Source: Candidatus Thorarchaeota archaeon (lineage in GTDB: Archaea; Asgardarchaeota; Thorarchaeia; Thorarchaeales; Thorarchaeaceae). Taken from it: 43,223 nucleotides of DNA. The DNA is taken from positions 1-43,223 of the forward strand of contig JBHLRZ010000028.1 in NCBI GenBank assembly GCA_048882045.1. Direction: 5' to 3'. A program made the position numbers and the translations under genes. Shown here one piece after another: positions 1 to 43,223 of the stretch. The notes below the pieces were generated by a model. It had not been told where the DNA came from. It saw only the letters and a list, made by a program, of their open reading frames with translations, and ran no database searches. Each line of letters opens with the position of its first letter. Position 1 is the first letter of the stretch.

Positions 1-362
1 TATGCAGCCTCTTCAGCAAGTAGGTTCTCTGCGATCTGGTCATAGACCTCTGGTGGCATCACACCGACCAGTTTGTCCATCTTTCTGCCAGAACCATCAT
101 CGAAGACAACTCTCTTGCCCTCTGAGTATACTAGGACACTCGGAACGCCAGTAATCTGGTTCTCCATGCTGAACTCACGATTGTGGTCAACATCAATCTT
201 CACAACTTTCAAGCCTCTTGGTGCATACTTGTCGTGGAGCTCTTCTAAGATTGGACCTAGTGTTCTACAGGGACCACACCAAACTGCGTGGCAATCAACG
301 AAGACTACCTTATTGGTTTCAATTACCTTTGTCAATTCGTCTGAGCTAATGTCGTCTACCAT
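1..362 (-). CDS. trxA: Thioredoxin (120 aa; stop codon cut by the window edge)
   Basis: Manual minus-strand translation from ATG at 362: MVDDISSDELTKVIETNKVVFVDCHAVWCGPCRTLGPILEEL...KIDVD...ITGVPSV...LVGVMP...EEAA then TA at the edge. WCGPC active site and cis-Pro motif VP are present; GGGAGAG SD lies upstream. Absent from the ORF track because the stop is truncated. Confidence 0.95.
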   Translation of the reverse strand, partial: MVDDISSDELTKVIETNKVVFVDCHAVWCGPCRTLGPILEELHDKYAPRGLKVVKIDVDHNREFSMENQITGVPSVLVYSEGKRVVFDDGSGRKMDKLVGVMPPEVYDQIAENLLAEEAA

Positions 363-388
363 AATGCTACTCTCCCGTTTCATCGGGT

Positions 389-430
389 CGGTTGTGCATT
401 CTCGTTGCACAATCGTTATAAGGATTGTGC
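389..430. promoter_or_regulatory. Divergent-promoter region: TTATAA TATA-like box inside overlapping inverted repeats (putative operator)
   Basis: GCACAATC-gTTATAAg-GATTGTGC (407-430) has perfect 8-bp arms. cggTTGTGCA-ttctcgt-TGCACAAtcg (389-415) overlaps it. TTATAA (416-421) is about 55 nt upstream of the trx ATG. Confidence 0.55.
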
Positions 431-505
431 TATGAGCCTACAAATTTTTCAGTACTTGTCAGTGCCAAAGTTTGATAAGCGGCAGTCATTGGACTTCCTG
501 AGCTC

Positions 506-3151
506 TTGGTGAACAACATGCCCGTCCTTCATTGTCCAACATGTGGATCTCGTTTGGACATCAGAAAAGGGGGTGGCATATGGACTGTGACTTGCAGCAC
601 GTGTGCCAACGAGGTCACAGTTGGGGGTCCAAAAACCGACTTGTTTGATGCGTACGAAGCATATGTTTCACAGACAAAGGATGGGACTGCTCCTAAAATC
701 GACCATCGCAAGAAGAAATACTTGGGTTCAGGGGCTGACGCTCCTAGGCGCAAGCGACGACTGGCAGATACATCCCGTGTCCAGTCTGAAAAGGAGATCG
801 AACGTCTTGTGCAAGCTGGAGGTTCAGAACTCGAGAGTCTATCTGATCCTTTACAGAGACTCCTTCTACGAGGTAGAGACTATCTCGTTCAGTATAAGCT
901 CATGCCATCAACCGATGCTGTATATGGAAGTGATATCGATGATCTCAACATTCCTGCCCGGCTCAAGGACTATCTTCGAAACCGTGGGATCTCCAAACTC
1001 TACGAGTTTCAGGAGGAGTCCTATTCTGCCATTGAGAGTGGCGAGAATGTTGTGATTGCTGCACCGACTGGACAGGGTAAGACAGAGGGATTCATACTAC
1101 CCATTATCAGGCAAATCCTCTTGTCAGTACAAGACTCCTTTGAAAATCCTGGAGTCAGAGCACTCTTGATCTATCCTACGAAAGCGCTAGCTCGAGACCA
1201 ATATGACAAAATCAGACAGATGTGCAAGACTTCGAACCTCACTGTCGGGCTATTTGACGGAGATGTATCTCAGAATGCAAGACAGAAAATCTACGAGCGC
1301 TCTCCAGACATTCTTCTAACAAATCCAGACATTCTACACTATCATCTCGGTTGGAGCCAGTCCAGGTTAGTTCGTTTGCTCAAGACTGTCAGGTTTGTCG
1401 TCTTGGATGAGATACATCTCTACATAGGCTCAATGGGTGCCAATGTGCATCACATTCTAAAGAGACTGGAACTCGAGTGTGGGGAGTTCCAGAAGATTGG
1501 AGCTTCTGCAACAATCTCTAATCCAAAACAGTTTGCAGAGATTCTTTTCGACTGTGACGTGCGCCTGATTGAGTCAAAGACCGCCAAGAGAGGTCCAGTA
1601 CATTTCATGATCTATTACCCAGGTGCGCGTAGTAAGTATAGCATGATAGTTGATCTTGTGAGCCAGCTTCAGAGAGGGAGTTTCAAGACTCTCGTATTCG
1701 GAAATACACATACAGAGGCTGAGGTCCTGAACCTACTCATTTCTGACACTGGAGTCAAGTCTATGGTTCACAGAGCTGGTCTATCCAAGAAATATAGATC
1801 AGAAGTAGAGGATAAGTTCCGATCTGGAACACTACCAGTCATAGTTTCTACTCCAACGCTTGAGCTGGGAATAGACATCGGTGATTTGAACAGTGTTGTA
1901 AGTATGATTGTGTCCATCACTCGATTGACTCAACGAATAGGTCGTGCTGGTAGGCAGGGACAGGAAAGTGTTGCGATTCTAGCTTTGAGAGAAAATGATC
2001 CAATCTCGTCCTTTTACAGACACCAGCCTGACAAGTACTTCACTGATATTGATGCTGCATACACTGAACCTGAAAATGAGGTTGTAGGGTACTACCAATT
2101 GATTGCAGCAGCCATGAGTGGGAAACTGAACATAAACGATTTCTCCCGTTATCTAGATATACTGAGGAAGCTCGAGAGTGAAGGACTGATTGCGATTCAA
2201 CCAGATGGTATGGTACAGGTTGTTGATTTCGAATCAGCTCAAAAAGCATGGCGAGGATACAGTATTCGTGGAATCGGTGACACGGTTCAAATCAAGTCTG
2301 GAAAGAAAGGTCTCGGGGAACGGTCAATGCCTATGGCTGCTCAAGAACTTCATCCAGGTGCTATCTATCTGCACGGAGGAAAGAATTACCTCTCTGTCGA
2401 TTTTAAGTACACTCCAGGTCTTGGTCGTGCTACGGTCACTCCTCATACCGACAAGAGTACTCACACCAAACCGCTCTACTCAACTATGCCTCGGATTATT
2501 AATATCATTGAGCGGAGCAAGATTCTAGGTCTCAACGCAGTGTACTGCACTTTAGAGATGACTCAGACTGTTGAGGGTTATGTGAAGAAAGCAACCCGAA
2601 CTGGCAAGACTTTAGGAAAGTATTCTCTTGCTTCTCCATTGGTGTATAAGTACAACACTCGTGGATTTGCATTCACAGCACCTGCGCCAACAAAAGCAGT
2701 AAGTGACTATCTTTCAGGAAACCTTGGAACGTTCAAAGGTGGTAAGATGGGGCCTGCGATGATGTTTGGTGGCGCTTTCCATGCTCTTGAACATGTAGTG
2801 ATTGAATCTAGTGACATGCTGACAGGTGGAGGTGCTCGGGAGATAGGAGGTGTGTCCATGGGGGATTCTGGGATCATCTTTGTCTATGATGGAAGTCCAG
2901 GAGGTAATGGTGCATCGAAACTTTTGTTTACAAAACTAGATGAGGCATTCAAGAGGTCTCAGATCATCCTCGAGAAGTGTGATTGTAAAACGATAGATGG
3001 ATGTCCGCTCTGCACATACTCCTATAACTGTGGGAACAATAACAGCCCTCTGTTTAAAATCGGAGCTTTAGAAAGTATCAAAGGTATCCTGGAAAATGTA
3101 GAAACCACTGTAGACACTGATGGTTATGCAGGGTATGAGCCATTGGTGTGA
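506..3151 (+). CDS. SF2 DEAD/DEAH-box helicase, Hrq1/MrfA/SftH type, with C-terminal DUF1998 Zn-binding domain and N-terminal Zn ribbon
   Basis: Q motif LYEFQ; motif I APTGQGKT; Ia YPTKALARDQ; TNPDILH; II DEIH; III SAT; V TPTLELGIDIG; VI QRIGRAGR. C-terminal HALEH...YDGSPGGNG...CDCxxxxGCPLC. N-terminal CPTC...CSTC. Real start may be 509 (GTG) or 518 (ATG). Confidence 0.9.
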   Translation: MVNNMPVLHCPTCGSRLDIRKGGGIWTVTCSTCANEVTVGGPKTDLFDAYEAYVSQTKDGTAPKIDHRKKKYLGSGADAPRRKRRLADTSRVQSEKEIERLVQAGGSELESLSDPLQRLLLRGRDYLVQYKLMPSTDAVYGSDIDDLNIPARLKDYLRNRGISKLYEFQEESYSAIESGENVVIAAPTGQGKTEGFILPIIRQILLSVQDSFENPGVRALLIYPTKALARDQYDKIRQMCKTSNLTVGLFDGDVSQNARQKIYERSPDILLTNPDILHYHLGWSQSRLVRLLKTVRFVVLDEIHLYIGSMGANVHHILKRLELECGEFQKIGASATISNPKQFAEILFDCDVRLIESKTAKRGPVHFMIYYPGARSKYSMIVDLVSQLQRGSFKTLVFGNTHTEAEVLNLLISDTGVKSMVHRAGLSKKYRSEVEDKFRSGTLPVIVSTPTLELGIDIGDLNSVVSMIVSITRLTQRIGRAGRQGQESVAILALRENDPISSFYRHQPDKYFTDIDAAYTEPENEVVGYYQLIAAAMSGKLNINDFSRYLDILRKLESEGLIAIQPDGMVQVVDFESAQKAWRGYSIRGIGDTVQIKSGKKGLGERSMPMAAQELHPGAIYLHGGKNYLSVDFKYTPGLGRATVTPHTDKSTHTKPLYSTMPRIINIIERSKILGLNAVYCTLEMTQTVEGYVKKATRTGKTLGKYSLASPLVYKYNTRGFAFTAPAPTKAVSDYLSGNLGTFKGGKMGPAMMFGGAFHALEHVVIESSDMLTGGGAREIGGVSMGDSGIIFVYDGSPGGNGASKLLFTKLDEAFKRSQIILEKCDCKTIDGCPLCTYSYNCGNNNSPLFKIGALESIKGILENVETTVDTDGYAGYEPLV

Positions 3152-3156
3152 GGTGA
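3150..3156 (+). promoter_or_regulatory. Shine-Dalgarno site GAGGTGA overlapping the helicase stop
   Basis: GAGGTGA lies 6 nt before the TTG at 3163. The identical motif at 5087-5093 precedes the RaSEA ATG, supporting a translationally coupled operon. Confidence 0.7.
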
Positions 3157-3162
3157 AAAGGA

Positions 3163-5088
3163 TTGGCTGAGTTTCGAGTTGGTCGTGGTCATGATGGTCC
3201 TGCTCGCGCAGGGGAACTCATACTGGACGATACAACCTACGAAACCCCTCTTCTGACATCATTTGAGACAAAAAGTCCACAATTGATTACATCTTCCACC
3301 TTAGGAAGAGATGAAGTGTCTGAGAAACCTATGCTCGTTTCACTGCCGTTCATCAGTAAAATCGACGAGATAGATCTTGACCTCCTTCGCCCCCAAGATG
3401 TGTATCTTCTGCCATCCCTGGCATCGTTTGGTTCTTTGAGTTCAGAAGCCCCAGAGCTGATTCTTGACTATCAAATCCAAATCGCTACAAGTTTGAGTTC
3501 AAAAATCCCTACCTCGCAGATGATTCTACGGATTCCTTCTGAGATTTCTCCCGATTCGTTCAGTGAGAATTCTAGACGTTTGATGGAGAGCGGAGTTTCA
3601 GGGGCTGCCTTTTTGTTCAACGGACAGCTTGGCCCTGAGGACGCCGGAACATTCCAACTTCGAAGTCGCCTCCCCCTATCTATGATGACTATAGCTTTGG
3701 GAAGAATTTCTCCTGGGATGATTTCACTTCTGCATTATTTTGGATTTGATGTCATCGACATAAATCATGGACATGAAGCTGCAACGCAGAACGTCCGTCT
3801 CTGGAAGACCGGTCCTGAGAAGCTTGAAACTGGAAAGGTACCAAGATACTGCTCATGTCAATCATGCGCGAATATCGATGACACTGAGAACTTGTTTGAA
3901 ACACTTCTAAGTCATAATCTAGAAACTTACAAAGTTGTCATCTCAGAGTCAGTTCATGCCATGCGTATGGGTCAACTCAGATGGTTAGTTGAGGGATCTA
4001 CTCATAACAACACTGCATTGGCTTCCCTCCTCCGCACAATTGACAAGAATCTATACTCATTCGTTGAGGAGTTCACACCGACAATTGGGAGCAACACATT
4101 GCCGCTCATTGGACCAGAGTCCTACGATGCTCCAGCCATTAGACGATTCAGAGAATTGGTTGCATCACGATACACTCCCCCACAAGGTAAGCGGATTGTG
4201 CTGCTGTTGCCCTGTTCAGCAAGAAAACCATATTCTGATTCCAAATCCCACAGGACTATTGCTGAGGTCACTACTGTTGTTCTTGGTAGCATTCAACCAC
4301 GAGTTGCTGAAGCGATTCTCACATCCCCTCTGGGTCTAGTTCCAAGAGAGCTCGAGCGAATCTACCCGGCTGCTCAATACGACATTCCTGTAACAGGTGA
4401 TTGGGACACTCAAGAAGTAACAATCGGAGCAAAAGCACTTTCCACATATCTGAAGAAGTTCGACGGATCAGCTGTAGTTGTTGCTCATGTATCTGGTGGA
4501 TATCTGGACATAGTCCGGGCTGCTGAAGAAGACATTGAACAGAGTATTGTCTACACAACACACGAATCTCGTCCCACTAGCAGAGAGTCCCTCCAAAATC
4601 TGCAAGAGTCTCTTTCAGAGTTGAAGGAGGTCCTAGAAATTCCAAACGAACCCCGGACAGCACTGAGAGAACTCGTTTCAGCCACTGCGGACTTCCAGTT
4701 TGGAAAAGGCGCAGGCTCCCTTCTGGTTCCTGAGGATGCGAAACTCAAAGGGAAACCATACAAATTGGTTCTATGTCACGTCGATGGTGAACAGGTCTGT
4801 TCTTACATCGCTGAGAATGGCAACCTCTCATTGACGCTTGAAGGAGGAAAAAGAATTGCATCACTGAATCGTTACTGGGTCCGTCTTGATGTAAAGACTG
4901 TCAAGGGCGGATCGATATTTGCAGTAGGTATTCAGGAAGCAGATGTAGCCATTAGACCAGGTGATGAGGTCATCGTGGTCAACAACAATGGCGAGGTAAT
5001 TGGTGTTGGTCGGAGTGAGATGTCTGGTCGTGAGATGTGTGAATTAAATCGAGGTCGAGCTGTGACCCTGAGACATAAGGTTGGGTGA
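3163..5088 (+). CDS. arcS: Archaeosine synthase ArcS (TgtA2): degenerate TGT barrel, DUF5591-type catalytic domain and PUA domain
   Basis: TGT-like N-terminus (HDGPARAG...ETP) and Zn motif CSCQSC. Signature LLPCSARKPYSDSKSH, TSPLGLVPRELERIYPAAQYDIPVTGDW, ADFQFG. C-terminal PUA (GIQEADVAIRPGDEVIV...GVGRSEMSG...RGRAV). TTG start after an SD. Confidence 0.92.
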   Translation: MAEFRVGRGHDGPARAGELILDDTTYETPLLTSFETKSPQLITSSTLGRDEVSEKPMLVSLPFISKIDEIDLDLLRPQDVYLLPSLASFGSLSSEAPELILDYQIQIATSLSSKIPTSQMILRIPSEISPDSFSENSRRLMESGVSGAAFLFNGQLGPEDAGTFQLRSRLPLSMMTIALGRISPGMISLLHYFGFDVIDINHGHEAATQNVRLWKTGPEKLETGKVPRYCSCQSCANIDDTENLFETLLSHNLETYKVVISESVHAMRMGQLRWLVEGSTHNNTALASLLRTIDKNLYSFVEEFTPTIGSNTLPLIGPESYDAPAIRRFRELVASRYTPPQGKRIVLLLPCSARKPYSDSKSHRTIAEVTTVVLGSIQPRVAEAILTSPLGLVPRELERIYPAAQYDIPVTGDWDTQEVTIGAKALSTYLKKFDGSAVVVAHVSGGYLDIVRAAEEDIEQSIVYTTHESRPTSRESLQNLQESLSELKEVLEIPNEPRTALRELVSATADFQFGKGAGSLLVPEDAKLKGKPYKLVLCHVDGEQVCSYIAENGNLSLTLEGGKRIASLNRYWVRLDVKTVKGGSIFAVGIQEADVAIRPGDEVIVVNNNGEVIGVGRSEMSGREMCELNRGRAVTLRHKVG

Positions 5089-5097
5089 GGTGATGTC

Positions 5098-6180
5098 ATG
5101 GAGGAGACCATGAATAGAATTCACGAAACCGTGAAGCAGTCTTCACTCCGCGCCAGAGGACAGTCTGTGACAAGCAGACGAAAGCGAGATCCCCTGAAAC
5201 CTTCTGCTAAATGGACTGCTCCAGTCAGGATTGGAAGGGACCAAGGAACTGCGCTTGCTGTGGTCCTATCCACAATAGGGTGCGCCCATGCTCGAAGCGA
5301 TTCTGGAGGATGCACCATGTGTAGTTATCTCCTGGATGGATCTCAGGAGATGCCCACATCTGATCAACTTGTTGAGCAATTCGAAACAGCAATGGTGGAC
5401 CTGAAAGGAAAGCAAGCCCCACTCTCTGTCAAGATCTACACAAGCGGAAGTTTTCTTGATCCGGCTGAGATACGAGAGGATGCTCGTTCAGCAATTCTCG
5501 GGATAATTGGGTCCGACGATCGAATTCGGGAGGTTGTTTTAGAATCCCGTCCTGAATATGTCGAAGACTTAGTCCTTTCTGACATCAGACGAATTCTTGG
5601 GGATCGGAGAATTGAGATAGGTATGGGTCTTGAAACTTCAAGCGATCTTGTACGCACAGTATGCATCAACAAGAGTTTCGACCTCCAAGACTTCAAGAGA
5701 AGTCTTGCAACCGCTAAGCAACACAATATTGGAATACGCGCCTATGTTCTACTGAAACCTCCTCTTATGACCGAACGCGAAGCAATGCTTGATGCAATTG
5801 ATACAATCCGTGTCGCACAGTCATTAGGAGTAACGACAGTTTCACTGAATCCAGTGAATGTCCAGAATGACACACTTGTAGAGAAGCTGTGGAACCGTAG
5901 AAAATTCAGACCTCCTTGGCTGTGGAGTGTTCTCGAAGTCCTTCGCGAAGCTAGCAAAGAATCCGACGGCTGGATGAGAATTGTCTGTGATCCAGTTGCT
6001 GGAGGCAAGATAAGAGGTCCGCATAACTGTGGTAAGTGTGATAATGAAATTATACAAGCAATTCGCGAATATTCCCTCAATCAAGATACGTCAGTATTAA
6101 GTAGACCAACTTGTGGGTGCATTCACCAGTGGGAACATGTTTTGCGCCACGAAGACTTGTCGCAGCTTATCCATAGATGA
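5098..6180 (+). CDS. raSEA: Archaeosine biosynthesis radical SAM protein RaSEA
   Basis: Expanded radical-SAM motif GCAHARSDSGGCTMC; KIYTSGSFLD; ESRPEY; GLET; INKS; AYVLLKPP; NPVNVQ..TLVE; RPPWLWS; RGPHNCGKCD. Directly downstream of arcS. Confidence 0.92.
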   Translation: MEETMNRIHETVKQSSLRARGQSVTSRRKRDPLKPSAKWTAPVRIGRDQGTALAVVLSTIGCAHARSDSGGCTMCSYLLDGSQEMPTSDQLVEQFETAMVDLKGKQAPLSVKIYTSGSFLDPAEIREDARSAILGIIGSDDRIREVVLESRPEYVEDLVLSDIRRILGDRRIEIGMGLETSSDLVRTVCINKSFDLQDFKRSLATAKQHNIGIRAYVLLKPPLMTEREAMLDAIDTIRVAQSLGVTTVSLNPVNVQNDTLVEKLWNRRKFRPPWLWSVLEVLREASKESDGWMRIVCDPVAGGKIRGPHNCGKCDNEIIQAIREYSLNQDTSVLSRPTCGCIHQWEHVLRHEDLSQLIHR

Positions 6181-6193
6181 TTGACATACTGAT

Positions 6194-6209
6194 GAAAAAG
6201 GTCTTAAAG
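6194..6209 (+). promoter_or_regulatory. Putative BRE-TATA promoter for the 6248 gene
   Basis: Purine-rich GAAAAAGG followed by TCTTAAAG about 40 nt upstream of ATG 6248. Confidence 0.4.
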
Positions 6210-6247
6210 CAAATTAGATGCGGTCGTGTGTTCTGGAGTGTGTGACA

Positions 6248-6583
6248 ATGGCCAACTATGTGACGCGAGTATCTGTTTGGTTCAACAGCGAAGGGGCATC
6301 TCCCTCACAGGTTGTGAAAAGACTCACTGAACTTGGATTCAAACCTGTTCGAGGTGCGTATGACTTCATCTATGAACATGAGGATGATGTGGACGAATCT
6401 GAACTCGGTAGCGCAATCCTCGAGATATCCGATGCCCTCCACAAGACTCTATCTGGTTTCAAGGTTCTATACAACTTAGACACTCACTCCGTTGGTGACT
6501 ATGTTCCACTCGAAGACATCGATAAAGAACTTGCAGCAACTCGTAAGGAGCTCGAAGATATAGAAAAGGAAGAAAAAGAATGA
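6248..6583 (+). CDS. Conserved-looking small hypothetical protein (alpha/beta core with acidic C-terminal helix)
   Basis: ORF 6218-6583. ATG 6248 preferred (GGAGTG SD-like upstream). Motif-like WFNSEGASPSQV...LGFKPVRGAYDF; C-terminal coiled-coil-like LEDIDKELAATRKELEDIEKE. Confidence 0.75.
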   Translation: MANYVTRVSVWFNSEGASPSQVVKRLTELGFKPVRGAYDFIYEHEDDVDESELGSAILEISDALHKTLSGFKVLYNLDTHSVGDYVPLEDIDKELAATRKELEDIEKEEKE

Positions 6584-6587
6584 GTTT

Positions 6588-6615
6588 TTGGAATGAGTCC
6601 AATGACTCATCCCAA
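6588..6615. terminator. Stem-loop between convergent genes
   Basis: TTGGAATGAGTC-caat-GACTCATCCCAA: 12-bp stem with one mismatch (G-U on the minus transcript), followed a few nt later on the minus strand by a U-rich tract. Confidence 0.6.
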
Positions 6616-6629
6616 TCGATTCAAATATA

Positions 6630-8414
6630 CTAGATCGAGGTCACTTCAGGCTCGCGGCGTTCGTATTCCCCCTCGCCTTGTACTGTAACCTTGATCTTCT
6701 TCTTGTCACCTGGATTCATCCGTTGCCATGTCCAGACCATATAGTTCCCACCTTCTGCAACAGGAAAGACCTCAGGGGTTTCATCCTCTGGGTCGGTGGA
6801 AATATAGTCGAATCCAGCGGGAATCCAATCCGTGACCTCTATGTTCTCAGCTGTCACTTCTCCATTGTTAGCGACTACGAGTACAACGACATATTCCCCA
6901 GCACCAGCTCCCTTGTTGATTGCTTTCTTTGTTGAGATGGCTCGCTTCTTGTATATCACACCAAGTTTATGCCCATCCTCTGGACTCGCATCTACTGCAG
7001 GCAATCCCGCCGGGTAGGTGTTCGCAGTACAGACAATTGGTGATGGATACTCCTTCTCAGGACGGTTCCGCCAAGCCATTACTGCGTAGTTGATCTTAAG
7101 GCTCTCACCTGGTTCAAGTTCGCCACCTGAGTCCTTCAAATCCTCAACTCTGAATATCATCTTGTGCGGCTTTTCTGGGTCTTGATCCTCTGGGTCAATT
7201 GTGAACTCATATGGACCAGAAAACTCCTTTCCTCTGATCCAGACCGTTACGTGCTCACTCGTGGGTGGCATAATGTCGTCTGGGAGATTGTCCTCAATTG
7301 TGATCTCATTGAGTTTTGCTGTTCCAGTATTCTTCACTTCAATAGTGATTTCAACAGGAGTCTTGTCAAAACTCGCGACAGATGGAGGATCGAACTCTTT
7401 TGTATATTCAATGTCATAAACTGGAAGAACCTGTGCTTTCTTCTCAATCGTTCCAAGTACCCTCTTAGTAACATTCTTGGCGGGTGTGTAGACCAATTCC
7501 TGTGTACACTTAGGGGTCGACTTACTGTTGACTTGAAATGATGAGCTCCATTCCTGATCGGGAGACATTTCGATACCCGGAGTCTCATCAATCATCTTCT
7601 GCTTGGCTCCACCATCCTCTGGAGTTAGATAGACTTCCGCCTTGTCGAGTCTGACAATCAGATCACTTTCATTCGAACATTCGAGTGTGCACTCCCAATT
7701 ATTCGGCTCAGTTTCTGCTGTTTCGATTCCCGTAAGGAACTCTGTCAGGGCGGTTAGGTCTGGGTCTAATACTGACCTCTGCTGTCCTTCTCCTCGATAA
7801 GTGATTACTACTTCCCCTGCACTTTTAGGTTCGACATCCTCTACCAATCCAGTTGCACTGATGACTAACTCCGAGGACTCATGCGGATAGACAACGAAAT
7901 CTTTCCACACTATTTGTTTTGTACCTTCATCATATTCAGCTGTACCTGATTTTGTAGATACTATCTCGATGTTAGTGAGCTCAGGTGGAATTGTCTTGTT
8001 GAGAATGATGCTATCCAACTCACCATCTGTTTCATTCTTGATTGTGAGAGTAATCTTCACAGGATTCTCTTTGCCCACAGCATAAGCCCAATGTGGTTCT
8101 TCTGTTTCTATCGTTCCACATGTATCGAAGACTTCTGTGAAGGTAACTATTGGTGCATCAACTGAGATACTATATTCACTTTCCCATTTTCCACCAGCGT
8201 CAACTTCTCCTGCTGCAAGGGATTCCTCATCTATGTCTGTCTTGTTTCGGCTTTCGTTCAACAGGACCTTGACATTCCAGATTCGGCACCTCTCAGATAC
8301 ATTGTTGACACTCAAGACACCAGTAGCGTTAATACCGCCAAGCTCGCTTAATTCGCCAAGCTTTGCCTTTTCAGATTCTTCGAGGTCAATTACTACCTTT
8401 TTTTTCTTACTCAT
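6630..8414 (-). CDS. Soluble all-beta protein: mu-homology-domain-like N-terminal region plus two DUF11-like Ig domains
   Basis: 594 aa, acidic, no signal peptide or TM helix. DUF11-like motifs VEITIEVKNTGTAKLNEITIEDNLP and YVVVLVVANNGEVTAENIEVTDWIPAGFDY. N-terminal strand pattern resembles the adaptin mu/delta-COP MHD (judged by eye). Confidence 0.55.
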   Translation of the reverse strand: MSKKKKVVIDLEESEKAKLGELSELGGINATGVLSVNNVSERCRIWNVKVLLNESRNKTDIDEESLAAGEVDAGGKWESEYSISVDAPIVTFTEVFDTCGTIETEEPHWAYAVGKENPVKITLTIKNETDGELDSIILNKTIPPELTNIEIVSTKSGTAEYDEGTKQIVWKDFVVYPHESSELVISATGLVEDVEPKSAGEVVITYRGEGQQRSVLDPDLTALTEFLTGIETAETEPNNWECTLECSNESDLIVRLDKAEVYLTPEDGGAKQKMIDETPGIEMSPDQEWSSSFQVNSKSTPKCTQELVYTPAKNVTKRVLGTIEKKAQVLPVYDIEYTKEFDPPSVASFDKTPVEITIEVKNTGTAKLNEITIEDNLPDDIMPPTSEHVTVWIRGKEFSGPYEFTIDPEDQDPEKPHKMIFRVEDLKDSGGELEPGESLKINYAVMAWRNRPEKEYPSPIVCTANTYPAGLPAVDASPEDGHKLGVIYKKRAISTKKAINKGAGAGEYVVVLVVANNGEVTAENIEVTDWIPAGFDYISTDPEDETPEVFPVAEGGNYMVWTWQRMNPGDKKKIKVTVQGEGEYERREPEVTSI

Positions 8415-8479
8415 TCAGTGCACACCCATTGTCTTGCGTTCGGGGATTTTTCTAGCATCTATTGACGTTGCAGTGAATA

Positions 8480-9187
8480 TCAGTGTAGCTCGTATCTGAA
8501 CTCATTTCCAGCAGCCCATTGCAACTCAAGAACTTGATCAGGTTCCATTACAATAGGGGCGACTCCTTGGCCAAATTGTTGGATATATTTTGAGAACTTC
8601 TTGGTATCCTCTTCTGAGGTCCATCTCATTGGAATTCCAACTCTTGGTTTAGCGTCAATACAAAGACTCACTGCATCCTTGACTGGAAACACCCCATCTC
8701 CACCAACTGGTGTGATTAGAACATCCATCTCCAAGTGCTCGAATGGTCCTCGGATTATGGTGTCTCCCAAGTATCCGACCTTCATATCACCGATCTCAAT
8801 ATAGAGACCGAGATTCTCCATTCGCTCTCCTCCCTCTAATCTTGAGAGGGCGTAAGGCACGATCTTTACATCAGGAATCTCATAGGGTATTTCTGGCTTG
8901 AGCTCATGAAGCAACCAGGGTTTGACACCCTGTTCTGTGGCTTTCTCACCAGCACCCTTGTTCCCAAGGAACCATGCCTTTGAGTTCACTGCAATGGTTG
9001 CCGCATTTCCAACAGCATCGTCTGCTTCATTCGTTGCAACCACAACCCTGGCTGTGAAATCATCTGGAACGACCTTTTCACCGTCCCAAATTCCTGGATT
9101 CAAGAGAATCACAGTCTCATTGAATTCCAGTACAAATGATGTCTTACCAAAGTATGTTATCTTGAGCAACGAATCACTTCCCGTCAA
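8480..9187 (-). CDS. Metallo-beta-lactamase-fold protein (UPF0173-like) lacking metal-binding His residues
   Basis: Fold pattern LKITYFGKTSFVLE...ILLNPG...G-LYIE...VGYLGDT...DVLITPVGG...A....AKPRVGIPMRW. The HxHxDH motif reads TNEADDA. TTG start is uncertain. Confidence 0.75.
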   Translation of the reverse strand: MTGSDSLLKITYFGKTSFVLEFNETVILLNPGIWDGEKVVPDDFTARVVVATNEADDAVGNAATIAVNSKAWFLGNKGAGEKATEQGVKPWLLHELKPEIPYEIPDVKIVPYALSRLEGGERMENLGLYIEIGDMKVGYLGDTIIRGPFEHLEMDVLITPVGGDGVFPVKDAVSLCIDAKPRVGIPMRWTSEEDTKKFSKYIQQFGQGVAPIVMEPDQVLELQWAAGNEFRYELH

Positions 9188-9387
9188 TATGTACTGGTTC
9201 GGTCTGACCAGTATGATTGCTGCAATAGATTCCTGAAGATGTTACTAATAAGGTAATTTCCCATCAATGCTATTTCTCGCCGATTAGAGAGCGTTTTGAT
9301 TGGTTTTCCAAGAACTCAAAGTGAACGAGTGGTATCTTTTTATGACGTGAACAAGACTCTGTTCCAGAGGTCCTACCATTTATTGTA

Positions 9388-10701
9388 GTGTGTAGAGAGT
9401 TGAGTTCTATGCTCGAGAAGATTCTCACAGAGAAGTTCAGACGAACACTGAAGATGATCTTCACAGACATAACTAATCAACAGGATCGTAGAGATGAAGA
9501 AGAGTTTTCCAGAGACGAAGTTCGAATCAAGGAAACACTCCTGGACACCATTGAACCATTCCCCTCCGACATAATACTCGAACAGGACTTTCGTGTCGCT
9601 GCTGTTGATGGTTCTGGAACTGACAGTCTTATGACACTTGATGATATCCGAATCCATTTGCTCAGTACTTCCACAATCGTTGTTGATACAAACACTCACT
9701 CTGAGAATCTGTTCTCTCCTATTCAAAGGGAATATCTCGAGGATGAGATTGGAGAACAACCTCACATAGACATTCACTGGCACTCCGGAGTTCGTGGAGA
9801 TGCTCGTAAGAAACTTGCAGAAACCCTCGCTAATATCTATCCCTTAAAAGACGTTGCCAGTTTAACGCTACCTTTTTTCACCGACTACACACGAGGGAAG
9901 ATATCCTCATTCTCTGACTTCGCTGGAACAGATTATGAAAAGGATGTACCACGATTGAGGGATATTGAAACGCTGATATCTCGTGAACAGTTATTGACCA
10001 ATCCAATAGTCCATGAAGAGATACGAAAGGTTAGTGAATATGCCGCAGCTCGTAAACTCTTGATGAGTGATATTCAACCCAAGTATCTTCTCTTAGATGG
10101 AGCTTTGTCAGTTTTCATGCACTTCGTTCGACATTATCCTTCCATGCCAAGTGGATTCATGCTCAGAGAACTCTGTGCACTAGCACGACAAAAGGATGTC
10201 ATCATATGTGCAGTCAGCAAAAACCATACAATACCTTTCGCGCATCGCATAGCAGGAATGGCCCGAGATGTGTTTGGGGACAATGCTAAGTGGTTTTGCC
10301 ATTTACCAAGTAAGGAAGATCCTGATGGAGGTCTCCATATCTATGAAGATCGAACCTACATTCCTCCTATGTTGGCTGTCCCTTACCTATACAGTTTCTC
10401 AAGGGACAACAGACCTTCTAGGATAGATTTCGACCGAATCTGGTGGCTTGAGAACATCTTTGTCCCTGGCGACCCCAAAGCAACTCGCGCAAATGAGAAG
10501 TCACTCTTTTCTGAGTTAGAGTTTATGTCACGTGATGCTCGATGGTATGGATATCCTGTACCACTTGCACTGGCTCATGAATCTTGCAAGTTGAGCTATG
10601 AAGACTTGAGATTAGCAAAAGAAGTATGCATGGATGTTCGATCTGAAATGGGTCTTGAAAAAAGGAAGGCTCAGGATTTACGTGCTGATTATGATATGTA
10701 A
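9388..10701 (+). CDS. nurA: NurA 5'-3' nuclease
   Basis: VAAVDGSG; E in the RKVSEY helix; LLLDGAL; AVSK; GYPVPLALAHE. First gene of the herA-mre11-rad50 cluster. True start may be 9409 or 9454. Confidence 0.88.
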   Translation: MCRELSSMLEKILTEKFRRTLKMIFTDITNQQDRRDEEEFSRDEVRIKETLLDTIEPFPSDIILEQDFRVAAVDGSGTDSLMTLDDIRIHLLSTSTIVVDTNTHSENLFSPIQREYLEDEIGEQPHIDIHWHSGVRGDARKKLAETLANIYPLKDVASLTLPFFTDYTRGKISSFSDFAGTDYEKDVPRLRDIETLISREQLLTNPIVHEEIRKVSEYAAARKLLMSDIQPKYLLLDGALSVFMHFVRHYPSMPSGFMLRELCALARQKDVIICAVSKNHTIPFAHRIAGMARDVFGDNAKWFCHLPSKEDPDGGLHIYEDRTYIPPMLAVPYLYSFSRDNRPSRIDFDRIWWLENIFVPGDPKATRANEKSLFSELEFMSRDARWYGYPVPLALAHESCKLSYEDLRLAKEVCMDVRSEMGLEKRKAQDLRADYDM

Positions 10702-10713
10702 CCCGAGGAATGA

Positions 10714-12486
10714 ATGATGAGTATTGATAAAGACAAACTTGGAGAACTATATGGAAAAGTAGGTGCTGGAAACCAAAACTCACTTGGCATCATGGGGAGT
10801 AATCGTGATGTCAGTGTAGGAGAAATCTTCCTAATCTATTCCAGTCGCGATAATCATGAACGTGTATTCTTTTTCAGAGTCCTCGGGCTTGAAAACTATC
10901 TTCGTCAAGTTGACGACCTCGCACGTGTAGCAGGTACACTCATGGTGGAAGGTGACGCTTATCTGTCTGGTATTGAACGAAATATGTTACTCTCTGTCGG
11001 CGGAAGGATGTTGGGTTATGCAGAGAGAAAGGGTGATCAATGGGTTTTCAATTCTCCCAGAAGACTCCCGGATCATCTGGCATCTGTATATCGACCTGTT
11101 CCCGGTACATCTGATGAGAATGTCCGAAATATGTTAGAATGTCAAACTGATGGTCAGGTGTATGTTGGTGACCTCCAAGTTGGTGAGAAAACACTCGACG
11201 TTCCTATCAAGATTCCATCAAAATTTCTACCAATGCATGTTGGTATCTTTGGATCTACTGGATCTGGAAAGAGCAATCTAATGATGGTGCTCATCAAGTC
11301 AGTCATCGACAATAATTTGGATTCTTACAGAAGCCCAAAAGATGGCTCTCAGAGGATATCTGCTTTCTGTATAGACCCACATGATGAGTTTGCAAAAGGA
11401 GTTGACAAGTACGGAATTCAGAATGTAGTAGAAGATATGAGCGTGTCAACAAGAAAAGAGGTCATTGGCGACTTCTATTACCTTACAACACATAAGAAAG
11501 CCACAACTCGGGAAATTAGAAAGTACTCCCTTGAAATCAGAATTCTCTGGTCTGAGATTCAACCAAGGGACCTCTACTCAATACGCGAATTCACTGCAGA
11601 GATGACCTCTTTCATTGACGCCCAATATTCTTCACACGGCGAGAATTGGATCTCCTCTATTCTTAAGATGAATGAGGACGACGCAGATGTATCTAATGTT
11701 CAGAAAGGTACTCTTCGAGCTGTAAAACGAAGACTCAACTTCCTCGAAAGGTCTCCTATCTACATAGAATCTGGAAACTCAATTCTGGGAGATATTTTTG
11801 AAGCGATGGAAACAGGAAGAATCTTCGTTGTGAATACCAGCCTGATGAGTGACAGAGAGCAATTCCTCCTCACAACAATAGTCACTCGAACGTTGTCAGA
11901 TATGAGAAGAGCTCTCAAGAGTAGTGGTAATCTAGGCGACTTCGAACGTCAAGGTCAGATGCGCTTGCCATCATCTTTCTTTAGTAAGGTAAAGGCTCGA
12001 GCACGCTCTTTCTATGGCTATGGGGGAGTTGATAATGACACACCAGTACAGGATCCCAAAGATCTCCCAGTCATTCAGGTTACTGTTGAAGAAGCACCGT
12101 CAATTCTTAATCCTGAGTTAATGCGTGGTCAATCAGTTTTCAAGGATATCTCTCGTCAAGGACGCAAGTTCAACATTGGCCTTCTCGTGGTGAGTCAACA
12201 GGTGAGTGTCCTTGACAACGTAATTCTCAGTCAGATGAATACTGAGATCAACCTTCGACTTGGCAATGAAAGAGAGATCAGGGCTGCAATAGAAAACGCG
12301 AGTGTTAATATCTCGGGATTTGAGAACGAGTTTCGAGTCATGTCGCGTGGCGAAGCAATAATGACTCAGTCGTATCGAGAACTTCCGCTCCCAGTTCGAA
12401 TTCCTCTCTTTGATGATGTCTACGAGAGAGACAAGAACAAATACAAGGATTCGCGGACTAAGAAGGACGAGGAACACATACTCTGA
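10714..12486 (+). CDS. herA: HerA bipolar helicase/translocase
   Basis: N-terminal HAS-barrel-like region; HVGIFGSTGSGKSN Walker A; IDPHDEF; VEEAP Walker B; RQGRKFNIG arginine finger; SQQ; SQMNT; GEA. Confidence 0.92.
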   Translation: MMSIDKDKLGELYGKVGAGNQNSLGIMGSNRDVSVGEIFLIYSSRDNHERVFFFRVLGLENYLRQVDDLARVAGTLMVEGDAYLSGIERNMLLSVGGRMLGYAERKGDQWVFNSPRRLPDHLASVYRPVPGTSDENVRNMLECQTDGQVYVGDLQVGEKTLDVPIKIPSKFLPMHVGIFGSTGSGKSNLMMVLIKSVIDNNLDSYRSPKDGSQRISAFCIDPHDEFAKGVDKYGIQNVVEDMSVSTRKEVIGDFYYLTTHKKATTREIRKYSLEIRILWSEIQPRDLYSIREFTAEMTSFIDAQYSSHGENWISSILKMNEDDADVSNVQKGTLRAVKRRLNFLERSPIYIESGNSILGDIFEAMETGRIFVVNTSLMSDREQFLLTTIVTRTLSDMRRALKSSGNLGDFERQGQMRLPSSFFSKVKARARSFYGYGGVDNDTPVQDPKDLPVIQVTVEEAPSILNPELMRGQSVFKDISRQGRKFNIGLLVVSQQVSVLDNVILSQMNTEINLRLGNEREIRAAIENASVNISGFENEFRVMSRGEAIMTQSYRELPLPVRIPLFDDVYERDKNKYKDSRTKKDEEHIL

Positions 12487-12495
12487 GGGATATGT

Positions 12496-13809
12496 TTGAC
12501 CAGAATCGCACACATTTCTGACACACACCTTGGTTCCAAACCAAGAGCTGGAGTCAGGCACAATGTGTGGGGACAGGAAATGCGCTCACAGCTTCTTGAA
12601 AACGACTTCTATGAGCGTTTTGAAGAGTTGTTTGACATCATTGCCAAACTTGACCCGCCAGTTGACCTCGTTGTACATTCAGGTGACCTCTACAACTCGC
12701 CATGGGAGGGCAATCCTTCCCAACCTCCAGTAGTAGCTCAGGAAACTGCGATTAGGGTGCTTCAGAATTTCATTCAAGAAACTGGAATCCCTGTTCTAAT
12801 AATTGAAGGAAACCATGGGTTATACAGATTATTGGAAGTTTCACTTCTCGATACGCTGAAGTTGGCAGTTCCTGGACTTGATGTAGCAACTCAGCAGGAT
12901 TTGAAAGAAGCCATCCGTCAAGACATACCGCTCATACGGTCTTATGACAAGCTCGATGTCTTTTGTTTTCCATTTATCGACCATGCGGTCCTAGAGAAGA
13001 CAGGTGACATGTTAACTAAGTATGATGACTGGATCACTTCGAATCAAACACGGGATAATAACAAGCAAACCATAGCAGTAGCTCACGGGATGGACATTGA
13101 TCACACGCTGCACAAGAGCATCTTCACAATGGACTATGACTACATTGCATTAGGACATGACCATCATCAACACAAACACTCAGCAAAAGCGTGGTATGCA
13201 GGGTCTCCTGAACGATGGAGGTTCGATGAGATTAAACATGACAAGGGTTTCATCGTCGTTGACATACAAGGAGCAGGACAGGAACCAGTTGTTACACCAA
13301 ATATTCTGACATTTGACCGTCCAGTAGTCAGCGACAGAATCACTCTTGATTCGGATGATACTGTTGATTCGATTACAGAAAGAGTGTTTGAGCTCCTAAA
13401 AGGACTAGGTCTTAAAGAGGCGTGGAATCCAAAGACTGCTGCGAGATTGAGATTGATCATAGAGGGAACATCCTCTCGAATGACGTCATTTGAGCTCGGT
13501 CTGGCTCTTGAATCGTTGCGGATGAAGACACTCTCGAAGGAAACTGAGTATAACGTTGCTCAGTTCGTATGGTTTGTGCGTCAACACGGTGAGAAAGAGT
13601 TCACCTCTGCTGCTTACCCTGAAATCGAATCAGAGTATCTTATTCAGGACCCCGAGGAGGACTTCCAAGCCTACTTGGGAACTTTGGAGGTCGATAATAC
13701 TCTCGACACATCAATGCTCACGAAGATTGCAGTTCGGTCATTAGAGTATGCAGTGGGTAAACTTGAAGGAAAGATGACCTCGGAATCAATAGCGGAGGAT
13801 GAGCAATGA
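12496..13809 (+). CDS. mre11: Mre11/SbcD nuclease
   Basis: All five phosphoesterase motifs: HISDTHLG, SGDLY, EGNHG, VAHG, ALGHDH; also YAGSPE and KGF. Overlaps the rad50 start by 4 nt (ATGA). Confidence 0.92.
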   Translation: MTRIAHISDTHLGSKPRAGVRHNVWGQEMRSQLLENDFYERFEELFDIIAKLDPPVDLVVHSGDLYNSPWEGNPSQPPVVAQETAIRVLQNFIQETGIPVLIIEGNHGLYRLLEVSLLDTLKLAVPGLDVATQQDLKEAIRQDIPLIRSYDKLDVFCFPFIDHAVLEKTGDMLTKYDDWITSNQTRDNNKQTIAVAHGMDIDHTLHKSIFTMDYDYIALGHDHHQHKHSAKAWYAGSPERWRFDEIKHDKGFIVVDIQGAGQEPVVTPNILTFDRPVVSDRITLDSDDTVDSITERVFELLKGLGLKEAWNPKTAARLRLIIEGTSSRMTSFELGLALESLRMKTLSKETEYNVAQFVWFVRQHGEKEFTSAAYPEIESEYLIQDPEEDFQAYLGTLEVDNTLDTSMLTKIAVRSLEYAVGKLEGKMTSESIAEDEQ

Positions 13810-15884
13810 AGATCCTTCGTTTGAGGATTCGTAACTTCAAACCATTCAGAGACCTCTCTCTTCCAGAAGAAGATACTGACTTACCAGATGGACTCATCCT
13901 TATCGAGGGGCCAAATTCGACTGGTAAGTCCTCCCTCTTTGAAGCAATCCTCTGGGGTCTCTGGGGAGCAGAGTCAGTCACACTCACGAATGACGAACTA
14001 ATCAGTTTTGCATCAACACATTGCCAAGTCATTGTCACCTTCCAAGTTGCTGGTACACAATACAAGGTAGATCGTTCTTACAATCCAGCTGACGGTATGG
14101 CTGTTGTTCTTTTCACGAAGAAAGGAAATGCCTGGAAACGGATTGCTGACAAGAGTCGATCTGTAGCGACCAAACTGGATGAGGTTCTCAGCCTTGATCT
14201 GAAACAAGCATTAAGCACACTACTAGTCCGCCAAGGGGAGGTTGCAGTCATTGCAAATGCTACACCCACAGTACTACGTAATCTCCTTGTTGAGGTATAT
14301 GGCATTGACCTACTTCGACGAATGACTGGGCATCTTGAAGAGCTAGAGAATGACCTTAAGATCAAGATTGACTCTCTCAAGATGGACTATCAACGACCTG
14401 AGCATATCCAAGAACAGATTATTGAATATCAAACACGAATCAAAGAACACAAGAAGTCTCAGAAACTGAAAGAGAAGGAGCTTAGAACCAAAGAGAAGAA
14501 TCTCAGCTCCCTACCTGATATGGATTCAATCAAGCGAATCCACCAACTGAACAGAAACTTGGAAACACAACAGAAAGAGATTGAAACCTATACACAACAG
14601 CTTGACAAAGATCTCGCGCAAGCTGGACTAGTTAGTGTCAGTGAGAAGACGATTGACTCCCGACTAGAATTTCTGAAACTTGAAACATCTCGGATAAAAT
14701 CAGAGAAGAAATCATCAGAGAAATCCATGCAAGAGCTAGATCGTGAGATTGGGAAGTTTGAAGGAACAAGAACCGATCTTGAGGAAAAGATAGCGATTCT
14801 TGAGTCCGCTGGAATAGATGATATGATTGAATGTCCCACCTGCTCTAAACCACTAACAGGTGCTGAAAGAAAGAAGCTCATCTCCGAATACAGAGTTACA
14901 ATCAAAGACAGTCAATCTAAAAGGGGAGAACTTGAAGAACAAAGAAACCAGGTTCAAGCCGCCTCCAAATCATATGATGATAGAGTACTAGAGATCTCCA
15001 GATCCATCGATGCAGCAGATCGTGCTTCAAAGACTCAGAAAAAGATAGATGAAACCCAGAAAGATGCTAAAGAAGCAGTTGCGGCACTCACAGAAATCCT
15101 GCAGAGTTACAAGGTAAGGACGATTGACGGTCTTCTACAGAAACACCAAATCGGTAGTGTTATGGACCTACAAGGCATGGTGGAGCGACTTGATGAATCT
15201 ATTAGCTCCTTGAAACGTGATATTGAGCAAACAAACGAGAACATTCTTCGCGAGGAGATTCTAATCTCGGAGTTGGAAGGAAAACAGTTTGAGATGGAGA
15301 AACGAGGAAAGGACATAGATGAGCTAGAGAGCATTAGTGAGCACACCAAGTATGTTCGACGGAAACTTGTCAACGGCTTTGTGACCGACTTTGTGTTTCA
15401 AAAGCGATTAATTGGTATAATTCGTGGGGCAACCAATTCCTATGTCCAATCATTTACGAATGAGCAATATACAAGCATTGATCTGGAACCTACAGCCGCC
15501 AAGGGCCGTTCTGGGTCGGGATTGATACTTCGAATATGGGATGAACGTGACAAGGCTTGGAAAAAGACCTCACAGCTGAGTTTTGGAGACCGTACTGCAA
15601 TCAGTCTGGGTCTCAGATTGGGTATTAGTCGTACAATGAGTAGTATTCGCCCATTGAAAGATAGTCCTGTTGTGATGCCCAGAGTACGAACAGTCTTACT
15701 TGATGAACCACTTGGAGGATTGGACAAACTCCGACGCGAAGCTGTTGTCAGAAATCTCGTCAATGACCAGAGCTTCGAGCAGATTCTACTGATTACTCAT
15801 ACAGATGTCCAAGGCTGGGAAGGAGTTCCAGTCATAGAGGTTTCAAAGACTGGCACAACGAGTAACGCCATATTGAAGATGTAG
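13806..15884 (+). CDS. rad50: Rad50/SbcC SMC-like ATPase
   Basis: IRNFKPF; Walker A GPNSTGKSS; Q-loop VRQGE; coiled coils with central Zn hook CPTC; signature LSFGD; Walker B/D-loop LLDEPLGGLD; H-switch ITH. Confidence 0.92.
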   Translation: MKILRLRIRNFKPFRDLSLPEEDTDLPDGLILIEGPNSTGKSSLFEAILWGLWGAESVTLTNDELISFASTHCQVIVTFQVAGTQYKVDRSYNPADGMAVVLFTKKGNAWKRIADKSRSVATKLDEVLSLDLKQALSTLLVRQGEVAVIANATPTVLRNLLVEVYGIDLLRRMTGHLEELENDLKIKIDSLKMDYQRPEHIQEQIIEYQTRIKEHKKSQKLKEKELRTKEKNLSSLPDMDSIKRIHQLNRNLETQQKEIETYTQQLDKDLAQAGLVSVSEKTIDSRLEFLKLETSRIKSEKKSSEKSMQELDREIGKFEGTRTDLEEKIAILESAGIDDMIECPTCSKPLTGAERKKLISEYRVTIKDSQSKRGELEEQRNQVQAASKSYDDRVLEISRSIDAADRASKTQKKIDETQKDAKEAVAALTEILQSYKVRTIDGLLQKHQIGSVMDLQGMVERLDESISSLKRDIEQTNENILREEILISELEGKQFEMEKRGKDIDELESISEHTKYVRRKLVNGFVTDFVFQKRLIGIIRGATNSYVQSFTNEQYTSIDLEPTAAKGRSGSGLILRIWDERDKAWKKTSQLSFGDRTAISLGLRLGISRTMSSIRPLKDSPVVMPRVRTVLLDEPLGGLDKLRREAVVRNLVNDQSFEQILLITHTDVQGWEGVPVIEVSKTGTTSNAILKM

Positions 15885-15931
15885 ACGCCTTGGAATAAAT
15901 ATTAATCAGAGGAAACACGTGTCCAGTTATT

Positions 15932-18142
15932 ATGTGCGCTGATGTGTTGCTCAGATTTGGTCGGTCTCTTGACAGACGACTCAACACTGCCGGACATCAG
16001 TTGCGTCGATTCATTGTAGATAACCGAATTCTGATTTCTGTGCTGGCTATTGGATTCATCGTCTGGGCTTTGGTGTTTAATGCAGCAGTGGTTGACTATA
16101 CTGCAACTCATACCTGGACAACAAGGGCTGCATGGTTGGGTCCACTTCCAAATCCCGATACAGTCTTTGTCTTTGGATTTGATATTGAGTATCAACTGGA
16201 AGGTTATAGTGATTATTCGTTCTACTATGTTCACTGGGGATATAATTTCCTTCATGGAACAATGCCATACACTCCGGACTTCGGATATCTCGAGATGGAT
16301 GGTATAACCAATGAGAATGGAGCTCATCTGTTCCCTCCATTCACATCCTACCTCTATGCATTTGGAATCTGGTTGGGGAACCTTTATGGTTGGGAGAACT
16401 GGGGTATCGGGTTCTTACTCGCACTTTTTGGCTATCTGACAGCTCTACCAATCTATGGTATTGCAAAGGAGCTCTCCTCAAACCGTCGTGTGGGTGAGGT
16501 TGCTGCGCTAACCTATCTACTGAATCCACTTGTGTTGTATAACACTGATTTTCTCTGGTTCAATCCCGCTCCTTTTGTCTTCTTCTTCTTTGCAGGATTC
16601 TACATGCTCATCAAAGAAAGACGAATGACGGGGACGCTACTTATCGTCACAGCAGCTCTATTCAAACAGAGTGCTTGGTTTTTTGGAATCCCACTAATTG
16701 TATACTTGCTAGTGAGAAAACGTGAGAAGACTGCAGACCATCCAGAAGTTGTAACAATTAGTGATGATGAGCAAGAGAAAAAAAAGAAAAAGCGTGCAAA
16801 ACCAAAACCACTCATTGAAGCAATGACAGATTATTTCGACCTACGTGCTTTTGCAATCAGCGTGATTGTTGTTCTTGCGTTTATAGGTGCCATCATGCTC
16901 CCGTTCCTGATTGCAACACCTGATTTCTTCAACTACTGGCGACTGGCACTGGGGTCCTTCTCATTTGAAAACTTCGACGATCCTCTTCCTTACAACCAAC
17001 CGATGAGAGTCCAAGCTCTTCTCATCATGTTCGGTCTGCCTGAACAAGCTGAGATGCTTGACACAATCATCAGATCCGGAGGTCCAATGGTATTTGCAGT
17101 CATCATTGGCCTTGGATTGATGGTACTCAAAGACCGATATATTGGTGAAGAGAAGCTATACCTCCGTAGGATTCTTTTCATTACATTCATGATGATGTTG
17201 CTGGTAAATATCGTGGGATCCCGTGGAGTCTTCAAATACTATTTTGTAGCTATCGTGCCATTTTTCTCAATCTTCTCATCTGCACGTATGATTCGTGGAA
17301 CCGGTGAACATGTGCCCTTCTCTGCCAGTATGATTCTCCTTCCTATACCCTTCACACTTATGATCCTCCTTCCTGATCGCAACTACTACATGCTTTATTT
17401 GATTGCCCTCTTTGCAATCTATGGACTAGCACCGATACTAGACCGGTTATATGACAAGCTGAAACGAATCATTAGACTTCTAACGGATAAATTGCCAGTA
17501 TCCTTTGTTACCCTGTCCATCAAGAAACCATCAGAAGAACTAATACTGTCAAGAGTAATTTCATGGGTATCACGGGTTTCTTCACTTGTAATTGGACTGT
17601 CGCTTGCTGTATTTGGTTTCTGGTTCAGCCTGCAAGCCATAGGAGCGAGCCCAATTGTGCTTCTCACAGTGTTGTTAATAATGGGGATTGCTCTCACACT
17701 AGCCCCTCAGATGATATCATTGGTTCTAAGCTCTTGGAATACCGATGATTTCAATGAGAATCTTTTTTCACTCTCATATACAACTGCAGTCTTGTCGATT
17801 GTTTTTGGCTTGGGAACCTATATTCAGGCTTGGAACATGTTTGAGTTTTCAATAAGATTGCCCTTGATCTTTGTCGGAATCTTTGTCATAATCTGGGCTT
17901 GTTCTCTTGTCATCAAGATGGGAATACGTGAACGAGTCATTGGAAGTGCCATCCTTTTAGGTGGAACCGCTATTGGGTTGGGACTATGGTCCTCCGCTGG
18001 CGATATGATTCTCCAAGTTATTGGACTGCTTAGCATATGCTCTTTAATCATATACTTCCTTCTGGTCATCGTCGCACTGATTTATTCTAGAAACAGTGCT
18101 GCTATGAAAAATACACCTGACAAGCCTCTGCAAGTTCATTGA
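15932..18142 (+). CDS. Polytopic GT-C-fold glycosyltransferase (GT87/PIG-M/PMT-like) with extra C-terminal TM bundle
   Basis: First TM followed by a loop with EGYSDYSFYY...PYTPDF...FPPF; TYLLNPL; FNPAPFVFF; AALFKQ; RGVFKYYF. More than 15 hydrophobic segments. Start uncertain. Confidence 0.72.
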   Translation: MCADVLLRFGRSLDRRLNTAGHQLRRFIVDNRILISVLAIGFIVWALVFNAAVVDYTATHTWTTRAAWLGPLPNPDTVFVFGFDIEYQLEGYSDYSFYYVHWGYNFLHGTMPYTPDFGYLEMDGITNENGAHLFPPFTSYLYAFGIWLGNLYGWENWGIGFLLALFGYLTALPIYGIAKELSSNRRVGEVAALTYLLNPLVLYNTDFLWFNPAPFVFFFFAGFYMLIKERRMTGTLLIVTAALFKQSAWFFGIPLIVYLLVRKREKTADHPEVVTISDDEQEKKKKKRAKPKPLIEAMTDYFDLRAFAISVIVVLAFIGAIMLPFLIATPDFFNYWRLALGSFSFENFDDPLPYNQPMRVQALLIMFGLPEQAEMLDTIIRSGGPMVFAVIIGLGLMVLKDRYIGEEKLYLRRILFITFMMMLLVNIVGSRGVFKYYFVAIVPFFSIFSSARMIRGTGEHVPFSASMILLPIPFTLMILLPDRNYYMLYLIALFAIYGLAPILDRLYDKLKRIIRLLTDKLPVSFVTLSIKKPSEELILSRVISWVSRVSSLVIGLSLAVFGFWFSLQAIGASPIVLLTVLLIMGIALTLAPQMISLVLSSWNTDDFNENLFSLSYTTAVLSIVFGLGTYIQAWNMFEFSIRLPLIFVGIFVIIWACSLVIKMGIRERVIGSAILLGGTAIGLGLWSSAGDMILQVIGLLSICSLIIYFLLVIVALIYSRNSAAMKNTPDKPLQVH

Positions 18143-19614
18143 TATGGAGTGTGACAATGATGGAAGTGCGAAATAGACTACTGACCTTACTTCGAAGTCA
18201 CATCGTTCTCATACTGATTCTCATTGCTAGTTTCATCGTCTGGACAGTAGTTTTCAGTCTTGCAGCTCAAGATTTCCTAGTAAGTGGCACGAGACCTTTC
18301 CGGTATTCATGGGATGGAATTGGCCAGTTCGAGCTGTTTGGTTGGACGATAAATTATGAATTCGAGGGCTATGTCGATTATGACTTCTATTATCTCACTT
18401 GGGCCGACCAATTCCTTAACGGAGTTATACCCTACACCGATGCATTCAATCAAGCGAATTTTGATGGCATTGACTACAACACTCCTTTCTTCCTCCCACC
18501 ACTTTTCCTATATCTATGCGTTATCGGGGCATCAATGGGTCCGTTGGGTCTCGGCTTCTTGATCTCTGTTTTCGGTTTTATCACGGCATTTCCTGTTTAT
18601 GGTATCTCAAAGTATCTATCCAAGAAGAAACGAATCGCTGAGATTTCTGTGGCAACATATCTGCTCAATCCATTAGTTCTTTTCCAGACAACCTACAAGT
18701 GGATGAACCCAGCACCATTTGTCTTCTTCACAACTCTAGCTTTCTATCTATTCATGAAACAGCGGAGGTTCGAAGGCACATTAGCGATTACAACAGCCAT
18801 CTTCTTCAAACAGATAGCAATCTTCTTCGCACTACCCCTCATAGCATATCTGATCAAAAAGCCTCCTAAAGATGTGCAGGAGGATAATCAAGCCATTAGG
18901 GATGGGAAAGGGAATCTGTTAAGTGACTATGTTGATCTGAGGAGTTTTGCGAAAGTTATAGCTGTCATAGGAGTCTTTGCTGTTCTACTCTCTCTTCCAT
19001 ACATCCTTGATTTCCGTAACTACCTCTATTACATGTTAGAACGACCTGGAGCTGTACTCTATGATGACTTGACATCACTTCCTGATTTCGGCACACCGAT
19101 AACTTTCACAGCACTCCTAATATTGCTGGGTGCACCCGAAGGACTGTCTGCTCTCTTCAATGTGGGAATTTACTACACTCTGTTCCTCCTTCCTGGTGTC
19201 ATTGGTACACTGGGTCTTTGCCTCTTCGAAGAGAAAGATGACAGGAATCTTAAGGGTTACTGGAGGAAAATCTTCTATCTGACCTTGCTGTTAGTATTCT
19301 GGTTACATATCTTTTCACCGCGAGGTATCTACAAGTATTACTTAGTCGCAATCATTCCTTTGATCTCTATACTCTCTTCCAGTAGTATGATGAGAAGTGA
19401 AACTACAAAGGTTAACGCATCAGTTTCGATGATTGTAAATCCGTTCCTGATTGGTCTGCTCATTCTTTTCCCAAGTAGACATGTCTACCTTACACTTCTG
19501 GTTTTGATGATGTTGATGTACCTACTACACAAACAGTTGGCAGAGGTGAATGGTATGATTGGTGCGAGGATACGTCTTCTGAGAGTTAGACTGATCTCTA
19601 AGAAGGACTTGTGA
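18139..19614 (+). CDS. Polytopic GT-C-fold glycosyltransferase, tandem paralog of the upstream gene
   Basis: EGYVDYDFYY...PYTDAF...LPPL; TYLLNPL; MNPAPFVFF; AIFFKQ; RGIYKYYL, collinear with the upstream protein. Real start is probably ATG 18157 or 18160. Confidence 0.75.
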   Translation: MIWSVTMMEVRNRLLTLLRSHIVLILILIASFIVWTVVFSLAAQDFLVSGTRPFRYSWDGIGQFELFGWTINYEFEGYVDYDFYYLTWADQFLNGVIPYTDAFNQANFDGIDYNTPFFLPPLFLYLCVIGASMGPLGLGFLISVFGFITAFPVYGISKYLSKKKRIAEISVATYLLNPLVLFQTTYKWMNPAPFVFFTTLAFYLFMKQRRFEGTLAITTAIFFKQIAIFFALPLIAYLIKKPPKDVQEDNQAIRDGKGNLLSDYVDLRSFAKVIAVIGVFAVLLSLPYILDFRNYLYYMLERPGAVLYDDLTSLPDFGTPITFTALLILLGAPEGLSALFNVGIYYTLFLLPGVIGTLGLCLFEEKDDRNLKGYWRKIFYLTLLLVFWLHIFSPRGIYKYYLVAIIPLISILSSSSMMRSETTKVNASVSMIVNPFLIGLLILFPSRHVYLTLLVLMMLMYLLHKQLAEVNGMIGARIRLLRVRLISKKDL

Positions 19615-20785
19615 GATTTTCCAGTTCTTTCTGCTTAGAGTCCATCTTCTTCTTTAGACTCTTGATTCGTGCATCCAACTTCTCGACCTGTTCCTTGAAA
19701 GTGTCATCTGGCATTGCACCAGTCCCATGACGATCCTCGATGTGTTTACGAATTTGTTCAACAGACTTGAGCTCTTTTTTAAGAGCCTTCAAATCTGACT
19801 CTATAGCTGTAGTCTTTGTTTCATCTGCAGTCTTGAACTGCTTTGCTGGAATCATGACGCCGAACTGCTGTTGCGTTTTCTCTGCAAAGTCTTGGAACTG
19901 GTCCCTAAGCATCTCTACATTTTTGTCCACATTGGTAACCTGCTCCTTTACCTTAGAGATGTCTTTCTGCAGGTCAAAGACTGCATTGACCAACCTCTTT
20001 AGAGTCTGCTCAAGCTCCTTCGATACAACAGTATCTACTTCTTTTTCCCTCTCATCCTCGTCTTTCTTCTGTTCTTTCGCAACAGAACTTGGTTTTGTTA
20101 ACTGAACATCTCCACTCAGCCATTTGAAAGCGTTGAGGGCAAAGATGGCATTGCCTTTATGTTTCAGTCCGCCACCCTTACGAAAAATCTCATAACTGCC
20201 TACACACATCACTCGACCCTTACCTGGTTCAGCTATGGCGACAACTGAGGCACTCCCTGGGTCTGCAGTATCTGACGTGACAGCAAGTGATGTTGCCTTT
20301 CCGGTCACCTTCAGACTGCATGCGGAAGGAACTAGCAGGTCTTTTACATCTTCAGTCGAGGGATGGGCAACGATGTCCGATACGAGTGGCATCGTTGGCA
20401 AACCTGCATTGTTACGATCATCCTTCACAGCTGTGTTTTCAAATGTGATTCCAAATTCTGATGAGATCTTGGACATGTTGTTCATGAGTCCGCGATCTCC
20501 CCCAGATAGTGAAAGGAGTAATAGGCCTCCTCCGTTCTCCACGTATTTCTTGAGAACATCAATTTCAGCAGGTCTGACCTTCGAGCTGTTCGGACACCCA
20601 AAGACGATTACAGAAGCATCCTTGAGATTTTTGGCAAGGATCATAAACTCAGTATAAGCCTCGACATCAAAGTCGTTGTCTTTGAGCAATTGCCCCAGTT
20701 CAGAGTAAGTACTATCTAGTCTACCTCTCTCATTCTGTGTCTGATCAAAGAGGATCTTCTTTCTCCTGCCGCTCAAGATGTTCAC
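19598..20785 (-). CDS. GIFT-domain (IFT52/GldG/DUF4350-like) protein with C-terminal coiled coil
   Basis: KILFDQTQNE...YSEL...IVFGCP...EIDVLKKYVENGGGLLL...GGD...EFGITFENTAV...GKGRVMCVGS.EIF...N..FALNAFKWL, then about 150 aa of heptad-rich helix. No signal peptide. Confidence 0.8.
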   Translation of the reverse strand: MNILSGRRKKILFDQTQNERGRLDSTYSELGQLLKDNDFDVEAYTEFMILAKNLKDASVIVFGCPNSSKVRPAEIDVLKKYVENGGGLLLLSLSGGDRGLMNNMSKISSEFGITFENTAVKDDRNNAGLPTMPLVSDIVAHPSTEDVKDLLVPSACSLKVTGKATSLAVTSDTADPGSASVVAIAEPGKGRVMCVGSYEIFRKGGGLKHKGNAIFALNAFKWLSGDVQLTKPSSVAKEQKKDEDEREKEVDTVVSKELEQTLKRLVNAVFDLQKDISKVKEQVTNVDKNVEMLRDQFQDFAEKTQQQFGVMIPAKQFKTADETKTTAIESDLKALKKELKSVEQIRKHIEDRHGTGAMPDDTFKEQVEKLDARIKSLKKKMDSKQKELENLTSPS

Positions 20786-20884
20786 CTATTAGTCCTGTTT
20801 GTAATCCAGCACGTTTTTGCGTTAATGAGACTTCCGTCGATGTGCTTCGAATGTTTTATCTCATCGTATTATAGATAAACCACT

Positions 20885-21313
20885 ATGAGCGAGGAGAAAT
20901 GTATTTTCTGCAAGATTGTTAGTGGAGAGATGCCAGCTTCTATAATCTTTGAGGATGATGTTTGCATAGCCCTAATGGATGTCTTCCCAGTAAATGAGGG
21001 CCACAGCCTGTTGATTCCTAAGAAACATTTCATAAACATGTTAGATGTCGATGACGATGTTGTTGCTCATTTGGCCAAGCGTCTTGCTGACTTGACGAGA
21101 CGAGTGAAGAAGGCAACCGGGGAGGATGGAGTTATCAACATAGTAGCCAATGGCGAGGGTGCAGGACAGGAAGTTCCTCATTTACATTTTCATGCTATCC
21201 CTCGTAGTAAGGGTTCATCTTTTGGTTTTCATTTTCCACCTGACTATCGAAACGAGTTGGCATCCCGTGATAGTCTCGAAGAGATGGCGAAGAAGATTCG
21301 CGAATCAATCTAG
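20885..21313 (+). CDS. hit: HIT family nucleotide hydrolase
   Basis: CIFCKI; DVFPVNEGHSLLIPKKH; NGEGAGQEVPHLHFHAIPR histidine triad. Confidence 0.95.
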   Translation: MSEEKCIFCKIVSGEMPASIIFEDDVCIALMDVFPVNEGHSLLIPKKHFINMLDVDDDVVAHLAKRLADLTRRVKKATGEDGVINIVANGEGAGQEVPHLHFHAIPRSKGSSFGFHFPPDYRNELASRDSLEEMAKKIRESI

Positions 21314-21744
21314 GAGATATCCAAGAGATTTAGCCCAGTTCTGTCATCTCGAGCCCTAGTAAGATCTGTAGCTGTTACTGTCATCACCAATTCAATTGTG
21401 ACGGAAACCTTGCACCCTTTCATCAAATGTCCACCGTAGCATTTTCCAGTTTCGTCTGAAACTATCATATGAGCATGCACCATTGGTTTCCCATTGAGTG
21501 TCGAGATATTTCCCATACAAGATACTACCTCTACATCTTCGTCAACAGTAAAGTCTCTGTATTCATTGGCTGCAAGATGGAAATAACCTAGCTTGGCTCC
21601 TGAGATAGCTCCTATCAGTGTAATATGTCCTGACTTCACTCCATGTTCAGCAGCCACTGCTTCTATTGTTTCGAGTACATCCTCTCCTGGTTCCATCCGT
21701 GATATTATTACTCGTTTTGCTTCTGTCTGAATTGAACGAACCAT
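21310..21744 (-). CDS. PPC-domain (DUF296) putative DNA-binding protein
   Basis: RMEPGEDV...IGA...EVVSCMGNIS...VHAHMIVSD..G..YGGHL..GC.V.VTIE. ATG at 21744 preferred over the track's 21822. Confidence 0.9.
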   Translation of the reverse strand: MVRSIQTEAKRVIISRMEPGEDVLETIEAVAAEHGVKSGHITLIGAISGAKLGYFHLAANEYRDFTVDEDVEVVSCMGNISTLNGKPMVHAHMIVSDETGKCYGGHLMKGCKVSVTIELVMTVTATDLTRARDDRTGLNLLDIS

Positions 21745-21833
21745 GTATGGATTCTGGACATCCGCATTAATGAACAACTCGGATTCACAATGGGAAGTGC
21801 TTATCAGGGATAATTTGTCCACTTATTCTGTGA

Positions 21834-24623
21834 GTGGCAATTCCAATGGAAGAACAAGAAATAGATGATGGACAATCTTCACTGGAGGACTTCTTTTCCG
21901 ATTCTGAAGAACTCGCTCCTGAGGTCGAGGTTGAAGAGTCTGAGAAAAATCCATCCAGTCCTGAATCTAATTCTTCAGAGGATGAATCAGAAGAACCCAG
22001 TGATGAACCAGATGAAGGCGATGTTGTTCAGCTGAAAGTAGGTCAGCGTGAGCTTCCCACTGATCTTCCTCCATCATTCCTTCTCTCTATAGACTACTCC
22101 GGACCTGAAAACAAAGCCATTGCACGGTTGTACCGACCGGATACTAAGGAAGTATTCTTCTGGCTTGACAATACAGGACACAAGCCCTATTTCTACACAG
22201 ACTTTCCACCTCAAGTGGTCAAATCGACTGCTGGCAAGCACAGAGGCTTTGTTGAAGCCAAGCAAGTCGAACTGCTTGACCTTCTCCGAGATGAAACAGT
22301 AAAAATGACCAAGGTTATTGGGGACAATCCTCTTGCTATCGGAGGTCGTCAAGACTCGATTAGGAATTTGATGGTAGACAAACAAACAGGATCTAGTCAT
22401 GCTTGGGAGGCTGCAATACGTTATCAGTTGTGTTATACCTATGATAGCAAATTGGTTCCAGGACTGATGTACAAGATTGAGAATAGTGAAATCATACCTG
22501 TTCCCCCTGACGTCGATGCTTCTACATTAAAGGAGTTCAAGAAGACGATCCAGGACGAGGTCGGTCTAGAGTCAATCATCAAAGAATATTCACCCATGTT
22601 CTTCACCGAAGTTCCAGATATTTGGCGCATAGCTGTGGACATCGAGGTCTATACGCCTGTTCTCAACCGAGTCCCTGACCCCAACAAGGCTGATTATCCC
22701 GTGACAGCGATAGGACTTTCTGACAATGAGGGATTCAACAAGTGCTTTATCCTTAGAAGAGAGGGTCACCCTGAGGGCAAGAAGGGCAAAAACTTTCCAA
22801 AAGATCTTGAAATTGTGTTCTATGATGATGAAGCAGAGATGCTTGTTGATGCGTTCAAACTGATTGACCAGTACCCTCTTGTATTGACCTTTGTTGGAGA
22901 CACATTTGACCTCAAATACTTACACAACCGAGCACAACATCTACGGATAGATATGGACCAGTATTGTCCAATCTCCATCAGGAAGAATCAAGATCCTCGA
23001 CGTGACAGAACTTTGCTGCACCGTGGGATACATGTCGACTTCTACAAGTTCTTTACCAATCCCTCTATCAAGATTTATGCCCTCTCGGGAGCATATCAGC
23101 GAGAAAATCTTGACTCAATAGCAGAAGGCATCCTGGGAGTCAAGAAGTTAGAACTTAGCACAGACATATCACATCTTGACTATTATGAACTGGCTCACTA
23201 CTGCTGGCTAGATGCAAACTTGGTGATGCAGTTCACTCAATTTGAAAGCAACCTTTTACTCCGACTCATAGTCCTACTGATGCGTATCTCAAGGATGTCA
23301 ATGGATGACGTTACAAGGTTCTTCATTTCGTCCTGGATTCAGTCCCTCTTCAGACAAGAACACAGGTCAAATGATCTACTAATTCCTCGCCGAGAAGACA
23401 TTGATAGTGTGAAACAAGCAGATGCTCAGGTTGAAGCGACAATAGGTGGAAAGGGGTTCAAGGGTGCCATCGTCATTGACCCTGTAGCGGGTGTTCATTT
23501 CAACGCTACTGTTCTAGACTTTGCAAGTCTATATCCCACAATAATGAAGACTCACAACATAAGCTATGAAACCGTTGACTGTCCGCATGAAGAGTGCAGG
23601 GCAGGAACCGACAATAGAGTCCCTCAGACTGAACATTGGACATGTACCAGACGCCGTGGAATGATCAGTCAAACTATTGGATTCTTCAGGGACACTCGTG
23701 TGAAGTGGTTCAAACCCAAGAGCAAAGACAGTGCTCTGGACGAACGCACCAGGAACTGGTACTCAGTTGTGGAAAGAGCTTTGAAGGTATTTGTCAATGC
23801 CAGCTATGGAGTAACCGGAGCTCCTCATTTTGAACTGTTCTGTATGCCAGCTGCTGAGAGTGTAACAGCTTATGGTCGGGATGCGATTGAACGTACAAAG
23901 GAGAAGGCAGAGTCAATGGGCATCACAGTTCTTTATGGGGACACCGACTCGGTCTTCCTCGATAATCCCTCAAAGAAACAACAGGAGGAGTTGGTGGCCT
24001 GGTCGAGAGAGGTCCTCGGGATTGACCTTGAGGTTGAGAAGACCTACAAGTATGTCGCGCTTTCTGAAAGAAAGAAGAACTACATAGGTGTCTATAAAGA
24101 TGGGAAGGTGGAGGTCAAGGGACTTAGTGGCAAGAAACGAAATACACCTGACTTTGCACAAGAAGCCTTCAGGCAAATGTTGGAGGTCCTGAGCAGGGTG
24201 GATGATCCCGAAGGTTTTGAGAAAGCAAAAGATGAGATTCGTGAGATTGTGAACGAGGTCATTGACAGACTGGAGGAGAAGCCACCTCGGTATAAACCCG
24301 AAGATTTGGCTTTCAGAATACAATTGACCAAACCACTTCATTCGTACGACACTGACATTCCGCATGTGCGAGCAGCGAAGAAACTGGTGGAGGAAACACA
24401 GGATCCCACCAAAGCATTACCTGGAACAATAGTTTCCTATATCAAAACCAAGGGTCAAGACACGGTCATTCCAGTGGAACTCGTCAAGTCTGACCAAAGC
24501 TACTGGATTGATAAGGATGCGTACATTGATATCTTGAGGAGTGTGTTTGAACAGGTTCTCGATTCGGTGGGTCTCGATTTTGAAGAGTTCCTCGGATTTA
24601 CTACCCTTGACCAGTTCTTCTAG
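21834..24623 (+). CDS. polB: Family B DNA polymerase, archaeal PolB1 type
   Basis: ExoI DIEV; ExoII GDTFDLKY; ExoIII YCWLDA; motif A DFASLYPT; motif B KVFVNASYG; motif C YGDTDS; KKNY; KGLSGKK. PolB1-type DNTGHKPYF and AWEA. PIP-like motifs at both termini. Confidence 0.95.
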   Translation: MAIPMEEQEIDDGQSSLEDFFSDSEELAPEVEVEESEKNPSSPESNSSEDESEEPSDEPDEGDVVQLKVGQRELPTDLPPSFLLSIDYSGPENKAIARLYRPDTKEVFFWLDNTGHKPYFYTDFPPQVVKSTAGKHRGFVEAKQVELLDLLRDETVKMTKVIGDNPLAIGGRQDSIRNLMVDKQTGSSHAWEAAIRYQLCYTYDSKLVPGLMYKIENSEIIPVPPDVDASTLKEFKKTIQDEVGLESIIKEYSPMFFTEVPDIWRIAVDIEVYTPVLNRVPDPNKADYPVTAIGLSDNEGFNKCFILRREGHPEGKKGKNFPKDLEIVFYDDEAEMLVDAFKLIDQYPLVLTFVGDTFDLKYLHNRAQHLRIDMDQYCPISIRKNQDPRRDRTLLHRGIHVDFYKFFTNPSIKIYALSGAYQRENLDSIAEGILGVKKLELSTDISHLDYYELAHYCWLDANLVMQFTQFESNLLLRLIVLLMRISRMSMDDVTRFFISSWIQSLFRQEHRSNDLLIPRREDIDSVKQADAQVEATIGGKGFKGAIVIDPVAGVHFNATVLDFASLYPTIMKTHNISYETVDCPHEECRAGTDNRVPQTEHWTCTRRRGMISQTIGFFRDTRVKWFKPKSKDSALDERTRNWYSVVERALKVFVNASYGVTGAPHFELFCMPAAESVTAYGRDAIERTKEKAESMGITVLYGDTDSVFLDNPSKKQQEELVAWSREVLGIDLEVEKTYKYVALSERKKNYIGVYKDGKVEVKGLSGKKRNTPDFAQEAFRQMLEVLSRVDDPEGFEKAKDEIREIVNEVIDRLEEKPPRYKPEDLAFRIQLTKPLHSYDTDIPHVRAAKKLVEETQDPTKALPGTIVSYIKTKGQDTVIPVELVKSDQSYWIDKDAYIDILRSVFEQVLDSVGLDFEEFLGFTTLDQFF

Positions 24624-24667
24624 AGCTGGATTTATGAAGAGGGTCTGGTCTAGAAATCCTTATCACC

Positions 24668-25768
24668 GTGACTGGTTACACGCTAGCAAACCGAGAACCT
24701 TCCTCTAGCCAATTTCGACGGGGATACATGATAATGAAGCTGAATTATCGCGAATTCTTCATGCAGAAGATGCTAATTATGTTCAAACCCGAAGATATTG
24801 AAACGTCTGCAAAAGATTTCATCTCCACATATGCTTCATATATCGAGGAAGTTGGAATCGTGGGGAAAGGTCCTGATGGTTATGCTCTGTTTCCCAGTAA
24901 GACTGCACCAGTCCGAGAGGAGCACACTGACTTCTTTGAGGAATGGGTTCGTCTGAACGATACTCTCGATATTAATGGTGTAGTGGGAATGGACTTTTAC
25001 ACGGATGGATGGTTTGCACGGGATCCGAAGTACCAGACGATGAATGACCAAGGCATCAAGATGGAGCACCAGATTTGTCCCAACCGAAAAGAGTTCTGGG
25101 AGTATGGCGCAGAAATCATTAGGGAAATTGGTGCGTACCCGATCAATGAAATCCTTCTCTTTGGCACAGGATTCATTCGCGACCACTTTTGCTTCTGTGA
25201 GCGTTGCCGAAAGGACTTTGGTCCCATGGTGGACATGGAGCCTGATCGCCTGAGCTATGCTTTCCTGACTGAAAATCCTGAGTACCATGAGAAGTGGCAT
25301 CAGTTCCGCAGTGACAAGGTGCACGAAGGACTACAGGTCCTGCAGGATGCAGCCACAGAATCTGATGAAGCTATGGGACGTGAACAGCCACTAAAGCTCT
25401 CTGTTGAGGTCTTACTCGATCCTGAAACTGGTCTCTCAGAGGGGGCAAGAAACGAGTACGGGTATGACTATTCACGAATTGGTGAGATAACCAAGAATGT
25501 ATTAATCAACCTGTTTCCATGGTCTCCGATACTGCCCTCAAAGGGCAGTTCTGAATATAGTGAACTCGTAGAGTCGCTCTATTTTGTCAATGAGTTTACC
25601 CGACGGGGCGGTAGAGCATCATTGTTCAGATGGGGTGTCACCACAGTTGAGCAGCTTCAAGAGCTTAAGGCTCTTGGTAAGGATGTTGGCATCGATAGAA
25701 TCGTCTCTACTTTCCATTATCCGTCAGACTACTCTCGCAGACGAGAGAGTGCAATAGGCAGCTACTGA
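24668..25768 (+). CDS. Hypothetical TIM-barrel protein, glycoside-hydrolase-like (GHL/GH42-like pattern)
   Basis: KGPDGYALFPS; ICPNRKEF; FCFCERCRKDF; W.QFR; YGYDY, a pattern typical of GHL-type barrels. No signal peptide. Start may be ATG 24728-24761. Confidence 0.5.
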   Translation: MTGYTLANREPSSSQFRRGYMIMKLNYREFFMQKMLIMFKPEDIETSAKDFISTYASYIEEVGIVGKGPDGYALFPSKTAPVREEHTDFFEEWVRLNDTLDINGVVGMDFYTDGWFARDPKYQTMNDQGIKMEHQICPNRKEFWEYGAEIIREIGAYPINEILLFGTGFIRDHFCFCERCRKDFGPMVDMEPDRLSYAFLTENPEYHEKWHQFRSDKVHEGLQVLQDAATESDEAMGREQPLKLSVEVLLDPETGLSEGARNEYGYDYSRIGEITKNVLINLFPWSPILPSKGSSEYSELVESLYFVNEFTRRGGRASLFRWGVTTVEQLQELKALGKDVGIDRIVSTFHYPSDYSRRRESAIGSY

Positions 25769-26580
25769 CGTGCACTACAATATGGACAAACCCTGTTGTT
25801 TGACCGAATACTTCTGCCACAGGAGAAGCAGAAACTATATCCATCATTCTCTTCGCGTTTGTCATCGTTGAATGGACTAAGTTCTCCTTGAGAGAATAAT
25901 GAGCCAATGCCTTCTATGGATTCATCAAGCTGGTTGTTGCACACTTGTCGACTCTCATCTCCACTGAAGATTTGACTGTCCCGGCCTTGGTACTGATAAG
26001 TTTCAGCAGATGATCGCGAGTCACGCCAAGAGTCTGAACCATCACCATATTGTGCAGCGAGTGATTTCATGGTTCTATCAAGAGCCTCGAAGTCTTGTCG
26101 GTAATCATCTGCTCCATAGCCCGGGTCTCTTGCTGGACGGTTTGCGAGTCTGTCTTCTGAGGCTTGTTGTGACCAACTAGGATCTAGATTTGATAGACCT
26201 CTGGCAGTTTCGACGAATCTGATGTGTGAATCTCCCTTCAGACGTTCGTATTCATCAAAGGTCAAACCTAGAATCTCAAGAGCCCGATCTCTCTCAGCAC
26301 ACCTCTTTGATAGTGGACAACAATATGATAGACTTCCATGGCAGAGTGAAGCCATTGCTCTGTCTTGACGCGACTTGAAAATCGGAGTTATACGTCTGTT
26401 CCCAAGAATCAAGGAATCTCCGTCAGATCTAATCTCAGAATACCCGCTCTGAGCAAGAGCTTCAATAATCTCCTTAGCTGGATATGCCCTCCCCTCAATG
26501 ATGATATGCCCCTCAGTCTTGTCCAATCGCACTGCTCGATCACTATTCTTGTTCTCATCGTAATATCTCGTTTCTGCCAC
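25762..26580 (-). CDS. Hypothetical Cys-motif protein: methanogenesis-marker-9-like half domain, disordered linker, C-terminal Zn ribbon
   Basis: CHGSLSYCCPLSKRCAERDRALEILGLTFDEYERLK; C-terminal CFSCG...CPYC. GTG start. Confidence 0.65.
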   Translation of the reverse strand: MAETRYYDENKNSDRAVRLDKTEGHIIIEGRAYPAKEIIEALAQSGYSEIRSDGDSLILGNRRITPIFKSRQDRAMASLCHGSLSYCCPLSKRCAERDRALEILGLTFDEYERLKGDSHIRFVETARGLSNLDPSWSQQASEDRLANRPARDPGYGADDYRQDFEALDRTMKSLAAQYGDGSDSWRDSRSSAETYQYQGRDSQIFSGDESRQVCNNQLDESIEGIGSLFSQGELSPFNDDKREENDGYSFCFSCGRSIRSNNRVCPYCSARQ

Positions 26581-26660
26581 CTCACAGAGTTATGTGCGCT
26601 ATACGACCATGCTCCCTGAGCAATACAGGTGTATGTATTACCTCGGTCTGACGCGAGAGA

Positions 26661-26670
26661 GTTATATAAC
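26661..26670. promoter_or_regulatory. Palindromic TATA box between divergent genes
   Basis: GTTATATAAC is a perfect palindrome, 46 nt upstream of ATG 26716 and about 80 nt upstream of GTG 26580. Confidence 0.55.
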
Positions 26671-26715
26671 GGGCTTTAGAATCATAATTCAACGGTTCTC
26701 TTGGAGGACATAAAG

Positions 26716-27087
26716 ATGGGTTTGAAGGCTGAAGGTGCTGCACAGGGGTTCACTGTTTTGGGTGGTCTCGTGCTTCTGATTTATTCGATATTCCGAATCT
26801 ATTCTGCTGCTATTGGTCCTGGACCTGGAACACCACAGGGGCTGATGGAGATTCTTCTTGGTATTGTTCTAATACTCATAGTGGCATTAGCGTTTGATGC
26901 CTGTGGATTTATCTACTGGAAGATTAAGAGATCTGGTGTTCTCTTGGCTCTCTTTGGACTGATTGCAATTGTGATTGTATCCTACCCAGGTTTCTCATTT
27001 GACATCATTGCATGGATGATGCGTAATGAAACATTGGCTGGTTTCATGATTCTGTTGGGTGGTCTACTCCTCGTTGTGAGGAAGTAG
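26716..27087 (+). CDS. Small 4-TM membrane protein
   Basis: Four Gly-rich hydrophobic helices; GGAGG SD before ATG 26716. Confidence 0.8.
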   Translation: MGLKAEGAAQGFTVLGGLVLLIYSIFRIYSAAIGPGPGTPQGLMEILLGIVLILIVALAFDACGFIYWKIKRSGVLLALFGLIAIVIVSYPGFSFDIIAWMMRNETLAGFMILLGGLLLVVRK

Positions 27088-27165
27088 AGATTTCGCGCGC
27101 TCCACAAATTAGATAACGGGAACACCTTCCAGACACGACCGTGCAATCCAAGGACGGTTGTTGAA

Positions 27166-28512
27166 ATGGACGAGAAACACATCCGAATCCTGAAGGATCT
27201 TGGTTTCGATTTGGATCAAAAGAATATGACCAATGACTATTGGAAGAAGAGAGGCGCAGAGGCACTTGCCATTACGACACAAGATCGTGATGTCTATGGA
27301 TGCCTTGACCACACAGTTGGTGAAGGGGTAAGGATCTTCGACATAGAAGGAACTGAGTACATCGATGTCACTGGCGGAGTAGCTGTAAGGGCATTTGGAC
27401 TCAGATACAAACCTTACATTCAGTTTGAAGAGAGCATTCTTGATGTTGTAAAAGAGCTTCCAGGGATGGACTTTGACGCAATCCCTCAAACGTTGCTTGC
27501 TGAACGTGTTGCAGGAATAACACCTGGTACCCACAAGAAACGTGTTGTTTTTACCACCTCTGGTAGTAGAGCTGTCGAAGGATGCATGAAGTCCGCAATG
27601 GACTTGTCTGGAAAGCGTAGGTTTGTTTCCTTCAGACCTGCATTTCATGGAAGGACAGGTTATTCCCTTGCTTTGACATCCTCAAATGCAAAACACAAGA
27701 ATGGTTTTCCACAGGGAGTAGATGTCATCCGAGTCTTCTATCCCTATTGCTATCGCTGTCCTTATAATGCGAATGTTGATGATTGCAGCTTGGAGTGTGT
27801 TGAGGCTCTTCGATACGCTCTACAGGTCGAAGGGAACGACATTGCAGCTACCGTGATGGAACCAATTTCTGGAGAAGGTGGTTTTCTTGTTCCTCCTGCA
27901 AAAGCTGTTCAAGGATTCTATGAACTAACCAAAGAGTTTGGTGCTTACTTCATGTCTGATGAAGTACAAGCTGGAATGGGTCGAACAGGTAAATGGCTCG
28001 CTATTGAGAACCATGGTGTTGTTCCTGATTACGTATCAATGGGTAAAGCACTTGGAGGTGGCTACCCCATGGGGGCTTCTGTAGGTCCCTCACCAATGTT
28101 TACTGGTGGTGCACGACACTCTGAAACCTTCTCAGCAGAACCGAAAATGTCTCTCCTGTCACTCTGGATCTTGAAGCATATGGAAGATGGCAACTATCTC
28201 AAGAAGAATGCAGAGAAGGGGGTCCATCTCTTGAAACGGTTTGATGAACTGAAAGACAAGTATGAGGTTGTCGGTGATGCTCGTGGAATTGGTCTAATGG
28301 CCGGCATCGAATTTGTCAAGGATAAGAAGTCCAAAGAAAAGGCACCCAAGCTGCGCGACGATATTCAGAAGAATGCGGTCAATAAACAAAAACTCTGGCT
28401 ACTTGGGTGTGGTCAGAATGTCATACGATTCATTCCTAGTTACGTCATTACGATGGAACAGATTGATGATGCTGTGGACAGATTGGATAAGGCAATATCC
28501 GAATGCATCTGA
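27166..28512 (+). CDS. Class III PLP-dependent aminotransferase (GabT/ArgD/lysine- or ornithine-aminotransferase-like)
   Basis: DIEGTEYID; SGSRAVE; AFHGRT; EPISGEGG; DEVQAGMGRTG; PLP-lysine in MGKALGGG; ETF; RGIGLM; IRFIP. Confidence 0.93.
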   Translation: MDEKHIRILKDLGFDLDQKNMTNDYWKKRGAEALAITTQDRDVYGCLDHTVGEGVRIFDIEGTEYIDVTGGVAVRAFGLRYKPYIQFEESILDVVKELPGMDFDAIPQTLLAERVAGITPGTHKKRVVFTTSGSRAVEGCMKSAMDLSGKRRFVSFRPAFHGRTGYSLALTSSNAKHKNGFPQGVDVIRVFYPYCYRCPYNANVDDCSLECVEALRYALQVEGNDIAATVMEPISGEGGFLVPPAKAVQGFYELTKEFGAYFMSDEVQAGMGRTGKWLAIENHGVVPDYVSMGKALGGGYPMGASVGPSPMFTGGARHSETFSAEPKMSLLSLWILKHMEDGNYLKKNAEKGVHLLKRFDELKDKYEVVGDARGIGLMAGIEFVKDKKSKEKAPKLRDDIQKNAVNKQKLWLLGCGQNVIRFIPSYVITMEQIDDAVDRLDKAISECI

Positions 28513-28529
28513 ATCTAAAAAGAAGATAA

Positions 28530-28576
28530 TGGATTGCTTAACACCAATTCCATTTGAGTTGATATTAAGCAATCCA
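28530..28576 (-). terminator. Long stem-loop plus U-tract (intrinsic-terminator-like) at a convergent junction
   Basis: TGGATTGCTTAACACCAATTC-cattt-GAGTTGATATTAAGCAATCCA: 21-bp stem with the outer 12 bp perfect. On the minus transcript two of three mismatches become G-U pairs and UUAUCUUCUUUUU follows. Confidence 0.7.
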
Positions 28577-28579
28577 AAG

Positions 28580-28909
28580 TCACAGTAACAGTAGAATCGA
28601 ACCAAGGATTACGAGTACGCCGCCAATGCGAGCACCGAACAGGTACATCAAGATACCCATAATCAATACGATTAGCCACTTGTTGCTAAACTCAAGTGCA
28701 CTAATCTTCAAGGAACCACTATTAACCAGGGCAATCAATGAGAACAAGATTGCCAAGATTCCTATAATGAGGTTGCCCAGACCAAAGTCACCGAGTCCCG
28801 GTAATATGACGAAGGGCATTCCTGCGACCAATAGGATCCCTTGGATCAGCCCAATCAGACCTCCAAGTAGAATCAATAGGTCTCCAAGTTTCTTTGCATC
28901 AGAAGCCAT
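28580..28909 (-). CDS. Small 4-TM membrane protein
   Basis: Four Gly-rich hydrophobic helices (LLGGLIGLIQG...GGVLVILGSILLLL); GGAGA SD upstream. Confidence 0.8.
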   Translation of the reverse strand: MASDAKKLGDLLILLGGLIGLIQGILLVAGMPFVILPGLGDFGLGNLIIGILAILFSLIALVNSGSLKISALEFSNKWLIVLIMGILMYLFGARIGGVLVILGSILLLL

Positions 28910-29034
28910 TTTGGATCTTTCTCCATCTATGCGATTATGCCCACAATAGGCCTGTCGTCCAAGAAAGAACTCGTATATAATCTATTAGTAATGTTAACAA
29001 TAATTATACATCTGGATATTGCTAGGTCTTTTCA

Positions 29035-30339
29035 ATGATATCTCGCTCTCAGAACTCAATGAGCGACACAATTGAGGTTCTGGGAGACCTTGACACAAGT
29101 TTCAACATTCCCCATGGCGGTAGTATACTCATCATCAGCAATGATCAATCATTTCTGACTCACGGAATTCACAAGTTCCCTGCGAAGTTCTTTCCCGAAC
29201 TCCCTCGCTATCTCATCAGAAAGTACTCGGAAAAAGGAGATAGTGTTTTAGATCCGATGTGCGGTAGTGGGACTGCTATACTTGAAGCAATTTTGAATGA
29301 TCGAATAGGCATTGGGATTGACATCGATCCAATTGCCCGTCTGATTTCAAAAGTCAAGACTACTCCAATCGATCCTATTTCACTCAAACTTGCATCAGAC
29401 TCGCTTATTGACCAGATTCAGAGGGTTGTACATGATGAGTCACATGAATTCAGTATCCCTGATTTTAACTACCGGGACAACTGGTTTAGACCATTTGTTC
29501 TGCACGAACTAGCGATAATACTTGACAGTATCAACAAGGTTCAGACTAACCAGCCTGAGAGGAAAGAGATTGGTGATTTCTTTAGAGTTGTGATGTCCTC
29601 CATAATTAGAGATGTGTCCAATGCTGACTCCCATTGTACTAGGACCGTTCTTAGGAAGAAAGTTGTCAAGAAGATTGAACCTGGTGATACAATCTCAAAA
29701 TTCGAGCAGATGCTGGCTCGACAACAAGTTGCCATGAAGGAATTTACAAACATTGCCGACACACTTGAGATTGGACATGTTCGACTTCCTGAGGGAACTG
29801 CCCTAAACACGAATCTTGAGGATTATTCAATAGATCTAGCGGTGACATCACCACCCTACATTAACGCTGTCGACTATACTCGAACCCATCAACTAGAGAT
29901 GTACTGGCTTGGACTTCTCAATAATAGTCCCCTCTCACATGTCAAGAGAAAGTACATCGGAACTGAAACAGTCTACAAAAAGGAATACGACCACCTTAGA
30001 ACAACAGGGTACGAAACTTTGGATCCAATTCTCGAACAGATATTCGAGAGCGACCCAAGAAGGTCCTACATTGTTTACAAGTTCTTTGAGGACATGGAAA
30101 ATCAGTTGAAAGAGATGATGAGGGTCCTGAAACCTGGAAGTCGATATTGTGTTGCCATTGGAAATAACCTCATCCGAGGTATAGAAGTCAGATCTGACCT
30201 AATTCTCTCAGAGATTGCTACATCTTGTATCGGATTTGAGCTTGAAACTACGTTTTTCTCGAAGTTGATTCGACACTTCATCAGAATTCCTCGCCCCGAA
30301 CGTATGGTTGGAGAATGGATTCTGGTTTTCAAGAAATAG
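29035..30339 (+). CDS. DNA methyltransferase, N4-C (or N6-A), alpha-type motif order; no adjacent endonuclease
   Basis: Motif X THGIHKFPAKFFP; motif I VLDPMCGSGT; GIDIDP; central TRD; motif IV VTSPPY; RVLKPG; IGNN. Confidence 0.88.
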   Translation: MISRSQNSMSDTIEVLGDLDTSFNIPHGGSILIISNDQSFLTHGIHKFPAKFFPELPRYLIRKYSEKGDSVLDPMCGSGTAILEAILNDRIGIGIDIDPIARLISKVKTTPIDPISLKLASDSLIDQIQRVVHDESHEFSIPDFNYRDNWFRPFVLHELAIILDSINKVQTNQPERKEIGDFFRVVMSSIIRDVSNADSHCTRTVLRKKVVKKIEPGDTISKFEQMLARQQVAMKEFTNIADTLEIGHVRLPEGTALNTNLEDYSIDLAVTSPPYINAVDYTRTHQLEMYWLGLLNNSPLSHVKRKYIGTETVYKKEYDHLRTTGYETLDPILEQIFESDPRRSYIVYKFFEDMENQLKEMMRVLKPGSRYCVAIGNNLIRGIEVRSDLILSEIATSCIGFELETTFFSKLIRHFIRIPRPERMVGEWILVFKK

Positions 30340-30354
30340 CGTCTTCAGATACGG

Positions 30355-30395
30355 TCAATAAATGTTAATATATATAGATATATCATATTAAAACA
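30355..30395. promoter_or_regulatory. AT-rich promoter region upstream of the GTPase-like gene
   Basis: AATGTTAATATATATAGATATATCATATTAAAACA: TATA-like, partly self-complementary, 30-60 nt upstream of GTG 30422. Confidence 0.45.
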
Positions 30396-30421
30396 CTGAG
30401 GAATTCGAGGATGTTCAGCTA

Positions 30422-31633
30422 GTGCAGTTTCCGCGAACCAATATTAAGGTAGAACTCAAGACTACTGGCATATATCTTAGAGACCCCGTCACAACACGCA
30501 GATTAAGGATCATTGGTAAATCGTTCAGAGAAGTAATGGAGGAAGTCCAGCGATTTATCTATATTCGAGGTTTCAAAGTTCCTCCAGGAATTGTTAAATT
30601 TATACTAAAGAGAGTGGGACTGCCTGAAGTTGACCGGATTGTTGAAGAGTATGAGCTGACAGATGATGATATTGCTGAGCTCACAAGGACCCTCGAGGTT
30701 ATAGATGCTTTGAAGACCCTTGACGATTTGGAGGACACGTTACTTCTCGACTCACCGGAACCTGTTGATTTGATCTCAGACATTCCTGCTCCGCAAAAAA
30801 TGAGTATATGGGACATCCCCATTGACGAAGAAATCGAGAACATGGTCTATTCATTCCATCCTGAGCATCTACAAACAAGCGTTCCCACACCACGAACGCA
30901 AACAGCTGATGACGAACAACAAGTGAGGTTCATTTGGGATCTTCCTGAGGATGCAACAACAATTGAGGCCGCTCTTGGAGATGAGCAACCATCTTCTACA
31001 GTTGTATCTGACTTCCACGAACTGAAAGCTTTGTTCTTGGGTGAGGATGGAGTTGGAGTCAATAGTATACTTTTCGAGAGTAACCTGAAACTTGGGAATG
31101 ACTATAGCTCTCTCAACCTGCCTCCTACTGAACCACACACATTCAGTAACATCGTTCAGGATAATGGAGAAAATGTTCGAGTTGTTGCTTGGACGTTTGA
31201 GAAGACTATGGGAGCAAAAGTACCTAGGATCGAATTCTACTCTGGTTCAGGGATTGTAGTACTTGTCTATTCAGTTGCTGAAAGGTGGAGCTTCGATAGT
31301 CTTGATTTCTGGATTCGAGAGGTCTCCAATACCTTCCTTATTCCCCCACCGATAATAATAGTCGGAAATAAGACAGACCTCCGTGATCATCCGGTCTTTG
31401 ATGAAGATGATGATATGGATGTTCCTGTTTCAACAGAAGAGGGTCGTGAATACTGTAACCGGGTTTCCGAAAATGTAGGAGAAAATGGAAAGTTTCATCC
31501 AGTGTTTTTCATAGAAACTTCCACCATAACAGGTCAGGGGATCGCTGCTCTGTTGAACAAAATAGTAGACTTGTGGCAAAGCAATGAAAGACCGAGTATG
31601 CCAGCGACCGAAGAGTATGCTCCCAAACTTTAG
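30422..31633 (+). CDS. Ras/Rab-superfamily small-GTPase-domain protein with N-terminal extension and degenerate G1/G3
   Basis: LKALFLGEDGVGVNS (G1); VVAWTFE (G3 position); FYSGSGIVVLVYSV...SFDSLDFWIREV; PIIIVGNKTDLR (G4); VSTEEG; FIETSTITGQGI (G5). Confidence 0.85.
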   Translation: MQFPRTNIKVELKTTGIYLRDPVTTRRLRIIGKSFREVMEEVQRFIYIRGFKVPPGIVKFILKRVGLPEVDRIVEEYELTDDDIAELTRTLEVIDALKTLDDLEDTLLLDSPEPVDLISDIPAPQKMSIWDIPIDEEIENMVYSFHPEHLQTSVPTPRTQTADDEQQVRFIWDLPEDATTIEAALGDEQPSSTVVSDFHELKALFLGEDGVGVNSILFESNLKLGNDYSSLNLPPTEPHTFSNIVQDNGENVRVVAWTFEKTMGAKVPRIEFYSGSGIVVLVYSVAERWSFDSLDFWIREVSNTFLIPPPIIIVGNKTDLRDHPVFDEDDDMDVPVSTEEGREYCNRVSENVGENGKFHPVFFIETSTITGQGIAALLNKIVDLWQSNERPSMPATEEYAPKL

Positions 31634-31708
31634 AGCCTTATTATAGACCAGTTCTATCAGGACGTCGGTAGGTCAAATGTATAACTAAACAGACTCCTCA
31701 CATACTGA

Positions 31709-32365
31709 CTACATCAGGAACTGCTGAATGATTGTCACAACTTGCATAAGCACTCGAAGTGTCTTAGTCACATCTCCTTCGATTTCCAGACTGTGGTTCG
31801 CGCCCTCGACTACTACTCCACTCAACAATGTAGTTGCATTCAAACGATCGATGATGTCACTGTCATATTGGTCGTCCTTAGTCCCTATGACCAATACTGC
31901 ATCCTTCATGTAGGAGAGCATCTGCTCCATAAGCTCGGGATTCTTGATCAATGGAGTTAGCCAGATAGTTTTCGCATCCCTATATTCTTCATAAGTTTCT
32001 AGAATGTGTCCAATTGCAATTGTACCCAGTGACTTTCCTACCAGACATGCAACCTCTTGTTCAGCAACTTCAGTTACTATCCTCAGTGCTGCTTCAACAT
32101 CTCTGATCATCCAGTCAGCCTTTGCTCGTAATGGTTGTTCCATGAATTCAGGAATAGTTGAATAGTCGTAATCAACTGTGAGTAAGTTTAGTCCGCTGGC
32201 AAGAATTGCTTCAATTGAATAATGTAACAGTGGCATCGATGTGTTATATGACAACCCTGGAAAAACGAGTGCAACTTTTTCGGTTTCAGTAAACTGTTTG
32301 TAGTAACTGTTCCTTATGTTTCGGCCACGATATCCCTTAATATCCAAGACTTCTCTGGAAACCAT
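31709..32365 (-). CDS. Alpha/beta hydrolase
   Basis: FPGLSY oxyanion loop; GKSLG nucleophile elbow; WLTPL; IGTKD acid; GANHSL His. Confidence 0.88.
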   Translation of the reverse strand: MVSREVLDIKGYRGRNIRNSYYKQFTETEKVALVFPGLSYNTSMPLLHYSIEAILASGLNLLTVDYDYSTIPEFMEQPLRAKADWMIRDVEAALRIVTEVAEQEVACLVGKSLGTIAIGHILETYEEYRDAKTIWLTPLIKNPELMEQMLSYMKDAVLVIGTKDDQYDSDIIDRLNATTLLSGVVVEGANHSLEIEGDVTKTLRVLMQVVTIIQQFLM

Positions 32366-32449
32366 TTTCCATTCTACTCCACTACACGGTTTTTTCTATG
32401 ATGCCAAAGCATATCAATAAATCCAGTAGGCAGGACATAACATCAAGAA

Positions 32450-35400
32450 CTACTTCTTATCCAAATCCGCGTCGATGCTCTTCAAGAGATCCTCAATGAG
32501 GGCACTAGGAAGATTTCTTGCCTGTTCAATAATTGAATCAATCTCTTCTGGTGGTAAGCCTCTTTGTTCAAGTTGATTACGAAGATCATCAATCTCGAAT
32601 TCACTAAGTCTGTCCTCAAACTCAACTTCATCAACTGGTATCTCAAGATCAGCTTCCTCAATTGATTTCAGAAATTCTTCGATTCTCTTCTTTGGAGCTG
32701 TTTCTGCTTCTTTCATAATAGATACAATTTCTTCTTCGGGTACCTTCTTCCGAACCAATTCTGCATGTAAATCCTCGAGTTCTTCCTTCGAGAGCTTATC
32801 AACTCTCTTTCTGCGTTTCTTCTTCGCTGGTTTTTCAGGTTCCTTGAAGAATTCCAAAGCAAGTTCGCGAGGAAGACTCTTTGCTTGTTTGAGGATTTCC
32901 TCCATCTCTCGTTCACTAGCCTTTCGTTTAATTAGCTCAGATCGTAACCTCTCGAGTTCATCCTCAGAAAGGTGTTCAGTAACATCTTTGACTGGTTCTG
33001 CTTTCTCTCTAGGCTTGAAGCTCTGAAGAAGCATCTCGACGACATCCTTTGGTAGGTCTCTGGCCTGAGTGATAAATGACTCAATTTCATGGGAGGGAAT
33101 CCCGCGACTTTCAAGCTCTTCAGCCATTGCCTGCAATTCCAACTCTCTTAATTGCTGTTCGAAATCTAATCCTTCTTCTTTTGCTGTCTCTGAAATGTCT
33201 TCATCTTCTTCAGCAACAGCATAGATGTCTGGTTTGACAACAGTTGTAGAATCACCAATTCTACTCCTCCTCTCTGCTACAACCTCTTCCATTACCTGTT
33301 CAACAGATTTGTTTTGTATACGTGCAACTCTAATGGCTTCCTGCCCAATTACCTCTCTGACAAAGCTTGTTTGCTGACTCATCTTCATCTTTGATATCTC
33401 GAATTTGAATTCATCAAGTTCCTGCTGAGTCATTTCAGTGAGTATAGAGAGGTCGATGACTAATTCATCTATCTCAGGAACCTCAATGATGATTGATTCT
33501 CCCGGCATCGTCACGGGCTTTCTTTTAACACCTATCTCTTCATTTAATTCATTAAACAAGGCGGCTATAAGTTCCTGTCTTGATGCAACTGACTTCGCTG
33601 GTTTGGGCACTCGGCCTCTTCGCAACTGCCGAACTTGGCCACTGATGATTCTAATAATCTTTGGAACCCTTAGAATGCGTACCCAAACTACTGCGAAAAG
33701 AATCAAGAAGAGAGTAAATGCTCCTCCGTACGTAATCATATTCTGTAATGCGATGTCATCAGGGGAAGGACTCACTGGAACGCTAAAACTCACCTCTTTG
33801 GCGGCGTAGTAAGTCTTGTTGAAATTAATTGTCACCTCTGCAGAGCCATGAACACTGTATGCGGTAACTCTGAATTGGTAATATCCTGGACGACTGACAT
33901 CAGGACCAAGGTACTCAACAATAACAAATTCTGGGTTTCGATTATCAATTATGATTGTTGCATCAGTGATACCCTCTCCAGTGTGTCCAGGCCAGGAATC
34001 TGAGTAATGAATCCAAAAAGTTGTGTTCATTCCCCAGTGAAGCGGCATTACTGAAGGTCCGTCTATCTCAAGACTTGTTTGAATCTCGATAATACTGACT
34101 TCGAAATCAAATACTGCTGTTGTATAATTATCAAGCATGAAGAGGATGTGATATGAAATAGTTGTATATAATTCCCAGTCAAGTGTACTGAAGACAAAGG
34201 AATAATTGCCATTTCCATGGTTAATCAAGATGAGAAATTCTTCATAAACTCCAGGTCCAGAATAGAAAGAGTTGTTCGACAAAGCATCAGGAATTCCTAT
34301 GGCACTATTTGTATCATTGTAAAGTAGAGTTATTGAAAGTACATCTCCATAGGGGACTTGTAGATTAGTCCATGAATCACCTACTTGATATAGCGTGGGG
34401 AGAAGAATCGCGATTTTAGTAGGAACCGGGGCGATATGAATTCTAATTGTTATTTCTACATCATCGTAGTTTGCCTTTTGGAATGCCACTGTGATTGTAT
34501 AAGTTCCAGGTCTAAGACTTGCTGTATTTATTGGAATGCCATAGAGACCGTTTCCTAGATAGTAGCTACTTCCTGATCCGCCAGCCCATGAGAATACAGC
34601 AGACTCAGCTTGAATACCTTGTGCATGATGCGCGTCATAGTAGGTAACATTTACCAGTCCAGACCATCCCCAAACAAATTCTGGTGAACCAGATGACAAA
34701 ATGGATGCCTCTAGATTTCTCACAAATATCACTGTTGAATTATCTGCTCTCTCATAATCAGAATTGGGTGGATTTGCAGATATCAAGAATGTATGTAGAG
34801 CAGCAATACCTTGGCTAGTATTAAAGTCAAAGTAGTAATATCCAGAACCACCAATCAGTACCCCGTTCACAAGTGTTCCATTTGAGCCAAGTTCCGGTGA
34901 ATTCCATGTAACAACTAGACCATCTAATCCTGTCGAGTATGGGTTTGATGCGTTTAGAGCTGGAGCAAGAACGTAAACTCCAATTCTGACGATATCCGAC
35001 CAATAGAAGGAGGTATACTCATATGTTGCTGTGACATTGTCAAGCAATAGCACCATCTGTATTTTTGATATTGCCATAATCAATGTTGTCGATGCATTAC
35101 CATAGTTGTGCTTTGATGCCTCTAGATGAATCTGATAACTTCCAAAACCTGCAGTCCCTGTGGGTACTAGAAGTCTGTAATGTCCTGGATTCCCTGGAAT
35201 CTCTATCAGAGTTAGATTAGTGCTATAGTCCCATCTTGCAGAAATGCTAGCTTCAGGCACAGGACTCGCATCAATAGAATCCTCTAGGGAAACAATTACT
35301 TCAGCAGTATCTCCATAGGATACGGTGAAGACATATCTGTTCTGCTCAGGTATGACCTCCATAGGTCTTGGGAGAAGTCTGAAGATCAATTGATAGGAAG

Positions 35401-38400
35401 CATCAATATAGTTTGGTGCAATTCCTTCAATCCTAACTACTATTGTATCCGATATTGTACCTAAACTCGTATCGAGAATCGCTGTATAGTTGCCAGGTGC
35501 TCCAGATGGCAAAAATGAACCTGTTCCACCAATCCAATCATAGGTTATGGTTGCCAACGAAACAGTTTGATTTCTCAGAGTATCGTTAATTGCCGCAAAT
35601 ATGGTAAGGGGCTCACCCCAATATATTTCACTGGTAGGTCTTGGTCCACTCCAAGTGACTAAAAGCTGAGACGGTACTGCAAGAAGGTTAATTTCAACAT
35701 TTAGTGAAGTGATTGTATAATGTAGCAAATTAGCCGCCACATTCAAAATATTCGAACCAAAATTCAAACTACCCGTCTGGAGTGTTATGTTGTAGCTACC
35801 ATCTCCGAGATCCAAATATGATGACGAGTCTCCCCAAGTTAAAATCAATGTGGCTCCTGGAAGGGGACTATCATTGGCATCATAATCAACGATGTAAATA
35901 AACACGGATGCTGGATTGCCTGCATAGTTTGCTGGCGCTATTACTGCAGATAGACCAGCAACTCTGTTTCTTAATCCGAATACTACTGAAGTCTGAGCTA
36001 TCTGATATTGTGTGCGATTGACAGTTACCATGATCGATTGCAGACCTACGCTCAAAGTATCCATCATACTCAAAGTGATGTTGTACTGCCCCCCACCTAT
36101 TGGAAGAACCGACCAAGATGATGGCTCTAATCCTGTTGATCCGTATATGACAGAGATTTGTCCTTCTGCCCCATTTATCGGTATATCATGGTCCGTGTCT
36201 CTAAATTGTATCACAAACGACACTTCGTCATAGAATGCAACAACTGAAGGTGAGGGCAAATCACTTGAAACTGCAGTTTGAATTTCACGAACATGTCCCT
36301 GTATTTCAGAGGTAATAGTATCCTCATAGTAAGGACTAACGAAAGGACTCCATTGTAGTTCGATTACAAAAGTGAAGAATCCGAGGTCGCCCAACAAAGT
36401 CGTACTGATAAGAATTCCGTACTTTCCAGAGTCAATTCCAGTCCCCATCTGTATCCAATAATGTACTCCTTCTACAAGGCCGGGCACTTCAAGACATTGT
36501 AGAATTATGTTTGCACCTTCAATGGGGTATCCTGTTCTCTGATCTGTATATGTCAAGTTAATAATCATATTATCTCCAAAGGGTGTTTCCTCGATTGGAC
36601 TCAGCTCAACATTACCAACTCTTCCTACAGTGTCAACAAAAATTGAGGTAGCATCAGTATTATAGTATGGTGCACCAGCAGTCCAATCAATAAGAATTGT
36701 AATGTTCCAATTACTTACTAAACCTGCACTTAACACGGTAGAATTGATTTGAAGTCTATAAATGGAACCAATGGTTTGTACAACATATTCACCATATGCA
36801 AGAAGTGTTATGTCACTATAGATCTTAATGTCACCCAGGAATACACCCACTCTCTGTCCTGTTGATATATCCACAAATGCAAAATCCAATGTCATGTTAT
36901 CAAGATACCAAGTCTGTCCCGGTGGAAAGACTATTTCGACATTCGTTGGTCTCTCGATTACAGGAATATTGACGATCCTTTGAGCATCGCTATAATATGG
37001 TGGTCCAGCTGACCAACTGGCCATAACCTGAAGCGTTTTCAATCCTGGTGGTCCAAGAACTGAGGTGTCCACAGAGATCGTATATAGACCTGGGCTTGCT
37101 TCTACAATTATATAGTCAATTGATGGTTCAAGCAGTTCCAACCCGTAGTAGATGTAGATTGTACCACCAGTAATTCCTGACGATGATAATATGTCCTTGA
37201 ATAGAATTGTAAAGTTCACAAAATCCTGATAGTGCGTTTGAGATGGGGACGAAATCAAGTTTAGACTGGTGTCGCGCTCGCGCATCTCGAATGATACTAA
37301 GATATCCTTCCATTGGTAGAAAGGTTCTGTATATTCAGAGCTGAAATTCAACCAAAGATGATAGATCTGTCCTAGCTGGAGTGGATGATTATATGTTTCA
37401 ACCGTGAGTAGATAGCTTTGTAGTGAAGATCGCCATAAACACGTGAACAACCAATCGGTTCCATTTAGAATCTCTAGACTTGTCATGACTCCAGAACCAT
37501 TTCCTATTGAAACGAGAGTATCAAGATCCTGATAGTATAGAACGATACTGAACGAGTTGCCATATGGAACGGATCCAACTGGTTCAGCTGTCAATACTGT
37601 GGGGCGAAAATCAACAACAAGGTCCTTTGTAGCGCTTCTAGCTTGATAGTAAAACTGGGCAGACGAAACTTCCATCCTAAGCGAATAAACACTAGGTTGG
37701 CTGAAATAAGATGTGTTCAGTTCAATTAGATATTCTCCAAAGCCTAGACCAGTAATCTTCACATGACTAGAGGGTATCAATGCTAATCCAAAGTAAATCT
37801 CTAAGTTTGCATCTAGAACAGATTTGGAAGTCGAACCAGCAATGTCAACATATGTCACAGTAAAGGTGGCAATATTACCATAAGGTGTCGTAGGAGGTGT
37901 GGGATAAGTTAGGAGGGTCTGACGTTCTATCAGTGTTACTCCCACAGACCGTCCAGTGACATTTGAATAGAAGGGTAGTCCGCTCCAGGTAAGATTTAGA
38001 ACTAGCAATCTTGCTCCTAAAGGTCCTCCCAATTGACTTGTGTTGAATGAAATTGTGTAGAGGTCTTCAAGAGCGTTGTAGGTCAATGTGAAATCAGGGA
38101 CATTTAGTGATATTTCCATAGCAATAGGATCATAATCAATAGGACTGGAGGTACCTCCAGTTGTATCCTCATAGGTGAACGAAAAGGTGGCATTCTCACC
38201 AAAAGGAACATTGGTTGGTGGTATGACGGAAAGGGATGCTGCTCTTGGGAGCACTCGTACAGAAATCAGATCGGTCCTGTTTGTATAGAACGGAGAAACT
38301 CCAGCAGACCAGTTGATGAACACCTTCATTGAGATGATTCCCGTTCGTCCAATTATTGAATTATTGAACCCAATCGAGTATTCTCCGGGTCTACCAAAGC

Positions 38401-41400
38401 TGTCTATCTCCCAGATATTCACTTGCGACAGATCAACACTTACACCTACAAACTCTACACTAATGAAAACATCAGATGTGTCATTTGTTATCCCTGTACC
38501 TGTGGTCACACTTGTATACAGAAATGTGTAGACCATATAATCAAGGCATGGAGAGGGAATAGCTGCTTCAATCAATGTAAGATCTGTTTCCTCCCCAATT
38601 ATCTCTACTGAAACTGAGATGTATCTATTCTCATACTTCTGAACGCTTCCCGTCCAATTGAAGAAGACAGTCAGTTGCTGAGTACCGAGTCCTGCGAATT
38701 GTGATGCATCTATAGTTATAATGTAATAGCCCGCACTGGTGTCATTGTCCCATGTTATTGTCAACTGATTAGTTGTGTTCCACACGGTGCAGAGAACATC
38801 TGATGATACAATCCCCTGTAGGTGGTCTCTATCACCGTAATATACAGAAATATCGATTTGACCAGTTGGCGTGCTATCTTCGATTGGTGACAAAAGACGT
38901 AACTCAGTGTCAATTGATCGAATGGTTACAGTAACCTTGAACGTAGCTATTTCATATTCCGCACCAGACCAATAGTCGAAGACTAAAAGATATGATGTCA
39001 AGGTGTCGCTGTCATAGGTGTTAATGGTGATACTATAGCGATTACCAATCCAAACAATATCATAGTGAACAGGGGTCCAATTACAGATGTGATTCAGAGT
39101 GAAGATTGGTAGGTCATGATCCATGTCAACATAATCCACATAGAATGTTCGGGAGTCTCCTACTGGTATCTCAAGGTCACTGACAGTAGCTGTGGCATAT
39201 GTTCTGATTTCCCTGACAGTGATGTCAATCGAAATTGTTTGATTCTCATAATTCAGCGCAGACGCAGTGAGGTTCACATTGTAAACTCCAATGCTCCAAG
39301 CTGAAGTGTCGAGTATGACTCTATACCTGCCACTACTTATCAGCAGTTGATCAATTTTCACTGCTCCCGTCACATAGATTGTGGCAGTATCAATCCCTAG
39401 TCCTCTATCAATGTCTACAAACTCTAGAGTGATGACTGCGTTTGTGCTATAGGAAATAGTGAAGAGAGGATAGTCTGGAGAGCTGAGGTCGCTGCGAGCT
39501 TGACTGAACTGAAAACTAATGATTGGCGTTTGTACATCAGAGTAATTCTCAGCTCCTCCAAATACAAGGAATATTCGTATTCCATAATTGCCTCCCGGGA
39601 AGTATGATCGGTCTAACGTTAAGACATAGGTTCCTGAACCCTGATCTGAAAATGTCTTGATTGGATAGATTGTACCGTTCTTATCTCTGATTATGAAATG
39701 GCTCTGCAGGAGTCCATTCACTGCCATGTTATCATACATCGAACTGGAATCGTTCACAATAACATGAGTAGTTATTTCGAAGTCGTCGCCGATTGGGAAG
39801 ACACCTATCTCGTCCCATGAGAGTGCTGTAGTCAGTTTTTGAATTCTCAATTGTATTGCTGTGGTCCCATCATAGAAGTATCTCGGAGATGCAGTTGTGT
39901 AAACTGTAATGTCAATTGTATATGTTCCAATGGTCCAATCCTGCGATTCGATTAGGAATTGAAGCGTACCATATACGGAAGAACCTCCGGTCCATTCAGC
40001 GAGAACACTTGAAAGATTACCGCTAATCGCTACATTTCCATTATCAATGTCAAACATCTCAAGAGTGACGGTAGTATTCGATCCCAAGGATATGGATCCA
40101 TCATAGGTTGCCACTACAAGGAGTCTATGTGGTCTTACAGTCACTGAAACTGTGATTTGACTCGATTGATAATTAATATCACTAATAGTGAAATTAAACA
40201 AGTAGATGCCAACGCTGTAGGACTCTACATCCAGGTTAATCGAGTATCTCCCATCTAGTAGGTCGATATAATCAAATGCTCCATCCCCACTCAATGTTCC
40301 TCCAGTTATTCCAAGATAACCATGATCAATATCTTGCCAATTTAATATAATAGTTGCATTTTCTCCCCAAGGCACACTCACAGGGTTAATTTCAACTTGA
40401 ACAAGGTCTGTGGTAACATCTCTGTATTGAACAACTACATCTACTGAGCTTCCAATTACGAAACTTTGTGTTGGGATTGCATCTAATTCGAAACAATATG
40501 TTCCCACAGTCAGACCAGTTGAATCGATGTTGACAAGATATGTGCCGTTGCTATAATCAGTAACACCGCTAATCGTACCATTCGATGTGAAGGATGCTCC
40601 ATCATAATATGTTCCAGTTATGGCATCTTGAAGATTCACTCTAATGCTGAAGTCATCCCCATAGGGTGTGGATAGTGGCGTTCGATGTGTCAGAATTGTG
40701 TTATGTGAAAGCTCCAAGTCAAAATAGGTTGTTGCGTCAATAAGATATGGGTGACTTGAAATGATATTGAGTCTCCAATTTCCTGGTTGACCCAAATCAG
40801 ACGTGTTTAGGGTTTTACCATAGATGCCATTCCCATAGTCTTCAAACTGAACTTGTGTTTCAAAACCCGATATACTCCAGTTCATCGTAACAGTCGAACC
40901 TGCAATATTCTGTGTTGTTTCAGAATTCGTCAGTTGAACCTCCACCTCTAGAAGGTCTCCCGCAGTTCGAACAGAAACTCCATCTCCGACTGCATCAGTT
41001 GGTGATAGCAGATCCAATGTCGAGGCATGTCTGACAGTGAATAATCTATTATATCTCCCAATTCGCTCTGGACCGGAGTCACCAGTGTTATTGAAGTCAA
41101 TATAGGCTTCCCAAATTCCATTTGGCCAAGAACTTGTCACACTAATTCCAGTCCATTCGAACTGACCACTACCATCTTGACTCAAGTCATCAGCGCTGTA
41201 AAAGAGCTGACCACTTGGATCTACGAGATAAAGTTTCATTGCAGATCCAGGAATGATTGTAGCAGTCCCTCTGAATTTCGCCAAGTCTCCATTTTGAAGT
41301 GTAACCGTATCTGTGTATGATCCAGCATTCGCACCACATTCAAGAAGTGACGCTTCATTATTTGATGAGAATATGAACCTCCAGACACCATAAACATCAA

Positions 41401-43223
41401 GTACTGATGCTGGCACTGTGACTAGTGTCGCTGTGGTTGTGATTTCCGAAAACCTGTTATCCCCAACAGGATCAGACACACGCGTCAGAGTCCATTCTAC
41501 TGGATTACTCAAATTGAAGCTTAGTTCACTGATACCAGCTGGGGGACTAACCAAAACATTAGCAATCCAAGTTGATTCAGTGCCATTTGCAACAGAGAAT
41601 GATGTTCCTGTTACCATGTTCTCATCCAGTGTTGAGCTCTGAGTTTTCACATTGAGTGTTATTCTTGGAAGGATGCTCACAACCGATGAGGTAGCTGTAG
41701 TGAAGGACAATGTAACGTTTTGTCCATATTGTACAGTCTGTTCAGAACCAACACTTAGGAAGCCAGATGGGTCGTACTGGTTTTCATATTCGGTCTGAAT
41801 CCAGCTAGCAGATTTGTAGCCCATCATTGTGCGAAACTCGTCTATTCCTCCAAGATGAACTTGCCCGCCTCCATATGCACCTAGCATGAAAATGTTCGAG
41901 GCGTCTGTCAACCTGTCTCCCGATCCTATGCTTGAATCTGATGAGGAATCCTGCAGTACACCGTCTGCAAAACTGTAGGCTCGTAATGTTCCATCACCAG
42001 TACTTTCATACTTGTACACAACAAAGTTCCATGTCTGACGTTTCACCAAGACATTGACGTATGTGTTGCCTCCAATATTAAAATGGATGTCAGGTTGGAA
42101 CGAAGCATAGTCGTCTGGCCAGCCCGTTGGATTCCTGAAAGTCCTTACCAGAGTTACAGATGAGCCCTTCTGAAAGACTAAGGGCTCTACACTTGTCCAC
42201 TCAGCGTCACTTGAGTAATCAAAGTAGACCCAAAACGAAAACTGGAAGTCTGTCCAACCGTCGAAAATACTGTCGCCATCTATGAAGGGAATATAATTGC
42301 CTACCGCATCCTGGAAGTACCTAGCATCACCAATTTTCGCGTTCTGCATAAAGGATGTTTGAGTGGGCGTGCCGTCATGGTAATTCGGGCTCGAGTCTTT
42401 TAAGAACGAGCCATTGCCGGACTGTTCTGCGAGATGCCAAACGCTGTTATAGTCGTCCCAAATCTGATTCGGATTCTCTAGCATGACTGCATTTGGAGCT
42501 CCATACGCCATGGTGACTATTGTGTCAGTGGAAGCAGACAATAGAGGAACTTTCACCCAGGCTACAAGATGTGCATGAGTCGAATTATAATTTGAGTCAA
42601 AGAGCTCTATTTCGTGATCTAATGTTTCTGAACCTAGCATGAACTTGATATCATCCCCATCTGGCTTAGCATCAGTCTTGAGATCGCTGTCAAATATGTC
42701 AACCAGAACCGGGAAGTCCTCAAGGTCTGAGTTCACCTTTGTGTGGTCTATTGTCAAGTCTTTTGCATAATTAAGGACGGAAATACTGTCATCTTCCTGA
42801 GGAACTAGGTAGTCAACGTAGAGTGTAGCCAAGTCGTCGCCGCCATAACCCCATGTGCCCCTAATGGAGTTCCAGTCACGGTATTGGTCTGAGTTCATGT
42901 AGTCAATCATGATGCAGATATAGTTCCCATTATCCCAACCAGAACGAGATACTACACTTTGCACAAGTGAAGACATGTCAGGGGTTCGATATCTAAAATA
43001 GTTCTGCCAAGAATCCTGTATCCAAGCTACACTAGTTCTGCTCCAGCTATACCTGTCTTCTAGAGTCGGCAAGCCATTTGTGAATGGCGAAACATTGTCT
43101 TCCTCAGCTACAAATACACGAAGCGAATTGCTACCTCCACCAAAAGAGCCTAGCGCTTCCACTTCGAGAGATGCTGAGGTGATTATTGCACCTTGTGGAA
43201 TATCTAGCGGGAATTGGATGCCA
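32450..43223 (-). CDS. Giant (>3590 aa, 5'-truncated) type-I single-pass surface protein: DUF2341 + LamG/ConA-like + ~20+ Ig-like repeats + TM + cytoplasmic repeat tail
   Basis: The frame stays open past 43162 to the window end (GIQFPLDIPQGAIITSASLEV). DUF2341-like (IDHTKVNSDLEDFPVLV...DGDDIKF...AWVKVP); LamG-like (VWHLAE...IDEFR...SWIQTEYENQ); ~100-aa repeats (PYG/PWG...Y.D...I.GA...G.G.Y.I..NT..L); TM YGGAFTLFLILFAVVWVRIL followed by basic residues. Confidence 0.88.
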   Translation of the reverse strand, partial: GIQFPLDIPQGAIITSASLEVEALGSFGGGSNSLRVFVAEEDNVSPFTNGLPTLEDRYSWSRTSVAWIQDSWQNYFRYRTPDMSSLVQSVVSRSGWDNGNYICIMIDYMNSDQYRDWNSIRGTWGYGGDDLATLYVDYLVPQEDDSISVLNYAKDLTIDHTKVNSDLEDFPVLVDIFDSDLKTDAKPDGDDIKFMLGSETLDHEIELFDSNYNSTHAHLVAWVKVPLLSASTDTIVTMAYGAPNAVMLENPNQIWDDYNSVWHLAEQSGNGSFLKDSSPNYHDGTPTQTSFMQNAKIGDARYFQDAVGNYIPFIDGDSIFDGWTDFQFSFWVYFDYSSDAEWTSVEPLVFQKGSSVTLVRTFRNPTGWPDDYASFQPDIHFNIGGNTYVNVLVKRQTWNFVVYKYESTGDGTLRAYSFADGVLQDSSSDSSIGSGDRLTDASNIFMLGAYGGGQVHLGGIDEFRTMMGYKSASWIQTEYENQYDPSGFLSVGSEQTVQYGQNVTLSFTTATSSVVSILPRITLNVKTQSSTLDENMVTGTSFSVANGTESTWIANVLVSPPAGISELSFNLSNPVEWTLTRVSDPVGDNRFSEITTTATLVTVPASVLDVYGVWRFIFSSNNEASLLECGANAGSYTDTVTLQNGDLAKFRGTATIIPGSAMKLYLVDPSGQLFYSADDLSQDGSGQFEWTGISVTSSWPNGIWEAYIDFNNTGDSGPERIGRYNRLFTVRHASTLDLLSPTDAVGDGVSVRTAGDLLEVEVQLTNSETTQNIAGSTVTMNWSISGFETQVQFEDYGNGIYGKTLNTSDLGQPGNWRLNIISSHPYLIDATTYFDLELSHNTILTHRTPLSTPYGDDFSIRVNLQDAITGTYYDGASFTSNGTISGVTDYSNGTYLVNIDSTGLTVGTYCFELDAIPTQSFVIGSSVDVVVQYRDVTTDLVQVEINPVSVPWGENATIILNWQDIDHGYLGITGGTLSGDGAFDYIDLLDGRYSINLDVESYSVGIYLFNFTISDINYQSSQITVSVTVRPHRLLVVATYDGSISLGSNTTVTLEMFDIDNGNVAISGNLSSVLAEWTGGSSVYGTLQFLIESQDWTIGTYTIDITVYTTASPRYFYDGTTAIQLRIQKLTTALSWDEIGVFPIGDDFEITTHVIVNDSSSMYDNMAVNGLLQSHFIIRDKNGTIYPIKTFSDQGSGTYVLTLDRSYFPGGNYGIRIFLVFGGAENYSDVQTPIISFQFSQARSDLSSPDYPLFTISYSTNAVITLEFVDIDRGLGIDTATIYVTGAVKIDQLLISSGRYRVILDTSAWSIGVYNVNLTASALNYENQTISIDITVREIRTYATATVSDLEIPVGDSRTFYVDYVDMDHDLPIFTLNHICNWTPVHYDIVWIGNRYSITINTYDSDTLTSYLLVFDYWSGAEYEIATFKVTVTIRSIDTELRLLSPIEDSTPTGQIDISVYYGDRDHLQGIVSSDVLCTVWNTTNQLTITWDNDTSAGYYIITIDASQFAGLGTQQLTVFFNWTGSVQKYENRYISVSVEIIGEETDLTLIEAAIPSPCLDYMVYTFLYTSVTTGTGITNDTSDVFISVEFVGVSVDLSQVNIWEIDSFGRPGEYSIGFNNSIIGRTGIISMKVFINWSAGVSPFYTNRTDLISVRVLPRAASLSVIPPTNVPFGENATFSFTYEDTTGGTSSPIDYDPIAMEISLNVPDFTLTYNALEDLYTISFNTSQLGGPLGARLLVLNLTWSGLPFYSNVTGRSVGVTLIERQTLLTYPTPPTTPYGNIATFTVTYVDIAGSTSKSVLDANLEIYFGLALIPSSHVKITGLGFGEYLIELNTSYFSQPSVYSLRMEVSSAQFYYQARSATKDLVVDFRPTVLTAEPVGSVPYGNSFSIVLYYQDLDTLVSIGNGSGVMTSLEILNGTDWLFTCLWRSSLQSYLLTVETYNHPLQLGQIYHLWLNFSSEYTEPFYQWKDILVSFEMRERDTSLNLISSPSQTHYQDFVNFTILFKDILSSSGITGGTIYIYYGLELLEPSIDYIIVEASPGLYTISVDTSVLGPPGLKTLQVMASWSAGPPYYSDAQRIVNIPVIERPTNVEIVFPPGQTWYLDNMTLDFAFVDISTGQRVGVFLGDIKIYSDITLLAYGEYVVQTIGSIYRLQINSTVLSAGLVSNWNITILIDWTAGAPYYNTDATSIFVDTVGRVGNVELSPIEETPFGDNMIINLTYTDQRTGYPIEGANIILQCLEVPGLVEGVHYWIQMGTGIDSGKYGILISTTLLGDLGFFTFVIELQWSPFVSPYYEDTITSEIQGHVREIQTAVSSDLPSPSVVAFYDEVSFVIQFRDTDHDIPINGAEGQISVIYGSTGLEPSSWSVLPIGGGQYNITLSMMDTLSVGLQSIMVTVNRTQYQIAQTSVVFGLRNRVAGLSAVIAPANYAGNPASVFIYIVDYDANDSPLPGATLILTWGDSSSYLDLGDGSYNITLQTGSLNFGSNILNVAANLLHYTITSLNVEINLLAVPSQLLVTWSGPRPTSEIYWGEPLTIFAAINDTLRNQTVSLATITYDWIGGTGSFLPSGAPGNYTAILDTSLGTISDTIVVRIEGIAPNYIDASYQLIFRLLPRPMEVIPEQNRYVFTVSYGDTAEVIVSLEDSIDASPVPEASISARWDYSTNLTLIEIPGNPGHYRLLVPTGTAGFGSYQIHLEASKHNYGNASTTLIMAISKIQMVLLLDNVTATYEYTSFYWSDIVRIGVYVLAPALNASNPYSTGLDGLVVTWNSPELGSNGTLVNGVLIGGSGYYYFDFNTSQGIAALHTFLISANPPNSDYERADNSTVIFVRNLEASILSSGSPEFVWGWSGLVNVTYYDAHHAQGIQAESAVFSWAGGSGSSYYLGNGLYGIPINTASLRPGTYTITVAFQKANYDDVEITIRIHIAPVPTKIAILLPTLYQVGDSWTNLQVPYGDVLSITLLYNDTNSAIGIPDALSNNSFYSGPGVYEEFLILINHGNGNYSFVFSTLDWELYTTISYHILFMLDNYTTAVFDFEVSIIEIQTSLEIDGPSVMPLHWGMNTTFWIHYSDSWPGHTGEGITDATIIIDNRNPEFVIVEYLGPDVSRPGYYQFRVTAYSVHGSAEVTINFNKTYYAAKEVSFSVPVSPSPDDIALQNMITYGGAFTLFLILFAVVWVRILRVPKIIRIISGQVRQLRRGRVPKPAKSVASRQELIAALFNELNEEIGVKRKPVTMPGESIIIEVPEIDELVIDLSILTEMTQQELDEFKFEISKMKMSQQTSFVREVIGQEAIRVARIQNKSVEQVMEEVVAERRSRIGDSTTVVKPDIYAVAEEDEDISETAKEEGLDFEQQLRELELQAMAEELESRGIPSHEIESFITQARDLPKDVVEMLLQSFKPREKAEPVKDVTEHLSEDELERLRSELIKRKASEREMEEILKQAKSLPRELALEFFKEPEKPAKKKRRKRVDKLSKEELEDLHAELVRKKVPEEEIVSIMKEAETAPKKRIEEFLKSIEEADLEIPVDEVEFEDRLSEFEIDDLRNQLEQRGLPPEEIDSIIEQARNLPSALIEDLLKSIDADLDKK
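32470..33150 (-). repeat. Four ~40-aa helical repeats (55-65 aa spacing) in the cytoplasmic tail of the giant protein
   Basis: LQAMAEELESRGIPSHEIESFITQARDLPKDVVEMLLQSF / LERLRSELIKRKASEREMEEILKQAKSLPRELALEFFKE / LEDLHAELVRKKVPEEEIVSIMKEAETAPKKRIEEFLKSI / IDDLRNQLEQRGLPPEEIDSIIEQARNLPSALIEDLLKSI. Confidence 0.85.

Follow-up and report, generated by a model that had tools for sequence, protein, structure and literature searches.

IFT52 is a core subunit of the intraflagellar-transport complex IFT-B1, and in every cilium its head domain is the hub linking IFT-B1 with IFT-B2. The origin of intraflagellar transport is usually traced to coatomer-like β-propeller/solenoid proteins and small GTPases, and a literature search found no discussion of the origin of IFT52, the IFT-B1 hub. 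A Candidatus Thorarchaeota contig (GenBank assembly GCA_048882045.1, JBHLRZ010000028.1), analysed as a stretch of 43,223 nucleotides (the window), carries a gene for a protein whose N-terminal domain resembles this hub. What kind of protein does an archaeon build on such a domain, what might it do and is it related by descent to the ciliary scaffold?

The protein and its GIFT head

The open reading frame encodes a protein of 395 aa (P0001), in which a disordered linker joins an N-terminal GIFT domain to a coiled coil of eight heptads, and a helical hairpin forms the C-terminal end (Table 1). The true start is probably the TTG codon at 20776, giving 392 aa, because the consensus N-terminus of 43 orthologues, MSGRRKK, agrees with that position. 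No segment reaches a Kyte-Doolittle 19-residue mean of 1.6, the maximum being 1.1, so P0001 is predicted to be soluble and cytoplasmic, lacking a signal peptide or transmembrane segment, as a sequence-only reading of the locus had proposed. More than 120 orthologue clusters, at 69–99% identity and all named Thorarchaeota or Asgard, together with many invariant residues in the tail, indicate strong purifying selection.

Table 1. Features of the GIFT gene, its product and the adjoining gene, in window coordinates
Feature	Coordinates	Strand	Description
Whole GIFT gene	19598..20785	(-)	395 codons + stop
GIFT domain, residues 9-228	20102..20761	(-)	Class-I-glutamine-amidotransferase-like alpha/beta fold, IFT52 type; Pfam, PDB phmmer, AF2, Foldseek, VIA-align
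Charged disordered linker, residues 229-253	20027..20101	(-)	pLDDT <50 for residues 232-252 (AF2)
Coiled-coil stalk helix, residues 254-308, ~8 heptads	19862..20026	(-)	DSSP helix and heptad statistics
Conserved inter-helix break, residues 309-319 (GVMIPAKQFKT)	19829..19861	(-)	Orthologue conservation and model
Terminal helical hairpin, residues 320-392	19610..19828	(-)	SHOCT-like, Vps28-N-like; pLDDT ~95
Convergent polytopic membrane protein gene (GT-C-like)	18139..19614	(+)	3′ end overlaps GIFT gene by 17 nt; context only

The same reading had likened the N-terminal domain to IFT52 along its whole length, and IFT52 is indeed the top match to P0001 by Pfam, PDB sequence search, Foldseek and VIA-align. 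The Pfam family PF23355 (IFT52_GIFT) matches with E 1.1e-13 and 51.3 bits against a cut-off of 27.2, IFT52 chains take the top three places among phmmer matches in the PDB (E 4e-10 to 3e-6), and an HMM of the Asgard family spans IFT52 end to end (positions 3–225 of 228, 82–118 bits). Residues 9–225 of the AF2 model have a pLDDT of ~98, and the structural comparison with the IFT52 N-terminal domain that the reading had asked for yields a Foldseek E of 1.7e-20 (TM 0.80–0.92) and VIA-align Z scores of 31.3 and 30.3 (rmsd 2.0–2.2 Å over ~220 residues), the next-best family following at Z 22. With a profile match above the cut-off and a GATase-like fold superposable on a solved GIFT domain, P0001 belongs to the GIFT superfamily, and both sequence and model identify its N-terminal domain as a true homologue of the IFT52 head along the entire domain. 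IFT52 (OSM-6/BLD1; PDB 5FMR, 5FMS, 8BD7) has the same fold at 23–26% identity, is likewise cytosolic with the domain N-terminal, and has in common with P0001 the residues and motifs E74, GG (85–86), GG[DE]....N (95–103), G190, G196 and W222.

The domain scores better against IFT52 than against DUF4350, GldG and ThuA profiles and structures. DUF4350 (PF14258) reaches 31.8 bits, barely above its cut-off of 30.4, and GldG (ABC_transp_aux, PF09822) reaches 20.4 bits, under its cut-off of 34.7. These two families, like the multi-GIFT proteins that Asgard archaea secrete, are of the same domain superfamily, but such proteins carry signal peptides or transmembrane anchors and are often large and multi-domain, whereas P0001 is a soluble protein whose only GIFT domain stands at residue 1; with PF09822 below cut-off and no hydrophobic segment, it does not appear to be an extracytoplasmic protein of the GldG type. 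STM3548/STM1381 and ThuA-like proteins (PDB 2GK3, 3SOZ, 1T0B, 4JQS) are cytosolic and have the general fold of P0001 (Z 15–18), but their sequence relation to it is marginal (2gk3, E 0.67) and they have no coiled-coil tail.

The second-best structural relative is OST48/DDOST/Wbp1 (PDB 6EZN_G, 6S7T_G; Foldseek E 2e-11, Z 20–22, 15–18% identity), which is far more distant than IFT52 and, unlike P0001, is luminal and anchored to the membrane as part of a membrane complex; DDOST_48kD is not among the 25 Pfam families listed for P0001 with E up to 1. This likeness is one of two observations that favour a link to glycosylation, in which P0001 would be a cytosolic regulator or assembly factor of neighbouring GT-C-like proteins, as OST48/Wbp1 is with STT3. 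The other is the convergent, 3′-overlapping gene for a GT-C-like membrane protein, since P0123, a homologue at 43% identity, is encoded in a matching convergent pair whose genes overlap by 7 nt, kept in that lineage although the two membrane proteins are only 30% identical (E 4e-66). Convergent genes, however, are not co-transcribed, and since gene order is shared across the entire Rad50-Mre11-HerA block, synteny alone may account for the adjacency. None of the other family loci compared, some of which have short flanks, showed the pair, and the GIFT domain of OST48 is luminal whereas that of P0001 is cytosolic; we consider this link very unlikely. No neighbourhood or partner gene is conserved across the family beyond Thor-like lineages. 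In a single case, that of the paralogue P0234, an Arf/Ras-like GTPase adjoins the gene.

Linker, coiled coil and terminal hairpin

The tail, in which K, R, D and E make up 41% of the residues, follows the order that had been read from the sequence, a charged linker leading to a coiled coil that ends in a helical hairpin, as judged from pLDDT, DSSP and heptad statistics. The stalk helix, assigned by DSSP on the AF2 model, keeps a heptad pattern without interruption, with core hydrophobics at 81% at a/d versus 13% at other positions, and its 3.5-residue periodicity was reached by none of 2000 shuffles. The helix is then interrupted in the model by the inter-helix break, where the 43 orthologues all have G309 and P313 and hardly vary at I312, K315, Q316, F317 and T319. 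The two hairpin helices (320–355 and 360–392) are modelled at pLDDT ~95 and joined by the turn HGTGAMPDD, and the hairpin motif L..[YF][IL]...[YH]..G.[IL]....[YF]..Q..KL is kept even among members at 20–30% identity.

The hairpin is not confined to this family. Four unrelated ORFs of the same genome carry the module at protein termini, and its motif is found in the tail of a cation/proton antiporter-like protein, in a zinc-ribbon protein and in coiled-coil proteins of small size; such recurrence at the termini of unrelated proteins is as expected for a modular association element. The helix-G-x-[IL]-x4-[YF]-helix motif is common to the P0001 hairpin, SHOCT, the GvpG C-terminus, the Vps28 N-terminal hairpin and the structure 8WHN, all of these matches being under curated thresholds. 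Among 23 member hairpins, GvpG matches 12, SHOCT (PF09851) matches four (best E 0.0013, all under the 27-bit cut-off) and VPS28 also matches four, each below its curated value. The modular spread at protein termini agrees with the description of the SHOCT family.

The Vps28 likeness bears on a different reading of the whole protein, in which head, linker, stalk and hairpin would copy Vps23/Vps37 and the hairpin would pack into an ESCRT-I-type headpiece, bringing the GIFT head to membrane-remodelling sites. When the hairpin profile was compared with the PDB, four yeast Vps28 N-domain structures ranked 2–5 of 177,635 sequences (E 0.013–0.017), but the first match was the cytoplasmic domain of MK-D1 OST1 (8whn, E 0.002). 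VPS28 is the top Pfam match to the tail of P0123 (E 0.001, 19.4 bits against a cut-off of 24.5), accompanied by Vps23_core (E 0.019), yet P0001 itself matches neither VPS28 (PF03997) nor Vps23_core (PF09454), and every score lies under its curated cut-off. P0309, a protein of 521 aa encoded at the genome's ESCRT locus, has a hairpin of similar kind at its C-terminus, but the hhalign comparison with that hairpin was not significant (E 0.12), and the GIFT gene and the ESCRT locus lie on separate contigs. Given that GvpG and SHOCT match the hairpins as well as or better than VPS28 and that unrelated proteins carry the motif, membership of ESCRT-I was considered and not adopted, and we regard it as highly improbable. 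Two further leads, among candidates raised by weak Pfam matches, were also set aside: the L017 ORF is not Vps28-like on hmmscan, and on contig C41 the Snf7 gene stands alone, without ESCRT-I genes beside it.

A docking scaffold or an enzyme

The GIFT domain of IFT52 is non-enzymatic, does not bind sugar and docks on the TPRs of IFT88 and the coiled coil of IFT57/38 (PMC4818760; PMC9753473), the latter through a surface patch formed by K130 and R204 (PMC4818760). By analogy, the GIFT head of P0001 would most likely be a protein-docking platform, tethered by the disordered linker of ~25 residues to the eight-heptad stalk and terminal hairpin. Stalk and hairpin would, most likely, drive self- or hetero-oligomerisation, and two or more GIFT heads would then most likely be displayed on one stalk. 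We lean, by a little, towards P0001 being a soluble cytoplasmic scaffold or adaptor, with a GIFT docking head on an oligomerising coiled-coil and hairpin tail, and we infer that it has no catalytic activity.

The analogy with IFT52 has bounds. P0001 lacks the central domain, the C-terminal IFT46-binding domain and the K130/R204 pair of IFT52, and has a coiled coil and hairpin for a tail. PF23352, the central proline-rich, IFT88/IFT70-binding region of IFT52, has no match in P0001, nor any with E ≤ 0.1 in the genome, which is 93% complete; PF21178, the IFT46-binding C-terminal domain, has none in P0001 and none was found in the genome, the latter a weak result in that control genomes also gave no match. 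The residues aligned with K130 and R204 are T131 and A179 in P0001, and these positions hold T/S/N and A/T/S/V in every Asgard group, whereas K is found in all 10 IFT52 sequences and R in nine of them. Because these partner-binding residues are unconserved, the analogy pinpoints no binding site on P0001. The sequence common to the two proteins appears limited to the head, and P0001 is, on this comparison, neither an IFT52 orthologue nor part of an IFT-like machine. Of the proposal that it represents an archaeal precursor of an IFT-B-like scaffold, what stands is a genuine cytoplasmic GIFT domain of IFT52 type, found Asgard-wide; the precursor itself falls because only the head domain is common to both.

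The residues that are conserved lie elsewhere. Across 57 members at 20–30% identity, there is no variation at C156, G96, D97 or N103 and very little at H141, S157 and D122, and all 22 members of the query's clade have C156. C156, H141 and D122 are also frequent in secreted GIFT domains, while IFT52 has A, K/V/Q and R, respectively. The pattern of C156-S157, H141, D122, D97 and N103 could mark a ligand or catalytic site, counter to a non-enzymatic scaffold.

On the strength of this conservation, and of the class I glutamine amidotransferase type of fold, the GIFT domain could be catalytic or ligand-binding via C156, H141 and D122 (with D97 and N103), residues of which IFT52 has lost the first three, and the coiled coil would only oligomerise or localise it. 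The canonical nucleophile-elbow position, however, has no Cys, this stretch of P0001 reading LSLSGGD with C156, H141 and D122 elsewhere, and the closest solved relatives (IFT52, OST48, STM3548 and ThuA-like proteins) include, to our knowledge, no enzyme of the glutamine-amidotransferase type. An enzymatic role is in our view unlikely, and the docking scaffold is the reading retained here.

The Asgard family and the ancestry of the IFT52 head

P0001 is one member of a broad family. PF23355 scores above cut-off in 263 of 301 Asgard genomes (~87%), compared with 16% of the Desulfobacterota sampled, and in the Atlas, PF23355-bearing clusters also occur in Bacteria and Thermoplasmatota. In some 70 cluster representatives above 100 bits, the GIFT domain likewise stands at residue 1 and leads into a charged tail without a transmembrane segment, and the genome's seven secreted paralogues reach only 18–30 bits on PF23355 against 49 for the P0001 gene. 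Because 263 of 301 genomes pass and other lineages retain synteny with the Rad50-Mre11-HerA block and PolB, the family appears to be ancient and vertically inherited, and sequence comparison places P0001 as the Thorarchaeota orthologue of this cytosolic, near-universal and so far undescribed Asgard GIFT family.

The head of IFT52 may descend from this broad family. Against an HMM built from eukaryotic IFT52 only, the query's Asgard family has the highest median among the prokaryotic groups sampled (61.5 bits, the others 36.8–48.5), and the GG[DE]....N motif is full in IFT52 and the cytosolic clades and partial in the secreted ones. All five ML/FastTree analyses put IFT52 with the cytosolic Asgard GIFT domains, not with secreted or bacterial ones, its sister in the ML trees being a different paralogue (P0234-type; UFBoot 94–99). 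These trees, of IFT52 with cytosolic and secreted Asgard GIFT domains, rest on reduced datasets of ~220 sites in which bacterial sampling is thin, only 3 of 20 Desulfobacterota fragments having given full-length domains. When 185,000 prokaryote genomes were searched with an IFT52 profile, the only contigs to match were two of 1.6 kb, binned with bacterial MAGs, at 46–50% identity. The matching stretches are exon-like and split by stops, and both contigs were rejected as eukaryotic contamination.

Several results weigh on the other side. The AU test rejects no placement (p 0.27–0.68), whether IFT52 is joined to the query clade (p 0.42), set outside all cytosolic Asgard GIFT domains (p 0.27) or joined to the secreted set (p 0.40), and the profile–profile scores of IFT52 with the cytosolic Asgard group and with the secreted Asgard type are near equal (211 and 193), cytosolic and secreted types scoring 387 with each other. 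IFT52 is a long branch, and its ML sister is itself a long-branched paralogue limited to one Asgard family that scores only 46.9 bits against the IFT52 HMM and is not especially IFT52-like; once the P0234-type is removed, IFT52 moves to another long branch, which is typical of long-branch attraction. The phylogeny that had been called for, of GIFT domains with their secreted relatives included, thus sides with a cytosolic Asgard placement in its ML topologies, but neither the AU test nor the profile scores nor the identity of the sister secures it, and ~220 sites are too few to fix the ancestry of the IFT52 head.

Direct descent, in which the IFT52 head was inherited at eukaryogenesis from the cytosolic Asgard GIFT family or a paralogue and the Thorarchaeota protein is a surviving relative of a pre-ciliary IFT-B1 scaffold, is offered as a tentative reading: the cytosolic location common to IFT52 and the Asgard family and the difference in frequency between Asgard archaea and Desulfobacterota speak for it, while the absence of OST48/Wbp1 and broad bacterial families from the trees and the occurrence of PF23355 clusters in Bacteria and Thermoplasmatota speak against it. 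It is likewise possible, though doubtful, that the Asgard family from which the head would have been vertically inherited was already acting as a coiled-coil-associated docking scaffold. If this is true, part of the IFT-B core would be older than the cilium, and present-day archaea would carry relatives of it that open its ancestral function to study. Found in such a large majority of sampled Asgard genomes, the soluble GIFT protein of IFT52 type is a candidate eukaryotic signature protein, and, as Lokiarchaeia carry family members, their cultured homologues may offer a tractable route to the function of a cytosolic GIFT domain without a cilium.

GIFT head and tail of P0001

P0001, the GIFT protein under study, is encoded by an ORF whose orthologues start MSGRRKK, matching TTG at 20776, and a database protein 99% identical to it has 392 aa, so the true product is probably of that length. 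Its reading as an IFT52-like GIFT domain is borne out by Pfam, phmmer, a family HMM, Foldseek and VIA-align. The top Pfam match is IFT52_GIFT (PF23355; E 1.1e-13, 51.3 bits, cut-off 27.2), with DUF4350 (31.8 bits), ABC_transp_aux/GldG (20.4 bits, below cut-off) and ThuA ranking lower. Plain phmmer against all PDB sequences places IFT52 of Chlamydomonas and mouse in the best three positions (E 4e-10 to 3e-6) and the bacterial cytosolic relative 2GK3 at E 0.67 only, and an Asgard family HMM of 61 members aligns IFT52 at positions 3-225 of 228, with 82-118 bits. In the AlphaFold model, made from a 57-sequence alignment, pLDDT is ~98 over residues 9-225; the IFT52 N-domain ranks first in Foldseek (E 1.7e-20, TM 0.80-0.92), followed by OST48/Wbp1 (2e-11) and by GH42 B-domains, ThuA-like proteins and STM3548 (~1e-8), while VIA-align superposes ~220 residues on IFT52 at rmsd 2.0-2.2 A (Z 31.3 and 30.3), Z falling to 20-22 with OST48 and to 15-18 with the remaining families. 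As first read, signal peptide and TM are lacking: there is no hydrophobic segment, and the Kyte-Doolittle 19-residue mean peaks at 1.1. Homology of the P0001 and IFT52 heads is certain, and the head domain is the only part common to both proteins.

The tail had been described as a charged linker leading to a coiled coil that ends in a helical hairpin, and the model and heptad analysis agree on each element (see the table). In the long helix, core hydrophobics occupy 81% of a/d positions and 13% of others, a periodicity equalled by none of 2000 shuffles. High conservation across 43 orthologues, with many invariant residues, suggests that the tail makes specific contacts beyond those of a generic coil. 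The hairpin motif L..[YF][IL]...[YH]..G.[IL]....[YF]..Q..KL is kept even in family members whose overall identity is just 20-30%. From the PDB sequences, all of which were searched, the hairpin profile retrieves first 8WHN (E 0.002), the cytoplasmic domain of Lokiarchaeon MK-D1 OST1/ribophorin I (PMC11417166), then four yeast entries of the Vps28 N-domain, part of the ESCRT-I headpiece (E 0.013-0.017), with generic coiled coils lower. Pfam scans of 23 member hairpins return GvpG (12), SHOCT (4) and VPS28 (4), all under cut-offs, and VPS28 is the best Pfam match (E 0.001) of the tail of P0123, a 43%-identical homologue from another lineage. Elsewhere in the window's own genome, two small coiled-coil proteins carry the module, a zinc-ribbon protein has it N-terminally, and a cation/proton antiporter-like membrane protein ends in a tandem pair of copies. 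The G-x-[IL]-x4-[YF] module is also present in two copies in the solved MK-D1 OST1 domain. The parsimonious reading is that the P0001 hairpin is a promiscuous SHOCT-like association hairpin.

Membership of ESCRT-I was also considered. The ESCRT locus of this genome holds, in this order, P0309, a convergent ESCRT-III (Snf7-family) gene and the first part, with the MIT domain, of a Vps4-like gene. P0309 (521 aa) begins with a zinc finger, matches bPH_3 weakly and closes with a steadiness-box-like hairpin (Vps23_core, E 0.095). This hairpin does not match that of P0001 significantly (hhalign, E 0.12), the two genes lie on different contigs and the module is found in unrelated proteins, which leaves a specific ESCRT-I membership unsupported.

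Coordinates of the features in the window, in P0001 and on other contigs of the same genome
Feature	Location	Strand	Remarks
DNA-end-resection block, archaeal	9388-15884	plus	complete: 437-aa ORF, HerA, Mre11, Rad50
Polytopic membrane protein	15932-18142	plus	736 aa; tandem paralogue of the next
Polytopic membrane protein	18139-19614	plus	491 aa
GIFT gene (P0001)	19598-20785	minus	ORF of 395 residues
C156-S157, H141, D122, D97, N103	~20317-20497	minus	
Giant ORF	32450-43162	minus	3570 aa, possibly longer; runs toward window end
Disordered charged linker	P0001 residues 232-252		
Helix	P0001 residues 254-308		unbroken heptad pattern
Conserved break	between helix and hairpin		GVMIPAKQFKT
Helical hairpin	P0001 residues 320-355/360-392		predicted with confidence
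Recurrences of the hairpin module	G000 C25:13532-13699 (L030); C33 (L031); C1 (L032); C45 (L033)		G-x-[IL]-x4-[YF]
ESCRT locus	G000 contig C46 end, L027 7526-10234		cut off by contig end

Placement of IFT52 among GIFT domains

Profile-profile comparison gives IFT52 a score of 211 with the cytosolic Asgard clade of P0001, 195 with the Helarchaeota-type clade and 193 with the secreted set; the P0001 clade and the secreted set score 387 with each other. A eukaryote-only IFT52 HMM likewise has its highest median in the P0001 clade (61.5 bits; P0001 itself 63.5), ahead of Helarchaeota-type (48.5), P0234-type (46.9) and secreted domains (43.1), and the best 20 Desulfobacterota fragments have a median of 36.8. 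The GG[DE]....N motif is matched more fully by IFT52 and the cytosolic Asgard clades than by secreted GIFT domains.

In trees built with FastTree (148 domains) and IQ-TREE (90 and 72 domains, LG+G4), the IFT52 sequences form a single clade (support 100) that lies among cytosolic Asgard domains. The sister of IFT52, however, is not the P0001 clade but P0234 (UFBoot 99), a 366-aa cytosolic paralogue encoded on a 660-kb Asgard-like contig; the grouping holds at UFBoot 94 with six P0234-type proteins in the tree. These have a distinct tail of their own and are found only in 5 of 11 genomes of one Asgard family. In one case (L009), the P0234 gene (10001-11101, plus) is divergent from a gene for a 344-aa Arf/Ras/Roc-family small GTPase (8751-9785, minus). 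IFT52 is a long branch: its stem and that of the P0234-type are both long (1.0 and 0.87), the latter is not especially IFT52-like by score, and on its removal IFT52 shifts, with weak support, to another long-branched pair inside the broad clade of P0001, all of which warns of long-branch attraction. The AU test leaves unrejected a grouping of IFT52 with the P0001 clade (delta lnL 12.2, p 0.42), a position outside all cytosolic Asgard GIFTs (delta lnL 21.9, p 0.27) and a grouping with the secreted set (delta lnL 11.8, p 0.40). Three small bacterial GIFT proteins group with the secreted set. The sequence-only reading, which had set IFT52 affinity against kinship with secreted proteins, is neither refuted nor secured: the trees put IFT52 among cytosolic Asgard domains, with P0234 as sister, and the AU test leaves the secreted placement unrejected. 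The reading that fits best is that IFT52 descends from the cytosolic Asgard family, although the AU test rejects no alternative, and the P0001 orthogroup is not singled out as its closest relative.

Distribution and gene neighbourhood

Over 120 clusters of orthologues, 69-99% identical, are without exception named Thorarchaeota or Asgard. When 1.84 billion representatives were searched exhaustively, 809 matched at E <= 1e-3. Some 70 representatives above 100 bits follow one plan: they lack TM, start with GIFT at residue 1 and continue into a charged helical tail 100-340 aa long. Matches at or below 100 bits are mostly multidomain proteins with signal or TM. Named family members belong to Lokiarchaeota/Promethearchaeota, Helarchaeota and the 'Asgard group'. 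Of the 301 Asgard genomes sampled, 263 have a PF23355 match above the cut-off, among them 84 of the 90 of high quality; the 14 control genomes have none. The model is not Asgard-specific: clusters bearing it occur in Thermodesulfobacteriota, Aquificota and Thermoplasmatota (ESM Atlas), and 41 of 251 Desulfobacterota genomes exceed the cut-off at 27-45 bits, mostly within ORFs of 450-870 aa. The host genome, a Thorarchaeota MAG (3.6 Mb, 93% complete), has seven more GIFT matches, each of just 18-30 bits and all in ORFs of 638-1471 aa; the five examined contain hydrophobic segments. Two 1.6-kb contigs, JARLIC010000146.1 (L014) and JAAEMK010000394.1 (L015/L034), from MAG bins labelled Paceibacterota and Desulfobacteraceae, carry IFT52 46-50% identical to algal IFT52 in exon-like pieces with stops between, almost certainly eukaryotic contamination.

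In the window, the genes run DEAD/MZB helicase, archaeosine-TGT-like, 437-aa ORF, HerA, Mre11, Rad50, two GT-C-like membrane proteins, GIFT (convergent), HIT, PCC and PolB. The 437-aa ORF, without Pfam match, is possibly NurA-like by position. The tandem membrane proteins, putative GT-C glycosyltransferases, are ~37% identical to each other (tblastn), their sole Pfam match being a sub-threshold DUF2079. The 3' end of the second overlaps the convergent GIFT gene by 17 nt and a divergent HIT gene occupies the other flank, making the GIFT gene monocistronic. The P0123 locus (L012) keeps a syntenic Rad50-Mre11-HerA block, with a membrane-protein homologue (30% identical, E 4e-66) again convergent with the GIFT gene, and in a genome of another Asgard family PolB is divergent and upstream of it, a pattern that points to an old gene passed on vertically. 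More distant family members have unrelated contexts, and gene context picks out no partner for P0001. The giant ORF has no Pfam match at E <= 1e-5.

A putative docking scaffold

Knowledge of prokaryotic GIFT domains goes back to Beatson and Ponting 2004, and precomputed annotations already tag these Asgard proteins PF23355 (Pfam); our literature search found no paper that connects Asgard archaea with IFT52 or with the GIFT domain. The present analysis adds an AU test, the P0234-type paralogue, a ranking by IFT52-only HMM, a control on bacteria, a comparison residue by residue and a study of the hairpin module.

The proposal of an archaeal precursor of an IFT-B-like scaffold is borne out in head-domain homology only. 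The likeness does not extend to IFT52_central and Itf52_C, which have no match in P0001 or its genome (Itf52_C drew none in control genomes either), nor to K130 and R204, the IFT57/38-binding patch of IFT52 (PMC4818760, PMC9753473), which is T131/A179 in P0001 and unconserved in every Asgard group. Conversely, C156-S157, H141 and D122 are kept by the Asgard family and replaced in IFT52. With D97 and N103, they are invariant or nearly so across the cytosolic family, common in secreted GIFT domains and replaced in the P0234-type paralogue. As the main rival explanation, this Cys/His/Asp set could possibly mark an active or ligand site. The more likely role of P0001 is that of a docking protein. 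Its GIFT head would serve as the docking surface, by analogy with the head of IFT52, whose partners are a TPR solenoid and a coiled coil and which is neither an enzyme nor a sugar binder (PMC4818760, PMC9753473); the heptad stalk and terminal hairpin would drive oligomerisation, and the flexible linker may allow the heads to reach their partners.

Follow-up and report, generated by a model that had tools for sequence, protein, structure and literature searches.

The locus considered here raises the question of what a tail of about 400 residues, predicted to lie inside the cell, contributes to a giant archaeal surface protein. The window, that is, the whole 43,223-nucleotide stretch of a Thorarchaeota contig that was analysed, contains an open reading frame at 32450-43222 of the reverse strand, which stays open to the contig end and encodes the last 3590 residues of the protein. 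Judging from alignment, the full-length protein is about 3990 residues long, and the reading frame in the window is truncated by the contig end: the window protein aligns from residue 407 of its orthologue P0003 (3989 aa), and the end of contig C47 is the counterpart of P0003 residues 13-237, including a signal-peptide-like start. This piece was joined to the window gene via the P0003 alignment and synteny in congeners, with about 170 residues unassembled; the source genome is 93% complete. Two neighbouring genes, encoding a 218-aa hydrolase-like and a 403-aa Ras-like protein, were considered as partners of the giant and rejected, as they are missing from five orthologous loci; compared with these loci, the Ras-like gene is an insertion found in the source genome alone.

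The ectodomain has 62 N-x-S/T sequons, S, T, N and G make up 33% of its residues, and DUF2341 (PF10102) is matched near its N-terminal end (residues 188-256) at 23.6 bits, with a cut-off of 23.4. At the transmembrane (TM) helix, the 19-residue Kyte-Doolittle mean reaches 2.23, and the AlphaFold2 (AF2) pLDDT is above 90; a second stretch above 1.6 occurs only at residue ~2270, and near the C-terminus the TM segment alone is strongly hydrophobic. The net charge is +9 over the 30 residues that follow this helix and -2 over the 15 residues that precede it, the tail holds a single sequon against the 62 of the ectodomain, and it contains no cysteine. Because of this charge distribution, the sequon asymmetry and the lack of cysteines, the tail is assigned to the cytoplasm rather than to the cell exterior, and by its sequence the giant is a type I single-pass membrane protein with a 405-residue cytoplasmic tail. 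An earlier note on this DNA, made from the letters alone, had described a TM helix and a cytoplasmic tail of about 400 residues, composed of a basic juxtamembrane helix, a helical domain, an acidic linker and four helical repeats, one of them preceded by KPAKKKRRKR. All of these elements were recovered in the sequence and in the AF2 models, the basic stretch KPAKKKRRK lying between the second and the third repeat (Table 1).

Table 1. Features of the giant surface protein in the window; residues are numbered in the open reading frame, AF2 helices in the model.
Feature	Residues	Position	Strand	Basis or remark
Ectodomain	1-3162	33737..43222	-	beta-strand-rich, N-glycosylation-sequon-rich
Single TM helix	3163-3184	33671..33736	-	Kyte-Doolittle and AlphaFold2 helix
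Juxtamembrane (JM) segment	3185-3240	33503..33670	-	net charge +9
Conserved helical domain	3241-3325	33248..33502	-	extended stretch, then four helices
Acidic disordered linker	3326-3352	33167..33247	-	D+E = 33%
Three-helix unit 1	3353-3403	33014..33166	-	44.4 bits; AF2 helices 203-215, 220-230, 235-244
Three-helix unit 2	3413-3463	32834..32986	-	35.3 bits; AF2 helices 263-275, 280-292, 295-301
Basic inter-unit linker KPAKKKRRK	3464-3472	32807..32833	-	between units 2 and 3
Three-helix unit 3	3473-3522	32657..32806	-	39.5 bits; AF2 helices 322-334, 339-351, 354-369
Three-helix unit 4	3535-3584	32471..32620	-	71.9 bits; AF2 helices 384-396, 401-411, 416-432
Last six residues and stop codon		32450..32470	-	translation

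The JM segment consists of a basic amphipathic helix (RVPKIIRIISGQVRQLRRGR), a G-R-V-P-K-P turn and a second short helix. Its family motif is PK..R.I......G..P.P....R, where P, K, R, P and R are invariant across 70 tails; together with L, M, S, F, V, Q and E of the helical domain this makes 12 invariant residues. The helices of the latter domain were modelled at residues ~3251-3322 (model residues 94-165, or 67-138 in a second model) with pLDDT 84-97. The JM segment and the helical domain are 45-54% identical to those of three paralogues, the ectodomains of which are 34-38% identical. In the AF2 model that covers both (pLDDT 87.1), confidence is high for the JM segment as well as for the helical domain, and for this reason the segment may, in Thorarchaeota, belong to a globular domain instead of forming a free docking peptide. 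The acidic linker has pLDDT below 50 (model residues 169-196), and it varies in length and sequence among relatives.

A profile of the repeated unit was built from 37 units of single-unit proteins only, and is thus non-circular for the four-unit tail. The best domain score that it gave in 200 shuffles of the tail was 5.1 bits; since the four units score 35-72 bits, they are no chance pattern. The model of every unit is a bundle of three helices, over which the block-mean pLDDT is at least 91. For the whole tail pLDDT is 85.8 and pTM is 0.36, with linkers below 50, and these modelled values fit independent beads. Unit 4 is the most canonical and most resembles the one unit that each paralogue has, and unit 2, having K-R-K-A-S in place of the R-G-x-P turn, is kept in register among orthologues. 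The most conserved positions of the unit (E10, L18, E27, Q34, and A35) look mostly structural, as helix caps or core, with no evident binding surface.

Five paralogous giants in the source genome bear the same kind of tail with a single unit, so that all six giants have the JM motif, the helical domain, the acidic leash and at least one bundle. The nine copies of the unit in this genome are all in tails of giants, and a search of it with a profile of the JM segment alone matched the six giants and nothing else. The giants sit as tandem gene pairs, both here and in congeners. The tail is conserved, being present in 58 of the 59 genomes sampled within the family and in the one genome that represents the sister family of the order; among 1.84 billion representative proteins it has 151 matches, and all named relatives belong to Thorarchaeota or Promethearchaeota. 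Tails of congeners are 66-75% identical. The units cluster by position: unit 1 forms one group with its counterparts in 10 orthologues (support 90/81), and so does unit 4 (support 97/80). By this clustering, the state with four units, conserved by position, is old in one orthologue group and predates the divergence of the sampled orthologues. Even if it were only a structural anchor, the tail would represent a new domain family that marks giant surface proteins across a whole order.

Homology searches did not connect this family to a characterized one. The tail had no match above cut-off in Pfam or NCBIfam, its score with RecX_HTH1 being 10.9 bits (E 0.47; cut-off 26). In a survey of 58 single units, RecX_HTH1 matched 25 (E up to 1, best 3.5e-4) and RecX_HTH2 matched 14, all below the Pfam cut-off; for two relatives, the sources give a precomputed PF21982 or RecX label. 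The loose RecX-type likeness proposed in the earlier note is therefore retained as a faint, recurrent signal that nowhere reaches the Pfam cut-off. Pex14-N, the other likeness proposed there, is absent from the Pfam matches of the tail and units and from the 50 structural matches listed for unit 4, where being unlisted does not amount to being excluded. Foldseek against PDB gave no match at E <=0.001 for the whole tail or for the JM segment with the helical domain. In a VIA-align comparison with 48,161 chains the best Z scores were 5.9 for unit 4 and 5.7 for the helical domain, which is the noise level for helical bundles. The best structural matches of unit 4 were 8kdb_B (Z 5.9, rmsd 2.7 Å, 53 residues) and 5wah (Z 5.5), followed by 3bbz (Z 5.3), 5cbn (Z 5.3) and 1otr (Z 4.5). 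The helical domain aligned with the death/CARD structure 3oq9 (Z 5.3, rmsd 3.3 Å, 67 residues), and with 9kv7, 9vin, 2g7r, 2n83, 2l9m, and 8ss1 at Z 4.0-4.5; its death/CARD alignments span only four helices of what is a six-helix bundle in that superfamily, with Z at noise level. A shape search of the ESM Atlas with this domain returned TM scores of at most 0.31, and a search by language-model features gave nothing usable. The sequence profile of the unit retrieved from PDB nothing but designed helical repeats and EF-hand fragments of polycystin-2 (E 8e-4 or worse). Complex prediction for the JM segment and helical domain against one three-helix unit, as a head-to-tail or fold-back contact, scored 0.00, a value uninformative either way. 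Overall, Pfam, PDB and the Atlas held no informative match for the tail or its helical domain, no known anchoring domain was matched by the repeats, and a full-text literature search found no description of the tail.

The JM motif reaches further than the rest of the tail. Proteins of other Asgard families, with many unrelated ectodomains, also carry it immediately behind their TM helix, and with a JM profile that includes Loki-like sequences the score of the window protein is 47.6 bits (E 3.7e-13). The helical domain, in turn, is matched at full strength in this order; beyond that, one more family (f12) has matches that are weak and divergent. In three other Asgard families, the gene bearing the JM motif is directly followed by a gene for a protein of ~370-375 residues, a candidate adaptor, which starts within ~170 nt of the end of the preceding frame at eight loci (G026 and G037 in f3; G069, G086, and G078 in f21; G044, G175, and G255 in f9). 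At 13 loci sampled in f2, f7, f12, f13, f19, and f21, the two genes are non-adjacent. No adaptor gene was found beside the six giants of the source genome or beside giants in its family, near P0142 and P0134, two distant relatives, or, in 20 genomes, downstream of the C3-type giant, where the conserved neighbours are a block of convergent or unrelated-looking genes. As the adaptor is unlinked to giants in the source genome and family, its connection with them rests on the other lineages. The source genome itself has a full-length orthologue (C9:13196-14326; tblastn E 3e-51) and a paralogue on C45 (C45:9485-10582). The former is located 513 nt upstream of a gene for a 573-aa Arf-family GTPase, and the latter overlaps a gene for a 283-aa Arf-like GTPase by 4 nt. 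All families with JM matches have the adaptor, and only one adaptor match was found among the six families (65 genomes) without a JM match. Two things confound this phyletic pattern: the families share ancestry, and a Thorarchaeota-centred profile of a 40-residue motif reaches only weakly. Longer adaptor frames in f12, f9, and f28 were considered as possible fusions with a JM-bearing protein; they proved to be C-terminal extensions, with no TM helix and JM motif fused to the adaptor. The fold of the adaptor gives a weak winged-helix signal only, and Pfam NPR2 (PF06218) has no match in the source genome.

We favor, with a probability of roughly 55%, the reading that the tail is an intracellular protein-docking platform of a giant N-glycosylated surface protein. 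The JM motif would be recognized by the conserved cytoplasmic adaptor, as the gene adjacency suggests, and the three-helix bundles on their flexible leash would act as protein-binding beads. Four bundles would give the giant a multivalent, avidity-based recruitment of a putative cytoplasmic partner, and such recruitment would couple the surface coat to the cell interior. More tentatively, and in our opinion with a rather low chance of being right, the tail may belong to an outside-in receptor, in which the JM segment holds the adaptor coupled to an Arf-like GTPase, the beads recruit a cytoskeletal or membrane-remodelling machine, and clustering of ectodomains leads to local GTPase and cytoskeletal activity. 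If true, adhesion-receptor signalling would have had a prokaryotic forerunner among those archaea that are most closely related to eukaryotes. The transmembrane receptor postulated in the earlier note gains from the type I topology and from the folded, conserved cytoplasmic tail, whereas its parallel with cadherins and integrins stands as an analogy only. The coupling to cytoskeleton, coat or DNA that the note proposed gained no support from the analysis, in which no partner of the repeats came to light.

A purely structural role is possible, albeit on the unlikely side. The tail would anchor and space the giants: the basic JM helix would rest against the inner leaflet, and the acidic leash with the bundles would serve as an entropic or electrostatic spacer or would join tail to tail beneath the membrane. 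In an organism that lacks a regular S-layer, such an arrangement would organize the coat. The strong segregation of charge (+9 in the JM segment versus -3 to -9 in the linker and units), the tandem arrangement of the genes and the confinement of the units to the giants themselves in the source genome all agree with such a role. Cryo-tomography of the Asgard cells studied so far also speaks for it, having revealed no ordered S-layer and a single membrane with complex surface proteins (PMC9834061). However, a pure spacer would need neither well-folded, position-conserved units nor the invariant residues of the JM segment and helical domain. The JM motif and the helical domain might instead be a signal of biogenesis or sorting, read when a very large secreted protein undergoes insertion, glycosylation, quality control or targeting to a pole or protrusion, with the adaptor as a chaperone or escort and not a signal transducer. 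The position of the motif behind the TM helices of unrelated ectodomains in several Asgard families, its presence in all six giants of one genome and the tight, operon-like coupling to one adaptor gene in three families would all be expected, but this explanation accounts neither for the Thorarchaeota-specific helical domain nor for the conserved C-terminal modules of one or four units at the end of the leash. Moreover, the conserved neighbour of the adaptor in the source genome is a small GTPase, for which a switch fits at least as well, and we consider the signal improbable.

Two further explanations concern the units. If these were RecX- or HTH-like and, with the KKKRRK linker, bound DNA or RNA, the tail would tie the nucleoid or RNA to the envelope, in line with the coupling to DNA that the earlier note had included among its options. 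The sub-threshold RecX matches and the two labelled relatives point in this direction, as does the basic linker itself, with K or R at seven of its nine residues and a K/R-rich stretch kept at the same position in 9 of 10 orthologues (P0028 lacks it). The charge of the units counts against DNA binding: each has a negative net charge (-3 to -9), with -28 for the entire tail. In addition, no unit reaches the Pfam cut-off, RecX is absent among the listed structural matches, and the five single-unit paralogues lack the basic linker; a nucleic-acid tether is very unlikely on this evidence. Binding of a ubiquitin-like beta-grasp modifier by UBA/CUE-type bundles, comparable to the sorting of eukaryotic receptors, has even less chance of being correct. 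As a lead only, the unit pattern resembles UBA/CUE in a G-hydrophobic-P turn after helix 1 and in an LL that ends helix 3, and the CUE-ubiquitin complex 1otr aligns with unit 4 (rmsd 2.3 Å, 45 residues) at a Z score typical of noise for small helical bundles. UBA/CUE is nevertheless absent from the 25 Pfam families most often matched by the 58 units, and no ubiquitin gene (PF00240) was found in the 93%-complete source genome.

The docking platform proposed here can be compared with several known systems. Like the beta tails of integrins, which bind talin and kindlin, and the cadherin tails, which bind catenins, the tail of the giant follows a large glycosylated repeat ectodomain and one TM helix, begins with a basic membrane-proximal segment, is conserved, may dock adaptors, and would owe multivalency to repeated modules. 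In contrast to these, it is mostly folded (helical domain and bundles) rather than built of short linear motifs, and belongs to an archaeon; no sequence or fold relation to the eukaryotic tails was found. With RecX (PF21982, PF02631) the units share the tandem arrangement of three-helix modules of ~45-50 residues and the recurrent weak profile matches, but the AF2 model, with its low-confidence linkers between them, suggests separate modules and not a single packed rod, and they are acidic parts of a membrane protein with no RecA context. The three-helix shape of unit 4 is also that of the paramyxovirus P-protein X domain, the staphylococcal protein A domain and CUE/UBA, all of which are protein-binding beads, often on flexible linkers; there is no sequence similarity to any of them, and the Z scores are as for unrelated bundles, the shape being shared and not the family.

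Asgard archaea possess eukaryote-like cytoplasmic machinery, including small GTPases, longin-type regulators and actin, and the tail bears on how their surface communicates with it. The tail offers pieces for expression, namely the 56-residue JM segment, the ~85-residue helical domain that has no known relative, and the 50-residue unit in one or four copies. The candidate adaptor and the two candidate GTPases, present in the same genome, provide a handle on the coupling of an archaeal adhesion protein to a GTPase switch.

The nearest counterparts of the giant are other Asgard surface proteins with the JM motif, with which it shares the pattern hydrophobic-P-K/P-x-[IV]-R-x-I-R ... K-G-x-x-P after the TM helix and the same adaptor family, its own genome's copy lying beside an Arf-like GTPase; this pairing of motif and adaptor was not found in the literature searched. 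A Loki-like tail (f9) consists of the motif and ~35 residues with the adaptor gene adjacent, whereas the giant adds the helical domain, the acidic leash and one or four bundles, and its adaptor gene is unlinked. In Odin-like tails, only one of several C-terminal units reaches E 1e-5 in comparison with the three-helix unit, so that their being the same unit is no more than a possibility.

The 405 residues that follow the transmembrane segment (TM) of the giant surface protein contain every element that an earlier note had listed for this tail: the basic juxtamembrane (JM) helix RVPKIIRIISGQVRQLRRGR, a helical domain, an acidic linker and four repeats, here called units. The net charge is +9 in the 30 residues following the TM, versus -2 in the 15 preceding it. 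The ectodomain has 62 sequons of the N-x-S/T type (a density of 1.96 per 100 residues), 33% S+T+N+G and 12% aromatic residues, as well as a DUF2341 match barely over the Pfam cut-off; the tail has one sequon, no Cys, 17% K+R and 24% D+E. From the positive-inside rule and this composition we infer that the tail is cytoplasmic.

Features of the giant gene and its flank (residues are numbered in the open frame within the window)
Feature	Position	Strand	Residues	Remarks
Giant reading frame	32450-43222	-		3590 codons, open at contig end
TM segment	33671-33736	-	3163-3184	only strong hydrophobic segment near the giant's end
Unit 1		-	3353-3403	~50 residues
Unit 2		-	3413-3463	~50 residues
Basic linker KPAKKKRRK				between units 2 and 3
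Unit 3		-	3473-3522	~50 residues
Unit 4		-	3535-3584	~50 residues
Alpha/beta-hydrolase-like ORF	31709-32365	-		218 aa, adjoins the giant's stop
Protein with Ras-like C-terminal half	30422-31633	+		403 aa

The pattern of the four units does not arise by chance: scored with a profile derived solely from 37 units of single-unit proteins, they reach 44.4, 35.3, 39.5 and 71.9 bits, and the best domain score among 200 shuffles of the tail was 5.1 bits. For the whole tail, AlphaFold2 with an alignment of 70 tails gave a mean pLDDT of 85.8 and a pTM of 0.36. The model comprises the TM helix, the JM helix, a loop with a G-R-V-P-K-P turn, and then a short helix followed by an extended stretch; the helical domain forms four helices (model residues 94-165), pLDDT falls below 50 at residues 169-196, and the end consists of four three-helix bundles with low-confidence linkers between them. 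Modelled alone, the JM segment and helical domain reached a pLDDT of 87.1 and a pTM of 0.56, the non-helical stretches also being of high confidence, which suggests packing of the JM segment against the helical domain in the Thorarchaeal lineage.

The JM segment with the helical domain is more conserved between paralogues (45-54% identity, versus 34-38% in the best ectodomain segment; 31-32% versus 24-28% in a more distant pair), and five congeners have tails with 66-75% identity across all 405 residues. The units of 11 four-unit tails align in register, with a turn always of the K-R-K-A-S type in unit 2 and of the K-K-V-P type in unit 3, and the K/R-rich stretch between these units is found in nine of ten orthologues. 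A tree of 54 units places every unit-1 copy in a single group (support 90/81), does the same for the unit-4 copies (97/80), and brings the congeners' units 2 and 3 together (96/93). Thus the units group by position, and the quadruplication predates these orthologues, some of which are as little as 44% identical.

The window spans the whole of contig C28, which belongs to a genome (G000) of 3.6 Mb that is 93% complete. The orthologue P0003 (3989 residues) is 58.7% identical across the giant's whole frame, the alignment beginning at its residue 407, and its residues 13-237 are matched by an ORF at the end of another contig (G000:C47:20449-21156), itself open at the contig end and with a basic, then hydrophobic, signal-peptide-like start. 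In congeneric genomes a giant of ~5200-6200 residues is directly followed downstream by a four-unit giant of ~3980-4011 residues, the arrangement that C47 followed by C28 would give. From the alignment and this arrangement, the end of C47 can be inferred to carry the N-terminus of the window's giant; with ~170 residues unassembled between the contigs, the full protein would have roughly 3990 residues.

Five further giants of G000 share the tail with a single unit (frames of 4086, 3187, 5898, 2568 and 1370+ residues). All six lie in three co-oriented tandem pairs (C3:171516-193433; C47:2756-20452 with C28; C23:42230 onward with C53), which recur in congeners, and the giants may act in pairs. 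Contigs C23 and C53 overlap by 29 residues (96.6% identical) between the end of the former and the start of the latter, a putative join that would connect the parts of another giant. A leucine-rich-repeat gene (G000:C47:2119-2787; 222 aa), whose product lacks an obvious signal peptide and has many paralogues in this genome, overlaps the start of the 5898-residue giant by 32 nt. The hydrolase-like and Ras-like genes (30422-32365), which sit between the window giant's stop and a methylase-like gene, were considered as conserved partners and rejected: in five congeners the orthologous loci lack both, and the methylase-like gene comes directly after the giant. Comparison of these loci indicates an insertion specific to G000.

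The tail profile matches 151 of 1.84 billion representative proteins at E <=0.001, and every source-named relative belongs to Candidatus Thorarchaeota or Promethearchaeota. One unit is present in 105 of the 118 unit-bearing representatives, four in 9 and two in 4, at least some of the latter being short fragments. Among 250 sampled genomes of the phylum, the JM segment with the helical domain was found at E <1e-40 in 58 of 59 genomes of the same family and in the sole genome of the order's sister family. Matches in family f12 are weak and near-full-length; those in f3, f9 and f21 are confined to the first ~45-58 positions (the JM motif); and none was detected in f5 (26 genomes), f22 (16) or f14 (10). 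Several surface proteins of f3 (Odin-like) and f21 (L058; L063 of G026; L085 of G037; L086 of G086; L087 of G078) finish with a TM, the JM motif, a linker rich in Pro and Glu, and a single C-terminal helical unit resembling helices 2-3 of the Thorarchaeal unit; with the unit profile, just one of these proteins attains E 1e-5. Such a layout, a leash with a terminal unit, may predate Thorarchaeota.

No match to the tail above cut-off was found in Pfam and NCBIfam, nor any in Foldseek against PDB or in ESM Atlas, shape and feature searches. The RecX likeness raised in the earlier note is real and yet sub-threshold: in unit-by-unit Pfam scans, RecX_HTH1 drew weak matches from 25 of 58 units (best E 3.5e-4) and RecX_HTH2 from 14, all below the gathering score; two relatives carry a precomputed PF21982 label. 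Exhaustive VIA-align of unit 4 retrieved generic small bundles (paramyxovirus P X domain, Z 5.9; protein A domain, Z 5.3; CUE, Z 4.5), and that of the helical domain an adenovirus cement protein (Z 5.7) and several death-fold domains (Z <=5.3), values that the tool itself rates as common for helical bundles. The tail fits no described family found in Pfam, PDB, the Atlas or the literature searched. Two seemingly unrelated proteins unlike the giants, P0139 (1093 aa, E 6e-6) and P0146 (457 aa, E 2e-4), carry three to eight copies of a similar L..L...G-L...E-I..I-I..A-K helix-turn-helix pattern and match the unit profile weakly; as this pattern is a common helix-capping one, the likeness is probably convergent. 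The C-terminal end of P0139 may resemble a flagellar hook-length-control (FliK-type) protein.

As to what the units bind, they are net acidic (-3 to -9), which argues against DNA. Their best structural look-alikes, at noise-level scores, are protein-binding beads on flexible linkers. For a UBA/CUE-type reading, no ubiquitin gene was found in the 93%-complete genome; nor does G000 hold free-standing units that could suggest homotypic pairing, the unit (nine copies) and the JM motif both being restricted to the six giants. Overall, the proposal of a receptor-like tail is partly upheld, by sequence and AlphaFold2 as regards topology, fold, conservation and multivalency; any coupling to cytoskeleton, coat or DNA found no support.

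Other Asgard families point to a candidate reader for the JM motif. In G026 (f3, a 1.4-Mb genome) and G069 (f21), the gene for a ~360-residue protein, the candidate adaptor, begins no more than ~35 nt after an ORF that ends in a TM, the JM motif, a linker rich in Pro and Glu, and a single helical unit. G000 encodes a full-length orthologue (C9:13196-14326, 379 aa; 31% identity, tblastn E 3e-51) whose gene lies 513 nt upstream of one for an Arf-family GTPase of 573 aa with N- and C-terminal extensions (both genes within L064 3953-7327; G000:C9:7000-21000), and a paralogue (C45:9485-10582, 375 aa) overlapping a 283-aa Arf-like GTPase by 4 nt (both within L065 2655-7449; G000:C45:4000-16000). Within 1.5 kb upstream of 20 further adaptor genes, a JM-bearing ORF ends <=~170 nt before the adaptor in six (f9, 3/3; f3, 1/1; f21, 2/3), and none was found in f2, f7, f12, f13 or f19. 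The adaptor is present in 181 of 251 genomes and in every family with JM matches, and the six families without it (1 match in 65 genomes) have no JM match, although the counts depend on one another and a motif of 40 residues gives the profile little power. Gene order supports a putative link of the JM motif with the adaptor and an Arf-like GTPase in other Asgard families, the components being present in G000. The adaptor has no match in Pfam; a weak likeness to winged-helix regulators (E 0.008-0.5) is seen in its region 250-320. An 851-aa ORF divergent to the C45 paralogue has a match to EAP30/Vps36 (ESCRT-II-like) that stays below threshold. Adaptor frames in L066 and L069 (f12), L067 (f9) and L068 (f28) are longer, 520-690 codons, because of ~150-residue C-terminal extensions.
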